Assembly (NCBI RefSeq): GCF_004010195.1
Contig: NC_057726.1
Location: 69,002,458 to 69,066,457 of the forward strand
Length of the DNA stretch: 64,000 nt
Direction of reading: 5' to 3'
Source: Chiloscyllium plagiosum
Taxonomy: Eukaryota
The notes under the pieces were generated by a model. The model ran no database searches and was not told the DNA's origin. It was given only the letters and a program-made list of their open reading frames with translations. Positions 1 through 64,000 of this stretch are shown piece by piece. The stretch's first letter is position 1. Each line of letters begins with the position of its first letter. A program made the translations under genes and the position numbers.

Positions 1-270
1 GAGGGGTGGGGTCATGGTCAAGGGGACGGTAGGAGGAGGTATCTGCGAGCTGGCGTTTGGCCTCAGCGGTGTAAAGGTCAGTGCGCCAAACTACTACTGC
101 GCCTCCCTTGTCTGCTGGTTTGATGGTGAGGTTGGGGTTGGAACGGAGGGAGTGGAGGGCTGCGCGTTCCGAGGGTGAGAGGTTGGAGTGGGTGGGAGGG
201 GTGTGGGAGTTCAGGTAGCGGTTAATATCGCGGCGGCAGTTTGCTATGAAGAGGTCGAGGGCAGGTAGGA
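1..270 (-). mobile_element. Penelope-like element, reverse transcriptase N-terminal fragment (runs off the window start)
   Basis: Manual minus-strand translation is open: ILPALDLFIANCRRDINR...SNLSPSERAALHSLRSNPNLTIKPADKGGAVVVWRTDLYTAEAKRQLADTSSY. The IKPADKG(G)AVVV motif is typical of PLE RT; the segment is CpG-rich. Confidence 0.85.
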
Positions 271-429
271 TTTGCCATTTCTCAGCCTATTGACCCATCT
301 GACCAAGATCCCATCCCTTCTTCGCTGTCCACGAGACCTCCAATTTTGGTGTCATCCGCAAACTTGCTAACTATACTTTTTATGCTCACATCCAAATCAT
401 TTTTATAAATGATGAAAAGTAGTGAACCT

Positions 430-2748
430 TGATGAACATCTGCCCATTTGTCACCTGCCTGAATGTGTGATGTCTCCCACTTCTTCCATAAGACATCATT
501 TTTAAGATAATAACATTCAGGGATACATTCAGATTATTTTTCTATGTATACCTTTTGATATAATTGCTTTAAATTTTAATCTTTCTGCTGTAACTCAATT
601 AATGTATCCAAGCAAAAGATATCTGTAGTGTCATCTATTTGCTCCTGGTTTGTATTAATCATTTGATCAAACAGGGTCTCTGCTAATTCCACTTCAATGT
701 TCTTTTTCTGTACTCTTTGATCTCTCCTATTTCAACTGGTGACTTTGTGACCTCATTACCACACAGTCAGGAAAAATCCCAGGATACGTATCCTGCAATC
801 ATTCAGTTGTCTGAGTTTCCACTGGCTTTTCAACCACAGTAGGCGGCACTTCATCTGCAAACCAGCTATATCATTAACAAGGACAAATTGTATTCCTGGA
901 GCTGAGAATTTCTCCAGTACTCCTACCATGACTTCTGCACTGAACACTCTGAACTCACTTTACATCTCACCATGAATCCCCATTACTAGTACCCTTTCTG
1001 GCAACAGTCCTTTAGAGGTGCATATCTCCTCATCTTTCAACGTTAAAGATTGAGGGGATCCTGTATCTCTTCATACTGTAACCTCTCTACCTGCTGCTCC
1101 TGGCCTATGCGAGTAAGCTTTACCTTCACAGGTATATGGTTTAAGAAGATCTGGCAGTTCCTCCTTAACTAACCTCTGACCAGATTGTACATTCCAGTGC
1201 AGCTTCCTAGCCTCTACTGTGCTTTCCATTACCACTCTAACAAAATTCACTGGCTTATCCGCTTTTCCTACATCTAGCTTCCCAGTGATTTAATGTGGCC
1301 TACGTTATTGCAGTGAAATCACCAGAGATTTAAAACTTTTCCTTCCCCTTCAAGTGTTTCCTTTTTAATCTGTGGTAGGTTGTTATCCTTATGACCTTCA
1401 GCGAGATCTCCTTTTCCCTTTCCACGTGAGGATTTCTCTTTTCCCCAATTTCTATCCCTCTTGTATTGTAATTGATTCTGGAAGCCAAACTTTGATTTAT
1501 GGACCAACTCATAAGGCATTAGCACAGCTGCTAATCTTGCCATTTTAATTCTCTGCTCTTCCACATGAGTTCTCACTACTTCAGGAAGTGAAGTTTTGAA
1601 CTCCTGTCTAAGTGCCAATCTTTGAAATTCAAATTCCCTCTATTTCTTCCTTTCCTCTCCCTCCTTTTCTCTCTCTTCTGTTTTTAATCGTAATTCAAAC
1701 TGAGTCATTTCAGTTTCCCTTTCCTTGTCTTTTGCTTTTAACTCAAGCTGTTTCATTTCCAATTGAATTTTAGCCACCCCTAAAGATTCTGAAGACATTT
1801 CCAGCAAAAGTAACTGCTGAAATATTGCTGTAATTATCTCTTTCCTCATGGAATGATGCAGTTCCAGCTCCAGCTTGTCTGCTAATTCCAGCAGCTTGAC
1901 CTTAATCACCTTTTGAGACACTCCTCATGTCACTTCTTCCACCTCCAGAAAACGTTTGGCGACTGAAACAACCATTGCTTACCCAAGCATTGTTCAAAAC
2001 TAACCAAATTCAACACCTAGAACCAGACACACTGACACAAACCACTCACTTCCTTCGAGTCCAACAATCCTAATCCCACTTTGGAACTACAGGACAAATC
2101 CCAAGAGTCCCCAGTCTTTTATGGACCAGGCCAGACCCCGTCAAAACATTTCAAGAAAGTAGCTCAGAACCTAACTTTGCCAGTTGTTTTAAGCAGGTGT
2201 GACGTGGATATTCCAGGAGGGAGGCAGCTCGTAAAACCACTTCATTTTAAACAAAACAGAACTTATTTACAAGATTACTGCATGCAACACAAACAAAAGG
2301 GAACAGAATAGAGAATAACTTCACATTTCTGAAAACCCAGTAGATTATTCCAACTTAATAATGTTGTTCCAAATACTTGCAACAATCCCCATTAACACTC
2401 CTTGGCACAAAAGGTAAAATCAAACACAGGATCTTACAGGAGCGAAGTCAGAGAGTGAGGATGAGCATGGACCTGCTTCTTTGGGTCCAGCAGCTTTACA
2501 ATTGCCTGACAGTGAATAGCCAGACTAAACCAGAGAAAAGGTGAGCCTGGAGAACTGGCCACGCTCCTGTCTTTGTACAAGTGCTTTTTTAAATCTTGAG
2601 AGCCTTTTGCCTGAGGCAGCGTCTGTTACCTAAAGGCAAACTGACTTAGACTTTCAAACTTAGACTTTTCGGAGTCTGTGTCTTTTATGACCTCTCTAAA
2701 AAAAAAATGCCAAGGACGGCATCACCTTGTTAAAGGAGCGGCATCATC
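430..2748 (-). mobile_element. Degenerate Gypsy (probably Gmr1-like) LTR retrotransposon: 5' LTR, PBS, gag and protease remnants; pol missing
   Basis: ORFs 1640-1921 (coiled-coil gag N-terminus) and 1319-1618 (EFKTSLPEVVRTHVEEQ); aspartic protease motif RDTGS on the minus strand near 1055-1075; ORF 756-947 VMVGVLEKFSAPGIQFVLVNDIAG; degenerate tRNA-Pro PBS (TGGGGACTCTTGGGAT) at ~2098-2113; LTR ~2117-2748 starting TG. Confidence 0.75.
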
Positions 2749-4559
2749 AGTTTCATATGGGGCATTTTTTTTTTAGGTGTTACCTTTCTAGGCCATAGAA
2801 AGCCAAAATTAGAGTTCTCAAGGCGAGTGTTGCAAGGAGCGTTTTTCGACCATTTCAAATGTTGGGCACATTTCGATGTTTCTCTCAGTCGATGGCCTGG
2901 TGACCAAGTTTAAAAATGATACAACTTAGCACAAAACAAAATGTAAATTTCAGGGGAAAAGTTCCAAACAAAGGAATCAATCAGTTCAATGAATCATACT
3001 AAAACAAAATCTGATCATCCCAATCATTCGAGATAATGAAGAAAAACGTTTTTTCCTGCCATTCTGCTTATGAAATGGAGCATGCAACAGACTCAACAGA
3101 CCAGATGCTAAGCTAAAGGAACCATATGGGGGTGGTAACTGAATTCGGGAGTGTGCGTGAAGGTGAAGATGAGATGCAGTGTGACAAATAGGGAGAGTGC
3201 GAATCAGGGACAGAACGAAGGTGACAGAATGTGAGAAGAATGTAGTCAGATAGCCAGCAGCAGAAATTAAGAGCTACAATGACGCATCCTGAGAATTATT
3301 GGTCAAGATAGTTTAAGTTCCGACCTCAGTTAAAACTGCAGTCAGGACATGTTATGAGCTACTATTTCCGTGTTGCCCAAATAAGGCAAGTGAAATGAGT
3401 CTGTAGACATACTAGCATCACTATTATCTTATATGGACCATGGTATGTGGCTGTTTATGACATGGTGCAAACATTTATGAATTGTTTGCCAGGAAACTCC
3501 ATTGGTTGGGATCGAACAATGAGACCAGGATTTGTTCAAGTCATTGGCTGAGTGCTAGGCAAGTTTCTGGATAAGGACTACATTTTTTAGATACGTGAAT
3601 AGAACAAAGGATTTTTCTCAGGAGTAGCCTTCAAGATCACCATTTGAGAAGGATAGGCCCTGAAATGTTCTGCAGAGAAGACAAAACCACCATGAGACAA
3701 CACATTCCCAGACAGCAAAGTTGCCCACTTCACTCAAATTGGGATAGTATTTGATTCAAGGCAAACGTATCCAGTTAGGGTTAGAATTAGGGTTAAATGT
3801 AAATGAAGTAAGATAAAGTGAAGCCAAATGAAGTGAATTAACGTTGAAGTTATGTTAGATGAAGTGAAAAGTAAATGTTTTAATGGATGTATGTTTTATA
3901 TTGAGTATTGCACTTAATGGATTAAATAAAGAAGGGTTTGTTTAATTAAATCCTGAGTCAGTTCCTGCCTTTTGTCTGTCACACAAGGGAAAAATACCTG
4001 GGACAAAGATTTTAAGATTCCTTTTCAGGCAACAGGAATTTTGCATGAGGATATAAATTTGATGAGGTGCTCAGCAGCCTTTTTGAACCTTTACCATCCC
4101 ACACTGCCATTAGGGAGTGAATGACAAGATTTTGAGTCAGTGACACTGAAGAAACAGCCTTATAAATTCAAGTCAGGATGGTGTGTACCTTGGAGGGAAC
4201 ATTGCATGTGGTGGTGTTCCTATGTATGTGCTGCCCTATCTTTCTAGACAGCAGTTGAGTTTGGAAGGTGATGTAGAAGGAGCATTGGTGAATTTCTGCA
4301 GTGCACCTTGTAGATGGCACACATTGCTGCTGCTGAGCAACTGTGGTGGAGGGAGTAGATGTTTACAAATGTTGTGTCTATCAAGTCGACAGCTTTGTCC
4401 TAGATCGTGTCAAGCTTCTTGAATGTTGTTGGAAATGCACTCATCCAGGCAAGTGGGGACTATTCTATTACACTGATGACTTTTAAACAGTGGGCAGGTG
4501 CTGTGGGATAGGAGGTGAGTCAGAGAGGAAACAAAGAGGGGGATTAAACAGGCCTCGTT

Positions 4560-6200
4560 CCAAATGGCAGAAAGCGACTTTGAGGTATCACAGGGAGCAG
4601 TGCTAGCTGCGTTATTTATAATACATATTCACAATTTAAATGAGGGAACCAAGTGCAATATCTTTGAGTTTGCAAATGACACAAAGCTCAGTGGAGGGAT
4701 GAATTGAGAGTAGGACACAGAGATGCTTCAGTGTGATTTGGTCAATTTGAGTGAGTGAGCAAATGCATAGCAGATGAAGCATAATATGAATAAATGTGAG
4801 GTTGATCACTTTGTTAGTTAAAACAGGATGCAAATTATTATCTGACTGTCAAGAATTTGGGAAAAGAGAACGTACAGTGATTCCTAGGAGTCCTTGTATG
4901 CCAGTCACTGAAAATAAGCACATAGACACAGCAAACAGTGAGAAAGGTAAATGGTATGTTGGTCTTTATAGTGAAAGGATTCAAGTAATAGAGCAAGAAT
5001 GTCTGGCTACAAACTGTAGTGCATACTATCCACAAGATGCATTGCAGAAATTTGTCAAAGACCTTTAGACAGCACATTCTAAATCCATGACCACTTCCAT
5101 TGAGAAGGACAAAAACAGCAGCTGCATGGGAACATCAGCACCTGCAAGATTTCCACTAAGCGTGTCAGCATCCTGACTTGGAAAGATATCACTATTCTTT
5201 CACTGTCACTGGATCAAAATCCTGGAATTCCCTACTTAACGGTGTTATGGGTCTACCTGCAGCACATGGATTGCAGTGGTGCAAGTAGGCAATTCACAGA
5301 AATCTTCCCAAGGCAATGTAGGAATAGCAAATAATAGCTGGCCAGCCAGCAATGCCCATGCCCCATGAGTGAAAAAAAATTGTACGGAGCCTTTGTGAGA
5401 CCACTCCTAGCGCATTGTATACGGTTTTAATTTCTTTGTCTGAGGAAGAATGTTCTGGCAATGAAGGGACTGCAATTGAGGTTGGCCAGACTGATTCTTG
5501 GGTTGGCAGCAGTGATGTCTGAAGTGAGACTGAATCGGTAAGGACTAATAACACTGTAGTTAGAAGAATGAGTTTGTGGGGGGGTGGAATCTTACATCAA
5601 TTTATAAAATTTTGACAGGACAAGACAGAATGAAGCTGAAAAATGAGTTGCAGAAAAAGCGCAGCATGTCAGGCAGCATCCAAGGAGCAGGAGAATCGAT
5701 GTTTTGGGCATAAGCCCTTCTTCAGGAAGAAGAGCTTATGCCCAAAACCTCGATTACCCTGATCCTTGGATGCTGTCTGACCTGCTGCGCTTTTCCTGCA
5801 ACACATTTTCCAGCTCTGATCTCCAGCATCTGCAGTCCTCACATCATCCAAGACAGAATGAACTCAGGATGGGTGTTCCTGATAACTGGGGTGTGCAGAA
5901 CCAAGGATCACAGAGTAAGGATATGGGGTAGGCCATTTAGGACTGAGATGAAGAGAAATTTCTTCACCGTGAGAATGGTAAGCCTGTGGAATTCTCTGCC
6001 GCAGAGAATGGTAGAGGCTAAATCATTGAATATTTTCAAGAAGGAGTTAAATATATTTACTTGAGCTGAAGGGATCAAAAAATATGCGGTATAAAATGAA
6101 AACAAGATACTGACATAATGATCAGCCATAATCATATTGAATGGCGAAGTATGTCCCAATGGCCCAAATGGCCAACTCCTGTTTCCAATTTCTTGTTTCT
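4560..6200 (+). mobile_element. CR1 LINE 3' fragments interrupted by an L2-like fragment and a Penelope-derived palindrome
   Basis: RT-like FANDTK segment at 4668-4685; ORF 5738-6064 ends RPFRTEMKRNFFTVRMVSLWNSLPQRMVEA, the CR1 ORF2 C-terminus. Confidence 0.75.
5645..5840. repeat. Palindromic short repeat derived from Penelope-element ends
   Basis: The left arm (aaaagcgcagca...gcataagcccttctt) is the reverse complement of the right arm (aagaagagcttatgc...tgctgcgcttttc). The same family occurs at ~30445-30560, 32880-33000, 42290-42385, 47360-47480 and 47990-48194. Confidence 0.7.
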
Positions 6201-7968
6201 GTGGGTTTCTTATTGAAATATTCAAAGCTTTTAACCTGGTCTTGAATCTGTTGTAATTATTTGGCTGGTTCAATTAATTTTCTGGTCAACAGTAAACTCC
6301 AAGATGGTGATCGTATAAAGTCCTAGAGTCATGCTGATACAGTATGAAAAAAGTAACAGCTAAAAAAGGTCCTCCATTTTTACAAAAATTCAATAATAAA
6401 AATTACTTTTATAAAAGGCTATGAGAGGTGACTATGAGAATGAATGCATCCTGACAAAGAATCAGTTGTTCTGTTACCAGTCAATTGCCATAACAAGTTG
6501 CTATGAAGCCATGTTGCAACAATCAGGATCAGACAGTTCCCTAACTTCTGACGAGCAAAGACTTGAATAGTCAGTTTGTTTAACATGTGTGAAAGAACTC
6601 TGATAGAATTAACAGCTTTGTTTCTTATATAATTCCCATACATTTACGTGAATAACAGAAATAGTCAGCGGCTTTGTTTGACATACCAAGTTTATTAATT
6701 ATCTAATGAGAACCTAATTAATATGGTGTGAATTAGAGGAATAAAAAAGATAATAGAACATGCTAAGGGTGCAAAATGATGCTGTGTTTTACTATGTTTC
6801 AGAGATCATTTACTAACATATTCTAGGTAATCTCTGATTGTTAATCTAAATTCATTGTCTATTGATCTCTCAGCCAGTTTGACAATAATAAAAGAGTGCT
6901 ATTTTGTAACCTACAAGTGCTCGGAGAATTTATAATTTTACATAAGGTGTCATGACTCGCTTTCTATTATAGAGAGGGTCTCTAGGCTGATTCATCAGTA
7001 GAGTGCTTGATTCGCACTCAACATTGCGGTTTAGGGTACCTTATGTTATTTTTAACTCTTTGACTGCCCCTTGGGTCCTTACATATAATTTGTCTCTGGC
7101 CTAGTGGGACTAGTACCTTGAAGGAATAGAACTTTACCACTCAGATTTAAATTCGGATTTTCTTCTGCTTTATGTTTATACTATTTTTATTTTTTTTTAA
7201 TCTGGTCCAATTTCTTTTTGCTTATTTTAAATAAGACGTGAACATTTGAGTTTCTTTTCTCTGTATATGGCCTATGTCAATTACAGGTTTTTTTTCTGTT
7301 TTGTTTGCTGCGGTTGATCTTGGCTTTTCTGTATTCGGTGTAGAGAGCTGACTCCTTCAGGTATGACCTGTGGAAATTATGAGATATTAGAAAAAGGAGG
7401 ATAGGTTCAGTAAATGTCTCACTCCGTCGTGTTAATAGGCCAGTGGAAATAATGAGATATTAAGCACACCATTGCGTTAATATGGTCAGTTGAAAATTAT
7501 GAGGTTATTGACAAAGGAGGATAGGGTCGGCTGATTTTTTTTTGTAGAGCACAAAGTCCTAAGGTACAATGGGACAGTCTCTCGATATAGTTGGAAAGGG
7601 TTCTCCCTTAAAGACAATGTGCGTGATAACACCTGATCGGGAAAATGATTTGTAGTGTTTGAAGGCCCCTCAGATAAATTGGACATTTTGTTAAATCTTT
7701 TGTGTGAATTGGGCAACTTGTTAAATTTTATTTTACATTTTAAAAGACGTCCTGTTTGAATCATTGAACGATTGTGATTGTGTGTGTGTCAGATACAACT
7801 TTAATTGGATGGGGAGCTGATTACAAAACTATGACTTCTTCAAAAAAAACGGGTGAAATGGATCCAATAAACTGAGAAGCCACTTCTCCCTGATGGCACT
7901 TTTAATTGTGATCACATAAAACAATTGGAAGGAATTTTGAATTCTTCGATTAGGCTAAGGAAACCCAA

Positions 7969-8028
7969 AGAGAGAGAGAGAGGTAGATAGAGAGAAGTAC
8001 AGGGAGAGAGAGAGAGAGAGAGAGAGAG
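7969..8028. repeat. (GA)n microsatellite
   Basis: Directly visible. Confidence 0.9.
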
Positions 8029-11000
8029 GCTGCTAAGTAATACCTCTTTGTTGCTTGTTATGAACATACTTTTTGTTCATTGGCATTTGCATGTGGTCTT
8101 ATATAATCTTTGTTTTTTGTCCCCTGGAACTCGTCATTTGGGAATGTTTTGATTTAAGCCTGCATTTTGGATATTTTTGGTGATTTTAAAGTGTTGTCTG
8201 TGCCTTTTTTATTATGCATGTTTAAGGTTTTTTTTCCTTTTGAAGGACTTTCTCTACTAATATCTACCAGGAAAGGGTTCATTTAAATAAATTGATTTCT
8301 GATCATTGGTTTAATTTGTCTCTTGGAATTTGATTTTCGCACGTTTAGAATTTCATTTCCTGGCCAGAGTGAATTTCCAAAGAAGATTAGCTAATTATGT
8401 TTGTCCGGGGAAGCTATCCCTCTTTAACTCGACTTTGGTCAAATTTTCAAATATCTGATAAAACCATTGTAAATGTCAGGGTGATTTTTAACGAGATTTG
8501 GGTTCTTGAGGAAGATGTGGGAACGCCTGTGTTGTATGCGCTGTTGCAGGTCTATATTCATTTATGCTATCATAATAAAAATCTCTTCAGGCTATTCCTA
8601 AAATAAAACTCTCACTTCTCTGGAAATAAAAGGTAGTCTCTTGCTGTGGTATTAAGATTTCGGTTTTCATCAAGAATTCAGGTATTTTTTTTTTACTTTT
8701 TCAGTTGTTTAACATGCAAATATTTCACTTACACAAAATATTTAATTATGATGAATATGATAGCCAATGAAGCAGCTATTTTGTTTTTATTGGTATATTT
8801 ATACAATTCAATTCCTAGAATGGACAAATTGATGCGATGATTCTAATCATAATCTGTTTAATCACTTGTTTAATTTATTTTCAAATTTATGAGGTGTGTA
8901 ACATTATTAATCTATTATTTCTTTCTCCATCTCTCTCCTTCACACATTATCCTCCTCAACATGCTCCTGTCCCTCTCTCCTTCTTGCACACACACAGACG
9001 CGTGTGCGCGCGCACACACACACACACTCTCCGTCTGACACCACTTTTCGTTCCTTATATGCACTAAATCTCACTCTTTTCTGTTCGTCGTGGCTTCCCT
9101 CCAGTCTGGCAGTCTCTCCAGAATTGAAGGCTTGTTTTCAAGACTTTATTGCACTTTGATTCCATATTCCCGGCTCCATCAATGCTTGGAGTGGTAGAAT
9201 GTTGATGAATCTGGGTGCAGCTCAGCATGCTCTCTTGCTGCCTTTACTTTGCCTCATGAAATCCCCGGACCACACCAGTATCTTGTATGGATTCAGGAGC
9301 TGCATCCTATTTAATGAACCTGATTGAAACAAAAGATAAGTCATTCATTTGCACAGGTTTGTTACCAATCTAACCAGAGCACGTTTCTTTTCCAGACCGG
9401 CTGCTTATAGGCACTCTGCTGTTAGGAGGAAGCAGGCTGTGATTGGATGAGGAGCTGTACAGCAATTTGTAAAAACACATCATTTTCTGGTTGTCTGTGT
9501 ATTTTTGGCAGGATTTCACAGGCTGCCCACCCACCCGAGACAGCCCTTGGGGTTTCATGTTCTGAGTGACTTCTATTCACAACAATTCACCATCTGTGCA
9601 ATCATCCTTCACCAAACTGGAATGACATTGACAGCAATGGGTATCACGGGCCTTTAATTTCCTATGTTCAATTTGGTTTCCTTCATTTCAGCTAGAGTGA
9701 AGTGAGCTGGTAGTATCTGATACTGTTGAAATTAGAAATATCAAGCCTTATTTTAATTCAGACATATCATAGTAATGAAAAGGCCCACAGACATTTCACA
9801 GTGAGGTGTGAAGTAGCTATTTTACCCTCACTTACATTCAATATGTTATTGATTCGGAAAGGAAGATGAGAAAAGAGGAAATAAAGATATCGGAATGATC
9901 TCTCGTTTTTTATTGAGCACAAGGTATTTTCACTTATTGCTTCTGTTCTGTGTTGTTCTTAAATTCAGGTTGTATGTTATAAACTAATAGAAATTATCAA
10001 TGCTAAGTAACCTATCAACTTGTGTGAAAATGTTCTCATCAATTCATAGTGGGATTCTGGTTGTGTAAGTTGCCCAATGTAAGATATTTGCCTGAAGAAT
10101 TCAAAATAGTGCACTCACTTTCATGAAAAACTTATACTGTTATATGGCACTTGTAAGAAATAGGAAAAATGTGCGTCATCCACATGATAACTATTGAAAG
10201 ATATTCTGCAGATGGATTGTAGGCATGAGCTGTTTCACAGAATGGGTAATTTAATATTAATGCTTCCAATGATATTTAGTCTGTTAGCATTTTTCTTTTT
10301 CATTAACAGAGCTGAAAAATAATTATTTCTAAGGTCCCAAGGAAAGGTCATTTGACCCAAACCTTTAACTCTGATTTATCTCGACAGTTTGTGCCAGACC
10401 TGCTGAGTTCTTCCAGAAATTTCTGGTTTTGTTTGTGTGTGAGAGAAATAAATATTTCTGTCCATTTGTCATTCAATTTTGAGAATTGGAAACAAAATAT
10501 GGGTGTAATTACATGAAAAGACATGATAGAAAATACAGTTAACGTTGACCATCATTTTTGAAAGGTTGCTTTAAATTTTTCCTGAAAAAACATTTGTTAC
10601 TGAATGAAATCTTATGCAATGGGCATTATTACATTGAAATTATTTCATTTAGCAGTGCTCAAATGTAACAGAAAAAAATTATAGAAAGGTCCAAGACTCT
10701 TCAGCTGTGACATTATCTTTGCACAGCAGACAATACTTTCAAGAAATGAAAGAATCCTGACAACAGAGCAAGCCTTACACCAAGTCTAATGGTGTTATTT
10801 TACGTGTTATTTTATGAAATGCCATAGTGTGGAAACTACTCGCGTTACAGGAATGACTTTGCAAAGGTTCAGTCTTAACATATACATCTCCAGTTGGTAT
10901 GATCAGTGAAAATGTTCTCAGAAAAGTTGAACATGGAAGCCACGTCCAAACATAATTGTAAACACTTTGGTATGTAATTTATAACTTCCAAATTGGTGCA

Positions 11001-11059
11001 ATATTTTTGTGAAATTGAAACTAATGAGACAAGTCACATTATATGAAGTTTTATTTTAA

Positions 11060-12640
11060 TTCTCTCCTAGAGCATGGACATCGTCACTGGACCACCATTT
11101 ATGACCTGGCCCTGGTTGACTATGAAAGTTTGGTAGTGAGCTGTGTTCTTGAACTACTGCAGGCGGACCCACAATACTGTTTGGGAAGGAAGTCCAGTTA
11201 CAGCAAAGGAATGGTAGCATATTTTGCAAGTCAGAACAGTGCATGGCTTGGAGGGGTAGGGTTTTCCCATGTATCTGCCCTTTTCCTTCCAGATGGAAAA
11301 GATGGTGGATATTGAAGTTGCTATCTAAACAACTTTGATGAATTTCAGCATTGCATCTTGTACATGATACACACTTTTTTGTTACTGAGTGCTAGTGGGA
11401 GACAGGGTGGATACAGTGTCAATCAAGTGGGCTACTTTGTCCTGGTTGGTGTCAAGCTGTTGAAGCTGCACTGATCCAGGCAAATGGGGAATATTCCATC
11501 ACACTCCTGGTTTGTACCTTGTAATTGGTGGAAAGGCTTTGGAGAATCAGGAGCTGAGTTACACACTGCAGTATCCCTAGCCTCTGATCTGAACTTGTCG
11601 TCACTATTTATATGGCTAGCCCAGTTCAGTTTCTGATCAGTAGTAACTCTGAGGGCATTGACATTGGGACTGTCAATGATGGTAATGCCACTGAATTTTA
11701 ATAGCCAGTGTTTAGATCGTCGCTTCTTGAAGATGTTCATAGCTTGTCATTTGTGCAGTACAAATGTTACAACACGGGTTCAATCCTCCTGCTTAATTTA
11801 AACCAGCAACACAGAAAAGATTTATCCCATGCAGTAATTGTGAAAATTCTAGAGATTAAGAACTGTTTAAAGTAAAAATGAACAACTTTATTTCTTAAAG
11901 TATAACTGAGAATGATTAACGAACAACTATTTACAACTCCTTCCTCTATCCTATCTTTAACTTTCTCTTTTCTCTGATACGAGTCTAATAAAACCCCCGA
12001 TTAAAGTTTACTGAAAAATTCAAACTTCAAAACCATCCAGCAGTCGAATCTTCCTCTGTAGAGTTGCTCTCCAGGTCGGTGTTGATGTTTTTTTTCTCTG
12101 TGCAAACTTTTTCTCTAGGTATTTACCTCTCAGAGAGTTCTGATGAGCAGCCTACATCTGTTGGTCTTCCGGTTAGTTCCCTCCAAACTGTTCAATCTTT
12201 CTCGGTCTCATGCCCCCAAAGCATTTGATTGTGTCATTGGCTTTTAATATTGTCAACATTCAAAATTCATACATGATTGGAGTTCGGATTTTTTTGGGGA
12301 TGTAATTTAAGTTGATTGGCCGAATTCAATTTGTTTTAGTCTCCAGGCAACCAGCTACCCTGGTTGCTGGACCACATGTTACATGTATCTTATTCAGAAC
12401 ACTTGGTGCTGTCAGGTAGTTCTGCAAACTTCGAACTCTCTGAAAGGTACAGTACACCCACATCTTTATAACATTTGTTAGTCAAAGCCTGGATATAGTC
12501 CAGATCTTGTTGCATTTGGGCATTTGCTTCAGCATCTGAGGAGTTGTGAATGGTGCTGAATATTGTGAAATCACTGGAAAATATTCCCAATTCTGAGCAT
12601 ATGATAGAAAGGAAATCATTGGTGAGGCAACTGAATATTT
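11060..12640 (-). mobile_element. L2/CR1-group LINE 3' fragment interrupted by a solo LTR
   Basis: ORF 11432-11740 NALRVTTDQKLNWASHIN and ORF 12390-12590 IFSSDFTIFSTI...MQQDLDYIQA are LINE RT C-terminal motifs. Confidence 0.7.
11765..12473 (-). mobile_element. Solo LTR inserted in a LINE
   Basis: Termini TGTTACAA...TTATAACA (TG..CA with short inverted ends); LINE sequence resumes on both sides; minus-strand AATAAA near 11890. Confidence 0.55.
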
Positions 12641-14029
12641 TTAGGCGTTACAACTTTTCAAGCTATTGCCGGTCTTTAATAACCTTTCCTTTCCAATTGT
12701 CTTGAACATGCTGTTGTGTCCAAATGTGTTCTCAGTTGCTGAAACAAAAACCTTTAAATCCACCTTAATTAATGTGCCTTCCCTTGGTCCTTCCACTGGT
12801 TCAAAACAGCTCTTTTCCAAGTTACATATGAAATTAAATATGACTGTGACAAGTTTCATATTTCTCAGCAATACACTTAAGAATCCTATTTTCATTAACT
12901 ATTCTAATTTATTGTCCAATTAGTAATGATATCCATTATATTTTCTTGTACCATTACTTAGAAAAAAAGAATCCTTTATGCAAAACAGCACTCTTCAATG
13001 AGATTTACAGTTATTGAAGTATTTTGATGGATAAACAATTTAGTAGTGGATGGCATACAAGAATTGTATTTTGTTGAACAAGTCCAACAAATCAAGCTGA
13101 GATAATATCTGAATGTTGTCTTTATATGCATTGAGGTGCAGATATTTTCCAGGACACTCAAGATAACTGTACTGCTTAGAAAAAATATTGTCAAGGGATA
13201 GTTTACAGCCATCCGAGGAGCTTATCAATTAACAACTCAAGAGACTGCATCTCCAATTACGCAAGCTACACTCAATGATGCACATATGGACGGTAACAAA
13301 TAAAATAGGAATTTAAAGCAAACACAATCATTAGATAATAACTATTAGGAAAACATTTTTTTTTAAAAGGCCAAATTACCTAAATCCATGTTGTTCAATG
13401 GATGGATGCAGAGATAATGGATGCATTGGTTGGAAACTTCCAACATGGACAGTGGAATAGGCCAAATGGATGAGCAAAATGCAAGATAATATTGCTGTGG
13501 AGAAGGAGAGAAGCAAGTGAAAAAAACTTATAAATCAGGTTGTCTGAAATAGTAGATTGGTGATCTTCCAAATCAAGTAGAAAAGAGGTTGGAGCCGGAC
13601 ATTTAGAAATTTATACTATAATTCGGCAGTGTTGACATGAGTGTGTGAAAGGAAAATAGCACTGGATAAAGTTATGAAAGCTTTTTTTTCATGTAATGAG
13701 TAAGTGGATCAACAAAAATGAATAAATGTGGGATCCCTAAAGTCCAAAATGGCATCTGTGCAGTATCACAGAAAAGATTTAGGCACAAGATATGAGCTTA
13801 TAGCACTGGAGGTTAAATGTAAGTGTGCATAATTGACTGGCTTATCTACAGGACTCCACACATCAAAATTTCAGCATAATATTTTTTATTTGACAATCTA
13901 TAAGTAGCAGGGTACTGGTTTGTTTATGACACATTTCACTGGCTTCGATCAGCCAGACTTCTGCATGCATTAAGCAACATGATGTTCCTTAATCTCCTTG
14001 TGGAAACTGTCAGAGTGACCTGGTCTTGA

Positions 14030-14990
14030 AACACCTGGCCTCCACAGGCTTCTGTGGTAATGAAATCCACAGATTCACCACTCTCTGGCTAAAGACGTTT
14101 CTCCTTATATCCCTTCTAAAAGGTATCCCTTCACTCTAAGGCTGTGTCCTTGGGTCGTCATCTCTCTTTCCAATGGAAACATCTTCCCAACATCCAATCT
14201 GTCCAGACTGTTCAGCATGCTGAAAGCTTCAATCAGATTCCCCCTCATTCTTCTAAACTCCATCAAGCATAGTCCCAGGGTCCTCAGGTATTCCTCATAT
14301 GTATGTAAGTTAGCTCACTGAGTTGGAAACTGCTATTCCCCATGTGTTAAGTCTTTTATTCCTAGAACAATTCTCCTGAACTTTCTCCAGATCCACTCCA
14401 GGGCGAATACATCTTTCCTGAGGTATGGGGCCCAAAAGTGCTCACAAAAATCTAATTGTGGTTTGACCAGAGCTTTATAAGGCCTCAGAAGTATATTCCT
14501 GCTTTTATATTCTAATGCTGTCAAAGTGAATGACAACATTGTACTTGCCTTCCTAAGTACCGACTCAACCTGCAAGTGTACCTTAAGAGTATCCTGGACT
14601 ACAACTCCAAAGTCCCTTGCAGATTTCTGAATTTTTTTCCCTGTTTAGAAAATAGTCCGTGCCTCTAGTCATCTTACCAAAGTTTATTACCTCACACTTT
14701 CCCACGTTGTGTTTCATCTGCAACGTATTTGCCAACTCTCCTAAACTGTCTAAATCCTTCTGCCAGCTCCCCATCTCCTCAATGCTACCTGCCCCTCCAC
14801 CTATCTTTGTATCTTATGCAAACTTAGCTGTAATGCCCTCAGTTCCTTCATCCAGATCATTAATGCATAAAGTGAAAAGTTCTGTATTTAACACTGACCT
14901 TTGTGGAACATCACTGGTCACTGGCCTCCATCCTAGAAGGACCCTTTTTTCCCCACTCTCTGCTTTCAGTCAGATAGCCAAGCATCTACC
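14030..14990 (-). mobile_element. CR1 LINE ORF2 3' fragment
   Basis: ORFs 14333-14575 (YKALVKPQLDFCEHFWAPYLRKD) and 14583-14774 (QKDLDSLGELANTLQMKHNVGKCEVINFG). Confidence 0.85.
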
Positions 14991-15049
14991 CATGTCATTA
15001 CCTGGCCTCAAATACCATGGGCCTGAAACATGTCCATTTTTTAAAAAAT

Positions 15050-16035
15050 CCCGTGTAGAACATGGGCATGGCTGACTGGCCAGAATTGTATTGCTCATCA
15101 CCAGGTGTTCTTGAGCTTCCTTTTGGATTCTTCCAGCCAGCATGTTTTTGTTTGACCCACAATGCTCTGAGAGAGGGAATTCCAGGATTTTGACCCAGTA
15201 ATACCGAAGAAACAGTGATATATTTCTGGTCAGGATGGTGCATGGTTTGGAGGAGAATTTGTAGGTGGTGTTGTTCCCATGTATCGAATGCCCTCGCCCC
15301 TCTAGATGGAACTGGTCATAAGTTTGGCGTGTGCTGTGTCAGGTTCTTTGGTGAATTTCTGCAGTGCATCGCATAGATAGTACACACTGCTACTCCTGAG
15401 CATTGGTGGAAGAGCATTTGAATGCATGTAGATGTTGTGTCATTTGAGTAGACTGCTTTGTAATGGATGCTGTCAAGCCTCTTGAGTATTGTTGGAGCTG
15501 CATGCATCCTGGCAGGTGGAGAGTATTCAATCACATTGCTGAGTTATGCCTTGTAGATATGGATAGGCTTTGGGGAGTCAGGAGGTGAGTTACTCACTGC
15601 AGTTTTCCTAGTTTCTGAACTGCTCTTGGAGCCATTGTGTCAAGTCTAGTTGAATTCTGATCAAGGGTAACCTTAGTTTTCCTAGCCTCTGAAATGCTCT
15701 CATAGTCATTGAATTTACGTGTCAAGTCCTGTTGAATTCTAGTCAAGGATAACCACCAGGATGATCATAGTAGTGGATTCAGTAATGGTCACACCATTCA
15801 CTGTCAAGGGGTTGTGGTTGTGTTGTCTCTTATTGGCGATGGTTATTGCTTGGCATTGTGTGGTGTGAATGTTACTTTCCACATGTCAGTCCAAGCCTGG
15901 ATCTTATCCAGACTTTGTTGCAGTTGAACATGGACAACTTTGGCATCTTAGGAATCATGAATGGTGCTGAACGTTGTGCAATCATCAGCAAATATCCCCA
16001 CTTCTGATCTTATGATAGAGGGAAGGTCATTCATG
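15050..16035 (-). mobile_element. L2/CR1-group LINE 3' fragment
   Basis: FMNDLPSIIRSEVGIFADDCTTFSTI (RT catalytic FADD motif) in ORF 15948-16238; ORF 15316-15534. Confidence 0.8.
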
Positions 16036-17315
16036 AAGAGATCCCAGCATGGCATCAGATGGAGGAAGACTAAAAATTTGCAACCCCTGAAGCCAGTGAG
16101 TTTCCATTCTGACCTTATACGGTGGACACTGCCATCATAGTTCCATCCTTCAGGAACTTGGCACATGCTACTTGATGCCAAGAAATCACTGAAGTTATTG
16201 ACTGCTGTCAATGATAATGGCACGGAAGCCATTTCCAATCAGGGGACTGAACATGTCTGTTGCAGAACTCACAGGTGAGGAAGGCAAACCTTTCTTCTGC
16301 CACAGCATTTCCAATGGAAAATTAGCAACTTACTAATCTCTTCTCAACCATAGGGAAAAAAAACTGAGGGAAGATTCAGTCGATGTAACTCAGACTTCAA
16401 TAGTGTGATCAGTAATATTTAGTTTGGGATGCACAGGTGACCATTGCAGTTTCGACTTTGCTGCATTTATGGCCCCAGCACAGACAAAATTATATGCAAG
16501 ATTTAAGACTGACTTCCCTTGACATCAAGGCAGCAATTAGACATCAAGGAATCCTAGATGATTTGAGTTCAATGAATAACAGGTGGACATTTCACTTAGT
16601 GCTTGCATTTATACTTCAGGACTAAGGAATATAGTTAAAGATGTTACAGATCAATTATATAAATCCCAAGTTATCACTGCAGAAATGTTTCAAAGGAGTA
16701 TTCTAAACCAAATAACTTTTAGCTCTTTCTTCAATGATCTTCACTCTGTCTGAAAGTCAGAAGTGGGATTTTCATTAATAATCTCACAAAGATCAATATC
16801 ATTCATTACTTTTGAAACACTGAAGTGTTCTCTGTTCTCACAAATAAATGGCTGGAAGTTGTTTGATTTTTAAGTGATAGCGGTCAGGCAGCATGACTTT
16901 CAGAAAAGTACAAGACAATGGCAATCTCCGATAAAAAATATACAAACAGTCTCCAATAAATTGTTGAACATTATTACGACTATTGAATTCTCAAGTGAGC
17001 ACACCAAGGTTACCAGTGCATGGAAGTTGACCTGTAATGTACAAACCTTGGCTAAAAGAAAACAGTTAGAAGGTAAGAACTTTGCAATGTCTATGTTACC
17101 TCATAACTTTTCTTTGCTAAGTTGGAGATATTTGAGTGTTTCACTGAGCCTGAGACTAATACCATCAGCAGTTCTCAACTCATAGTAAGGTCAGAGGGGA
17201 GGAAACAGACAAAATACAACCAAAAACTAGTCCTCAACCGTGAATCAGGTGATAATATTCATGTAATATCTCTGGCTGCAGTGGCAGACATCAACTGCGG
17301 TAGTTAGGAGATCCC

Positions 17316-17316
17316 C

Positions 17317-17356
<40 letters not shown>

Positions 17357-17378
17357 TCACACACACACACACTCACAC
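17316..17378. repeat. Compound (CT)n(CA)n microsatellite
   Basis: Directly visible. Confidence 0.9.
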
Positions 17379-17499
17379 AATCAACATAAGCGCGCGGTGA
17401 TTGGCAAGAAGTGACCGGCAAAGGATTTTGAATCTTGGAAATATTGCGCTTCAGACCGGCACAAAGGCTGTAGAGATTCTCTCTTGTAACACAAACAAG

Positions 17500-18660
17500 C
17501 TAGCATTTTGGCAGGTTCCTTCCTAACTGAGCTGCCCTCTTGAAGATCCATTCTGCTCATCCTGCATGTGGAAGGGATAGAGAAGTTACCCTAAAAATAG
17601 TCTGTTCGATCACCATCCTAGCTGCAAAACCACATCCAGCACACTCATCAATCTGTGGCCTGAAAATCAAAATCAAATTCAAAATCAGAACCAGGAATTT
17701 GCAAACCCTCATGGAGAACAAGCAAAACAACTGTTTAGTCTCACTCTCTCTGAAAAGAATCTTCAAGTTTTTCTTCAAGTCTTCACAGAAGCATACTGTC
17801 GAATTGGTCTCAGCCTCAACTTCAAGAAGACTTAAATCCTTACTAACTCATTCTAAGGCAAGTTCTGGTCCATCCCTCCATTAATATCAATGAGGAAATC
17901 CTCCCAAATATGAATAATTTCCACCACTGGGGTATCTCCCTGTCATCTAAGGTTGACATTGATGCAGAGGTCAAAAGCCACCTTCAATATGCAAGTGTTG
18001 CCTTGAGATGTCGAATGATGAAATTTTTTGACAATCATAACAGCAAAGATCCTTATGTAGAAGACAGTTATCCTGTCACTCTTCTATTTGGATCCAAAAT
18101 TTGAACTATGTAGTGACGCGATCTCAAGATCCTTGAGAAGAGCCATCAATGCTTTTTCCAAATGATTCTTTGCATCATCTGGGAGGACAGACATATTAAG
18201 GTCAGCATTCTTGAAACAACCAATGGAAGCAGTGTCAAGGCCATGATCATCCGAAACAAACTTCGCTGGGCTGGCCAAATGCTTAGGATGCCGGAGTTCC
18301 AACTGTAGATGCAAATCTTCTTCACCTCAATCAAGTAATGCACCTGAACAAGAGAAGGACAAAGGAAGCATTTTAATGACTCCCTGGTGACTTCCCTCAA
18401 GAAATGTTCCATAGATGTTGATGTGTGGGAAAGCCTCATTCAGAAGAAACCAACGTGAAGGAAGATCCTGTGTGAAGGGACACAATATTTTGAGACCACC
18501 TGTCGGCAAGAGCAAGTATGGAAAAGGAACCGAGAAAGGAATGCCAATGATAACAAAGTCAGGGACAAATTCCATCTCCCGGAAACACACCTGCCGATTA
18601 TGTGTTCAGAGATGTGGCTTTTGGAATGGGTTCATTGGCCATGTGAGGACCCAACAGGAC
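17500..18660 (+). mobile_element. Degenerate RTE (BovB-like) LINE 3' part
   Basis: Frameshifted peptides INEEILPNMNNFHHWGISLSSKVDIDAEVKSHLQYAS, NKLRWAGQMLRM and GQRKHFNDSL match RTE ORF2 C-terminal motifs. Confidence 0.7.
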
Positions 18661-20869
18661 CCAGTAATGTGGAATTTCCTAGGCAGACAATCATTGACAT
18701 TAAAAAGTGATTACTGATAATCTTCTAACTCATCCAATGTCAACTCAGATAAAAAATTCTCCACACTGTTCCAAAAACCTCAACACCATCCAGGAAAAAT
18801 ATCATCTTAAGGTTTCATAAAAAAAGGTTGCATCTCAGCTCAAACAATATATTAATGGTGTGAGGTTAGAGTCTGTCAGTGTCCCAATCTTGTGTAAGCC
18901 TGTTTCTATTTCCAAAGTAGGAATATATAAAATGTCACATGCATTGACTGCCTGCAAACTAGAATGTATCTGCAATTACAATTCTGCAAATGCACATTTA
19001 CCCCATAGACTTATATGTGTTTGTGCATGCATATAAGAGAGAGATAGAGTATGCGTGTGTGTGAGTGAGTGTGTGTGTGAGAGATATGAATATGTGAGGT
19101 ATGAAGGGGACATAAATTTAACGTGAAGGGTGGAAGGTATAGGGGAGATGTCAGGGGTGGGTTCTTTACCCAGAGAGTGGTGGGGGCATGGAATGCGCTG
19201 CCTGTGGGAGTGGTAGAGTCAGAATCTTTGGTGACCTTTAAGCGGCAATTGGATAGGTACATGGATGGGTGCTTAAGCTAGGACAAATGTTCAGCACAAC
19301 ATCGTGGGCCGAAGGGCCTGTTCTGTGCTGTATTGTTCTATGTTCTATGTTCTATTAGGTGTGAGTGTGAGTGCATGTGAGGGTATGAGTTTGTATGTCT
19401 CTGTTCTCTTATGTCTCTCAATTTGGTATTTCCCTGCATGACAATTTTAACTAATTAATACCTTGGTGTCGATCTGGCATTAAAAATCTCAAACTATCTA
19501 AAGATCACTACTGAAAGTGTAATTTGAACTTTGGAACAGGTGTAGGATATTCAAGCCTGTTCCACCATTCAGTGAGATCATGGTCAATCGGTGGCTGAAC
19601 TCCACATAGGTGCCTTTGGCCTGTATCCCTGAATAAATTTGCTCAACAAAAATGTTTAGAATTCAAATGTGCATTTAACAACTAATCCAACATCCAATGC
19701 TGTTTATGGAAAACAGTTTCAAGCATCTCCCACTCTTTGCTTCAGAAGCTCTTCCTAATATCTCACTTGAATTGCCTGGCTCTAATTTTTAGATTATGCC
19801 CTTAGTTTTATAATCCTTAAAGAATTTCCATTGGTTATCTTTTCCAACATGTCTTTTCCTGCTAATATCTTGTAGAATTCAAACACATCACTCCTTAACC
19901 TTCTAAATTCCAATGAAAGCTGGCATAATTTATATAATCTCTCCTCGTAACTTAACCTAAAGTCCAGTATCATTCTTCCACCTATTTTTAACCCCCTCCA
20001 AGGCCAGTATATCCTTCCCAATATGTGGGAAGGGCTTCAAATGGGGTTGAACCCAGGTTTTATAAAGCTACATAGTAATTAAATATTATGCTACAAGTCT
20101 TTGTTAAAAAGCTCATCATTCTTCAGAACCTGTATAGTTAAACTTTATGTTTCTTTCTCTCTGTCTCAAAACAAACAATTATTTAATTATTACAATATGA
20201 TTTAATTTGCATTCAGCAATGTGAACATTCAGCCGTGCGAGTTTGTAACAGTGATGACCTTTCGATTATGTTTGCTCTGCCAGAAATTTCAAGTTCTTAT
20301 GAAGTATTGCACAACTTATAAACATATTATGAAGGAGGAAGTGGTTTATTTCCACCTCCACCGACTTATATCATTGCTCCAAAAGTAGCACTGTGGTTCA
20401 ATGGAAACATCTGACATTGCTATTTCACAACATGTGATGGAACGCTAATAATGACCTACTTGCACCTTTTTGTTTGTGAACTTATTGCTAATTTGAACAT
20501 TGTTTCCACCATCCTTTAAGTCATGAACAGTTCATTACTGGGAAAAGCTTCATCATGCCATATGATTATTCAGATGCTCATCTCCATTTTATTATCTCAT
20601 TAACTTGTGTTTTATTTTCAAACACTTCATATTCAGTTTTAAGTAAGTTTGTAAATTCTTTTGGTATATAATGAAATGTCCAATCATAACATTTATGCAT
20701 ATTACAGACCATGCAATTACTGTTAGCGTCCATATTAAAGATATAAATTGTTAATAACTGGTTTTGAACCACATTTGAAATAATTATCCAGAACAGTTGA
20801 ACAGAATAGTGACTCGTCTGGTATTCAAGTATCAGTTATTAAAATAGTAGAAACACAAAAGGAAGGAAC

Positions 20870-22340
20870 GGGGTTAGACAATTTGACCCTTAGAACCTGC
20901 TCACCTTTCAATATGTGCATAATTGATCATTCAAATTAGTACCCTGTTCCTGCTTTCTGTCGATACCCTTTCATTCCCATAGCACAATAAACTATATCTA
21001 ACTCCTTCTTGAAAAGATTGAATTGTTTGGCCTCAACTGCTTCCTTTGGCAGAGAATTCCACACTCTCACCCCTCTCTTGGTGATGAAATTTCTTCGCAA
21101 CTCAGGCCTCAAAGACAGAGTCTACATTCCAAGACCGTGACTCCTGGTTCTGGAGCCGAGGTCATTGGGAACATGCTTTTTGCACTTCTCCTGTCTAATC
21201 TTGATAGAATTTTGGTTTCTCTGAGATTACCCCTCATTCTTCGAAACTTCAGTCAATGTAATCTAGCCAAACCAGCCTCTCTTCACACATCAGTCCCACC
21301 TCCACAGGAATCAGTTTGGTTAACCTTCACTGCACTCCCTCAGAAAAGGAGACCAAAACTGCACACAATCCCCCAGGGTGTGGTCTCATTGAGGACCTAT
21401 AAGATGCAGCAAAATATCACTGCCCCTGCACTCAAACCCTCTCATTATGAAGGCCAACATACCATTTGCCTTCTTCACCAACTATATGCTTAATTTCAAA
21501 GACTGTTGTACAAGACAGAGACCTTGTTGTAGTTCCCCCTTTCTAAATCTATAAGCTTTCAGACAATAATCTCCTTCCTGTCTTTGCGGCCAAAGTGGAT
21601 AGCCTCACAATTTTCCATATTACATTTTATCTGCAATGCATTTGCCCACTCACACAGCCTATGCAAATCACTCTAAAGCATCCTGCATCTTGTCCCCAGT
21701 TAACACTCAGACCCAGCTTTGTATCAACTGCAAATTTGGAGAAAGTATATTGAAGTCTGTCATCTAAATCATTAACATTTATTGTGAATAGTTGGAGTCC
21801 AAGTACTTATCTATGCAGTATCCCACTTCAGAAGAATCAGAATCAGAATCCTGACAGTGTGGAAACAGGCCCTTCAGCCCAACATGTCCACACCGACCCT
21901 CCAAGCAGTAACCCACCCAGACCCATTTCCCTACCCTATATTTACCCCTGACTAACGCACCTAATCTACATATCCCTGAACACTATGGTCAATTTTAGCA
22001 TGGCCAATTCACGTAACCTGCACATCTTTGGACTGTGGGAGGAAACCGGAACACCTGGAGGAAACTCACGCACACACGGGGAGAATGTGCAAACTCCACA
22101 CAGACAGTCGCCCGAGGCTGGAATCAAACCCAGGTCCTGGGACTATGAGGCAGCATTGCTAACCACTGTGCCACCGTGCCACCCCACTTCTGAGTTTGCC
22201 ACTCAGAAAAAGACCCGTTTATTTCCTAACTTTTGTTTCCGGCCTGCCAATCAGATTTCTATCAATGTTAGTAAACTACATCCAGTCAAAAGCACTTTTA
22301 TTTTACAGGCTAATCTCTTATGTATTTTGTTGTTATACAG
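20870..22340 (-). mobile_element. CR1 LINE 3' fragment with a nested SINE
   Basis: Reverse complement of the CR1 3' RT/tail sequence seen in other copies in the window. Confidence 0.7.
21841..22183 (-). mobile_element. tRNA-derived V-SINE (shark HE1-type)
   Basis: Minus strand reads ggtggcacggtggcacagtggttagca (A box), then gtctgtgtggagtttgcacattctccccgtgtg (V-domain core), then a CR1-type tail. Confidence 0.85.
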
Positions 22341-23024
22341 CAAGGTATCCACAACCTAGACTGACCACTACTTATAGGGATGACAAGAAACCTGGCTCTG
22401 TATGTGCTCTAATCAAAGCATCCAAGGTCATTGGCAAAGAACTGTAAAATGGGATTAGAACAGTTAGGCGCTTATTTATAACTAGCATTTGATTGGCCAA
22501 AAGGCCTTTTTCTGTAATGTAGACGTCAATGCGTATGGGACTCAACCATAAGTCAGTATCGCAAGGTGACGAGCCTTTACGCTCTGGCTCAAGTGCCAAT
22601 GCACTGAAAGATAAGGTACAGCAAGGCACATAAAGGCATGTAAAGGTAAAGTAAGGCAAGTATGGCATGGCAGGGATGTGGAGCAATCAGTCAGTGCACT
22701 CATTCCTGGAAATATTGAGGAAAGGCTAAACAAGCTAGGCCTCTACCCTCTGGAGTTTAGAAGAGATGGAGGTGACTGAATTGAAACATATAAGATTGTG
22801 AGGGGACTTGACCAGGTGGATATCGAAAGAATGATTCCTCTTTGTGGGAGAATCTAGAACTAGGGATCAGTCTTTAAAAATAAAGGATTATGGATTTAAG
22901 GCAGAGCTGAGGAAACGTTTTTTGTCTTTTACAGGTTTGCGAGTAATTGGAATTCCTTTCTGCCTTTCTGGAGGTCATGGCGCAGAAACTTTAAATATTT
23001 CTGAAGGCAGATATAGATAGATTC

Positions 23025-23215
23025 TGGATGTGGGTTTGCTCGCTGAGCTGCAAGGTTCGTTTCCAGATGTTTCGTTACTCTACGAGGTAACATCTTCAGT
23101 GTGCCTCAGGCGAAGCAATTCTATTTACATGTTTGGGTTTCTTTGGATCGGTGGTGTCATTTTCTGTGGTGAGGTTATTTTCTGTGGTGAAATCACTTCC
23201 TGTTCCTTTTCTCAG
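23025..23215 (-). mobile_element. Penelope element terminus with a minimal hammerhead-ribozyme-like motif
   Basis: Minus strand at ~23062-23101: CTGAAGA-T-GTTAC-ctcgtaga-GTAAC-GAAAC-ATC. Confidence 0.6.
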
Positions 23216-23269
23216 GGATTCTTGTTAGATTCTTGATTACCAAAGTTAAGGTTATCATAGATATACAGG

Positions 23270-23428
23270 NNNNNNNNNNNNNNNNNNNNNNNNNNNNNNN
23301 NNNNNNNNNNNNNNNNNNNNNNNNNNNNNNNNNNNNNNNNNNNNNNNNNNNNNNNNNNNNNNNNNNNNNNNNNNNNNNNNNNNNNNNNNNNNNNNNNNNN
23401 NNNNNNNNNNNNNNNNNNNNNNNNNNNN
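23270..23428. other. Assembly gap (159 N)
   Basis: Run of N. Confidence 1.
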
Positions 23429-24769
23429 ATTGTTACTTGTGTTTGTGAAAATACAGTAAATATGTATTCATCACTATAATAACAGCACTATTTAGTTATA
23501 TAAATAATATATAAAAATTAGAAATAAAGTTAAGACAAAGTTAAGTTCATTCCATGGCCTCTGGATTTCACTGCCAAAGACTGGGGCCTGCCCAACAGCA
23601 GAGGATGGAGGGCTGCTGTAACTGCTAAGGACGAAAAATCAGTTCAGCTTGAAGCAGCCTTGAAGGATTGAGTGGCCAACCTTGTTCTATGTTTGTACGT
23701 TAGATGTGGCACCTTATCAAAACTTTCTGAAAATTTCAAATAAATCACATCTGCTGGGTTCTCCTCATTAACTGTACTATATATATCCTCAAAACAAACC
23801 AGTAGATTTGCAAAGCATAAACCTTTCATAAATCCTTTCTGATTCTCTCTGACGCTTTCACTGTTTTCCAAGTACTGTGCTTTTAAATCGTTTGTAATGG
23901 ACTCTAACATTTTCCTACTAATGGTATAAGTGTGATAATTTCACAGATCATAATTTCCTATAATGTTATTTCTTAAAAACCAACATTTTCCCAGCTGCCA
24001 TCAGTTCTGAGGAAGGGACACTGGACCTCAAATGTTAACTCTGATTTCTCTCCACAGATCCTGCCAGACCTGCTGAGCTTTGACAACAATTTCTGTTTCT
24101 GTTGTTGTGGTTGTATGTAGCTTCCATCTCTTTAAATTCCTTTTTTTTAAAATTGTGGGATATATTGCTGCTCGCCAATTCCTAGAAAGTGTTCCAGGAT
24201 CCATAAAATCTTGAAGAAATGATCCCCAATGCATCTACTGTTTCAAGGGCCACTTCCTTAAATAATCTGGGTTGTAGATGGTTGACCATTTGGGATCTAT
24301 CATCCTTAAATCTCATTCAGTTCCCCAGAACTATTTCCCTACTAATGCTTATTTCCTTCAGTCTATTTGTCTCATTAGGCCTGTCTTCCCAACTTTATTG
24401 AGACCTTATTCGTGTTCTGCTTTGTGAGGACAGAACCAAACTGTGTATTTAATTGGACTGACATTTCTTTGTTCCCCAAAATGACTTTCTCTGTTTCTGA
24501 CTGTGAGTGACTTAAATTTGAGTGAGCTACTTTTTCTTTCCTCTTCACATAACTCTAGAAACTTTTACAATCATTTAGCATGTGCCATGCGTGCTTACTC
24601 TCCAATTCTACTTCCCACTCATGGTCAATCCCTTTGTCCTCCTTTGCTGAAATCTAAAATTTTTCCAGTCCTCAAGTCAGCTAGTTTTTTTGTTTAATTT
24701 GTATGCCCTTTATCTGATTATAATATTACCCCTAATTTTCCTTTACAATATATATTAAATTTGAAGGAA

Positions 24770-25710
24770 CAAAATGTAACGTCTCAAAGCTTGCAGATGA
24801 TACTAAGTTTGGTGACAGGATGAATTATGATGAGGATGCAGAGATCTTTCAGTATGATCTGGAAAAATTGGGTGAGTGGGCAAATCAATGGCAGAAGCAG
24901 TATAATTTGTATTAATATAAAGTTGTTCACTTTGGAACCAAAAACAATGTGGCAGACTACTATCTGAGTGTTTGTAAATTGGGAGGGGGAGTGTGCAATG
25001 GAACCTGGGTGTCCTTGTGCACAAGTTGCAGAAGTAAGCATGGAGGTACAACTGGCGGTACAGAAATGCAAATCTTATGTTTGTCTTCATTGCAAAACGT
25101 TTCACGTACACGAGCAAGGATATGTTGTTGCAGTTATACAGGGCCTTGGTGAGGCCACACCTGGAATATTGTCTGCAGTTTTGGTCTCCTTTTCTGTGAA
25201 AGGAAACTCTTGCTCTTGAGGGCGAGTTGTGAAGTTTATCCAGTTGATTCCAATGACGTCGAGACCGACGTATGGGGAGAGATTGACCAGGTTAGGATTG
25301 TTTTCACCGAAGTTCAGATGAGTGAGGAGGGATCTCACAGAGACTTATAAAATTTTAACAGGACTAGACAGGGTAGATGCATGGAGATGTTCCCGATGGT
25401 GGGTGTGTTCAGAGGTCACAGTCTGAGGATTCAGAGTGGACCATTTAGGATGGACATAAAGAGACATTTCTTCACCAAAGAGTGGTGACCCTGTGGAATT
25501 CATTACTGCAGGAAGTAGTTGATGACAAAGCATTGAATGCATTCAAAATGTGGCTAGATATAACATGTGGGGCGAGTAGGATCAAAAATTATGAGGAGAA
25601 AGCAGAATTAGGCTATTGAGTTTTACAATCAGCCGTGATTGGGATGAAAGGCAGAGCAGGCTTGAAGGGCCAAATGGCCTCCTCCAGCTCCTATCTTCTA
25701 TGTTTCTGTG
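24770..25710 (+). mobile_element. CR1 LINE 3' fragment with 3' end
   Basis: LADDTK RT motif at ~24790; tail ending in the ctatgtttctgtgtttctg repeat. Confidence 0.8.
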
Positions 25711-25897
25711 TTTCTGTTTCTGAGCAATGGTTAGGCCCTAGTTCCTGTTTTACTTTCCTGCCACACTTAAATACAACACTGCAGAAATATTTACTACTAA
25801 TACCAGCAAGCATGTATGTGACAGTACTGCTGTATTTGAGCATCAGAAAAGATCATTTGAGTTCAATACGTTTACAAAGTAAGTTGGAGCATCATTT

Positions 25898-26245
25898 GGG
25901 GTGGCACGGTGGCCTCAGTGGTTAGCACTGTTGCTTCACTGTACCAGGAACCCAGGTTTGCTTCCAGCCTCAGGCGACTGTCTGTGTGGAGTTTGCACAT
26001 TCTCCCCATCTCTGCGTAGGTTTCCTCTGGGTGCACTCGTTTCCTTTCACAATCCAAAAGATGTGCAGTAAGGTGGATTGACGATGCTAAATTGCCCACA
26101 CTGTTCATGGATGTGTAGGTTAGGTGCATTAGTCAGGAGAAAATGCAGAGTAATCAGGTCGGAGAATGGGTCTGGGTGGGATACTCTTCAGAATGTCAGT
26201 GTGGTCGTTTTGGGTCGAATCGCCTGTTTCCACACTGTAGGAACT
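25898..26245 (+). mobile_element. V-SINE (HE1-type)
   Basis: gggtggcacggtggcctcagtggttagcac...gtctgtgtggagtttgcacattctcccc...gcctgtttccacactgtag. Confidence 0.85.
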
Positions 26246-26414
26246 ATTTCTTTGGGTCATTCTTTGTACTGACCCATCCAGAAGTCATGCTATAAAGTGC
26301 TTTTCTCCAAGTTATGTTTGTATACAGAAAATTTAAAAAATATAAAAAAGGTATTACGTACTATAAATACAATTTTCATTGACTGTTTTCATGGAAGTGG
26401 AATTTAACTTTTTA

Positions 26415-27233
26415 GATTAGATTAGATTACTTGCAGTATGGAAACAGGCCCTTCAGCCCAACAAGTCCACATCAACTCGCCGAAGCGCAACCCACGCAGA
26501 CCAATTCCCCTACGTTTATCCCTTCACCTAACACTACGGGCAATTTAGCATGGCCAATTCACCTAACCTGCACATATTTGGACTGTGGGAGGAATACGGT
26601 AAGTCAAAATTATTCTTTTGACCACAGAGAAAGGAATGTTCAGAAATGTGACAGCATTTCATAAAGTGCATAAAGAAAATTGGTTCCACCGGCAAGGGCA
26701 ACAGCCATAAGAAGGTACAATATAGTAAACCAAAGAATTACAAAATCAAAGAATGCCCTCAGCATAGCAATAATTCAATTAGCCTTCCATCCCCGCATTG
26801 ACACTCTGGAGGAGAAATCAAGTAACGTTTTTCAGTTTCACCTGAGTGCTGCAACTTTTTGTGCTCAACAGAAAATAATCCAACTCCATTTTACATTCAT
26901 ACGTTTCCCTTCTCTGCAAACATATACACTATCTTAGATTACTTACAGTGTGGAAACAGGCCTTTCAGCCCAACAAGTCCACACCAACCCGCTGAAGCGC
27001 AACCCACCCAGACCCATTCCCCTACAATTACTCCTTTACCTAACACTATAGCCAACTCACCTAACGTACACATTTTAGGACTGTGAGAGGAAACCAGAGC
27101 ACGCGGAGAAGACCCACACAGACACGCGGAGAATGTGCAAATGCCACACAGTCACTCGCCTGAGGCAGGAATTGAACCCGGACCTCTGGCACTGTGAGGC
27201 AGCAGTGCTAACCACTTTGCCATCGTGCTGCCC
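26415..27233 (-). mobile_element. Two V-SINE copies (partial 26415-26595; near full length 26934-27233)
   Basis: Same SINE sequence, with a (TTAGA)n tail on the first copy. Confidence 0.8.
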
Positions 27234-27759
27234 ATCGCAACGCCAGTTGATGAAGAATCAGAGACTTTATCTCATAAGAAGTATATTGGTATTCTGGTGA
27301 AAGCTTAATTCATATATATGTCTTAGCATCTGTCTGCACCATGTAGGCCCATTCTACAATCACACTGTGCCTTCATCCATTTTTTAAAATTATTGTCGAA
27401 TTGACTGCACCTGACATTCTCACACGTATTTATTTATATTCATCATTCAATCGTAAATTCCCAGGCGAGGCCAGCATTTATGGCCTCCCCAAATGAGCAT
27501 GAGAAGTTAATGTTGAGGAGAATTCCTGAACTACTAAAGTTCACATGGTGCAAGTAAAATCAGTATTTTGTTCAGTAATTAGTTTTAGGACTTTCAATGC
27601 AGAGACAGGGCTGTTTGAGCTGCCAACTTCCAATTAAACATGCTGTGAAAGTTGGAGCTGAACGTACAGGAGATACTGTTCCCAGGTGCCTGCTGTCCTT
27701 ATTATTCAAATTGGGAGAGGTTTTATATTTAGGAAGTTCCATCATGGGAGAGCAAAGAA

Positions 27760-29090
27760 ATATTAGAACACAAGTGAAAGGAATGGACTATTGGGCCTAT
27801 CAAGTCTGTTCAGGCTTTCAACTAGATTATAGATGTCATTCCAACCCCACACCATTTTCTGTTGATGTCTTTCACTTAAAAAAAAATCATTTACTGTTAT
27901 TACCATACTCCATGACTGGCCCTCAATATTGCTCTTTGTGGAGAATTGTGATGGCTCATTATCCTCTGGTAAAGAAATCCTTCCTCTTCTCAGTCTGAAG
28001 TATCCTCCCAATACTCCATGATGTTGGTTCAGATCCCTCCTTACCCTCTCCACAACTGCCATAATCAGTGAAGGGGAAATATCCTTCCTGTATGTACCTT
28101 GGTGAGTCCTCTAAGGAATTTGCGTGCTTCAACAAGAACACTTTTATATCTTTGAAACTGTAGTGAGCATCAGCTCAATATTTTCAAGCTTTCCTCTTTG
28201 GACCATCACATCAGCTAACTCTATGAACTTTCAATACACTACCTTTATGGCAAGTATATCCATCCTAAGCACAGGAGATCAAAACTGTGTACAATACACA
28301 ATAGGTTGGGTGTCTGTACAATTACAGTGAAGCTCTTTTCTCCTGTACCCAAAATACGTTGCAATTGAGGCCCAAATAACACTTAACTTGCTTATTCCTT
28401 ACTATTCCTCTGAGTTAAATTTCAGTGACTCTTATGATAAAAAATGAACAGATCCCTTTAGGAAGTGATCATTCCCAAACTTCCACCGTTTAAGATGTCC
28501 ATTTTCTGTTGTATTCCAACCAGAGTAGATAAGTTCACACCAACTTCGCATTTCATCTGCTAACAGTCTTGCCAATTCACTTTTTTCTGTCTAAGATCCC
28601 AGAAAGTCCCCTAGCATTCTCCTCATAACTCATAGTTTCATCTAGAATTGCATCATCCACAAACTTGGAGATATTACAATTAGATACTCCACATCTAACT
28701 CAGTTATACAGATTGTGAGCAGCTGGCATCACAGCAGTTTTCTTTGTGGTACCCCATTAGTCTCACACTGTCAAGGCGAGGGTGATCCATTTATTCCTAT
28801 TTGTTCCCTTTCATTGAAAAAGCAATGCATGCAAAATATTAACACTAATCCCAAGTGTGTGAATTTTATAAAAATCCATTTATATGACACCTGATCAAAA
28901 AGCTGCTCAAAATCCCAATACACAACATCCATGAGATGGACTTAAGTTTCCTGGTTGATACATTATCCTAAAACTCCAATAGATTTCATAAACATTTTTT
29001 TCCTTTTCTAAATCTACTTTGACTCTGCAAATACAATCATTATCCAAAATGTCCAGCTATCGGAACCTTTACAATAAATACTAACATTTT
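27760..29090 (-). mobile_element. Old CR1 LINE fragment
   Basis: Degenerate reverse-complement CR1 RT and tail; TEKRKDFFTRG in ORF 27959-28141. Confidence 0.6.
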
Positions 29091-29749
29091 CATGATGAAG
29101 AGTCATCTAGACATGAAACATTGGCTTGCTCTCCCTTCACGAATGCTGTCTAACCTGCTGTGATCTCCAGCATTTGTTGTTGTCAGTACAGAATCCAGCA
29201 CCAACAGTAATTTGCTCCAGCAATCTCAACAGGTGTAGTTCACCGTGGACAGATTAGATCATGGCAGGAGTTGCACCAGGCCCAACTGAAAATGTGCTAC
29301 TGAACCAGCAGAGCTCTAACACAAACTTACCTGCATCAATTGCTGTAGAGAGTGCCAGGCTTTCACCAAATCAAGGGATTAAAACATTTTCTTCAGTGCA
29401 GCTTCAGGTTAATGTTAGTGAAGGAGAACATTTGAAAATGCACTGGCAAGTGAAATCAGAGACAGGTCAAAATTTACATTCTGAAAGCTAGTGGATTCAT
29501 CTGCATTACCCTAAAATAAAAATCTTCAGTGGGTAAACCAGCCAGTTCAAAAGAAGCGTCATACTGGACTTGAAATGTTGTTGCTGGTGTGACTTCATTG
29601 ATGCAGACTGAATTGCTCAGTTCCTTCAGAATTTTGGAAAGCGTGGATGACTGTGGGACCTTGCCGTATTCTGCTGAATCAAATGAACATGTAAGTGTTA
29701 TTGATAGCCAAAGGTACAGAGTTCTACAGACAAAGAAATGCTCTGAGAC

Positions 29750-30085
29750 CACAGATATCAGTCTTCAGCTAGTTTGATTGACTCCAGGTGATATCAAGAA
29801 ATGACTGAAGACCCTGGATACTGCAAGGTCTATTCCACCACACAATGTTTTGGTAATTGGTCTGAAGACTTATGCCCAGAGCTTTTGACACTCTTAGCCA
29901 CGTTGTCCCAGTACAGCTGAGCCATTGAAAATGTGAAAAATGTCTTGGTATATACTGTACCCAGAAAACAGGAGAATCTATCTTGTTCAATTCCGGCTGT
30001 AATAAGCTACTCTCTTTCTTCAGTATGGTAATGGAAGGGATGATCAACAGTGCAAAAAATCAGCACTTGCCCAGCGATCATATGC
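29750..30085 (+). mobile_element. Degenerate L2/CR1-group LINE RT fragment
   Basis: Peptide traces TDISLQLV..TPGDIKK*LKTLDTAR and LLSFFSMVMEGMINSAKNQHL; related to the 55420-55660 copy. Confidence 0.65.
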
Positions 30086-30089
30086 CAAT

Positions 30090-30420
30090 GGGGAGGCGAT
30101 AGTCTAGTGGTATTATCAGTGGACTATCAACCCAGATAATGCCTGGGGAGCCGGGTTCAAATCCGATCACAGCAGATGACAGAATTTGAATTCAAAACAA
30201 AATATGGAGTTAGAAGTCTAATAATGACCAGGATTCCATTGGTGACTGTTGGAAAAACTCGTCAGGGAAGGAAATCGGGCATCCACATGGCTGATCAACA
30301 TGTGACTCCACTCTCATGGTAATGTGGTTGACTCTTAACTTCTCTTTGGGCAATTGGGAATGGGTAATAATTGTGGCCAGGTTAGTGAAATCCTCATCCC
30401 ATGAATGAATAAAGAAAAAT
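30090..30420 (+). mobile_element. Second tRNA-derived SINE family with an L2-like tail
   Basis: A-box-like agtctagtggta and B-box GGTTCAAATCC; 3' tail shared with the L2-like LINE ends (ccatgaatgaataaagaaaaa). Confidence 0.55.
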
Positions 30421-31399
30421 AGTATATATCCTCTTTTAGGCGAAAGTGAGAACTACAGTGTTGGAGATTAGAGTTGAGAGTGTGGTGCTGGAAAAGCATA
30501 GCAGGTCAGGCAGCATCCAAGGAGCAGGAGAGTCAATTTTTCGGGCAAATGCCCTTCATCACGAATATATTGTTTGTTGTTGGGGTAAAGTTTGTAACTC
30601 CTGCCATTACAGCAGTGTATACTCACATGACTTGGGCTGCAGTAGTGCAAGAAGGCACCTCATACCAACCTCCCAGGGGTAATTAAGGATGTGTAACAAA
30701 TGTTGACCCAGCCAGCAAAACACAGTTCCCCTGAATTGTGTAAAAAAAATCAAATATTGTTTGTTTGCATTCAAGATTTTTAAAAGGGCAATACGCAATC
30801 TTATGCTGATCAGAGGAAAGGTATATTTGCATCACAGAAGGGTAAGACACTACTGATTTATCAGAGTACAACAATCTCCTCTTTATATTTAAGCTGATTA
30901 CCATTACTGCATAGCCTGAGAGCCAATAACGTCTGGGATAACCATTGCATGTAAACTTATCATTAACTGAGAAACAAATTGAAGTGATAAGTACAGGCAA
31001 TGAGATTGGAACTGTGAATTTATTAAATCATCTAATGACTCATATAAGATACAGTACATATACAATGAAGTATCTTACCTTTTTCTGAATTCTGCTCCAA
31101 ATTTTCTGGAGATCATCATCTCTATTCAACAACAAGCAGCCTGTATGATTGGAACATTGTACATTCGCGATGAACATCCTGTTCTTCCATTCTTCCTCAT
31201 TGCCTATGCAATTGTCCTTTCAGAGCATTTCCCAATCCTGCAACCTCTATCAATAAGAAAAAAAAGGAAGTGAAAGCATAATGGAAAACTAAAGACGGCA
31301 AAGCCCCATTCAATTCACTGTCCTTTTAGATCTTTCTGTGTTCTGCCCACATCAAATGGATTGAAAAATTTAACAAGGTAACTCACCGCCACAAGGCAA

Positions 31400-34300
31400 A
31401 ATAGATCCTGATGGGTAGCCTCCTACCAGGAGTCAGGATGTGAGGAAGAAAAAACAATCTGAAGATAGAAAAGGCGTGTAAAGGCATGAAGTGTAAAGTT
31501 ACATAATCATGGGGGACTCCAATATGCACGTGGACTGAAAAAATCAGGTTGGTAGCAGATCCCAAGAAAAGGAACTTATAGGTTATCACTGAAATGTTTT
31601 TGGCAACATTTTATGGTAGACCCAAAGGGGGACCAAGCAATTCTTGATTTGGTAACATGTAATGCGGCAGACTTAATTGGGAGCTGAAGGTTAAGCAATC
31701 CCTAGCAGGGAGAGACCTTAATTTGATCAAATTCATCCTGCAACATGAGAGGTAGAAGCTCTCATTGGCAGCACGGTAGTACAGTGGTTAGCACTGCTGC
31801 CACGCAGCGGCAGAGACCGGCGTTCAATTCCCACCTCAGGAATTTGCACATTCTTCCCGTGTCTGCGTGGGTTTCCTCCAGGTGCTCCGGTTTCCTCCCA
31901 CAGTCCAAAAATGTGCAGGTTAGGTGAATTTGCCATGCTAAATTGCCCGTAGTGTTAGGTGTATGGGAGTGGGTCTGGGTGGGTTGCGCTGTGGGGTGGG
32001 TCGTTGTGGACTGGTTGGGCCGAAGGGCCTGTTTCCACGCTGTAAGTAATCTAAAGCTCGAATCAGATGTAATGGCATGACAATTGAGTGAAAGTAAATA
32101 TAAAGACATGAGGAGGAAGTGGCCAGAGTTGGATGGGGAGCCTAGCAGGGAAGATGTTGGTGCACCAATGGCAGGAAATTCTGGGCATAGTTTGGGACAC
32201 ACAGCAGAAAGTCATTCCAAGGAAAAAGTGGCATACGAAAAGGAGGATGAGGCAACCAGGGCTCACAATGCAAGGCAGAGACAGCATAAAACCAAAAGAA
32301 AAAGCATACAATGTGGTGAAGATGAGTGGGAAAACAAAACATTGGGAAGCCTTTACAAACAAACAGAGAATAACTGAGAAAGAAATAAATGAGAGAAGAT
32401 GAAATATTACAGTAAGCTCAGTCATAATATAAAGAGAAGATTACAAGAGGTTTTTATAGATGTGTAAAACAAGAGAGCGGCAAGTATGGATATTGGATTG
32501 CTGGAAAATGAATTTGGAAAGTTAGTTGGAAGACACAAAGAAATGGCAGAACAACTGAGTAAGTACTTTACATCAGTCTTCAAGGTAGAAGACACCAGAA
32601 CTTCAAGAGAGTCAGTGAGCAGTGGTGAGTACAGTGGCCAACAATCAGAAGTGCTGGGGAAGCTGAAAGTTCTGAAGATGGCTTAATTATCCAGACCAGA
32701 TGCAATACATCACAGAGTTCTGAAGGAAATAGCTCAGGAGATGTTGCAGGCATTAGTGGCGTTCTTTCAGGAATCACTGGCGCCAGAGAGGGTCTGATGG
32801 GACTGGAAAGTTGCTCATGTAACAACACCATTTGAAAAGGGAGGGAAGTATAAGACATGAAACTACAGATAGGTTAGGAGAAAAAGAGGACTGCAGGTGG
32901 TGGAGATCAGAATCAAGAGTGTGGTGCTGGAAAAGCACAGCAAGTCAGCAAGCATGTGAGGAGCAGGAGAATAGACCTTTCAGACATAAGTCCTACATCA
33001 GGACTGTTTAACCTGACCTTAGTCTTTGGCAAGATTTTAGAGTCCATTCTTAAGGATAAGATTCCGGAGTAGAGTCAAAGAATTATTCAGCATGGAAACA
33101 GGCCCTTTGGTTAAACCAGTCCATGCCAACCATGCTCGCAAATTAGCCCTACCTACCTGCACTGGCCCTTATGCCTCCATAACTTTCTTATTCATTAACT
33201 TATCCAAATGTTTTTCCAATGTTGTAACTGTACCTGCATCCAAACCTTCTCTGGCAGTTCATTCCACCCATGTGTGTAAACAAGTTGCCCTCATGTTCTT
33301 TTTAAATCTTGCTCCTCTCACCTTCAGAATATGTCCACTAGTTTTGAATTCCCCTCACCCCAAGGGAAATGGCCCTAGTTCTTCACCTTGTGCATGCTCC
33401 TCACGATTTTGGAAACCTCAACAGGGTCACCCCTCAACTTCCAATGCTCCAGTCAATAAAGTCCCAGCCTTTCCATTCTATTTTTTGTCTCAAATGCCCT
33501 ACTCCCAGCAATATGTTGATAAATCTTTTCTGAACCCTCTTCACTTTAATAATATCCTTCCTATAACAGTGCAACCAGAACTGCACATTCGAGAAGTGGC
33601 TTCACCAACATCCTGCACAACCTCAACATAACATCCCAACTCCTATGCTCAAAGATCTGAGCAATGAAGGCAAGTGTGCTAAATGCCGTCTTAACCATAC
33701 TGTCCAACTGTGATGCAAATTTCAAAGAACTATGTACCTGAACACCTGGGACTCTATTTTCTGCAACACTATCCAGGGCCCGACAATTAATTGCATAATT
33801 GTTTGCATCACCAAAATGCAATACCTCACATTTATGTAAATTAAACTCTATCTCCCACTCCACAATCCATTTACCAAATTGACCAAGATGTCTTTGTAGT
33901 CTCAATGTATGGCAAAATAGGGCTGAGTCTGCACAAGAGAGATCATGTCTGACAAATCTGTTAGAATTCTTTGAGGAGGTAATGAGCAAGTTAGGCAAAG
34001 CAGAACCAGTGGACGCGATCTACTTGGATTTCCAGGAGAACTTTGTCAAGGTGCTGTGCAGAAGGCCGCTAAATACAATAATATCCCATGGACTTAGGGG
34101 CAAGGTACTGGCATAAATGAAGGACTGGTTGACTCACGGGAGGCAGAAAGAGAAAGGTTAAAGTCATATTTATCATCAGAGCTATCAGTAACTTGTTGAG
34201 TTCCACGGAGGTCCGTGTTGGTACCCCAAACATTCATGTTCCACAATACAATCTGGATGGAGGAACTGAGGGCATTGCTGCTATGTTTCCAGATGATGAC

Positions 34301-35330
34301 AGGTTGATGGAAGGATAGTGTTCATGAAGCAGGGAGGCTGCAGAAGGACTTGGACAAACCTGGAGAATGTGCAAAGACGTGGCAGATGGAATACAATGTG
34401 AGCAGGTGTGAGGTTACGTGCATTATTAGGAAGATTGGAGGCATCGACTGTTTTCTAAATGGGGAAAGGCTTCAGAATTCTGAGCACAAAATGATTTAGG
34501 AGTTCTCATTGAGGATTCTCTTAAGGTTAAATGCAGGTCCAGATGGCAATTAACAAAGCAAATGCAGCATTAGCATTCATTTAAAGAGAGTTCGAATGCA
34601 AGTGCAGTGATGTACTGCTAAGGCTGTGTAAGGCTCTGATCAGACAGCTTTTGGGACATTCTTAGCAGCTTTGGGCCCTCTATATAAGGAAAGATATATT
34701 GACATTGGAGGGGTCCAGAGGAAATTTGCATGAATAATCCTGGGGAAAGGATGATCAACAGTGCAAAAAATCAGCACTTGCCCAGCGATCATATGCTTTT
34801 GGGACATTCTTAGCAGCTTTGGGCCCTCTATATAAGGAAAGATATATTGACATTGGAGGGGTCCAGAGGAAATTTGCATAAATAATCCTGGGGATGAAAG
34901 GCCTGTCGTATGACGAGTAGATAAGGATTGTGGATCTATGCTCAGTGGAGTTTAGAATGGTGAGAGGGATGCTCTTTGAAACTTACGGAATACTGAGAGG
35001 CCTGAATAGAGTGGACATGGTGAAGAGGTATGCACTAGTCGGAGAGACTTGAACAAGAGGACAGTACTGCAGATTGAAGGGGTGACCTTTTAGAACTGAG
35101 ATTACGAGGAATTTCTTCAGGCAGAAAGTAATTAATCTGTGGAACACATTCCCTCAGGAGGCTGCAGAGGCCAAGTACATTGAAGACAAAGGTAGGTTCT
35201 TGATTAATAAAGGGATCAAGAGACAAGGGGAGAAAGCAGGAAAATGGAGTTGAGAAATGGACCCGCCATAATCAAATGGTGAAGCAGACTTGCTGGGCTG
35301 AATGGCCTAATTCTGTTCCGAGATTTTGTG
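31400..35330 (+). mobile_element. Long degenerate CR1 ORF2 (endonuclease to 3' end) with a nested V-SINE (31767-32053), a PLE short repeat and an antisense CR1 fragment (~33070-33905)
   Basis: IMGDSN endonuclease trace at ~31505; EMAEQLSKYFTSVFKVED in ORF 32486-32686; RSCLTNLLEFFEEV and YLDFQ at 33940-34035; CR1 tail at ~35300. Confidence 0.8.
34647..34894 (+). repeat. 100-bp tandem duplication flanking a 48-bp insert copied from 30038-30085
   Basis: 34647-34746 and 34795-34894 differ at one base; 34749-34796 is identical to 30038-30085. Confidence 0.95.
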
Positions 35331-35609
35331 GCCTTCTGGTGTTTAATGCTTAATCCCAATTTAGTTCATAAATTTTCCTCAGTTCTTTATTGTTATATCA
35401 AGCAAAAAGCAAGTGCTGTCATGTCTGCATTAAGGGGATTCATTGTTGGACAATGTCCCAATCATCCATGCCGACCATTATCCCAAACTAATCTAGTCCC
35501 ACCCGCCTGCTTTTGTCTTATAATCCTCCTTTCTTATTCATGTATAAATCAAAATCGCTCTTAACCATTCACCATGATGTGGAGGTACTGATGTTACACT
35601 GGGGTGGAC

Positions 35610-35802
35610 AAAGTTAAAAATCACATAACGCCAAGTTAAAGACCATCAAGTTTATGTGGAAGTACTAACTTTCCGAGCGCTGCTCCTTCATCAGGTAGGC
35701 TCATCAGAATGCGACAGCAATGTAATGAAGAAGCAGGGCTCTGAAAGCTAGTACTTCCAAATAGACCTGTTGGACTATAACCCGGTAGTGTGATTTCTAA
35801 CC
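35610..35802. repeat. Palindromic Penelope-derived short repeat (second family)
   Basis: Arms gttaaaaatcac...ttcatcagg and atgaagaagc...gtgatttctaac are imperfect reverse complements; each carries a degenerate CTGATGA...GAAA core. Confidence 0.6.
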
Positions 35803-36206
35803 TTTAAACGTTGTAACTGTACCGGGATCCATCACTTCCTTTGGATGTTCATTCCAAACACAAACCACTCTCTGTGTAAAAAAAAATCAAAAATGCTTGC
35901 TTTTAAAATTTTTCTTCCTTTTATATTAAATATTTTACTCGTACCTATATGCATATATTTTATGAATATTAACTCCTCAGGAGGGGTATTTTGTCATATT
36001 TTATCTCTTGACAGCATATCCCTTCAAATAATTATTGCAGCGTTCTCCACATCAGCTTTACTTTTTCATGGCTAAAAATGATTAGTCTGCCTTCTTAATG
36101 TTCACCCTGTTGTGCCATTTACTTTAAAGTGAAAACTGGTAGCTTTCAGTAACCCCAATCATTCATTGCACACTGTAAAATAATCTCTGACCCCTTTATT
36201 CGGTTT

Positions 36207-36354
36207 TCTCTGTAAAATTGCTTGCACCAGCAACTGATACCGGAGGTAATGTGGTTTGCAAACTTACATTTTCAAACCCCCCCTGTTTTGATGCATGTTC
36301 TAATTTCCAATTCAATATGATTACTTAATCTTACTAACCTGTTAATGTAAACTT
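36207..36354 (+). repeat. Copy 1 of a ~148-bp direct repeat (copy 2 at 38074-38222)
   Basis: tctctgtaaaattgc...cttactaacctgttaatgtaaactt aligns end to end with scattered substitutions. Confidence 0.9.
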
Positions 36355-37786
36355 AATAGCAAAAGCGGCACTATGTTTATCGTGACCTTGTACTCAAGCG
36401 CGTTTGGGTGGGACAGTTTCATTCAGTTGCGGAACCAGTCGAGAAAACGTGAAATTATCAATTCGCTATCTTGCCTGCCAATGTTCCGTGTTTGAATGCA
36501 AAACGCAAGGAGTTCAGTAATTTGAACTTGACACAATTTACTCGGCCTCTGAATGAATATTTACCCCAGTGCGGATTCCCAACATTACCGGCTAAATAAG
36601 GCCAAATTCGGGAATTATTACCTTGTTTTTTCATTTAATTTGACACCAGATGGACCAGAAGTGTCATTGTTTACTGATCGTCGATTAAATGTCATTGATA
36701 ACTGCATCCTCACCCTCGTTATTTAATGGAATGATGACTCTTTTCTGTGACTTTGGAAGGTCAGTCTGGAGAGAAGCATAAGGAATTCCACGTGATTTAT
36801 AGTCCGTGCTTTTTTGTTAAAGTTCATTTTTGGTCACTTGGTACACGAGAAGTTGCAAATATCACATGATTATCTGCTATGACAAAATATAGAGGAAAGT
36901 TCCAATGCACACGAATCAGACATGGCAAATTTCAGCGGTTAGCCATTATAAATTCAGCGATTTTAATCTGGAACGTGAATAAAATCTCACAGAAGTCATG
37001 GGTCCAACTTAATACTGAACTCTGAGCCACTTCTGCATCAAGCCTGATTTCCACTTGAAACAAGATGCCGAATTATTTCGATTATTGTTCTGCTGGGTGC
37101 TGGATAACGTTATTATCTGAGAAGCATTGGCGTTTATAAGATACTCTAGAAACCATACTTATACTATTGTGCCGAGGGAACAGGCAATCGCATAAACTGC
37201 ATTCATTTCCCGGTGGAATGTCTATCATTATTTCTTATGAAGGAAGTAATAGCACATTTGGAAAATCCTAATAGAATCAAACAAATTCATACGTTATTTT
37301 TTCGAAAGATAATAATACTTTACGCAGAATTTAGAGTTATTCGAGGCCTGGTGAAGTCGAGCCACGTGAAAAACCAATCTAAAAGAACATCGAACACGAA
37401 CATAAGGTGAAACAAGCGGTGGACGGGTTCAGTGAATAGAAAGATGTTAAGCAGGTGGGAGTATCATCTGAGGAATTTGGTGGGGAAAAGAGAAATCAGT
37501 AAGTAATTTAACTGGATGTAAACTACAAAATGATGTGGAATATAGGGATATCCGTGTCTTTATAAGAAAAAAAAGTTAGCACTAAGAAACAGCAAGCATT
37601 TGGTAGCAGAATGAGTCTTTATTAGTTGGGCGATCTGGTACAAACAGAGGAAAGGCTCGCTAACAGCTATCAGGGACATTGATGAGATCGGACCTGAAGA
37701 CTGCGACAATTTTGGTCCCCTGAACCAAGTGATAACCTTCAATTAGAGACAGCTTACAGGAGGTTGTCTGGGTTGTTACTTCCACT

Positions 37787-38070
37787 GGGAATTGCAAAAA
37801 GCTTTCAAAGAAAGAGAGATAAAAAAAAGAGTCTTCTATTAATTCAGCATTCAGATATGAGGTGAAGACTTCTAATGCAGTCCAACAGGAATAAATATAA
37901 ACCGTTTTAAAAATTGACTTTGTTCAGAAGATATCAGTCGAGATCATCTTTAGGATCAACACGTGCTGAAGCATAATCATATTGGACGAAGGAATAATCA
38001 ATTCTTGCCAATAGACGGACGTTGTGGTGAATTTACAGCAGAGCAGCCTCAGATTGGGTGAGATTCTGCA
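37787..38070 (-). pseudogene. Inverted relic of the receptor gene 5' end (proximal promoter, leader exon, intron 1, first ~14 nt of the V exon)
   Basis: Diverged reverse complement of 39188-39485. The minus-strand leader from 37980 reads MIMLQHVLILKMIST; its donor is changed GT>AT and its TATA is changed to TGTAAAT. The acceptor ctttgaaag is intact, but homology stops after AFCNS. Confidence 0.85.
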
Positions 38071-39178
38071 AAATCTCTGTAAAATTGCATGCATCAACAA
38101 CTTATACCGGAGTTAATGTGGTTTGCAAGCTTACATTTTCAAAATTCCTCCTGTTTTGATCCATGTTCTAATTTCCAATTCAATATGTTTACATTATCTT
38201 ACTAACCTGTTAATGTAAACTTGCTTGTTGAACCATTTAGGTTCCCGAAGAGTGACTGGATGGATACTAAGTGGGCCTTTGCTCTTCTGAGAGAGCCTAC
38301 AACTCGAGGTTGGGAGGGGAGGGAACGTTCAAAATAGAGAAAGGCCATCGAACACGGAAATTCGGAGGATTTCTTTTCTTTGGAAAGGTGTTCTTTAGAA
38401 TCATCTATCTTAGAGAACGATCCGGGTTTTTAAATATGTTGAAAGCAGAACAAGACAATTTTTTGATTTTCAAGTCGTTCAAAGGTTTTGTTTTGGTTGG
38501 GTTGGGGGGGGATGGGTGGTAATATTAAGAGAAAGTGGGAACACAATTCAAGTCCAAAATCAGATGAGTGAATTTATTGAATGGAAGGACGGGCTCGTAT
38601 GTCCAACTTGTCTACCCCTGATTCTATTCCCTAAGATATATGTTCTTAATATCCAACCTATAACAATCTATCGAAGGGTATAAACATATTACAGAGTCCG
38701 TTGATGAAAATCTGAATAAAATTAAACTGAAATCAAATCGAGTCCGGATAAAAAAGACTTCACACTATCACACGAATCAAAGGCAACCCATTAAAAACTT
38801 GCTGATTTCACATCGCCTGGTGGAGCAATTGCAGATGCAACGATTCAACTCGATCTCATATTTCTGTTAGTACTCTGTCGCTTTGTTTTATATTTTCAAC
38901 ATCCGCAGTACTTCGCAATTTTCCTTTGGCCTTGACAGCAGCTTGTTGGTTAGTTTCGGCAGAAGTGCCTTTGCTTTCGTTCCTCACCGCTCAATGTTCA
39001 AATCCAGGTCATCTACCTCAAAATATTTATATTTCAGGAAACTATTATAATAGAAACCTCAGTAAGCCAATAGGCTGGGTAGAACTTGACTGGTATGATC
39101 TTTATTGTAGTTCCTTCTCAAACCTTTCAAAGTTCACATGTACCACAGCACTTCACCAGTTCTTTCATGATTGGGTAT

Positions 39179-39227
39179 ATGCAAATGTGCAGAACCTCAC
39201 GCCATCTGAGGCCGCTCTGCTATAAAT
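39179..39227 (+). promoter_or_regulatory. Octamer (ATGCAAAT, 39179-39186) and TATA box (TATAAAT, 39221-39227) upstream of the leader exon
   Basis: Perfect octamer 99 nt and TATA 57 nt upstream of ATG 39278; E-box CATCTG at 39203; RUNX-type ACCACA at 39230. Confidence 0.6.
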
Positions 39228-39277
39228 TCACCACAACGTCCGTCTATTGGCAAGAATTGATTATTCCTTCATCCAGT

Positions 39278-39323
39278 ATGATAATATTTCAGCGCATGTT
39301 GGTCCTAGAGATGATTTGGACAG
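39278..39323 (+). CDS. Exon 1, signal peptide (MIIFQRMLVLEMIWT-A)
   Basis: ATG downstream of TATA; phase-1 donor CAG|GTATTG; 148-nt intron to the V exon; reading frame conserved in the inverted paralogous relic. Confidence 0.7.
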
Positions 39324-42300
39324 GTATTGTCTGAAAAAAGTCAATTTTTAAAACGGTCTTTATATTTATTCCTGCTCGACTGTACCATTCGACGTATTAG
39401 AAGTCTTCAAGTCATATCTGAATGTTGAATTAATAGAATGCATTATTTTTTTCTCTCTCTTTCTTTGAAAGCTTTTTGCTATTCCTATTTCCGGGTGTCA
39501 CAGGCGCCCCAACACATTATTCAGAATTTCGGTGCAAGTGTAACAGTTACTTGTGCGTTCAACATTCCGCCTGATGATTCCGAGGTCGATGTCTTGTGGT
39601 GGAAATTGGGCGATAATACATTTCTGCATCCGACCTCCGACGCTAGGAAACGGTATTTTAAGAGAAAGGGTCAGGGCACCTTACAGCTGCTTGACGTCCG
39701 TCTTGAAGATGCTGGAGTTTATTACTGTGGAGTCAGTCAGAATAGAGCGGCGATCAGCAACGGGACTGGAACGAGACTTGTTGTCCACAGTAAGTGTCAC
39801 TGTAGGCAAAGGAATTGTTAGAAATCTCGATAAGATTATTTCGCTGATTATTAATATTAAAATACATTCTAAAATTGGTTGAAAACAAAAAAAATTCAAA
39901 ATCACAGCATGTCAAGCAAGACCAAAGCTAAAGTCTGGAACAAAGAACAAAGAATATTACAGCACAGGAACAGGCCCTTCGGCCCTCCAAGCCTGCTCCA
40001 ATCCAGATCCTCTATCTAAACCTGTAGCCTAATTTTCAAGAGTCTGTATCTCTCTGCTCCGTGCCCATTCATTCCCTGTCCATCTAGATACATCTTAAAG
40101 GAAACTATCATGCCCACCTCTACCACCTCCACTGGCAACACGTTCCAGGCCCCCACCACCCTCTGTGGAAAAAACTTTCCGCCAGTTCTGCTGAAAAGTT
40201 TCCACTCTCACCTTGAACTCGTGACCCTAGGAATTGAGTCACTCACTCTGTGAAAAAGCTTCTTGCTATCCATCCTGTCTATACCTCTTATGATTTTGTC
40301 GACCTAAATCAGGTCTCCCCTCAACCACCATCTTTCGAATGAAAATCTATTCAATCCTTCTAATCTATTCAACTTCTCTCTTCATAGCTAGCCCCTCCAT
40401 ACCAGGCAACATCCAGGTGAACCTCTTCTGTACCCTCTCCAAAGCATCCAACGCCTTTTGATAACGTGCCAATCATAACTGTACGCAGTTTTCCAAATGT
40501 GGCTGAACCAAAGTCTTACACAACTGTAACTGTAGTGTGCCAGTTCTTATAATACCCCTTCGGATGAAAGAAAGATTGCCATATGCCTTCTTGACCACTC
40601 TATCTGCAGATGCTGGAACCTTCAGGATACAATGGACAAAAACACCCAGATCTCTCTGGACATCAATTTTCCCCAGGGCTTTACCATTTACCATAAAGTT
40701 CACTCGAAAACTGGATCTTCCAAAATACATCACCTCGCATGGATTGCACTCCCAGTGGTTCCTACAGACTGATGGATGCTCGACATAAACCTATGAGTAT
40801 AACTATTCCACCTAAACAGCATATTCCTGTGTGCTGCAGGGCAACTTAACATGGCCAATCCACTTAAGCTGCACATTTTTGGGTTTGTGAGAGGAAACTG
40901 TAGCATCCAGAGGAAACCCGTACAGACACAGGGAGAATGCACAAACTCCATACAGAGGCTGGAATTGAATCCTGGTCCCGGCTGCTGTGAAGCAGCTGTG
41001 CTAACCACCTTGAAGCCAAATGAATTGCATAAAACTTCTGCACTGAACAGAACAATTGCCTGAGCACAAAGTGACACTTGTGTAACTCTTATTTTTCCAA
41101 ATTAATTAAACAGAAATACTCAGTATTATTTGTTGGTTATGAGAGGTAATGATGTTCCAAATTGATGGCGTTGAACAATGTTATTCTTAATCCCATTACA
41201 GGTCCACCATCTACCCCGACGATACTTTCCAAAATGCCTGATGGAAGTTCAGACATCGATCTACACCTCGTGTGTGAAACAGTTGACTTTTACCCAGAGG
41301 GGATTACATTCAACTGGTACAAAAATTCAAGCAAGATAGCCACCGGGATAAAATCTACAGAGTACTTGACCGATGCGGGGCTATACCGAGCTTCCAGTAC
41401 GCTACAGGAATCACAGCCAGTCCAGAAAGACAACGCTTATATTTGTTTGGTATCTCACAGCACCCTCCAAAGTCCGAAATTATCTGTTTATTTGGAGTCT
41501 AGATCTAATTCAGGTAGGAAACCAATGGCTGGATTCTCATATATAAATATCCAATAATATTACAACTGAAGTCACATAGGAATAAAGCTAGAGCACCAAA
41601 TTTTACTTAGGTAGTAATTGGATACCACATATTCCGGTACTGAACAGGCGCATGCAAACTGGGTAAATATCACAGGAACAGGCCATTCAGCCAACCAGTC
41701 TGTGCAGATCATGGTGTCATTCTAAACTAATCCCATCTGCCTCACATGGTTTGGATTTCTCTATTCCCTGTCTGTTCATGGTCTGTCTAAATGCCTCTTA
41801 AACATTGTTGTCATTGTTGACTTCTCCACCTCCTCATGCTGCCTGGATTGCTGTATTCTTCCAGCATCTGCAGCTTTTTGTCTCTTCCACCTAACCTGGC
41901 AGAATGTTCCAGGCACTCTCTGTGAAATATTTTCCTCACACAGGTCTTTTAAATGTTGCCCTCTCACCTTAAACTTATTCACCCTAATATTTGACATTTC
42001 CACCCGTGGGGAAAAAAGACTCTGACTATCCACCTGTCGCCTCTTAGTGTCCTACGCTTGAGTGAATACAGTTCAAGTTTGTATAACCTCCCCTTGTAGC
42101 TAATACAGTCTAAAAGAGGCAGCATCTTGCTAAACTTCTTTTGCAATCTCTGAAAAGTCTGCTGATCCTTCCCACAGTTCGTCAACTAAAATGGCACGCA
42201 AGACTTCAAATGGAGATTTCAATAAAGTTTTACACACCTCCAAAATGACTTGCCAAGTTATATACTCAAAACCCTGACTGGCTGAACACCTCATTCCTGA

Positions 42301-45300
42301 TGAAGAGCTTACGCTTGAAACATCAACTCTCCTGCTGCACAGATGCTGCCTGACTGGCTGTGCTTTTCCCGTGCCACACTTTTTCACCCTGACTGATTAT
42401 GGGAAGCATGCCATATTGCTTCTTTTGTTGCTACTTTCAGGGAGCAATGGACATTGCATCCCAAGATGCCACTGTATAGCAATGCTCAGAAGGTTCCTGA
42501 CATTTCCTGCATCATTTCCTCTTGTATTTGACCTCTCAAAATGCACACCTCACATTTTTATGGATTAAATTCAATCTGTCACTTCCCTGCTCAACTTTCC
42601 AACTATTCTACATCCTTCTGTATTCTTTGAAAACATCCCTCACTATTCACAATTTTTGTGTCATCAGTGAATTTACTAATCAGACTGCTTACATTTTCAC
42701 CGAACTCATTATTTGTATCACAAATGACAGAGTTCCCAGCAGTGATCCTTCCACAACACTACTGGTCATAGGCATCCAGCCAGTAAAATATTACTGAACA
42801 ACTAACTTTGTCTTCTATGACCAAGCCAATTTTATATTCAACTTAAAAAGTCACTGTGGAGCCCATGTGATTTAATCTTCAATGCTCGAGGAAAGTCAAT
42901 GTACACTACTACAACTGTCCTACCCTCATTAATTACCTTTATCATTACCTTTAAACCCACCAACAAATTTCTGAGATAAAACCTCCCCTGCACAAAGCCA
43001 TGGTGATTATCCCAAACAAGTCTTATTCCCTAATACAGCTCATGCTTTTCTGAATGCAAGTAAGCCCTGACCCTAAAAGTCTTCTTCAGTAATTTCCTGA
43101 CTGGAGATGCAAGGTTCAATAGCTTACAATTTCCTGATAATCCTTGTTGTTCTTTTTATACAAAGGAAGAACATTGGCTTTACTTCAGTCTTATGGACCA
43201 CACCTAAGGCTGAAGAGGATACAAAGACCTCCATCAAGGCAAAACAATCTCCTCCCTTGCCTCCCGTAGTATCTTGGGATAGATCCCATCAGGTGTTGGG
43301 AATTTATCCATCATAATGTTTTCAAGACATCCAACATCTCCTCCGTCTCAATATTGGCATGCCATGCGATATCAACAATCTTACAATTGTCCATGTCTTT
43401 CTCTTCGGTGTATATCAATGCAGAACACTCAGCAGTTGCACTGTGGCTCAGTGGTTAGCACTGTTGCCTCACAGCATCAGGGATCCAGGTTTAATTCCAA
43501 CCTTGGATGACTGTCTGTTTGGAGTTTGTACATTCTCCCTGTGTGTGCGTGCATTTTCTGCCACAGTCCAAAGATGTGCAGATCAGGTGAATTGGCCTTC
43601 TAAATTGCCCATAGCGTTAGGTTCAGAGGAAAATGTGTGTGGGTGAGTGACTCTTTGGAGGGTCTGTGTGGACTTGTTGGGCCAAAGGGCCTGTTTCCAC
43701 ACTGTAGGGAATCTAATCTTAAAAATCTGACTCCTAGCAGAAATCCCTTCCTTCTTTCTTGAGTCGACCTTCCCTTTTCCGAGCTACCCTCCTTGTTCTA
43801 ATATGGTTATAGATTAGGATTCTCTTGATAAGGACATCTCAAGGCCGCTTTTAGAGCTCCTAATTTAGCATTTTCATTCTTTCCTACTTCTTTACTATTC
43901 CTCAAGGGCCCTGGCAGATTGCAGTTTCCTGAACTTTACTTCTGCTTCCTTTTTCTTTTTGACTAAATTTACAATATCTCTTATCATCCAGGGTTCCCAC
44001 ATTTTGTCATCTTTATCTTTCCTTTTCACACGATCATGCTGGTCCTAAGTTCTGATCTAAAATTTGGGTCAAAATCCTGGAATTCCCTCGCTAATGGCAT
44101 TTTGGTCAACCTACAACAGGTGGACTAAAACAGTACAAGAAGGCAACTCACCACCACCTTCTCAAGGCCAACTAAGGATGGGCAATAAATGCTGGCTGGC
44201 CATTATATCCACATTCCACAAAAATGAATAAATAAAAAGAAAAACTGACCTATAAATGGTTCCCATGTACCAGATATGGATTTACCCTCAAATAGTGGCC
44301 CCCAATCTAATTTCTCAACCTCCTGCCTAATGCTGTTGCAATTAACTTCTTCCAATTTCACAATTTCCCCGAAGGACTAGTTTTATCCTTGTTCACAACT
44401 ACCTTTAAACTTATGGAATTATGATCACTGTTCCCATATGTTCCCCCACGCAAACTTTGAACACCTGGCCAGGCTCATTACCAATTCAAACTCTATTGTG
44501 GCCCCTTACCTAGTTGGTATAGCTTCATATTGTTTCATGAAGCCCTTGTAGATGCAATTAAGTTGTTAAATCTTTCCATGACTGGTTTACATATTGGATC
44601 TTCGATCTCCTGTTGGCTATTGGGAATCCTATAGTGTAACTCCATCACTGTGACTGCAACTTCCTTATTCCTGATTTCTACCCTTATGGCTTCACCGGAT
44701 GAGCCTTCCAAATGTTGTCTCTTAGTGCAGTTGTGACATTCTCCTTTGTTAGTAATGTAGATCTCCAACCACTTCTATGTCCCTCTCCATCGTACCTTGT
44801 AACCTGAAATGCTGAGCTGCCAGTCCTGTCCTTTTCTCGACCAAGTCTCTGTATTGGCTATAATATGTAGTTCCATAAGCTCAGACTCTAAGCTTATCTA
44901 CCTTACCTGTTATGAATCTTACATTAAAATATCTACATTTAAGACCACAAGTCCCACCAAGTTTACTAACCTGGTCTTCCCTGTTGTTCCTATTAGACTT
45001 ACTTGACTTAACTTCTGCTTCCTTCTCAATTCCGCCATATGCTGGCCTACTGCCCTAGTTTGCATCCCCTGTCTCACCAGTTTACATTTCCTGAGTGTAC
45101 AAGCGAACCAAGCAAAGATACTTATGTCCCTCCAGTTTAAGTTCAACCCATCATTCTTGTACAAGCCCCTCCTACTCTGGAACCAATCCCAATGATCCAG
45201 GTATCTGAAGATTTCCACCCTACACCTGCTCCTTAATCATGCATCAACTTTACTATCTTCCTATTTCTGGCCTCACGAGCAGGTATCATGTGGAGTCATC

Positions 45301-48300
45301 TTTAGCTGACAACCCAATAAACCCTCCATCTTATCTTCCTATCTTACTCTTTAATTTCTCTTTGCTGCACCTCATTTCACTACCTGTCTTTGGCATGTGT
45401 TCTAGTATGGAACATGATCTCTGGCTGATCACCTTTCCATTTCAAAATGTCCTATGCCCACTCAGAGGCTACTAGGGAGGCAATTCTGCCACTAGGGAGG
45501 CAACACACCATCCTGGAGACTTGCTTGTGGCCACAGAAATGACTCATTTTGCCCTTGACTAAAGAATCCCCTATGACAATCACTTGTACAATGGATCCAA
45601 TTGTGGTGCCATTGATCTGGCTGCTGCTGTTACGTTCCCTGAGAGGTCGTCCTCCAACTCCAAAAAATATCCAAATGGTGCACCTGTTTGAGAGGGGAAT
45701 AACCAGAGGGGGCTCCCTCATTGCCTGCCTGTCCCTTCTGGTATTCATCTGGCTGAACCTCAGCCGTGACCACATCCCTGAAACTCCAGGCTATAACAAA
45801 GCAGGATTGTGCTGCCTGTGGTAATCTGTGCTCTCAAACACTGCATGATAACCATGTCTTTGCAGATGGGGACTGTGTACATCGACAGATACAATCAAAT
45901 GCAATAGGAATTTAAGGCAAAAATGCTTTACTCATAAACTAAATTCATATGTGAATTCATTAGCTCAGGAAATGGTTAAGTGAAGTAGAGAAGTGTTTAA
46001 AACCAAAATAAAAATAGCAAAATGAATAATAATGTACTGAAAAGTTGGGATCTGGTACTTCAAATGGAGTACAAGGACCAATCATCAGATAGAGCAGGTA
46101 GGCCAATTTGAGTTTCAAATACCAAAGGTTGGACCCCGTTTTCTTCATACGTTCGAAATAATCCGATGCAAACTCACAAAAAAGTGATGAGCCTAACCGA
46201 TACGAGCACTCAGACACAAGAGCAGGAGAAGGGAGCAGTTGGAGACAGTCACCATTACCTTAACGAGGAGATGGAAAGGCCTCTGACCTACAGTGGAGCA
46301 GTTCGGTCTGGGAAGTTGTTAACTCCTGCGTGAATCTGATCTGCGAAGGAGTGATTTGGGTTGAAGGTTATAAATTGTAAGCAATTCCCGAGGTGTCCCC
46401 AATTTAAGAAGCATCTGACCTTCGTCTCAGGGTTGGATGCTATAAATCATGAGTGAGGTCAATGACATTTACCTGGGAGTTGGAAAGACACACCGTTCAG
46501 CTGCTATAAACTGGCTAGCAGTGAGTTTGACATCACGCTGTAAAATTAATGAACTGATATGAAACTATATGAGAAGCTGTTCTGAAAATATTATGTCAGG
46601 AAAGCACATAGAGCAGCTAAGCGTAGATTTAATGATGAAATAATATGAAGAAGTGTAAGTCAAGACTAAATTAATAAAGTCATGTGAGAAATCCAAAATA
46701 GTAAAATGTTGGTGTAAGATAATTTTCAGAGAATGCAACTCAGCTCAGTCATGTCGACTCCGTGCCCTGTAATATGTGGGAAATCAGGCACTATCTCCGA
46801 GATGGCACGCTTTTCCCGACTAAATGTACTTCAGGTCAGCTCTGAGGAAGATTAACTATGATTTCTCTCCACACATTCTGCCGGATCTACTGAGCTTTTC
46901 CAGCAATTTCTGTTTTAGTTTGTGCTATTCTTCAGGCTTTCTATTTACAAATTCTTTTCTTCTCAACTTCTGTCCATGACCGCTTATCGATAACTCATTT
47001 TCGGTAAACTCATATTTACATAAACTAATCTTTCTGTAATTGATTCCAACTCTTCGCTGATTTCTGAGCAAGTAAGTTTCTTGAAACTTTCTGAGAATAG
47101 CCTTGAAACTTTTCCACTCATTAGTTACAGACCCAATGGCTAATGGTCGCACAGTGTCCTCAGGTTTGCTTTGACAATTTCTGTTTGTAGTAAGCACCAT
47201 TCCACCTGACACAGGGTACACTTCTATTGAAGATGGGCACGCTTTAAGCTCCATATCTAATCAAGCCTCAGAATCTCTTCCATTTTGAAAGGACTTCTCC
47301 CATTATGTTAAAAGATTAAGACTGTGAAATGCCTGCAGTGTGCTATCCTATTGTAGGAGGAACTGAGGACTGTAGATACTGGAGATCTGAGTCAAAACGT
47401 GTGCGCTGCTGAAGCACAGCCAGTCAGGCAGCATCCGAGGAGCAGGAGAGTCGATGTTTTGGGATAAGCCATTCATCAGGAACCTAGGGTAGGGGCGAGC
47501 AATTTCATGTCAGGGTAAATGATTTCAAAGGCGATATCTAACAGCACAGTTTAACTAAACAAAACATCCACGCTTCAATTCAAAGAAACAAGGCATGACG
47601 TAAAAATGAGGAAAGGTTTAATCGCTTCGATCTGTCTTGTGATATATTTTAATTTCACTCTAGTTTTCATGAGCAGTATCCAATTGCTAACTCTACAGCT
47701 TTCATGCTGACACAAAATGAATCAATTGTTGTATACATCGATAATTATGGATTTATCTCAGAAATCTTCCCAGCTGCCCTCATTAATCTTCTAGGTATCG
47801 ACATTAATTTTGATATTTTGGCGATTGGGTGCACAGTCGGCGGACTCGTCTGTCTAGTGCTGGGGGCGGTCATTGGAAAGCGATGCAAGGCACGTTCATG
47901 CAAAGGTAGAGGAGGTCTATGTTTACGCTGTCGGAACATTTTCAATGTGTAAAGAAGAAATGCTATTGTCAGTAGCTCCTAAACTGAGTTTAGATCGGAG
48001 TGGCGCTGGAAAAGCACAGCAGATCAGGCAGCATCCGAGGAGCAGGTAAATCGATGTTTAATATTTCTGATGAAGGGCTTTTTCCAGAAACGTCGATTTT
48101 CCTGCTCCTCGGATGCTGCCTGACCTGCTGTCCTTTTCCAGCACCACTCCGACCTAAACTCTGGTTTCCAGCATCTGCAGTCCTCACTTTTGCCTAGCTC
48201 CTAACTTGAGTACAAAAATTTCATCTTAATTTCATCTTAATCGAGAATAGAAAATTGGGTGACACATTGTACTAACATGAATAAATACTTATAATTTTTT

Positions 48301-51300
48301 TAATGCTATCATCTTTTTCATGTTTATGCTGAAGTATAGCTCCAATTCAGGATCCAAAATTATGAGCGCCTAGTGATTCCAATCCATTATATTTATGTAC
48401 AATAATGAATTAAGACGATATGTTTCATGGAAGTTGGATGTTTCTGTACCTCTCGCTTGGTCTGTAAAAAGAAAGCACACAATAATGTCTTGCAAATTAT
48501 ATTCCCAATGCACAGGGCCAAATCAAGATATGGCTCGACAATGTGAAGAAACGGTAAGTCCAATTATGTTAACACCCTTATAGAAAGTGTATTATTTATT
48601 TTGTATTGTGGAAGCAGTCTGTCATTTTATCGTACTTCCATTTTTATTCTGTTGCACAGGTTTAGGAGTGGGGAAAGAAGAGACATTGACACTAATCCCC
48701 ATTGTTGGTAGATTTATTGAATACTGGAGAAAAAGCAAAATACAGTGGCAGATCTGAATTAAATCAGAAAGTTTTGGAGAAACTGAGCACGTATAGACGC
48801 CACCAGTGGATAGAGAAGCAAGGTTAGCTGAAGACAACATGCCACTTCTTTGTAACTCTTTTGAAGCCTCAAGAGTTCAAAAGAGCTGTAAATGTTAATC
48901 TTGTTGCTGTATCCTGCTGCCAGACCTGTTGAGTTTCTGCTGTACTTTCTGATTGCACATCATCAATTTCAGGAATGACTTTGACTGAAAATTATGTGTA
49001 AAATAGCCAAGACTAAGCAACACACATGCACACAAGCATGACTGAAGTTCTGGAAAACCCTTTATATAAATCATCGAATCCCCACAGTGTAGAAACAGGC
49101 CATTTGGCCCAATAAGTCTCACTGATCCTCTAAGGGACAAACCACCCAGACTCAATCCCCTACTCTAAATTTCATAATCATTATGGTCCATGTTTAAAGA
49201 AAGTACAGTTTGTAATTTTAAGATTGCATTCAAGATCTTACTTCTCTTCCTATCACCTTTCACATAACTGACTTAATCCAGCAGACAAAGTAGCTTATTG
49301 GGCTTCCTGGTATTTACTCTAACTGAAAATTCAATGCCATATGTACTGTCTGGTGAAGATATAGCACAGCAAGTGACAACATTGAAATCTTCAGATTGAA
49401 ATAGTCTAAATCAAACTCCATAGAATATAAATCAAATGCTGTCAAAGAAAAGTCAGATTCCACTGCAGCCTGGAGCTGAACTTTCAGATAATTGTGTAAT
49501 CAATCATATACTGCTTTTATCTTTCATGGTTGTAGGAGTCATTGGTTTAGAACAAGATATGTCAGTGAGTGCAACAGTACTTTTTCAGATGATCTATTGA
49601 CAGTGGTGAGATTGAAGTTTTAAAGTGGTGTATGGGTTAAAAATCAAGCAGACTGCTTCAGAATGCATGGAGCTTATGTGTGTACTTGAGCTGCACATAT
49701 CCACGATGTGGTGAATATCCCTTTATAGTCTCAATTTGTGCTTTTTAAGTAGCAGGCATGTTTGAAGAGGCATGAGGTAAGTAGCTCAGAGCTGGCTATT
49801 TATCAGCTCAGGCCCGAATGTTATTCCAGTATGGACATGGAGTGTTTCAGTACTTCGGCAACATGACTGGTCATGAGCTCTGTGCATTCAGCTGGAACAT
49901 TCCAACTTCTTGGTGGAGTTAAGGTCATAGTTCAAGAAGCTCAAAATAATTCCTCCCATGACTCTAATCTTAGCAACTAATGCCATGATGGCCTGAGACT
50001 AAAATGATTGCTCTCCAGTCATCTTTACTTGTGATGAACGTAATTAACAGATAGCGTGTTCCCTCATTTTGATTCACTTAGTTTTTCCAGATGTCAAATG
50101 TTACCTTGATGTAAATTGCAGTCTTCTCGCCTCACCCCCTCAGTTTGACTGATTTGTCCATCCATGAATGATGAGATCAGTATTTGAGTTGCATTGGCAG
50201 TACTGGGCCATAGTGACAGCTTTTTTGATCGTGTAAGTGTTATTTCATAACACTTTACAATGCTAGACGAATTATGGAGATCAGTCTGACAAACGGTTGA
50301 TTGTTTAAGTTAAATTTGTCCTGATTTCTGTTCACAGAATGTACATTGAAAATGTGGCAGGGGGATGTCTGTATTTTAACTACTCTGAAACAACTGGCTG
50401 ACTGACTTCAGCTAGTTGGGGAATGTATTTTCATTAGAATTATGCATTGCTTTGGCTCAAAAAGACAGGTCACCTGAACATTCTCAAAGCCAACCAAGGG
50501 TGCGAAACAAATACTGATCCAGTGTGTGGCGGCCACATACCACGAGTGAATATACATTTTGAAATGTGAGGGTACATAGCCATTGAGCTAATCAAGAGGC
50601 TACAATGGTCTTACCAGGCCTAAAGAGTTATAATTGCATGTATCAAGCAATCAATGATAAATCAATTCTGGGACCAAAACAATGATACACACAAAGTATT
50701 GAATTTTATCTATAAAACAGTAGAATACAGTAGTAATAATATCAGTTAAACAGGAGATTACTTCTGATAAATTGCATTTTACACATTTCATCAAGGCTAA
50801 GAAATGTGAGGGTAATTAAGCAGTGAAAGTGGCACAGGAAACACAATATATTTCTTTTATTGTATGTCCAAGTTCTGATGAATAGTGGAGAAATTTGGTC
50901 CTTAAAAGAGGTTCTGGAAAGAAATGATTAGAACACTGTGAACATGAAACATTAATTTTAATTAAACTGTGAAAGATGTGTTTTGACATTCACAAAGATG
51001 TTTGGTGATCGCTGCAATGTGATTTTCTTCACCAGAAAAACAAACAAGCTAAAGAAACATCTGACCAGTGTAGAGGTCCTGATGAGGTGATTCAGGTTAG
51101 AAATTTATATTTGTTTCAGAAACAACTGAATACTGCAATAGAAAAACCTAATGTTTTTCTGTATCATACTGGCAAGGAAAATAAAATCACAGGCCTCAAT
51201 TTATGATCAATGAGTTTGAATTAGATGCAGATCATTTGCATGAGATTTCTGCGCGGTTGTCATCATACAAATGCAATGTGGACAAAATTAGAAACAGTAG

Positions 51301-52751
51301 ATAAAATTAGTTACAAGCTCAACAGATTCAAAAGTATATGCATTAGTTGTTTTTTTAAATATAAGCAAAATGAAGGATTTCAGTTTTCTAGGAAATTAAT
51401 ATAATCTGAATCACAGTGAATTGTTAAACTAACAAAGCAATGGTGAATGGTATGAACTGCAAGGAAGCAGATGGATATGGGAAAAGAACCAGACTCCGAA
51501 ATTGTGTGTTGTTTCCTCCTCTCATCTCACAGAAGGTTTGTTCAGCCCACAAAACTTTAAGTAAAATTCCAGGATTTTGACAAAAATTTGGAGTTACATG
51601 AGGCAGATCAGTAAGTTCAACAGTCACAAATGAAGACAACAGTTGTCACCATAATCAGTGTTGTGAGAATCAGCAAACAATGGATGTCATGCAAGTAGAA
51701 CAAGGAGAATAAGTTGGAATTCATAATACACATGGACAAAGATACCAAAACCATAAAACTGACTAGTGGGCAGAGAGCAGAGACACTCAAAATGTGTTAA
51801 AAGGTTGAGTTAAAAGTCAGTGAATGGAAGTTGAAATGACTGACAATAGATTCTCAGATATAGTGAGCTTTTCATGTATAATAAAAAAAATGAACAGGGC
51901 ACCAAAATGGCACCTACTCACATTTAGGGAGTAATTATCATTAATATGTCCACTGCCATTTTGCAGTGCGCACAGGAAAGTATTGATTGCACAAAATAAA
52001 TGGATATGCATTGATCTTGAATGAAAGTCATCTTCAGCAATTTAGAGACAAGATTTTGTCGACTCCCAGTGGAAGGTAATGCTTTAACTTAAAAGACAAA
52101 GAATCGTGTTATGGAATAAAAATACAATGAGAGATGACTTGTTTTAACCTTGTGTGCGAGGTCATGACTCTAAGTTGTACCACCCAAGTTTAACTAAAAG
52201 GATTTGAGTCAAGAAAGATACCTGACTGTTGCAATGCTAACATTAACAGATTTTCTTTTGTTTCTGGCTGTGAATGTACCTGAGTTTATGTATTAACCAC
52301 CAACTAACTGATAAATCTTTCTTGATGCACTGATCATTGAGACTGCAATTTAGGACTTGCGAAATATGAGCAAGTAGTATGTTAATTCCAAAAGATTTCA
52401 TATTGTTTGATGCAATTATAAAATGTAATGATGTTCTACTTTCAGCATAAGTATCATATTAATAACTAGTTAAACTTAGACCAACATAATGTGATGAACA
52501 ACAGCTTGCAACCAAAATACTTAATTTTTATATTTAATGATCTAAAAACTAATGGAATAATATTGGACTAATAAAATTCTGAATTGGTACAGATGCTGGA
52601 AATGACCGAAGAAAACAACATGGGTTACGCAGCTCTTAATTTGTTTAGTTCAGAAAAAAGACGGACGCACAGGCAACAGGAAGAATGTACACAGTATGCT
52701 GCAATTAAGACAGGCATGGATGGATCGCGAGATTTATCCAAAAAGACTTAA
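39278..52751 (+). CDS. Six-exon non-rearranging VJ-C1-TM immunoglobulin-superfamily receptor with an ITIM-like/ITSM tail (antigen-receptor-like / SIRP-like), 327 aa
   Basis: join(39278-39323,39472-39789,41202-41513,47795-47905,48516-48553,52593-52751) = 984 nt, open frame, all introns GT-AG, phases 1,1,1,1,0. Confidence 0.8.
39472..39789 (+). CDS. Exon 2, Ig V-set domain with a germline-joined J-like strand
   Basis: VSQAP...GASVTVTC...VLWWK...TLQLLDVRLEDAGVYYC...NGTGTRLVV; polypyrimidine tract plus aag| acceptor; A|GTAAGT donor. Confidence 0.95.
39940..41010 (-). mobile_element. Antisense CR1 3' fragment (39940-40750) and V-SINE (~40755-41010) in intron 2
   Basis: ORF 40473-40733 QRDLGVFVH...VVKKAYG...TLVQPHLENCVQL; SINE core on the minus strand. 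Confidence 0.8.
41202..41513 (+). CDS. Exon 3, Ig C1-set domain
   Basis: LVCETVDFYPEGITFNWYKN...GLYRASSTL...YICLVSHSTL (C-x4-FYP, W and Y-x-C-x-V-x-H motifs); acceptor ttacag|, donor CAG|GTAGGA. Confidence 0.95.
41665..45775 (-). mobile_element. Near full-length but decayed antisense CR1 LINE in intron 3, with a nested V-SINE (43432-43720, +) and an L2-like tail (~44060-44240)
   Basis: ORF1 SGNH-esterase motifs PLSNR..VIVIGDSLVKG..MVCCLP (45452-45775) and DGLNLNW (44919-45218); endonuclease EAIRVEIRNK..HYRIPNS (44535-44768); RT and 3' tail toward 41670. Confidence 0.8.
47795..47905 (+). CDS. Exon 4, transmembrane segment
   Basis: GIDINFD-ILAIGCTVGGLVCLVLGAVIG-KRCKARSCK: hydrophobic helix followed by a basic stop-transfer stretch; acceptor cttctag|, donor AAG|GTAGAG. 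Confidence 0.85.
47990..48194. mobile_element. Palindromic Penelope-derived insertion with a hammerhead-like core and an imperfect 17-bp target-site duplication (intron 4)
   Basis: Flanks tagctcctaaactgagt (47973-47989) and tagctcctaacttgagt (48195-48211); CTGATGA-aggg..tcca-GAAAC-GTC at 48067-48094. Confidence 0.7.
48516..48553 (+). CDS. Exon 5, short cytoplasmic exon (GPNQDMARQCEET)
   Basis: Acceptor cacag|, donor ACG|GTAAGT; converts phase 1 to phase 0 as the next exon requires. Confidence 0.7.
52593..52751 (+). CDS. Exon 6, terminal cytoplasmic exon with two tyrosine motifs
   Basis: MLEMTEENNMGYAALNLFSSEKRRTHRQQEECTQYAAIKTGMDGSRDLSKKT*; branch-like ACTAAT at 52567 with the first AG at 52591-52592; too short (52 aa) for the supplied ORF track. 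Confidence 0.8.
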   Translation: MLEMTEENNMGYAALNLFSSEKRRTHRQQEECTQYAAIKTGMDGSRDLSKKT

Positions 52752-53299
52752 AGTCAAATGATTAATCATATTAATGTTAATCCTTGTAGAATCCTGAAGT
52801 GTATTAACTAGAATTCTGGCACGGACTGAACCCAATATCAGCAAAGTATGAGAAACAGTATTGTCTTCCCTTTTATCAATCTGTTAAAGCATGTACTGAT
52901 GAGAATATTGTTGATTCCCTTATAATGTACAGTTACTTGAAACTGAATTCTGTGTATTTCTTTCTCAGTTGACCAAAGCAAGGTAACAAGTATTCTGAAG
53001 AACTGATACTTCAAGGGATCATGTTGTAAACTTGGGTGCAGTGTGATCATATGTTATCCCATTCAGAGAGTGGGCATTAGTTGTTTGTTCAGTATTCTTC
53101 TTTTGTTGTGTTTTATTTACCTTAACAAATCTCATAAATTGCCAGTGTCTTCATTTGATGTAGGACTATATGGAAATTTTAGTTTTCTTCCTTTTGATAT
53201 GTGTACTATAACATAAACATTACATTGGTTTTCAGTATGTCATCACATTTAGCAGGAAGAATTTGGTTATTTAAATATAAAAAATATTGCAGAAAGCTA

Positions 53300-54090
53300 C
53301 AAAACCGAGGGATCTGGGTGTCCTTGACGTACAAATCACAAAAACACGCATATCCAAGTTCAGCAAGTGATAGAGAGTGAAATTAAATATTAGCCTTAAT
53401 TTCAAGAGGAATGGAATATAAACTAAGGAGGTTTTGCAAAAACTAAGGCGGTTTTGCTGAAACTATACAGAGCACTGTTTGGATTACATATGGGATATTG
53501 TAAATAGATGCAGGAATAGTGTGGACGTGATGGGCTGAAGTGCCTTTTGCTGCATTGTGGACTCTGTGACTCTATCTATGGAAAGATATACTGACACTGG
53601 AGGCAGTCCAGGCAAGTTTCAGTACATTGATACCAGGTAGGAGGTCAAGCGCGCAGGAAGCTGTCTTATGGGGAAAGGTTCAATCAATCAGTCTTGTAAT
53701 CAATGGAATTTGGAAAAATGAGAGACAACCTGGTTGAAACATGCAAAATCTTTCAGGACTTGACAGGGTCAATGCAGAAAGATAGTTTTCCTTGTGGGCA
53801 AGTCTGGGGTCAAAGGACATAACCTCAGAATAAGGAGTCACACATTTAAGATGGAGATAAGCAGGAATTTCTTGTCTCGAAGGGTACTGACTCTGTGGGA
53901 TTCTTTACCACAGGGACCTGCTGAGGTGGTTAAGTATATTTAATGTTCAGATGAACGGATTTTTAATTAGTAAAAAGGCAGAAAAATGCACTTGATGATT
54001 TTCAGATCAGCCGTGATGTCACTGAATAGTGGAGCAGACTTGATGGGCTGAATGATCTACTTCTGTTCCTATGTTTTATGGTTTTATAGT
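53300..54090 (+). mobile_element. CR1 LINE 3' fragment
   Basis: RDLGVL trace at 53308; typical CR1 3' UTR and tail. Confidence 0.75.
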
Positions 54091-54676
54091 GCTCTCAGAT
54101 ATAACACTGCAAGCAACAATTTTCATTACATATTGTTATGATGGCTTACTTTAGGTTGTCGACTGAAATTAATAATTGAACTAATGCAAAGTCAGACACA
54201 ATAATTTATAACATAAAACAATGTACAGTGTACTGCAAATTGTTTACAACACAGAAGAAACCATTTAGCCAGAGGTGTCATACATATATTCACTCTACTC
54301 AAGAAATTCCTCCAAGCACAACTTCTCAAAGTTTACCAACAAATGAGTCAAGTACTTTCCTCCTCACCTACTGGTACAGCTTCCTACTTAATGTTCAAAT
54401 ATCTTAACTATCCCATGTGCTAGAAAGAATCACTTTCTATTTGTAATTTGGAAGAAAACAACTTTGCAGTTTTTTTATTGTTAGGGCTGCCTTTTCATAA
54501 TACATTTTAATCCTGAATTCTAATCCTCTAACTTATGGCATCAAAAACAGCTATCATGTCTTTTGTCAGAGTTCCAGCCTGGTGCATATTTCCTGTAAGG
54601 TATGATAAGCGTGGTATCAGACTATTTAAATGTAATACCATTGTCAGTACTTCTTTGAGTTATGTTTCTTTGAGTT

Positions 54677-55392
54677 ATGTATAGTAGTGTGGCTAGTCCT
54701 TTGGGTTGTGGCATGTCCTCATTCCGTTGTCACAAGGACTAGCCACACTACCATACATCAAGAGCATTTCCGAACTGACAACCAGACTACTGCGACCACT
54801 AGGACTCATAACAGCACACAAACCAACAGCCACTCTCAGACAACAACTCATCAGGACGATGGACCCGATACCCAGCATGAGCAAAAGAAATGTAGTGTAC
54901 AAAATCCCATGCAAGGACTGCACAAAACACTACATAGGACAAACAGGAAGACAGCTAATGATCCACATCCATGAACACCAACTAGCCACGAAGCGACACG
55001 ACCAGCTATCCTTAGTAGCCACACACTCAGATGACAAGCAACATGAATTCGACTGTGACAACACTATTATTATAGGACAAGCCAAACAGAGAACAGCCAG
55101 GGAATTCCTAGAGGCATGGCATGCATCCACAGATTCAATCAATAAGCACATCGACCTGGACCCAATATACCGGCCACTGCAGCGGACAGCTGGAACTGAC
55201 AACCGGAAGCAGCAGATACAAATCACTATAAATCCCGGAGGAAACATCACAAAAGCGCTTCACAGGAGGGTCCCAAGCACTGAGGCTGTCACCTAGACAG
55301 GGGACGAAACGTCTGCAACTCAAATTCCCAGTTCGGTGAACAGAACCACAACAACGAGCACCCGAGCTACAAATCTTCTCACAAACTTTGAA
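54677..55392 (+). mobile_element. 5'-truncated Penelope element encoding a GIY-YIG endonuclease, with 5' inversion and a terminal hammerhead-like motif
   Basis: ORF 54706-55296 NVVYKIPCKDCTKHYIGQTGRQL..IHEHQ..H.FD..R..LEAWH; 25-bp inverted repeat 54677-54701/54734-54758; CTGAGGC-TGTC..GAC-GAAACGTC at ~55280-55313. Confidence 0.9.
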
Positions 55393-55419
55393 TTATAGGA
55401 ACTAGCCTTAAACCTGTTT

Positions 55420-56975
55420 GATTCAGTCAACATGATTTCAACAAACAGCTGAAGGCACTAGAAAATTACAAGGGCGATGGGCCCTCATGATACTCCAGAA
55501 TTAATACTGAAAGTTCCCGCTCTTCAAATTGGCACAACATTCTCAAGCTGTTCCAGTACAGCTGTAGTTCTTGTTTCTACACAGCAATGCAGAAAATTGT
55601 TAAATATGTCCTGGACACAAACACAGAATAAATCCAATTCAACCAATTCATGCCCCATGTGTTGGTCAAAAATCCTTAGGTGCCGTTCAGAAGGTGATGG
55701 TGAGCTGGCTTTTTGAATAGCAACAGTCCACCTTAAGGAGGGAATTCAAGGATTTTGACCCAGTGACAGTAAAGGAACAGCAATATATTTCCAAATCAGA
55801 AAGGCGAGTGGCTTGAAGGGAAACTTGCAAGTGGTAGCGTTCCCATGTTTCTTGTGCGGTTTTCCTTCTAGATAAAAGTTGTCATGCGTTTGGAAGATGC
55901 TGCCTAAGGACCTTTGGTAAATTTCTGCAGTGTATCTTGTAGAAAGTATATACACGATACCGTCACTTGGTGGTGGAGGGAGTGGATGCTTGAGGGTGTG
56001 GTGCCAATCAAGGAAGATGTGTTTCACTGGATGGTGTCGAGCTTTCTGAGTGCTGTTGGTGCTGCACCCATATAGGCATGTGTAGGAGCATTTTGTCACA
56101 CACCAGATTTGTGTTCTGTAAGTAATAGCCAGGCTTTGGAGAGTCAGGAGGTGAGTTACTCACTCCATTATTGTGAAACTCTAACCTGCTCTTTTAGCCA
56201 CTGTGTTTCGGGGTGGTAGTTAAATAGTCTTTTCTCGTAGACAATCATTTGTGCAGCACAAATGTTAACTGTCATTTGTCAGCCCAAGCCTGGATCGTGT
56301 GCAGATCCCGTTGCATTTGAACATGGCATAATAGATTTCCTACATTGTGCAGGTGTCTGCACTGACCCTTTGAAGAGCATCCCACTTGGACCCAGCACCC
56401 CCACCCTATTCCTTTAACTCTACATTTCCACCTAGCCTTCACATCCCTGGACACTACAGGGAAATTTAGCATGGCCAATTCACCTAACATGCACAACTTT
56501 GGACTGTGGTAGGAAAGCGGAGCACCTGGTAGAAACCCACACAGAGAACAAGCACACTCCACGCAGACAGCCACCCAAGACTGGAATCAAACTCAGGTTC
56601 CTGGTACCGTGAGTCCCTGAACCATTGCGCTGCCTCTAGTAGTGTTTCAGTTTCAGAAGAGTTGTGAATGGTACTGAATATTGTGCAATGGTTGGCAAAC
56701 TTCCCACTTCCGATCTTATGATGGAGGAGAGGTCATTTATGAACCCCAGCTGAAGGTGGTTGGGCCTAGGACACTACCCTGAGGAAATCCTGCAGATATG
56801 TCCTGGGGCTGAGATGACTGACCTTCAACAACCATAACCATCTTTGTATGTGCCTAGGCTGACTCCAACCAGCAGAGAGTTCTTCCCAATACCTATTGGT
56901 TCCAGATTTGCTCGGGATTCTTGACACCACACTCAGTTACATGGGGCCTTGTTGTCAACAGCTGTCACTCTCATG
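55420..56975. mobile_element. L2/CR1-group LINE fragments in both orientations with a nested V-SINE (56331-56635, -)
   Basis: MGPHDTPELILKVPA (ORF 55477-55716); minus-strand 3' LINE sequence as at 15050-16035. Confidence 0.7.
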
Positions 56976-57497
56976 TCATTCTAATCATCAATTGATAATT
57001 AATAGTCTTTCACTATTTCTTCATTACTTTGTTGGCTGAGGATTCCATTATCTATTCTAGAGTTGATATCACTTTTATTACTCTATCGGTAAGCACATTC
57101 TCTGATGTTTGTTCTCTCTTCCTCTCTCCAGTTTAATAATATCCTACCTCGAGCAATGTAACCAAAACTGAACACAATACTTCAAGTGCAGCCTCACTGA
57201 CATCCTGTACAACTGCAACATAACTTCCCAACTTCTATATTAAATGCCCTGACTAATGAAAGCTAGTGTGCCAAAAGCCTTTTTCACTGCCCTGTTTTCC
57301 TGTGACTGTACTTTCAGAGAACCACGCACGTGAACTGTAAGATCCCTCTGTTCCCCTATGCTCCTTAAGGCCTACCACGAAACTCCTACCTTGATTTTAC
57401 TTTCCAAAATGCAAGACATCACACTTATCGATATTAAACTCCATTTGCCATTTCTCATCCCACTTCCCCATTGATCAAGTTTCTATCTATTTCTATA

Positions 57498-57671
57498 CAG
57501 AGGAACCTTGATTATCCGAAGGACACGGATGGGGAGTATTTCATTCAGTTAATCGAATTCCGGATAATCAAATGCCGAATTATATAGTTTAGCCAAGCAT
57601 CGGAACCTTGTGTTCTTGCCAGATAGTCCTATATTCAGATAATCAAATGCCAGATAATTGAGGTTCCTTTG
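57498..57671. mobile_element. Tc1/mariner (Tigger/pogo-type) MITE
   Basis: TA|CAGAGGAACCTTGATTATC ... GATAATTGAGGTTCCTTTG terminal inverted repeats, 174 bp. Confidence 0.75.
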
Positions 57672-57674
57672 CAC

Positions 57675-59270
57675 CTCTCTACGTCTGTCTCTCTCTGTGA
57701 ATCGTTTCCTGTCTTCTCTATATGTCAATTCCTATTTCGAATTCTCTCTGCCTCTCCCTCTCTCTGTCATATTCATAATTTGCCATGTTCTTTCCCAGTT
57801 TCTTTGTCACTCTTGCTTAGTCGTGATGTCTAAATCTCTTTTTGCCCGTCCCTGTCTTTGTCTTTCTGATTACTTCATGATCTTGAACTCTCTACTGCTC
57901 TCTCTCCTCTGCTGGTCATTCTTGTGTTCTTTCTCTGTGCCTTTCTCCCTTGGTCTCTGTCTTACTATCTCCCTATTATTATCTCTTTCTATTTCTCAAT
58001 CTCTGTCTCTGTCCCTTTGACTCTCTGTCTCTGCCTCTCTGTCCATCTCTGTGTGGCTCTTTCTCACGATATTCGGCTGGTCCTCTATCTCACACTCTCT
58101 TGCTGTAATTCTCTTTATCTGTCATTCTCTCTGTCTGTCTATCTCTTTCTTGCTTTCTTTACCCCTCTATTTCTATATCTCTCTGTTTCTGCCTGTGTCT
58201 TTTTGTCTCAATCTGTGTCTCTCATCCCATGTGTCATTCTCTCAATTTCTCAATCTGTCATTTCTTGGTTGGTCTCCCCATGAAGCTCTCTCTGTTTCTT
58301 ACTATCTCTCTCTCTATCTCTATCAACTGTTCTAACAGTATTGCTGTTTTTCTCTCTCTATCTCTATCAGTCTCTCTAACAATATTCCTGTTTTTCTCTC
58401 TCTCTGTCAGTCTTTCTGACATTGTCTCTGTTTCTCTGTCTGTCTCCCTCTCTCTCTCTCACTTTTATTTTGTTTCTTTGTGTCACTCCATTTCTCCTTC
58501 TGTGTCTCCACATTTTCTCTCTCGCCTTGCACTCCCTGTCCCTGAACCTCTCACTGTATCAATGTCTATCTGTTGGTCCCTCTGATTGTCTCTCTGTCAC
58601 TATCATTGCATCTCTATATCTGTTTGCCACTCTGTCTGTATCTCTCTGTCCATCTTTGTCGGCATAAATCTCTGTCCCTGCATCTATCTGCGTCAATTGT
58701 TATTTCTGTATTTCTTTCTTTCAGTCTCCCTGTAATTCTCTTTCTACCTTTCTCTGTCCATCTATGTCGCTTTCCAGGGCTCTCTTTGTATTTCTGTCTG
58801 TGTGTCTCTCTCTGCCTAGAGTTAGAAATCATTCTGTTTCTAACCCCCTCTGCATTGTTCAGTACTCCTCTATTTTTGCCCTCACTGGATCTCTCACCCC
58901 TTGAGAGTCTCTCTCTGCCTCTCAATCTCTATTTCTGTCTGTTTCTTTGTAACTCTGCTTTGTTTATCACTTTGTTGTTCTGTTTCTGTCTCTCCCAATC
59001 TCTCTCTGGAGCTAGCTTACATTCTCGTCTCTTGCTCCTCTTCTCTTAGTGTTGTTGTCTTTTGTGTCTGTCTCCTTGATTCTGTCTCTCCACCTGTGTA
59101 GCTCTCTGTCTTTCCCTATTACTCACTTTCTCTGTCGTTTATTCTCTCCCTCTATTCCACTGTGTTTGTCCCTTGTGTTCTGTGCCTCCATTGCACTCTT
59201 TGTTGATTTGTGACTCTACCTCTTTGTTTCTTTGCCATGTGCTCTGTGCCTCTCAGCTCATGCACTGTCT
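57675..59270. repeat. Degenerate CT-rich low-complexity tract
   Basis: About 1.6 kb of decayed (CT)/(CTGT) repeats. Confidence 0.9.
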
Positions 59271-59599
59271 CTTATTAACTTCATTAAACTCCATCAAAAC
59301 AACTGTAAGTTCAAGCCCTGAAACTTCTCAAAAATAAGCAATGAGAACCTTCCATATTACATTTTTACAGCATGACTCAAGGATTAAGTTTCAAACTGAT
59401 GTGGGGCCAACACAAAGTCAATGTCTGTTTCTGCTGAATAAATTGCATCATTGAATATTTCTGTTGAAATGCATTCTGTTTCTTCACAGATATCAGTGTG
59501 AATGACTTCTGAACTTGCAGAGGTTGTCAGCTCAGCTTTCAATTTGTCAACATTCTCATGTCTATTCAACTTTTATGCCTTTCTTCAATTAGATTTCGA

Positions 59600-60450
59600 A
59601 AATGATACCACAATATTAATGTTCATGAGAAACTTGCAATAAAATCCAATTATGTTATCTTCTCACAATTTTCCATTTAGTCTGAGACATGAGAAAATCT
59701 AAAACAAGTTTCCCACTCTTTGGATGCTACTTGGCATTGCCCCACTATGAGATCCCAGTAAGTCACTTTTCCTTTGGAAAATTCCCTTTTGGCTATATTT
59801 ATAGCCAAATCAGCTTTGTAATTGATCAGTCTGGTCAAGTGGTTGCAAATATTTTTTCCAGGTTGTTTGATCACAACAAGTTGCCAATGTAAACTATACT
59901 GTTAAACTGTCGCTGAGAGACTTTGTCCATTAATTGTTGCAACATACTGGAACATTTCTGATCCTAGGTGGCATGATTTTTAATCCAATATTGCAAATGC
60001 TGATACTTCTCTCTTTGTACCAGGTCATGGAACTTGCCAATATCCTTTAAATAATTCAATTTTGATGAAGAATTGTTCATGTTAAATTCTTTCAATTCAG
60101 TCTTCCAAATTTGGTATATGTTATGAGTTAGCTTTCTCTTTACTGCATTGCCATTGCGATAATTCAGAATCTTTCCAGCCAATCTGACATCTGCATCATC
60201 ACAATACATGAGCTCCAGCTTCTATGACTGGCTCAGTCATGTCATTGTTGATTAGGAACATAATCTATTCTCTTGTCTGGGCTGAATTTCTTGGGATTCA
60301 TACTGAAAGGATGTTGCTTTAAATGTAACATACCCCTTAAATCAGGTTCTTGGTAAAATATATGCGTGTTTCCTGACCTATTCATATAACTCAATTTCTA
60401 AGCCTGTACGAGCCTTTGTAATTCATTCTGTTAGTGATCCCAAGGAGATA
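59600..60450 (-). mobile_element. Highly decayed Gypsy pol (RT) remnant
   Basis: ADLAINIAKREFSKGKVTYWDLIVGQCQV (ORF 59677-59874) and KQHPFSMNP near 60295-60325 resemble Gypsy RT motifs. Confidence 0.55.
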
Positions 60451-62967
60451 ATATCATGTTACCAGATTTTTGGTGATCATTGATATTATCCAGTTTAATT
60501 GCTGGTGGATAAAGTTGTGCATTTGCAATTTTGACTCATTCTCCAACGCCACGGTAGTTTCATTTCATGCCTCTCAATCGAAACATTTATATCCTGACAA
60601 TCCCCTTCCCATGATATCACTTTAATACATTGATATTTGCTGTCTTGTCTGTCATAGTCTCTATATTATTAACATCATCCAGCTCCTTTTTGATGTGTAA
60701 GATCCAATGAACCTTACTCTCAATAATTTCTCAGAGAGAAGAAACAATACTAACAATTTGTGTCTTGCAACAAAACTTCACATTTTGACATAATTAACTG
60801 CCAAAGAGATCTTTGAGCACTCTTCAAAAACTTTTTCTTTAATTCAAGTGCTTTTGCACTCTCTGAAACTTCAAACATAGCCTGGAAATGTAAATGCTTC
60901 ACTTTTATTAAAGAAACATACAATAACACTCAGGTATTTAGTATGATGGGATTTCTGAGGAGGCTGTTTATTTTAATCCCCTCAATTCAGTATCAGCTTT
61001 TTGCATTTCTGTTACTGAAGTTAGAATAAACATGGCAACCTTTAAACAATTTATTTTAGTTTTCGACAGTTGTGCTGGACAAGTGAATTTCCTAATCAGT
61101 GGTTTATTTCAAAGATTCTTGTCTAATTTTGCGGGCCTCTGACCTAGTTGAAATCCAAGATATACCTCCTGTAATGTCTTATTTGTGAAGATGGTGGCAG
61201 TGGAGTAGGCAGTGTCCAGGCTCCTGTGCCTGGGCTTGTCCTTTTCAGCCACTTATTTTCTTTATCTTTTTCCTTTTTGCCTTTTTCTTTTCTCAGTTTT
61301 ATTTAGTTTTCACTCAAATGTACTTGATGAAGATAGCTCAAACATACTTGATGAAGAGAGCTGTTCAGTAGGAAGGCGGCTTCAATGGTGTCTGGAGTGG
61401 TGGCAGCATCTTCAGAGGCAGTGTGGCTACACAGTCAGTCGGCCTGTGAAGTCTGGAGCTGGACACTTGTTTCTGCATGTAGTGGGTCCCTGGTGGTGCC
61501 ATGGTATGGGTTGGTGCAGCCTGGAGTGGGACTTTGGAGATTGCTTGGAATGGGCTGAGAAGCTTGGGGCGGGACTCTGGTGGGCGCATGGCATGGGCTT
61601 GGAAGTCTGGAGCAGGATTGCAACAGCAGTATGGTGTAGACTGTGAAATCCAGAGTGGCAGCAACATAAAGTGGGCTGTGAAGCCCTGAGTGGGACTGTC
61701 GCAGTGCAGAAGGAAATGTTGGACTCAAAGTTATCTTTCTTTATTTTCATTTTCTTAAAGTTAATGAAATGGCACCTATGCATGGCGACAGTACACACTA
61801 TTCACTGTATTTTATATTGAATGCACTTGACAATAAGTGATTCAATGACTAAACGCTATATTTTGCGAGACCACTGTTGAAAAGGTCACTATTTTTCAAA
61901 AAGCCAGGTAACTTTTTTCAGCTAATATTGTTTCCTTCCATAGGGATTTCATTCAAAAGTCAATAACAATGTCTCCAATTATTAAGTCATTCATTTCCAT
62001 TCCAGCTTGAATGCGCGATTTATTCTTCAAACAGCTATTTGTTCTTAACTTCTTCAGTCTAAGTTTCTTTCTGTCCAATTCAGGTTACCCAATTGCACTA
62101 CCCTTTTGTATTTTTAATTTTTTAAATGCCTTCTCTTTTTTCATTATATTTTATTTTTTCTACCTTTGCTTTACATTGCTCTCTGCTGTCTTCATTTTTT
62201 CCCCAACTCAAGCATTCTTCTTGCCCATTCTCTTTTACTTTCTACCTCCTGTCTTTCAATTGCTATTAGCTTTTCATTCTCTTCCATTTTAAACCTTCTC
62301 AATCACTTTCTGCCTTGCTTCTCTCAAACTCAAATCTTCTTTTCTTTAAAATAACTATTCTCATGGTGTTTTAGTTTTGGCCATGACATCTGAATTTTAG
62401 TTTTCCTCACTTGGAGACCAGTATAAGTCATAGCTGACTAGGAATTGGACCAAGATCCTTGAGGGGAGGTTTGTTAATTCTTCTGCAGTGGATCTCATTT
62501 GGACTGGAAAGTTGGTGGCAGTTCAGAGGGGAGGGAAGATGAGAATGAATTAAAAGCTAATGCATGTAAAAGTAATAAAAAGCTAAAAAGATCAATTGAT
62601 AAGTTTAACAAGGCTAAATGTTTTAACCAGTAATTTAAATATTTAATGAGAGAAGGCTGAGCAGTACCTCACTAGTTGAATGTAACCAACAAGTGCAATT
62701 CCTTCAATGTGATTCTTGCAGATCAGGATGCGAAGAGTGACAACTCTTGGGCAGTAATTTTAAGGAAATGTAGCAATGAATAAGTATGAATTATATTGTT
62801 TAACATGTTAAACTGCTGAGAATGACATCAAAATATAACGCATTGATATTATTTTAATTGAAATTGTTGGACAGGACATACTTATAGATGATTATGGTGT
62901 TGCCCGGGGGAAATTTTCTATTGGCATGATTCTGAATTGACCAGTTTCTTGATGAGTCTGTGCACTG

Positions 62968-63140
62968 ATTAGATTAAATTAGTTTCAATACAATGTAGAA
63001 GCAGGCCCTTCGGCCCAACAAATCCACACCAACCCTGTGAAGAGTAACCCACCCAGACCCATTTCTCCCTGAATGATGCACCTAACACTATGGGCAATTT
63101 ACGCAGACACGGGGAGAATGTGCAAACTCCACACAGACAA
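62968..63140 (-). mobile_element. Internally deleted V-SINE
   Basis: SINE tail and V-core on the minus strand. Confidence 0.7.
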
Positions 63141-64000
63141 GTCAGCTCTTGCAATTTTCATTTAAGCCTCCTGATGGTGCTAAGGTGTACCGTGAGAGGT
63201 CAACTGTGTATGATCGCCTATGCCAATTTGGGCACATAGATTATTTTTTTAAAAATCATTCACGGGACCAGGTGGTCACTAACTCGGTCAGCATTTATTT
63301 CCCATCCCTAATTGCACAGAGGATATTTTAAAGTCAACCACATTGCTGCGGGTCTGGAGTCACATGTAGGCCAGACCAGGACAGGATGGCAGTTTCTTTC
63401 CCTAAAGGGTGTAAGTGAAGTGATTTATTCATTTGATGTGGAGTGGTCTATTCATTTTCATTACATTGTAGCAGTTTTCAACAAATATGTGACGTCCGAG
63501 GCCATTTTAAAACGCAGGTGTGAATCAAGCTTGTGACTGTGGACCTGTAGTCACATGTAGGCCAGAGCAGACAGACATGGCAGACTTTCTTCTGTCACGT
63601 ACACTCAATGAAGCAGATCAGTTTGTGCAATAATGAACAACTAATTAGATTAGGTTCTAATTCCAATTTCAAACAAAATGCTACACCATCTCCCATGCTG
63701 AGGTTCAAAGCCGGGCCACTTGCAAATTATTTAAGATCAGGATCACGAAGCCATAGCATTATGACACCACTTGCCTTGTCCAACCCAATATGATTTTAAT
63801 AAGAAGTATCATCCACTTTACATTAGTAAGTAATGTACCACCATGCTAAATCTGAAAACTTAAACCTGCCAATCTTACTGTCCATCATATATCTCATCTT
63901 GTTTCCGTTGTCATATGTCTTCAAGGAATTCCATTGCATCACTAAAGGCTTCAGGGTGATATTGTAGTTGCAATACTGATGTGTGCTTTTATTTGTACAG

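What the first reader, a model, noticed from the sequence alone, without database searches (positions are those of the whole stretch)
39278..52751. Intact non-rearranging antigen-receptor-like gene (germline VJ + single C1 + TM) wired to an inhibitory ITIM/ITSM tail
Seen in sequence: six exons splice in frame into 327 aa (leader, V with the J-like GTGTRLVV in the same exon, C1-set domain, uncharged TM core, two-tyrosine tail). No RSS or D/J segments lie between V and C. Established: C1-set domains occur in a limited set of jawed-vertebrate proteins (Ig, TCR, MHC, B2M, tapasin, SIRPs, B7-H6), and VJ-C1 is the IgL/TCR chain layout, but those chains rearrange and lack inhibitory tails. SIRP-alpha is VJ-C1-C1 with ITIM/ITSM motifs, and NKp30 is a single VJ with a charged TM. 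Inference: this is a germline-encoded inhibitory receptor with the layout expected of the pre-RAG ancestor of antigen receptors, or a one-C1 SIRP-like lineage in cartilaginous fish. Non-rearranging VJ-C1 genes are known as a class (for example avian PRARP and amphibian or shark MHC-region genes), so I cannot say from sequence alone that this member is new.
Basis: partly seen in the sequence, partly recalled or inferred. Interest (0 to 1): 0.9.

Follow-up and report, generated by a model that had tools for sequence, protein, structure and literature searches.

The report
Shark SIRP-like one-C1 inhibitory receptor gene
This is an intact bamboo-shark gene for a cell-surface receptor built like a non-rearranging antibody light chain or T-cell-receptor chain but carrying the inhibitory tail of the mammalian 'don't-eat-me' receptor SIRP-alpha; public annotation already predicts it, but it has not been studied.

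Summary
Six exons with canonical splice sites join in frame into 327 codons: leader, V with a J-like GTGTRLVV in the same exon, one C1-set domain, an uncharged TM, a 38-nt exon and a two-tyrosine tail. No RSS-like site lies in the gene.

The gene is not new to databases. It is RefSeq LOC122558695 of Chiloscyllium plagiosum, named "uncharacterized protein". Isoform X1 matches all six exons; isoform X2 skips the TM exon.

It sits in a nine-row clade of similar shark proteins, within a family found in sharks, rays and a chimaera. NCBI names the family inconsistently: SIRP-alpha-like, Ig lambda-like, CD276, tapasin-related, NCR3LG1-like.

The ectodomain scores about equally against Ig lambda light chains and SIRP-alpha. 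The tail aligns with the first ITIM/ITSM pair of mammalian SIRP-alpha, far above shuffles. The C1 tree puts the family beside SIRP domain 2 only weakly (75/79), and an Ig-light-chain/UrIg grouping is not rejected (p 0.14).

Best reading: a one-C1, SIRP-related inhibitory receptor. The "pre-RAG ancestor" reading is not shown.

Expression is untested (no RNA reads on the exons).

The scan's first readers noted the same kind of gene 14 times on other DNA of this genome; none was followed up.

The parts
39278..39323 (+). Exon 1, coding part: start codon and most of the signal peptide (MIIFQRMLVLEMIWT plus the first base of a split codon); donor gt at 39324-25
   Evidence: Read. Matches residues 38-52 of RefSeq P0181 and the N-termini of the 327-aa proteins P0164, P0165 and P0180. 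The signal-peptide role is inferred from hydrophobicity and position.
39472..39789 (+). Exon 2: end of the leader plus a V-set domain, with a J-like G strand (NGTGTRLVV) in the same exon; phase 1 at both ends
   Evidence: Pfam V-set E 3.7e-9. Borders read. Identical to RefSeq P0166/P0181 inside the borders. No RSS-like site in the gene.
41202..41513 (+). Exon 3: single C1-set constant domain (LVCETVDFYPE...YICLVSH); phase 1 at both ends
   Evidence: Pfam C1-set E 5.4e-12, 46.3 bits, while C2-set_3 stays under its cut-off. Ig constant domains are the best PDB matches. Falls in a starred family clade in the C1 tree.
47795..47905 (+). Exon 4: stalk end, transmembrane helix ILAIGCTVGGLVCLVLGAVIG with no charged residue, and a basic juxtamembrane KRCKARSCK. 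It is 111 nt, so skipping it keeps the reading frame.
   Evidence: Read. 100% match to P0181. Absent from RefSeq isoform X2, P0166. TM string tabulated. SNP 47839 G>A (Gly to Ser, my reading) in DNA run X4.
48516..48553 (+). Exon 5: 38-nt cytoplasmic exon (GPNQDMARQCEET with the split codon); goes from phase 1 to phase 0
   Evidence: Located with P0166, P0164 and P0165 by tblastn. Borders ag 48514-15 and gt 48554-55 read.
52593..52751 (+). Exon 6, coding part: tail with an ITIM-like MGYAAL and an ITSM TQYAAI, tyrosines 23 residues apart; stop at 52749-51
   Evidence: Read. 100% match to P0181. Motifs and spacing across relatives. Similar to SIRP-alpha tails above shuffles. SNP 52620 A>G (Met to Val, giving VGYAAL; my reading) in run X4.
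52752..53405 (+). Probable 3' UTR, up to the only ATTAAA signal found (53382) between the stop codon and 54300; no AATAAA there
   Evidence: The extent is inferred; no RNA reads were laid on it.

Best explanation
This is an intact, germline-joined (non-rearranging) gene for a type I membrane protein: signal peptide, one V domain with a built-in J-like strand, one C1-set domain, an uncharged transmembrane helix and a 66-residue tail. It is RefSeq LOC122558695 of the whitespotted bamboo shark.

It belongs to a conserved group of similar shark proteins, inside a larger family of V-C1 receptors present in sharks, rays and a chimaera. That family is related to the SIRPs of bony vertebrates.

Proposed mechanism (inferred, not shown):
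1. The V domain binds a still unknown cell-surface or pathogen ligand.
2. A Src-family kinase phosphorylates the two tail tyrosines: (M/V)GYAAL and TQYAAI, 23 residues apart.
3. The doubly phosphorylated pair docks the tandem SH2 domains of SHP-1/SHP-2-type phosphatases.
4. These dampen activation of the leukocyte that carries the receptor, as SIRP-alpha does.

Skipping the 111-nt TM exon keeps the frame and would give a soluble form. RefSeq predicts this isoform; no RNA was seen here.
For: Shown:
- Gene structure and intact frame and a match to RefSeq P0181/P0166.
- V-set and C1-set domains.
- No RSS-like site.
- A TM helix without a charged residue.

Conservation:
- The C1 exon sits in a starred nine-row clade (100/99) with Hemiscyllium, Rhincodon, Stegostoma, Mustelus, Scyliorhinus, Heterodontus, Pristiophorus and Heptranchias rows.
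- Ten proteins of this group were tabulated. The ITSM TxYAA[IV], 23 residues after the first tail tyrosine, is present in 9 of 10. The motif [LVM]xYAAL is present in 8 of 10.

SIRP relation:
- Smith-Waterman scores of the last exon against four mammalian SIRP-alpha tails are 43-52, against shuffle means of 21-23 (sd about 4). Shuffles reached the observed score 1, 1, 0 and 0 times in 2000.
- Long-tailed family members align over all four SIRP-alpha tyrosine motifs.
- BLASTP of P0181 against SIRP-alpha P0218 gives a V-end-plus-C1 HSP at E 1.9e-17 and a C1-TM-tail HSP at E 6e-4.
- The family profile scores SIRP-alpha d1-d2 at 65.2 bits and d3 at 43.8 bits; SIRP-alpha ranks 5th of 8522 chains.
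- The nearest named ESM-Atlas clusters are SIRP-alpha-like and SIRP-alpha, both at 0.96.
- The family V profile scores SIRP V domains at 17-29 bits, gives no hit on the V domain of three UrIg-like proteins, and 12-18 bits on N-terminal V domains of unnamed long multi-C1 proteins that I take to be Ig heavy chains.
- In the ML tree the family C1 domains and the SIRP d2-type C1 domains form one side of a branch.

From papers: ITIMs recruit SHP-1/SHP-2 (passage of PMC12975943). ITIM and ITSM consensus forms come from a passage of PMC11599192.
Against: - No transcript evidence was obtained. No reads lay on any exon in two single-cell RNA runs, of which only about 2% and 6% were read.
- The branch joining the family to SIRP d2 is weak (75/79). 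A grouping with Ig light-chain and UrIg C1 domains is not rejected (AU p 0.14).
- The ectodomain is as similar to Ig lambda as to SIRP-alpha: 67.5 against 65.2 bits with the profile, and 50-56 against 52.2 bits with the single sequence.
- SIRPs have two C1 domains. The two V-C1-C1 family members owe their second C1 to recent internal duplication.
- Tyrosine motifs are short and can converge. No other ITIM receptor tails were available as a control.
- The reference allele has Met at position -2 of the first motif, outside the strict ITIM consensus.
- Database searches with a family tail and with the family profile did not reach tetrapod SIRPs.
- Synteny with the SIRP locus could not be examined.
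- Ligand, phosphorylation and phosphatase binding are all untested.
Confidence: 0.6

Rival explanations
1. An independent antigen-receptor-like lineage. On this reading the family descends from the same VJ-C1 stock as Ig light chains, TCR chains and UrIg, and is no closer to SIRPs than they are. The tail likeness to SIRP-alpha would be convergence of short tyrosine motifs.
For: - The best V-plus-C stretch of the family profile in PDB is a lambda light chain (67.5 bits), with SIRP-alpha at 65.2.
- With the single protein, lambda chains score 50-56 bits and SIRP-alpha 52.2.
- NCBI names several members "immunoglobulin lambda-1 light chain-like".
- The AU test does not reject a clade of the family with Ig light-chain and UrIg C1 domains (p 0.14).
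- The single-C1 layout is that of IgL and TCR chains.
Against: - Tail similarity is collinear over two motifs in this gene, and over four in its paralogues, with near-identical spacing, and lies far above shuffles.
- BLASTP HSPs run without a break from C1 through TM into the tail.
- The free ML tree joins the family to SIRP d2, not to IgL or UrIg.
- The family V profile prefers SIRP V domains to UrIg V domains and to the V domains of the presumed heavy chains.
Confidence: 0.2
2. A B7-family-type molecule (B7-H6, CD276 or PD-L1-like). On this reading it is a V-C ligand shown to other cells' receptors, with the tail playing only a secondary signalling role.
For: - The best single-domain PDB matches of the V exon are PD-L1 V domains (E about 2e-6).
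- NCBI names related shark proteins "CD276 antigen homolog" and "natural cytotoxicity triggering receptor 3 ligand 1-like".
- An unchecked first-reader note reports a VJ-C1 receptor next to a B7-like gene elsewhere in this genome.
Against: - The C domain passes Pfam C1-set (46.3 bits), while the B7/butyrophilin-type C2-set_3 stays under its cut-off (15.8 bits against 27).
- The V domain has a J-like GxGTxLxV strand.
- The nearest named Atlas clusters are SIRP; CD80 comes lower, at 0.94.
- The conserved ITIM/ITSM pair with fixed spacing fits a receptor.
- No B7-H6 chain appeared among the 60 best PDB matches in any search.
Confidence: 0.07
3. A silent or decaying gene: intact by chance or only recently disabled in regulation, with the RefSeq models being ab initio predictions.
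For: - No RNA reads on any exon in the two RNA runs laid.
- An inverted partial copy of the 5' end lies 1.1 kb upstream, which shows local rearrangement.
- Unchecked first-reader notes mention disabled family members elsewhere in the genome.
Against: - Only about 2% and 6% of the two runs were read, their tissue is unknown, and one run laid nothing at all, so this is no test.
- The 327-codon frame is open and all ten splice sites are canonical.
- Similar proteins with the same layout and motifs come from several shark genera.
- The two coding differences in another DNA run both change to residues seen in related sharks: Val in Hemiscyllium, Ser in Hemiscyllium, Rhincodon and Stegostoma.
Confidence: 0.08

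Closest known systems
SIRP-alpha (SHPS-1 / PTPNS1 / CD172a) and the SIRP family
   Same: - Germline V domain with a J-like strand followed by C1-set domain(s), a single TM helix and a tyrosine-motif tail.
- The window's tail aligns with the first pair of SIRP-alpha motifs (ITYADL...TEYASI); the tyrosines are 23 residues apart here and 24 in the SIRP-alpha tails printed (my count).
- Tail similarity is above shuffles, and C1-TM-tail alignments are collinear.
- The ML tree puts the C1 beside SIRP d2.
- Nearest named Atlas clusters are SIRP.
- Some family members have four or six tail tyrosine motifs.
   Different: - One C1 domain instead of two.
- One motif pair instead of two in this gene.
- The family C1 domains form their own starred clade, outside the starred SIRP d2 and d3 clades.
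- Support for the sister relation is weak (75/79).
- No CD47 binding is known, and synteny is untested.
- The family's own V-C1-C1 members arose by recent duplication of the family C1.
Ig lambda/kappa light chains and TCR chains
   Same: - V-J-C1 order with a single C1.
- Highest-scoring V-plus-C stretch in PDB: lambda 67.5 bits, kappa 62.3 bits with the family profile.
- TCR chains are also membrane-anchored (established knowledge).
   Different: - V and J are one exon here and no RSS is present, so there is no somatic rearrangement.
- A long signalling tail with ITIM/ITSM motifs, instead of no tail or a very short one.
- No charged TM residue for CD3-type partners.
UrIg and UrIg2 (non-rearranging shark antibody-like genes; PMC12227049 and PMC10751288, passages read)
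   Same: - Elasmobranch, non-rearranging, with a single-exon VJ followed by C1-type domains.
- UrIg2 V-C1 scores 52.2 bits with the family profile.
   Different: - UrIg2 has many C domains: the epaulette-shark gene model has eleven, two more than nurse shark UrIg2 (passage). The solved piece forms disulfide-linked dimers.
- The window gene has one C1, an inhibitory tail and no extracellular stalk cysteine.
- UrIg-like C1, C2 and C3 domains fall in their own starred clades, apart from the family.
- The family V profile finds no hit on UrIg-like V domains.
NKp30 (NCR3)
   Same: A germline VJ domain. The ...NGTRLVV ending is very like what I recall of NKp30's G strand; this is recalled and was not tested.
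   Different: NKp30 has no C domain and a charged TM that couples to ITAM adaptors (recalled). Here there is a C1, an uncharged TM and inhibitory motifs. No NKp30 chain was among the 60 best PDB matches of the V exon.
B7 family (PD-L1, CD276, B7-H6)
   Same: V-C-TM layout. PD-L1 V is the best single-domain PDB match of the V exon. NCBI names some related proteins after this family.
   Different: The C domain is C1-set by Pfam, not C2-set_3. The V domain has a J-like strand. The tail carries an ITIM/ITSM pair.
PD-1-type ITIM + ITSM tails (function only)
   Same: One ITIM-like motif followed by one ITSM, the arrangement described for PD-1 (passage of PMC11599192).
   Different: PD-1 has a single V domain and no C1. 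No sequence relation was tested.

Membership tests
SIRP family | Ectodomain of one V-set domain followed by two C1-set domains | tested here: not met
   Only one C1 exon lies between the V and TM exons. The RefSeq product P0181 has V plus one C1.
SIRP family | Germline (non-rearranging) V domain with a J-like G strand | tested here: met
   NGTGTRLVV lies inside the V exon. No RSS-like site was found.
SIRP family | SIRP-alpha-type cytoplasmic tail with paired tyrosine motifs | tested here: met
   One pair is present. It aligns with the first pair of four mammalian SIRP-alpha tails, and shuffles reached the score 1, 1, 0 and 0 times in 2000. SIRP-alpha has two pairs, as do several paralogues.
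SIRP family | C1 domain groups with SIRP C1 domains in a phylogeny | tested here: inconclusive
   The family plus d2-type SIRP C1 domains form one side of a branch at 75/79 support. The alternative grouping with IgL and UrIg C1 domains is not rejected, p-AU 0.14.
SIRP family | Position in the conserved SIRP locus (synteny) | not testable with these tools
The window holds no other recognisable gene.
SIRP family | Binding of CD47 by the V domain | not testable with these tools
   Needs a binding experiment.
Rearranging antigen receptor chains (IgL, TCR) | Separate V and J segments flanked by RSS | tested here: not met
   V and J-like parts form one open exon. The RSS scan gave 0 hits.
Rearranging antigen receptor chains (IgL, TCR) | V followed by a single C1-set domain | tested here: met
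   Pfam V-set and C1-set on consecutive exons.
UrIg / UrIg2 | VJ followed by several C domains | tested here: not met
   There is one C1 exon only. UrIg-like C domains form separate starred clades. The definition comes from passages of PMC12227049.
B7 family | IgV without a J-like strand plus a B7-type IgC (Pfam C2-set_2 or C2-set_3) | tested here: not met
   C2-set_3 scores 15.8 bits, under its cut-off of 27, while C1-set scores 46.3 bits. A J-like strand is present. That B7 V domains lack a J-like strand is recalled.
NKp30 (NCR3) | A single VJ domain, no C domain, and a charged TM residue | tested here: not met
   A C1 exon is present. The TM string has no charged residue. The definition is recalled.
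ITIM/ITSM inhibitory receptors (functional class) | ITIM (I/V/L/S)xYxx(I/V/L) and ITSM TxYxx(V/I) in the tail | tested here: met
   The ITSM TQYAAI is met. The first motif is MGYAAL in the window (Met is outside the strict set) but VGYAAL in DNA run X4 and in Hemiscyllium, and LxYAAL in six other proteins of the group. Consensus forms partly from PMC11599192, partly recalled.
ITIM/ITSM inhibitory receptors (functional class) | Tyrosine phosphorylation and recruitment of SHP-1/SHP-2 | not testable with these tools
   Needs biochemistry.

The most novel reading that the evidence does not exclude
The cartilaginous-fish V(J)-C1-TM family, with this conserved gene as a slowly evolving member, is the sister of all bony-vertebrate SIRPs and keeps the ancestral two-domain form. 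That would mean a membrane-bound, germline VJ-C1 chain wired to an ITIM/ITSM tail already existed in the first jawed vertebrates. The antigen-receptor-shaped chain would then have begun as an inhibitory innate receptor, making this one of the closest living models of the kind of gene the RAG transposon split. Its single C1 could still pair as TCR and Ig constant domains do.
Probability: 0.2. Interest if true: 0.75.

Novelty: new variant of a known kind. Interest (0 to 1): 0.45.

Why it matters
C1-set domains are confined to antigen receptors, MHC molecules and a few associated proteins. SIRPs have been argued to be close to the antigen-receptor precursor (PMC2785349, passages read).

A conserved family in sharks, rays and a chimaera joins the light-chain/TCR layout (VJ plus one C1 plus TM) to a SIRP-alpha-type inhibitory tail. 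This would extend SIRP-related genes to cartilaginous fish. It also offers a concrete, testable comparator for UrIg and UrIg2 in the debate on what the RAG transposon invaded.

The practical value is more modest. The inconsistent automatic names (SIRP-alpha-like, Ig lambda-like, CD276, tapasin-related, NCR3LG1-like, uncharacterized) hide one family. Naming it would tidy shark immune-gene annotation.

The gene itself is already predicted in RefSeq, so the finding is a classification and a hypothesis, not a discovery of unknown sequence.

Tried and rejected
1. A wrong candidate for the small cytoplasmic exon. Scoring 316 ag...gt/gc candidates against tail pieces of two relatives put 51624-51685/51694 (VTNEDNS...) first, tied with an unrelated candidate and with a poor polypyrimidine tract. 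It was dropped when the closest relatives placed the exon at 48516-48553.

2. RNA evidence. One read-laying run on 47700-53600 used two raw single-cell polyA RNA runs, one contig run and one DNA run. RNA reads lay only on a repeat at about 47900-48290. One RNA run laid nothing. This is no test of expression.

3. Reaching tetrapod SIRPs from the shark family by database search failed. The family profile found 24 proteins: 22 from cartilaginous fish and 2 weak teleost hits. The tail of P0059 found only itself and P0041. SIRP-alpha sequences were instead fetched with a pig SIRP-beta-like hit as query.

ORFs of 130 aa or more in the window (10 listed) show no other gene.

The ESM Atlas's own model of P0181 is poor (pLDDT 0.64).

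6. C1 tree.
- 80 rows, 101 columns.
- Left out: P0181 itself (the window exon stands for it), the second and third copies of repeated Ig light-chain constant domains, and domain hits under 60 residues.
- The backbone is unresolved (24 of 77 inner branches open), so it cannot settle SIRP against IgL.
- No V tree was built, because no IgL, TCR, NKp30 or B7 V domains were in hand. Profile scores were used instead.

7. The Ig-type octamer ATGCAAAT at 39179 occurs 13 times in the window, against 5.9 expected. Its place upstream of the start codon is weak evidence on its own.

8. Literature.
- Six answered searches listed no paper on a cartilaginous-fish V-C1-ITIM or SIRP-like family.
- Passages were read in PMC12227049, PMC10751288, PMC11599192, PMC2785349 and PMC12975943. 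PMC10530332 (the UrIg paper) is not held.
- Subscription journals are mostly missing from the library, and supplements were closed and not asked for. The supplementary gene tables of PMC12227049 and PMC10751288 might list such genes.

Full report
WHAT IS THERE

The stretch 39278-52751 holds one gene on the + strand. Reading the sequence gives six coding exons with ag/gt borders:
- 39278-39323: start codon and leader.
- 39472-39789: end of the leader plus the V domain.
- 41202-41513: the C1 domain.
- 47795-47905: stalk, TM helix and basic anchor.
- 48516-48553: a 38-nt cytoplasmic exon.
- 52593-52751: the tail, with the stop codon at 52749-51.

The first four introns are phase 1. The 111-nt TM exon can therefore be skipped without a frame shift.

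Pfam, run exon by exon, gives V-set E 3.7e-9 (37.2 bits, cut-off 26) and C1-set E 5.4e-12 (46.3 bits, cut-off 21). The B7/butyrophilin-type C2-set_3 stays under its cut-off. The V exon ends ...YYCGVSQNRAAISNGTGTRLVVH, so a J-like strand sits in the same exon.

A scan of 39000-53000 on both strands for RSS-like sites found none. The mean in 200 shuffles was 0.135. The TM string ILAIGCTVGGLVCLVLGAVIG has no charged residue. The tail holds MGYAAL and TQYAAI, with the tyrosines 23 residues apart. tblastn of the four larger exons against the window finds no second copy.

Each was searched on its own, and the joined step was left out.

IT IS ALREADY A PREDICTED GENE

A search of 1.84 billion representative proteins with the C1 exon gave 522 proteins at E up to 0.001. 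Among them were dozens of 230-410-aa proteins with the same V-C1-TM-tail layout.

A profile of 17 such proteins plus the four window exons then found 24 proteins: 22 from cartilaginous fish and 2 weak teleost hits. One of them, P0166, is identical to the window's exons.

The cluster look-up names it XP_043563425.1, "uncharacterized protein LOC122558695 isoform X2", of Chiloscyllium plagiosum. Isoform X1 is P0181, XP_043563424.1, 364 aa.
- P0181 maps to all six exons. It adds 37 residues from an upstream ATG at 39167. The 327-aa proteins of Hemiscyllium, Rhincodon and Stegostoma do not have this extension.
- Isoform X2 goes from the C1 exon straight to the 38-nt exon, with no TM. A Pristiophorus model has the same shape.
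- Whether these isoforms rest on RNA I cannot tell.

So the window most likely comes from C. plagiosum or a very close relative.

THE FAMILY

Named members come from these groups:
- Sharks: Chiloscyllium, Hemiscyllium, Rhincodon, Stegostoma, Mustelus, Scyliorhinus, Heterodontus, Pristiophorus, Heptranchias.
- Rays: Hypanus, Amblyraja.
- A chimaera: Callorhinchus.

NCBI's automatic names disagree:
- tyrosine-protein phosphatase non-receptor type substrate 1-like (that is, SIRP-alpha-like);
- signal-regulatory protein beta-1-like;
- immunoglobulin lambda-1 light chain-like;
- CD276 antigen homolog;
- tapasin-related protein-like;
- natural cytotoxicity triggering receptor 3 ligand 1-like;
- uncharacterized.

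In the aligned members, tails vary from none to six tyrosine motifs. Two members are V-C1-C1 (Amblyraja P0013 and C. plagiosum P0167). In the tree their two C1 domains are near-identical sisters, so these are recent internal duplications.

In an ML tree of 80 C1 domains, the 31 family rows form a starred clade (100/98). The window's exon lies in a starred nine-row clade (100/99). Its branching runs Hemiscyllium; Rhincodon plus Stegostoma; Scyliorhinus plus Mustelus; Heterodontus; Pristiophorus; Heptranchias. This looks like the shark species tree (my judgement), and suggests an old, conserved orthologue group rather than a fast-turnover copy.

Ten proteins of this group were tabulated:
- 9 of 10 keep TxYAA[IV] exactly 23 residues after the first tail tyrosine.
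- 8 of 10 keep [LVM]xYAAL.
- The exceptions are the S. canicula model, whose C-terminus differs altogether, and S. torazame, which has LVYAVP.

First-reader notes of this scan, all unchecked, report the same kind of gene 14 times on other DNA of this genome. Nine of them lie on the same piece, from about 7.5 Mb before the window to 1.6 Mb after it.

WHAT IT IS CLOSEST TO

Ectodomain.
- With the family profile, the best V-plus-C stretches in PDB are a lambda light chain (67.5 bits), SIRP-alpha d1-d2 (65.2 bits, plus 43.8 for d3), a kappa chain (62.3 bits) and UrIg2 V-C1 (52.2 bits).
- With RefSeq's P0181 alone, lambda chains score 50-56 bits and SIRP-alpha 52.2 bits.
- The V exon alone matches PD-L1 V domains best among single domains, at E about 2e-6.
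- The C1 exon alone matches Ig constant domains best.
- On the ectodomain, therefore, the gene is about as far from Ig light chains as from SIRPs. This explains the mixed names.

Tail. Four mammalian SIRP-alpha proteins were fetched.
- The window's last exon scores 43-52 against their tails. Shuffle means are 21-23 with sd about 4. Shuffles reached the observed score 1, 1, 0 and 0 times in 2000.
- The alignment puts NNMGYAALNL on NDITYADLNL and CTQYAAI on HTEYASI.
- Long-tailed family members align over all four SIRP-alpha motifs.
- BLASTP HSPs run from C1 through TM into the tail. Examples are P0041 131-359 on SIRP-alpha 247-502 at E 1.5e-14, and P0181 179-353 on 270-460 at E 6e-4.

Other leads.
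- The nearest named ESM-Atlas clusters are SIRP-alpha-like and SIRP-alpha (both 0.96), then Ig kappa-like (0.95).
- A V-domain profile of the family scores SIRP V domains at 17-29 bits.
- It gives no hit on the V domain of three UrIg-like proteins.
- It gives 12-18 bits on N-terminal V domains of unnamed long multi-C1 proteins, which I take to be Ig heavy chains.

Tree. The family plus the d2-type SIRP C1 domains (mammal, coelacanth, lungfish) form one side of a branch, but only at 75/79 support. Holding the family together with Ig light-chain and UrIg C1 domains costs 15.7 log-likelihood units and is not rejected (p-AU 0.14).

MECHANISM

The architecture and the conservation of the motif pair are shown. 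The rest is inferred by analogy. ITIM-bearing SIRP-alpha recruits SHP-1 and SHP-2 after tyrosine phosphorylation (passage of PMC12975943). An ITIM followed by an ITSM is the PD-1-type arrangement (passage of PMC11599192).

I propose that ligand binding by the V domain leads to phosphorylation of both tyrosines and docking of a tandem-SH2 phosphatase. The invariant 23-residue spacing is what such a bidentate contact would conserve; that link is my own knowledge, not a tool result.

The reference allele has Met at position -2 of the first motif. A DNA run of the same species label has A>G at 52620, which gives Val and a canonical ITIM. The same run has G>A at 47839, which gives Ser in the TM. 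Both residues are those of related sharks.

WHAT REMAINS OPEN

- Expression: the single read-laying run found no RNA reads on any exon, with about 2% and 6% of the two runs read. This is no test.
- Ligand and signalling: untested.
- Literature: six searches listed no description of this family. The UrIg/UrIg2 papers concern multi-C genes, and PMC12227049 does not contain the word SIRP (one search counts; passages). The library lacks most subscription journals, and supplements were closed.

VERDICT

The gene is a publicly predicted but unstudied member of a family found across cartilaginous fish. I class it as a new variant of a known kind (SIRP-type inhibitory IgSF receptors), with interest 0.45.

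The bolder reading is that this family keeps the ancestral two-domain form of a VJ-C1 inhibitory receptor close to the antigen-receptor precursor. The data do not exclude it. I give it about 0.2.

Noticed in passing
window 37788-38070 versus 39188-39485: An inverted partial copy of the gene's 5' end (upstream region, leader exon, intron 1 and the first 14 nt of the V exon). It shows as three inverted-repeat pairs of 176, 56 and 40 nt at 86-95% complementarity. No second V exon follows it.
   Followed up: partly
window 39179-39186 and 39219-39228: An Ig-type octamer ATGCAAAT lies 92 nt before the start codon, and a TATAAA-like string lies between them. The octamer occurs 13 times in the window, against 5.9 expected (2 of 100 shuffles reach 13), so its position alone is weak evidence. 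RefSeq's upstream start codon (39167) lies in this same stretch.
   Followed up: partly
window 47897-48290: A very high-copy repeat in intron 4. Summed word depth in the DNA run is up to about 1.9 million, and reads from the single-cell RNA run lie on it in both directions. It was the only part of the laid stretch with RNA reads.
   Followed up: no
window 47839 and 52620: Two coding differences in a DNA run of the same species label: Gly to Ser in the TM helix, and Met to Val at position -2 of the first tyrosine motif. Both change to residues seen in related sharks.
   Followed up: partly
P0013 (Amblyraja radiata) and P0167 (Chiloscyllium plagiosum): Family members with two near-identical C1 domains, pointing to independent recent duplications of the C1 exon in a ray and in the bamboo shark.
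   Followed up: partly
P0166 (C. plagiosum isoform X2) and P0173 (Pristiophorus japonicus): Predicted products that lack the TM exon but keep the tail, in two distant sharks. This may be a conserved soluble isoform or a shared annotation artefact.
   Followed up: no
window 23270-23428: A run of 159 N (assembly gap or masked stretch); left alone.
   Followed up: no
window 54706-55296 and 33561-33998: ORFs of 196 and 145 aa that look like fragments of transposable-element proteins (my impression only). No other cellular gene was seen in the window.
   Followed up: no

What the first reader, a model, noticed from the sequence alone, without database searches (positions are those of the whole stretch)
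52593..52751. Hidden terminal exon with a tandem ITIM-like + ITSM pair 23 residues apart
This exon is absent from the ORF track. It encodes MGYAALNL (Y codon at 52626) and TQYAAI (Y codon at 52695). TxYxxI is a canonical ITSM. MxYxxL is a variant ITIM (consensus S/I/V/L at -2). Order and spacing resemble the SIRP-alpha ITYADL..TEYASI pair and the PD-1 ITIM-ITSM pair that engage tandem-SH2 phosphatases. Inference: a SHP-1/SHP-2-recruiting checkpoint receptor, possibly switchable by SAP-family adaptors.
Basis: partly seen in the sequence, partly recalled or inferred. Interest (0 to 1): 0.75.

Follow-up and report, generated by a model that had tools for sequence, protein, structure and literature searches.

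The report
Conserved shark antibody-like inhibitory receptor
This is the last exon of an already machine-annotated bamboo-shark gene for an antibody-like surface protein; its two tyrosine motifs are kept exactly 23 residues apart in 9 of 10 shark orthologue models, so it likely acts as an immune-cell brake, within a little-studied shark and ray receptor family that also has likely activating members.

Summary
In detail: 52593-52751 encodes MGYAAL (Tyr codon 52626) and TQYAAI (52695), 23 codons apart. The exon is not hidden: the window's exons reproduce RefSeq XP_043563424.1 (LOC122558695, Chiloscyllium plagiosum) letter for letter. The protein is leader, germline-joined VJ, one C1, an uncharged membrane helix and a ~70-residue tail.

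Both tyrosines and the spacing are kept in 9 of 10 shark orthologue models while linker and flanks drift. The ITSM is canonical in 9 of 9 and the ITIM in 7 of 9; the Met here is lineage-specific. SHP-1/SHP-2 recruitment is therefore likely, though untested. A SAP switch is unlikely, because pY-1 is Gln, His or Glu, never hydrophobic.

It is not PD-1 and does not group within SIRPs (AU p=0.015). It belongs to a multigene VJ-C1 family of sharks, rays and chimaera with ITIM-tailed members and short-tailed members carrying a membrane Arg, which looks like a paired-receptor system. Ten open-access searches found no description of the family, but three key papers were not held. Contigs from a related organism show an unannotated 60-nt exon spliced to this one.

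The parts
39278..39323 (+). Leader exon, coding part from the ATG that matches the orthologues' start (RefSeq starts further upstream in frame at 39167); phase-1 donor
39472..39789 (+). V-set exon with germline-joined J-like strand (GxGTxLxV); no RSS heptamer in 39001-41300
   Evidence: Pfam V-set E 8e-09
41202..41513 (+). C1-set exon (the only C1 motif found in the window)
   Evidence: Pfam C1-set E 1e-11
47795..47905 (+). Transmembrane exon, uncharged core; skipped in RefSeq isoform X2
   Evidence: helix 268-296 in the model
48516..48553 (+). 38-nt cytoplasmic exon (phase 1 to 0)
   Evidence: needed to reproduce XP_043563424.1
51036..51095 (+). Unannotated 60-nt phase-0 cassette exon, no tyrosine, keeps the frame
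   Evidence: AG/GT borders and open frame; contig X1 record 5 joins 51092 to 52590, equal to 51095|52593 with CAG shared
52593..52751 (+). Terminal coding exon (52 codons plus TAA)
52620..52637 (+). ITIM-type motif MGYAAL (V or L at -2 in most orthologues)
52689..52706 (+). ITSM-consensus motif TQYAAI
53382..53387 (+). Candidate polyadenylation signal ATTAAA (weak)
   Evidence: X2 record 15 ends at 53388, but X1 record 6 runs on to 53540

Best explanation
The exon encodes the tail of a single-pass, non-rearranging VJ-C1 immunoglobulin-superfamily protein that likely acts as an inhibitory leukocyte receptor by recruiting SHP-1/SHP-2 through its conserved ITIM-ITSM pair. Shown: the exon structure, the V, C1 and membrane domains, the uncharged membrane core, motif-selective conservation with a fixed 23-residue spacing, and membership of a chondrichthyan multigene family. 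Inferred: ligand binding by the V domain leads a Src-family kinase to phosphorylate Tyr324 and Tyr347 (XP_043563424.1 numbering). The pair then acts as one bivalent dock, with the ITSM on the C-SH2 and the ITIM on the N-SH2 of SHP-2 (or SHP-1 or SHP-2L), and the opened phosphatase damps nearby activating receptors. These plausibly include the family's own short-tailed members with a membrane Arg. The ligand and cell type are unknown; a conserved self ligand is the likeliest for a gene kept as a single orthologous lineage across sharks.
For: The exons reproduce the RefSeq protein. Both tyrosines are 23 apart in 9 of 10 orthologue models from five shark orders (orders recalled); TxYAA[IV] in 9 of 9 and [VL]xYAAL in 7 of 9. 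In the four distant orthologues with both motifs intact, the motifs keep 4-5 of 6 residues while the linker keeps 5-6 of 17 and the flanks 0-2 of 9 and 0-2 of 12. In organism A contigs, three of the five listed differences in the coding exon change a residue (one is Met to Val, giving the canonical ITIM) and the first Tyr codon changes silently. Family-wide, 23 is the commonest Tyr-Tyr interval (23 of 76 intervals in 24 long tails). The tail is predicted disordered (pLDDT under 50 for 299-364). T(-2), A(+1), I(+3) and L(+3) fit the SH2 preferences quoted in PMC12151841, which also reports the SHP-1/2 SH2 pockets conserved across jawed vertebrates (passages).
Against: There is no binding or cell data. 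The window's own ITIM fails the strict consensus (Met at -2), the S. torazame orthologue has LVYAVP, and the S. canicula model P0166 lacks the pair (its 3' end looks mis-modelled; not checked). Splice support comes only from contigs of another organism, in runs whose RNA status is a guess. Both motifs also fit the general tyrosine sorting pattern YxxL/I (recalled).
Confidence: 0.8

Rival explanations
1. It is the shark orthologue of SIRP-alpha (a CD47-type self sensor) with a shortened ectodomain.
For: Several relatives carry automatic SIRP-like names. SIRP-alpha (2wng) and SIRP-gamma (4i2x) are among the top family-profile hits in the PDB (116.9 and 104 bits). SIRP clusters score 0.96 in the atlas. 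Long-tailed paralogues repeat the ITIM-ITSM unit. Family plus SIRP branch together at 93/84, unstarred.
Against: It has one C1 domain, not two. Two V-domain signatures present in 5 of 5 SIRP-type rows are absent in 29 of 29 family rows. V identity to SIRP rows is 24-28%, against 32-50% to paralogues. SIRP rows form their own clade (100/96), and holding this gene's orthologues with them is rejected (AU p=0.0146). The automatic names are inconsistent (B7-H6-like, CD276, Ig lambda, tapasin-related).
Confidence: 0.12
2. The family is the chondrichthyan branch of PRARP (non-rearranging VJ-C1 genes with two ITIM/ITSM-type motifs; description recalled from Fu et al. 2019). The mechanism would be the same as in the best explanation, but the kind already named.
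For: Same architecture as recalled. A coelacanth V-C1-TM protein (XP_064425669.1) is sister to the family at 100/95, so the lineage reaches bony vertebrates.
Against: PRARP is cited as an MHC gene (PMC10751288 passage), whereas the sawfish family member's name is absent from that paper's sawfish MHC chromosome 34 list (indirect). The coelacanth row is a long branch (1.69).
Confidence: 0.3
3. The ITSM is a SAP/EAT-2 switch, so the receptor can activate or inhibit.
For: Canonical TxYxxI in 9 of 9.
Against: High-affinity SH2D1A binding depends on a hydrophobic pY-1 (PMC12151841 section 21); here it is Q, H or E in 9 of 9.
Confidence: 0.08
4. The tyrosines are mainly sorting or endocytosis signals, or dock another SH2 protein (SHIP, Csk), rather than SHP phosphatases.
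For: YxxL/I fits AP-2 sorting motifs (recalled); the ITIM is degenerate in 2 of 9.
Against: Sorting motifs do not need a second tyrosine at fixed distance or an invariant T(-2) and A(+1).
Confidence: 0.1

Closest known systems
SIRP-alpha / SIRP-beta paired receptors
   Same: Joined-VJ domain followed by C1; ITIM-then-ITSM unit of similar spacing (about 24 in SIRP-alpha, recalled); inhibitory and short-tailed activating-type paralogues
   Different: One C1; one motif pair; SIRP V signature absent; separate clade; activating-type paralogues carry Arg near the outer end of the membrane helix
PD-1 (PDCD1)
   Same: One ITIM followed by one ITSM (human Y223/Y248, 25 apart), likely a bivalent SHP-2 dock
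   Different: PD-1 has a single V and a stalk (PMC11599192 passage) and its own shark orthologue; its ITIM consensus (I/V)(D/E)YG(E/V)L(D/E)F is not met
PRARP (Fu et al. 2019; seen only as a citation, features recalled)
   Same: Non-rearranging VJ-C1 with two inhibitory/switch motifs
   Different: Cited as MHC-linked; orthology untested; a large paired family in sharks is not part of what I recall
NKp30 (NCR3)
   Same: Germline VJ domain with a GxGTxLxV strand; membrane Arg resembles that of the activating-type paralogues (recalled)
   Different: NKp30 has a single V and is activating; the sawfish NCR3 genes lie on the MHC chromosome; this gene has C1, an uncharged membrane core and a tyrosine tail
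UrIg
   Same: Shark non-rearranging VJ-C1 gene; second PDB hit of the family profile (9dmx, 127.4 bits)
   Different: V plus three constant domains (PDB title), antibody-like, in MHC class III

Membership tests
ITIM | (S/I/V/L)xYxx(I/V/L) | tested here: not met
   The window has Met at -2; met in 7 of 9 orthologue models that have the tail (consensus)
ITSM (consensus) | TxYxx(V/I) | tested here: met
   TQYAAI; 9 of 9 orthologue models
SAP-switch ITSM (CD150 type) | Hydrophobic residue at pY-1 | tested here: not met
   Q, H or E in 9 of 9
ITIM/ITSM inhibitory receptors | Phosphorylation-dependent SHP-1/2 binding and inhibition | not testable with these tools
   Needs a pull-down or cell assay
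SIRP | V-C1-C1 ectodomain (recalled; two C1 domains counted in session rows P0120 and P0134) | tested here: not met
   One C1 exon in the window and in RefSeq
   5 of 5 SIRP-type rows, 0 of 29 family rows
SIRP | Groups with SIRPs in a V+C1 tree | tested here: not met
   AU p=0.0146 against orthologues plus 3 SIRP rows as one clade
SIRP | Whole family is the sister group of SIRPs | tested here: inconclusive
   93/84 with only 8 outside rows and long branches
SIRP | CD47 binding; synteny with the SIRP locus | not testable with these tools
   No genome is held and no neighbouring gene was found in the window
PD-1 | Single V domain plus stalk; PD-1 ITIM consensus | tested here: not met
   C1 exon present; motif differs
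NKp30/NCR3 | Single V, charged membrane residue, short tail (recalled) | tested here: not met
PRARP | Germline VJ-C1 with two ITIM/ITSM motifs (recalled) | tested here: met
PRARP | Orthology by tree | not tested
   No sequence named PRARP came up in any call
PRARP | MHC linkage | tested here: inconclusive
   Indirect: the sawfish member's name is not in the sawfish MHC chromosome list; bamboo-shark MHC is reported on Chr37, and this gene's chromosome number was not determined
UrIg | V plus three constant domains | tested here: not met
Rearranging Ig/TCR | Split V and J with RSS | tested here: not met
   V and J strand in one exon; no heptamer in 39001-41300

The most novel reading that the evidence does not exclude
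The gene is the conserved inhibitory anchor of an undescribed paired-receptor family of germline VJ-C1 genes shared by sharks, rays and chimaera, with a coelacanth sister gene, distinct from SIRP, NCR3, PRARP and UrIg. It would be the cartilaginous-fish counterpart of KIR/SIRP/NITR self-versus-non-self systems and a living relative of the pre-RAG VJ-C1 antigen-receptor precursor.
Probability: 0.35. Interest if true: 0.65.

Novelty: new member of a known kind. Interest (0 to 1): 0.4.

Why it matters
The ITIM-ITSM tail itself is a familiar design and the gene is already in RefSeq, so the exon alone is a modest find. Its value is as an entry point. It marks a multigene family of non-rearranging VJ-C1 receptors in cartilaginous fish, scattered under misleading automatic names, with inhibitory and activating-type members on one chromosome-length contig per species. 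Inhibitory NK and myeloid receptors of sharks are poorly defined (own knowledge), and germline VJ-C1 genes are the proposed precursors of Ig/TCR (PMC10751288). A shark-wide conserved member gives a concrete target for ligand hunting and for testing how old bivalent SHP docking is.

Tried and rejected
No whole genome is held, so synteny was not tested.

RNA: the run search listed no holder on record as RNA. Same-species raw-read runs X7 (about 2% read) and X8 (about 6% read, nothing laid) gave no depth over the last exon; this is no test of expression. Most depth in that call lies on repeats.

Structure: a PDB search with the V domain alone was uninformative (best single-stretch hits were PD-L1 at about 31 bits). 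The VIA fold search gave tied generic two-Ig-domain matches (Z 17.1-15: Rst, B7-H6, Neph1, PD-L2); SIRP and NKp30 were not among the 50 rows, which excludes nothing.

Trees: my motif filter in the first tree (48 rows) dropped several family rows, including P0161, P0168, P0012 and P0020. These were restored, where P0060 and P0142 were dropped for lack of the V motif. The partial models P0004 and P0008 were left out of the 10-model count. The crude C1 counter undercounts (pig SIRP scored 1) and is not relied on.

Other: the 60-nt exon peptide has no match among session proteins under 520 aa (best score 29, against self 106). Eight other long frames of the window gave no Pfam hit. Three look-ups of earlier scan findings returned nothing.

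Literature: ten searches listed no paper whose title or abstract start describes this family. Ohta 2019, Fu 2019 and Flajnik 2023 are not held, and Kinlein 2021 (recalled) was not looked up, so 'undescribed' is not established.

Full report
OBSERVATION. Bases 52593-52751 follow an AG acceptor and read 52 codons to TAA in phase 0. The tyrosine codons lie at 52626 (MGYAAL) and 52695 (TQYAAI), 23 codons apart. The exon escapes ORF lists only by being short. Taken alone the pair is not striking: 16 of 100 shuffled windows hold at least one such pair in six frames. Inside this 74-residue tail it arose in 2 of 200,000 permutations.

THE GENE. Upstream on the same strand are a V-set exon (39472-39789; Pfam E 8e-09), a C1-set exon (41202-41513; E 1e-11), a membrane exon (47795-47905) and a 38-nt exon (48516-48553), all with AG/GT borders. 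With the leader exon these reproduce RefSeq XP_043563424.1 (364 aa, LOC122558695, Chiloscyllium plagiosum) exactly, and without the membrane exon XP_043563425.1. So the exon is annotated, not hidden. V and its J-like strand lie in one exon with no RSS heptamer nearby: the gene does not rearrange. The model has confident V and C1 domains, one membrane helix (268-296) and a disordered tail. The membrane core has no charged residue.

TRANSCRIPTS. Contigs of two runs of 'organism A' (RNA status is the tool's guess; two studies) cover the last exon at about 96% identity. X1 record 5 joins 51092 to 52590. Because both sides end in CAG, this is the GT-AG joint 51095|52593. It confirms use of the acceptor and reveals a 60-nt phase-0 exon (51036-51095) that RefSeq lacks; this exon keeps the frame and adds no tyrosine. 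The same contig retains upstream intron, and other contigs are intronic, so these runs hold unspliced RNA or DNA as well. The five listed differences in the coding exon are Met to Val at ITIM -2, His to Gln, Glu to Asp and two silent ones, including the first tyrosine; 270 further rows of that table were not shown. The two same-species read sets gave no cover and are no test.

CONSERVATION. Trees of the V+C1 region define an orthologue clade (9 rows, 100/100; 6 rows including Heptranchias, 100/99), 10 species models in all. Nine of the 10 keep both tyrosines exactly 23 apart; the S. canicula model ends in unrelated sequence. The ITSM is TxYAA[IV] in 9 of 9. The ITIM is [VL]xYAAL in 7 of 9; the exceptions are this gene (Met) and S. 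torazame (LVYAVP). In Mustelus, Heterodontus, Heptranchias and Pristiophorus the motifs keep 4-5 of 6 residues, the linker 5-6 of 17 and the flanks 0-2 of 9 and 0-2 of 12. No ray or chimaera row fell in this clade among those sampled.

THE FAMILY. A search of all cluster representatives and a profile search (24 of 25 hits are cartilaginous fish, the last a weak unrelated match) show many V-C1 relatives, about 30-45% identical. Named ones come from sharks, rays and Callorhinchus. Within a species they share the same longest-contig length (eight Heterodontus, four Heptranchias and four Mustelus proteins), so one chromosome and probably a cluster; physical adjacency is not shown. Of 64 representatives scoring 200 bits or more, 24 have long tails with ITIM/ITSM-type motifs, 5 have short tails with a membrane Arg, 14 have other short tails, 6 have long tails without a motif, and 15 have no membrane helix in the model (pattern-based, and many models are partial). 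The commonest tyrosine interval is 23 (23 of 76), with 14-16 next as a group: the unit in this exon is the family's repeated module. This mix is the pattern of paired receptors; the activating function is inferred.

PLACEMENT. The family plus one coelacanth V-C1 protein form a clade (100/95) apart from three SIRP-type rows (100/96). Family and SIRP join at 93/84 with only 8 outside rows. Forcing this gene's orthologues together with the SIRPs is rejected (AU p=0.0146), and SIRP V signatures are absent from 29 of 29 family rows. SIRP-alpha is nevertheless among the best PDB matches of the family profile, with UrIg and antibody chains, so a distant sister relation stays open. PD-1, NKp30 and UrIg differ in domain plan. 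PRARP fits the architecture as I recall it but could not be tested.

MECHANISM. Best reading (0.8): an inhibitory receptor whose doubly phosphorylated tail docks both SH2 domains of SHP-2, SHP-1 or SHP-2L. PMC12151841 gives the consensus definitions. It reports that the SH2 pockets are conserved across jawed vertebrates, that C-SH2 favours T(-2), A(+1) and I(+3) and N-SH2 favours L(+3), and that Ala at ITIM pY+1 promotes SHP-1 recruitment; this tail has all of these residues. The same paper says the SAP switch needs a hydrophobic pY-1, which none of the 9 orthologues has. Phosphorylation, binding, inhibition, ligand and cell type are all inferred.

LITERATURE SEEN. PMC12151841: passages and section 21. 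PMC10751288: passages and two term searches of its supplement. PMC11599192 and PMC7677710: passages. All others: search listings only. Ohta 2019, Fu 2019 and Flajnik 2023 were seen only as reference entries and are not held; their text and supplements may already list these genes. Ten searches listed no description of the family. The SIRP-alpha spacing, NKp30 and PRARP features and shark orders are recalled.

VERDICT. A real, conserved and already annotated exon; a likely inhibitory SHP-recruiting receptor; not a SAP switch, not PD-1, and not a member of SIRP by the features tested. New member of a known kind. Interest is 0.4, carried mainly by the surrounding family; the undescribed-family case has probability 0.35 and would deserve 0.65.

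Noticed in passing
window 51036-51095 (+): A 60-nt phase-0 exon absent from all RefSeq models seen. It is spliced to the last exon in contig X1 record 5 (with upstream intron retained from 50550). X2 record 14 also starts its alignment at 52590, which fits the same joint, but its first 58 letters are not shown.
   Followed up: partly
window 47795-47905 (+): RefSeq isoform X2 skips the membrane exon in frame and keeps the tyrosine tail; the Pristiophorus model P0167 also lacks it. Possibly a real soluble or non-membrane form.
   Followed up: no
window 39167-39277 (+): RefSeq starts 37 codons upstream of the ATG matching other sharks; the extension is also open in the C. punctatum draft model (P0004).
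   Followed up: partly
P0139 (XP_064425669.1, Latimeria): Coelacanth V-C1-TM protein with a Lys near the membrane helix and a short tail; sister to the shark family (100/95, long branch).
   Followed up: partly
P0017, P0028, P0032, P0063, P0086, P0172: Family members with short tails and an Arg at the outer end of the membrane helix, followed in most by a DH motif: activating-type candidates. P0017 is sister to the ITIM-bearing P0015 (100/99).
   Followed up: partly
P0118, P0119, P0122, P0123: Family proteins with V joined directly to the membrane segment (no C1). P0119 and P0122 look like C1-skipped isoforms of P0060 and P0046.
   Followed up: no
PMC10751288 supplement, reedfish chr12 sheet: [quoted passage not shown]
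   Followed up: no
window 54697-55296 (+): 199-codon frame resembling a Penelope-type retroelement endonuclease remnant (resemblance recalled; no Pfam hit).
   Followed up: partly
window 23270-23428; about 57600-59300: Assembly gap of 159 N; long pyrimidine-rich low-complexity tract.
   Followed up: no
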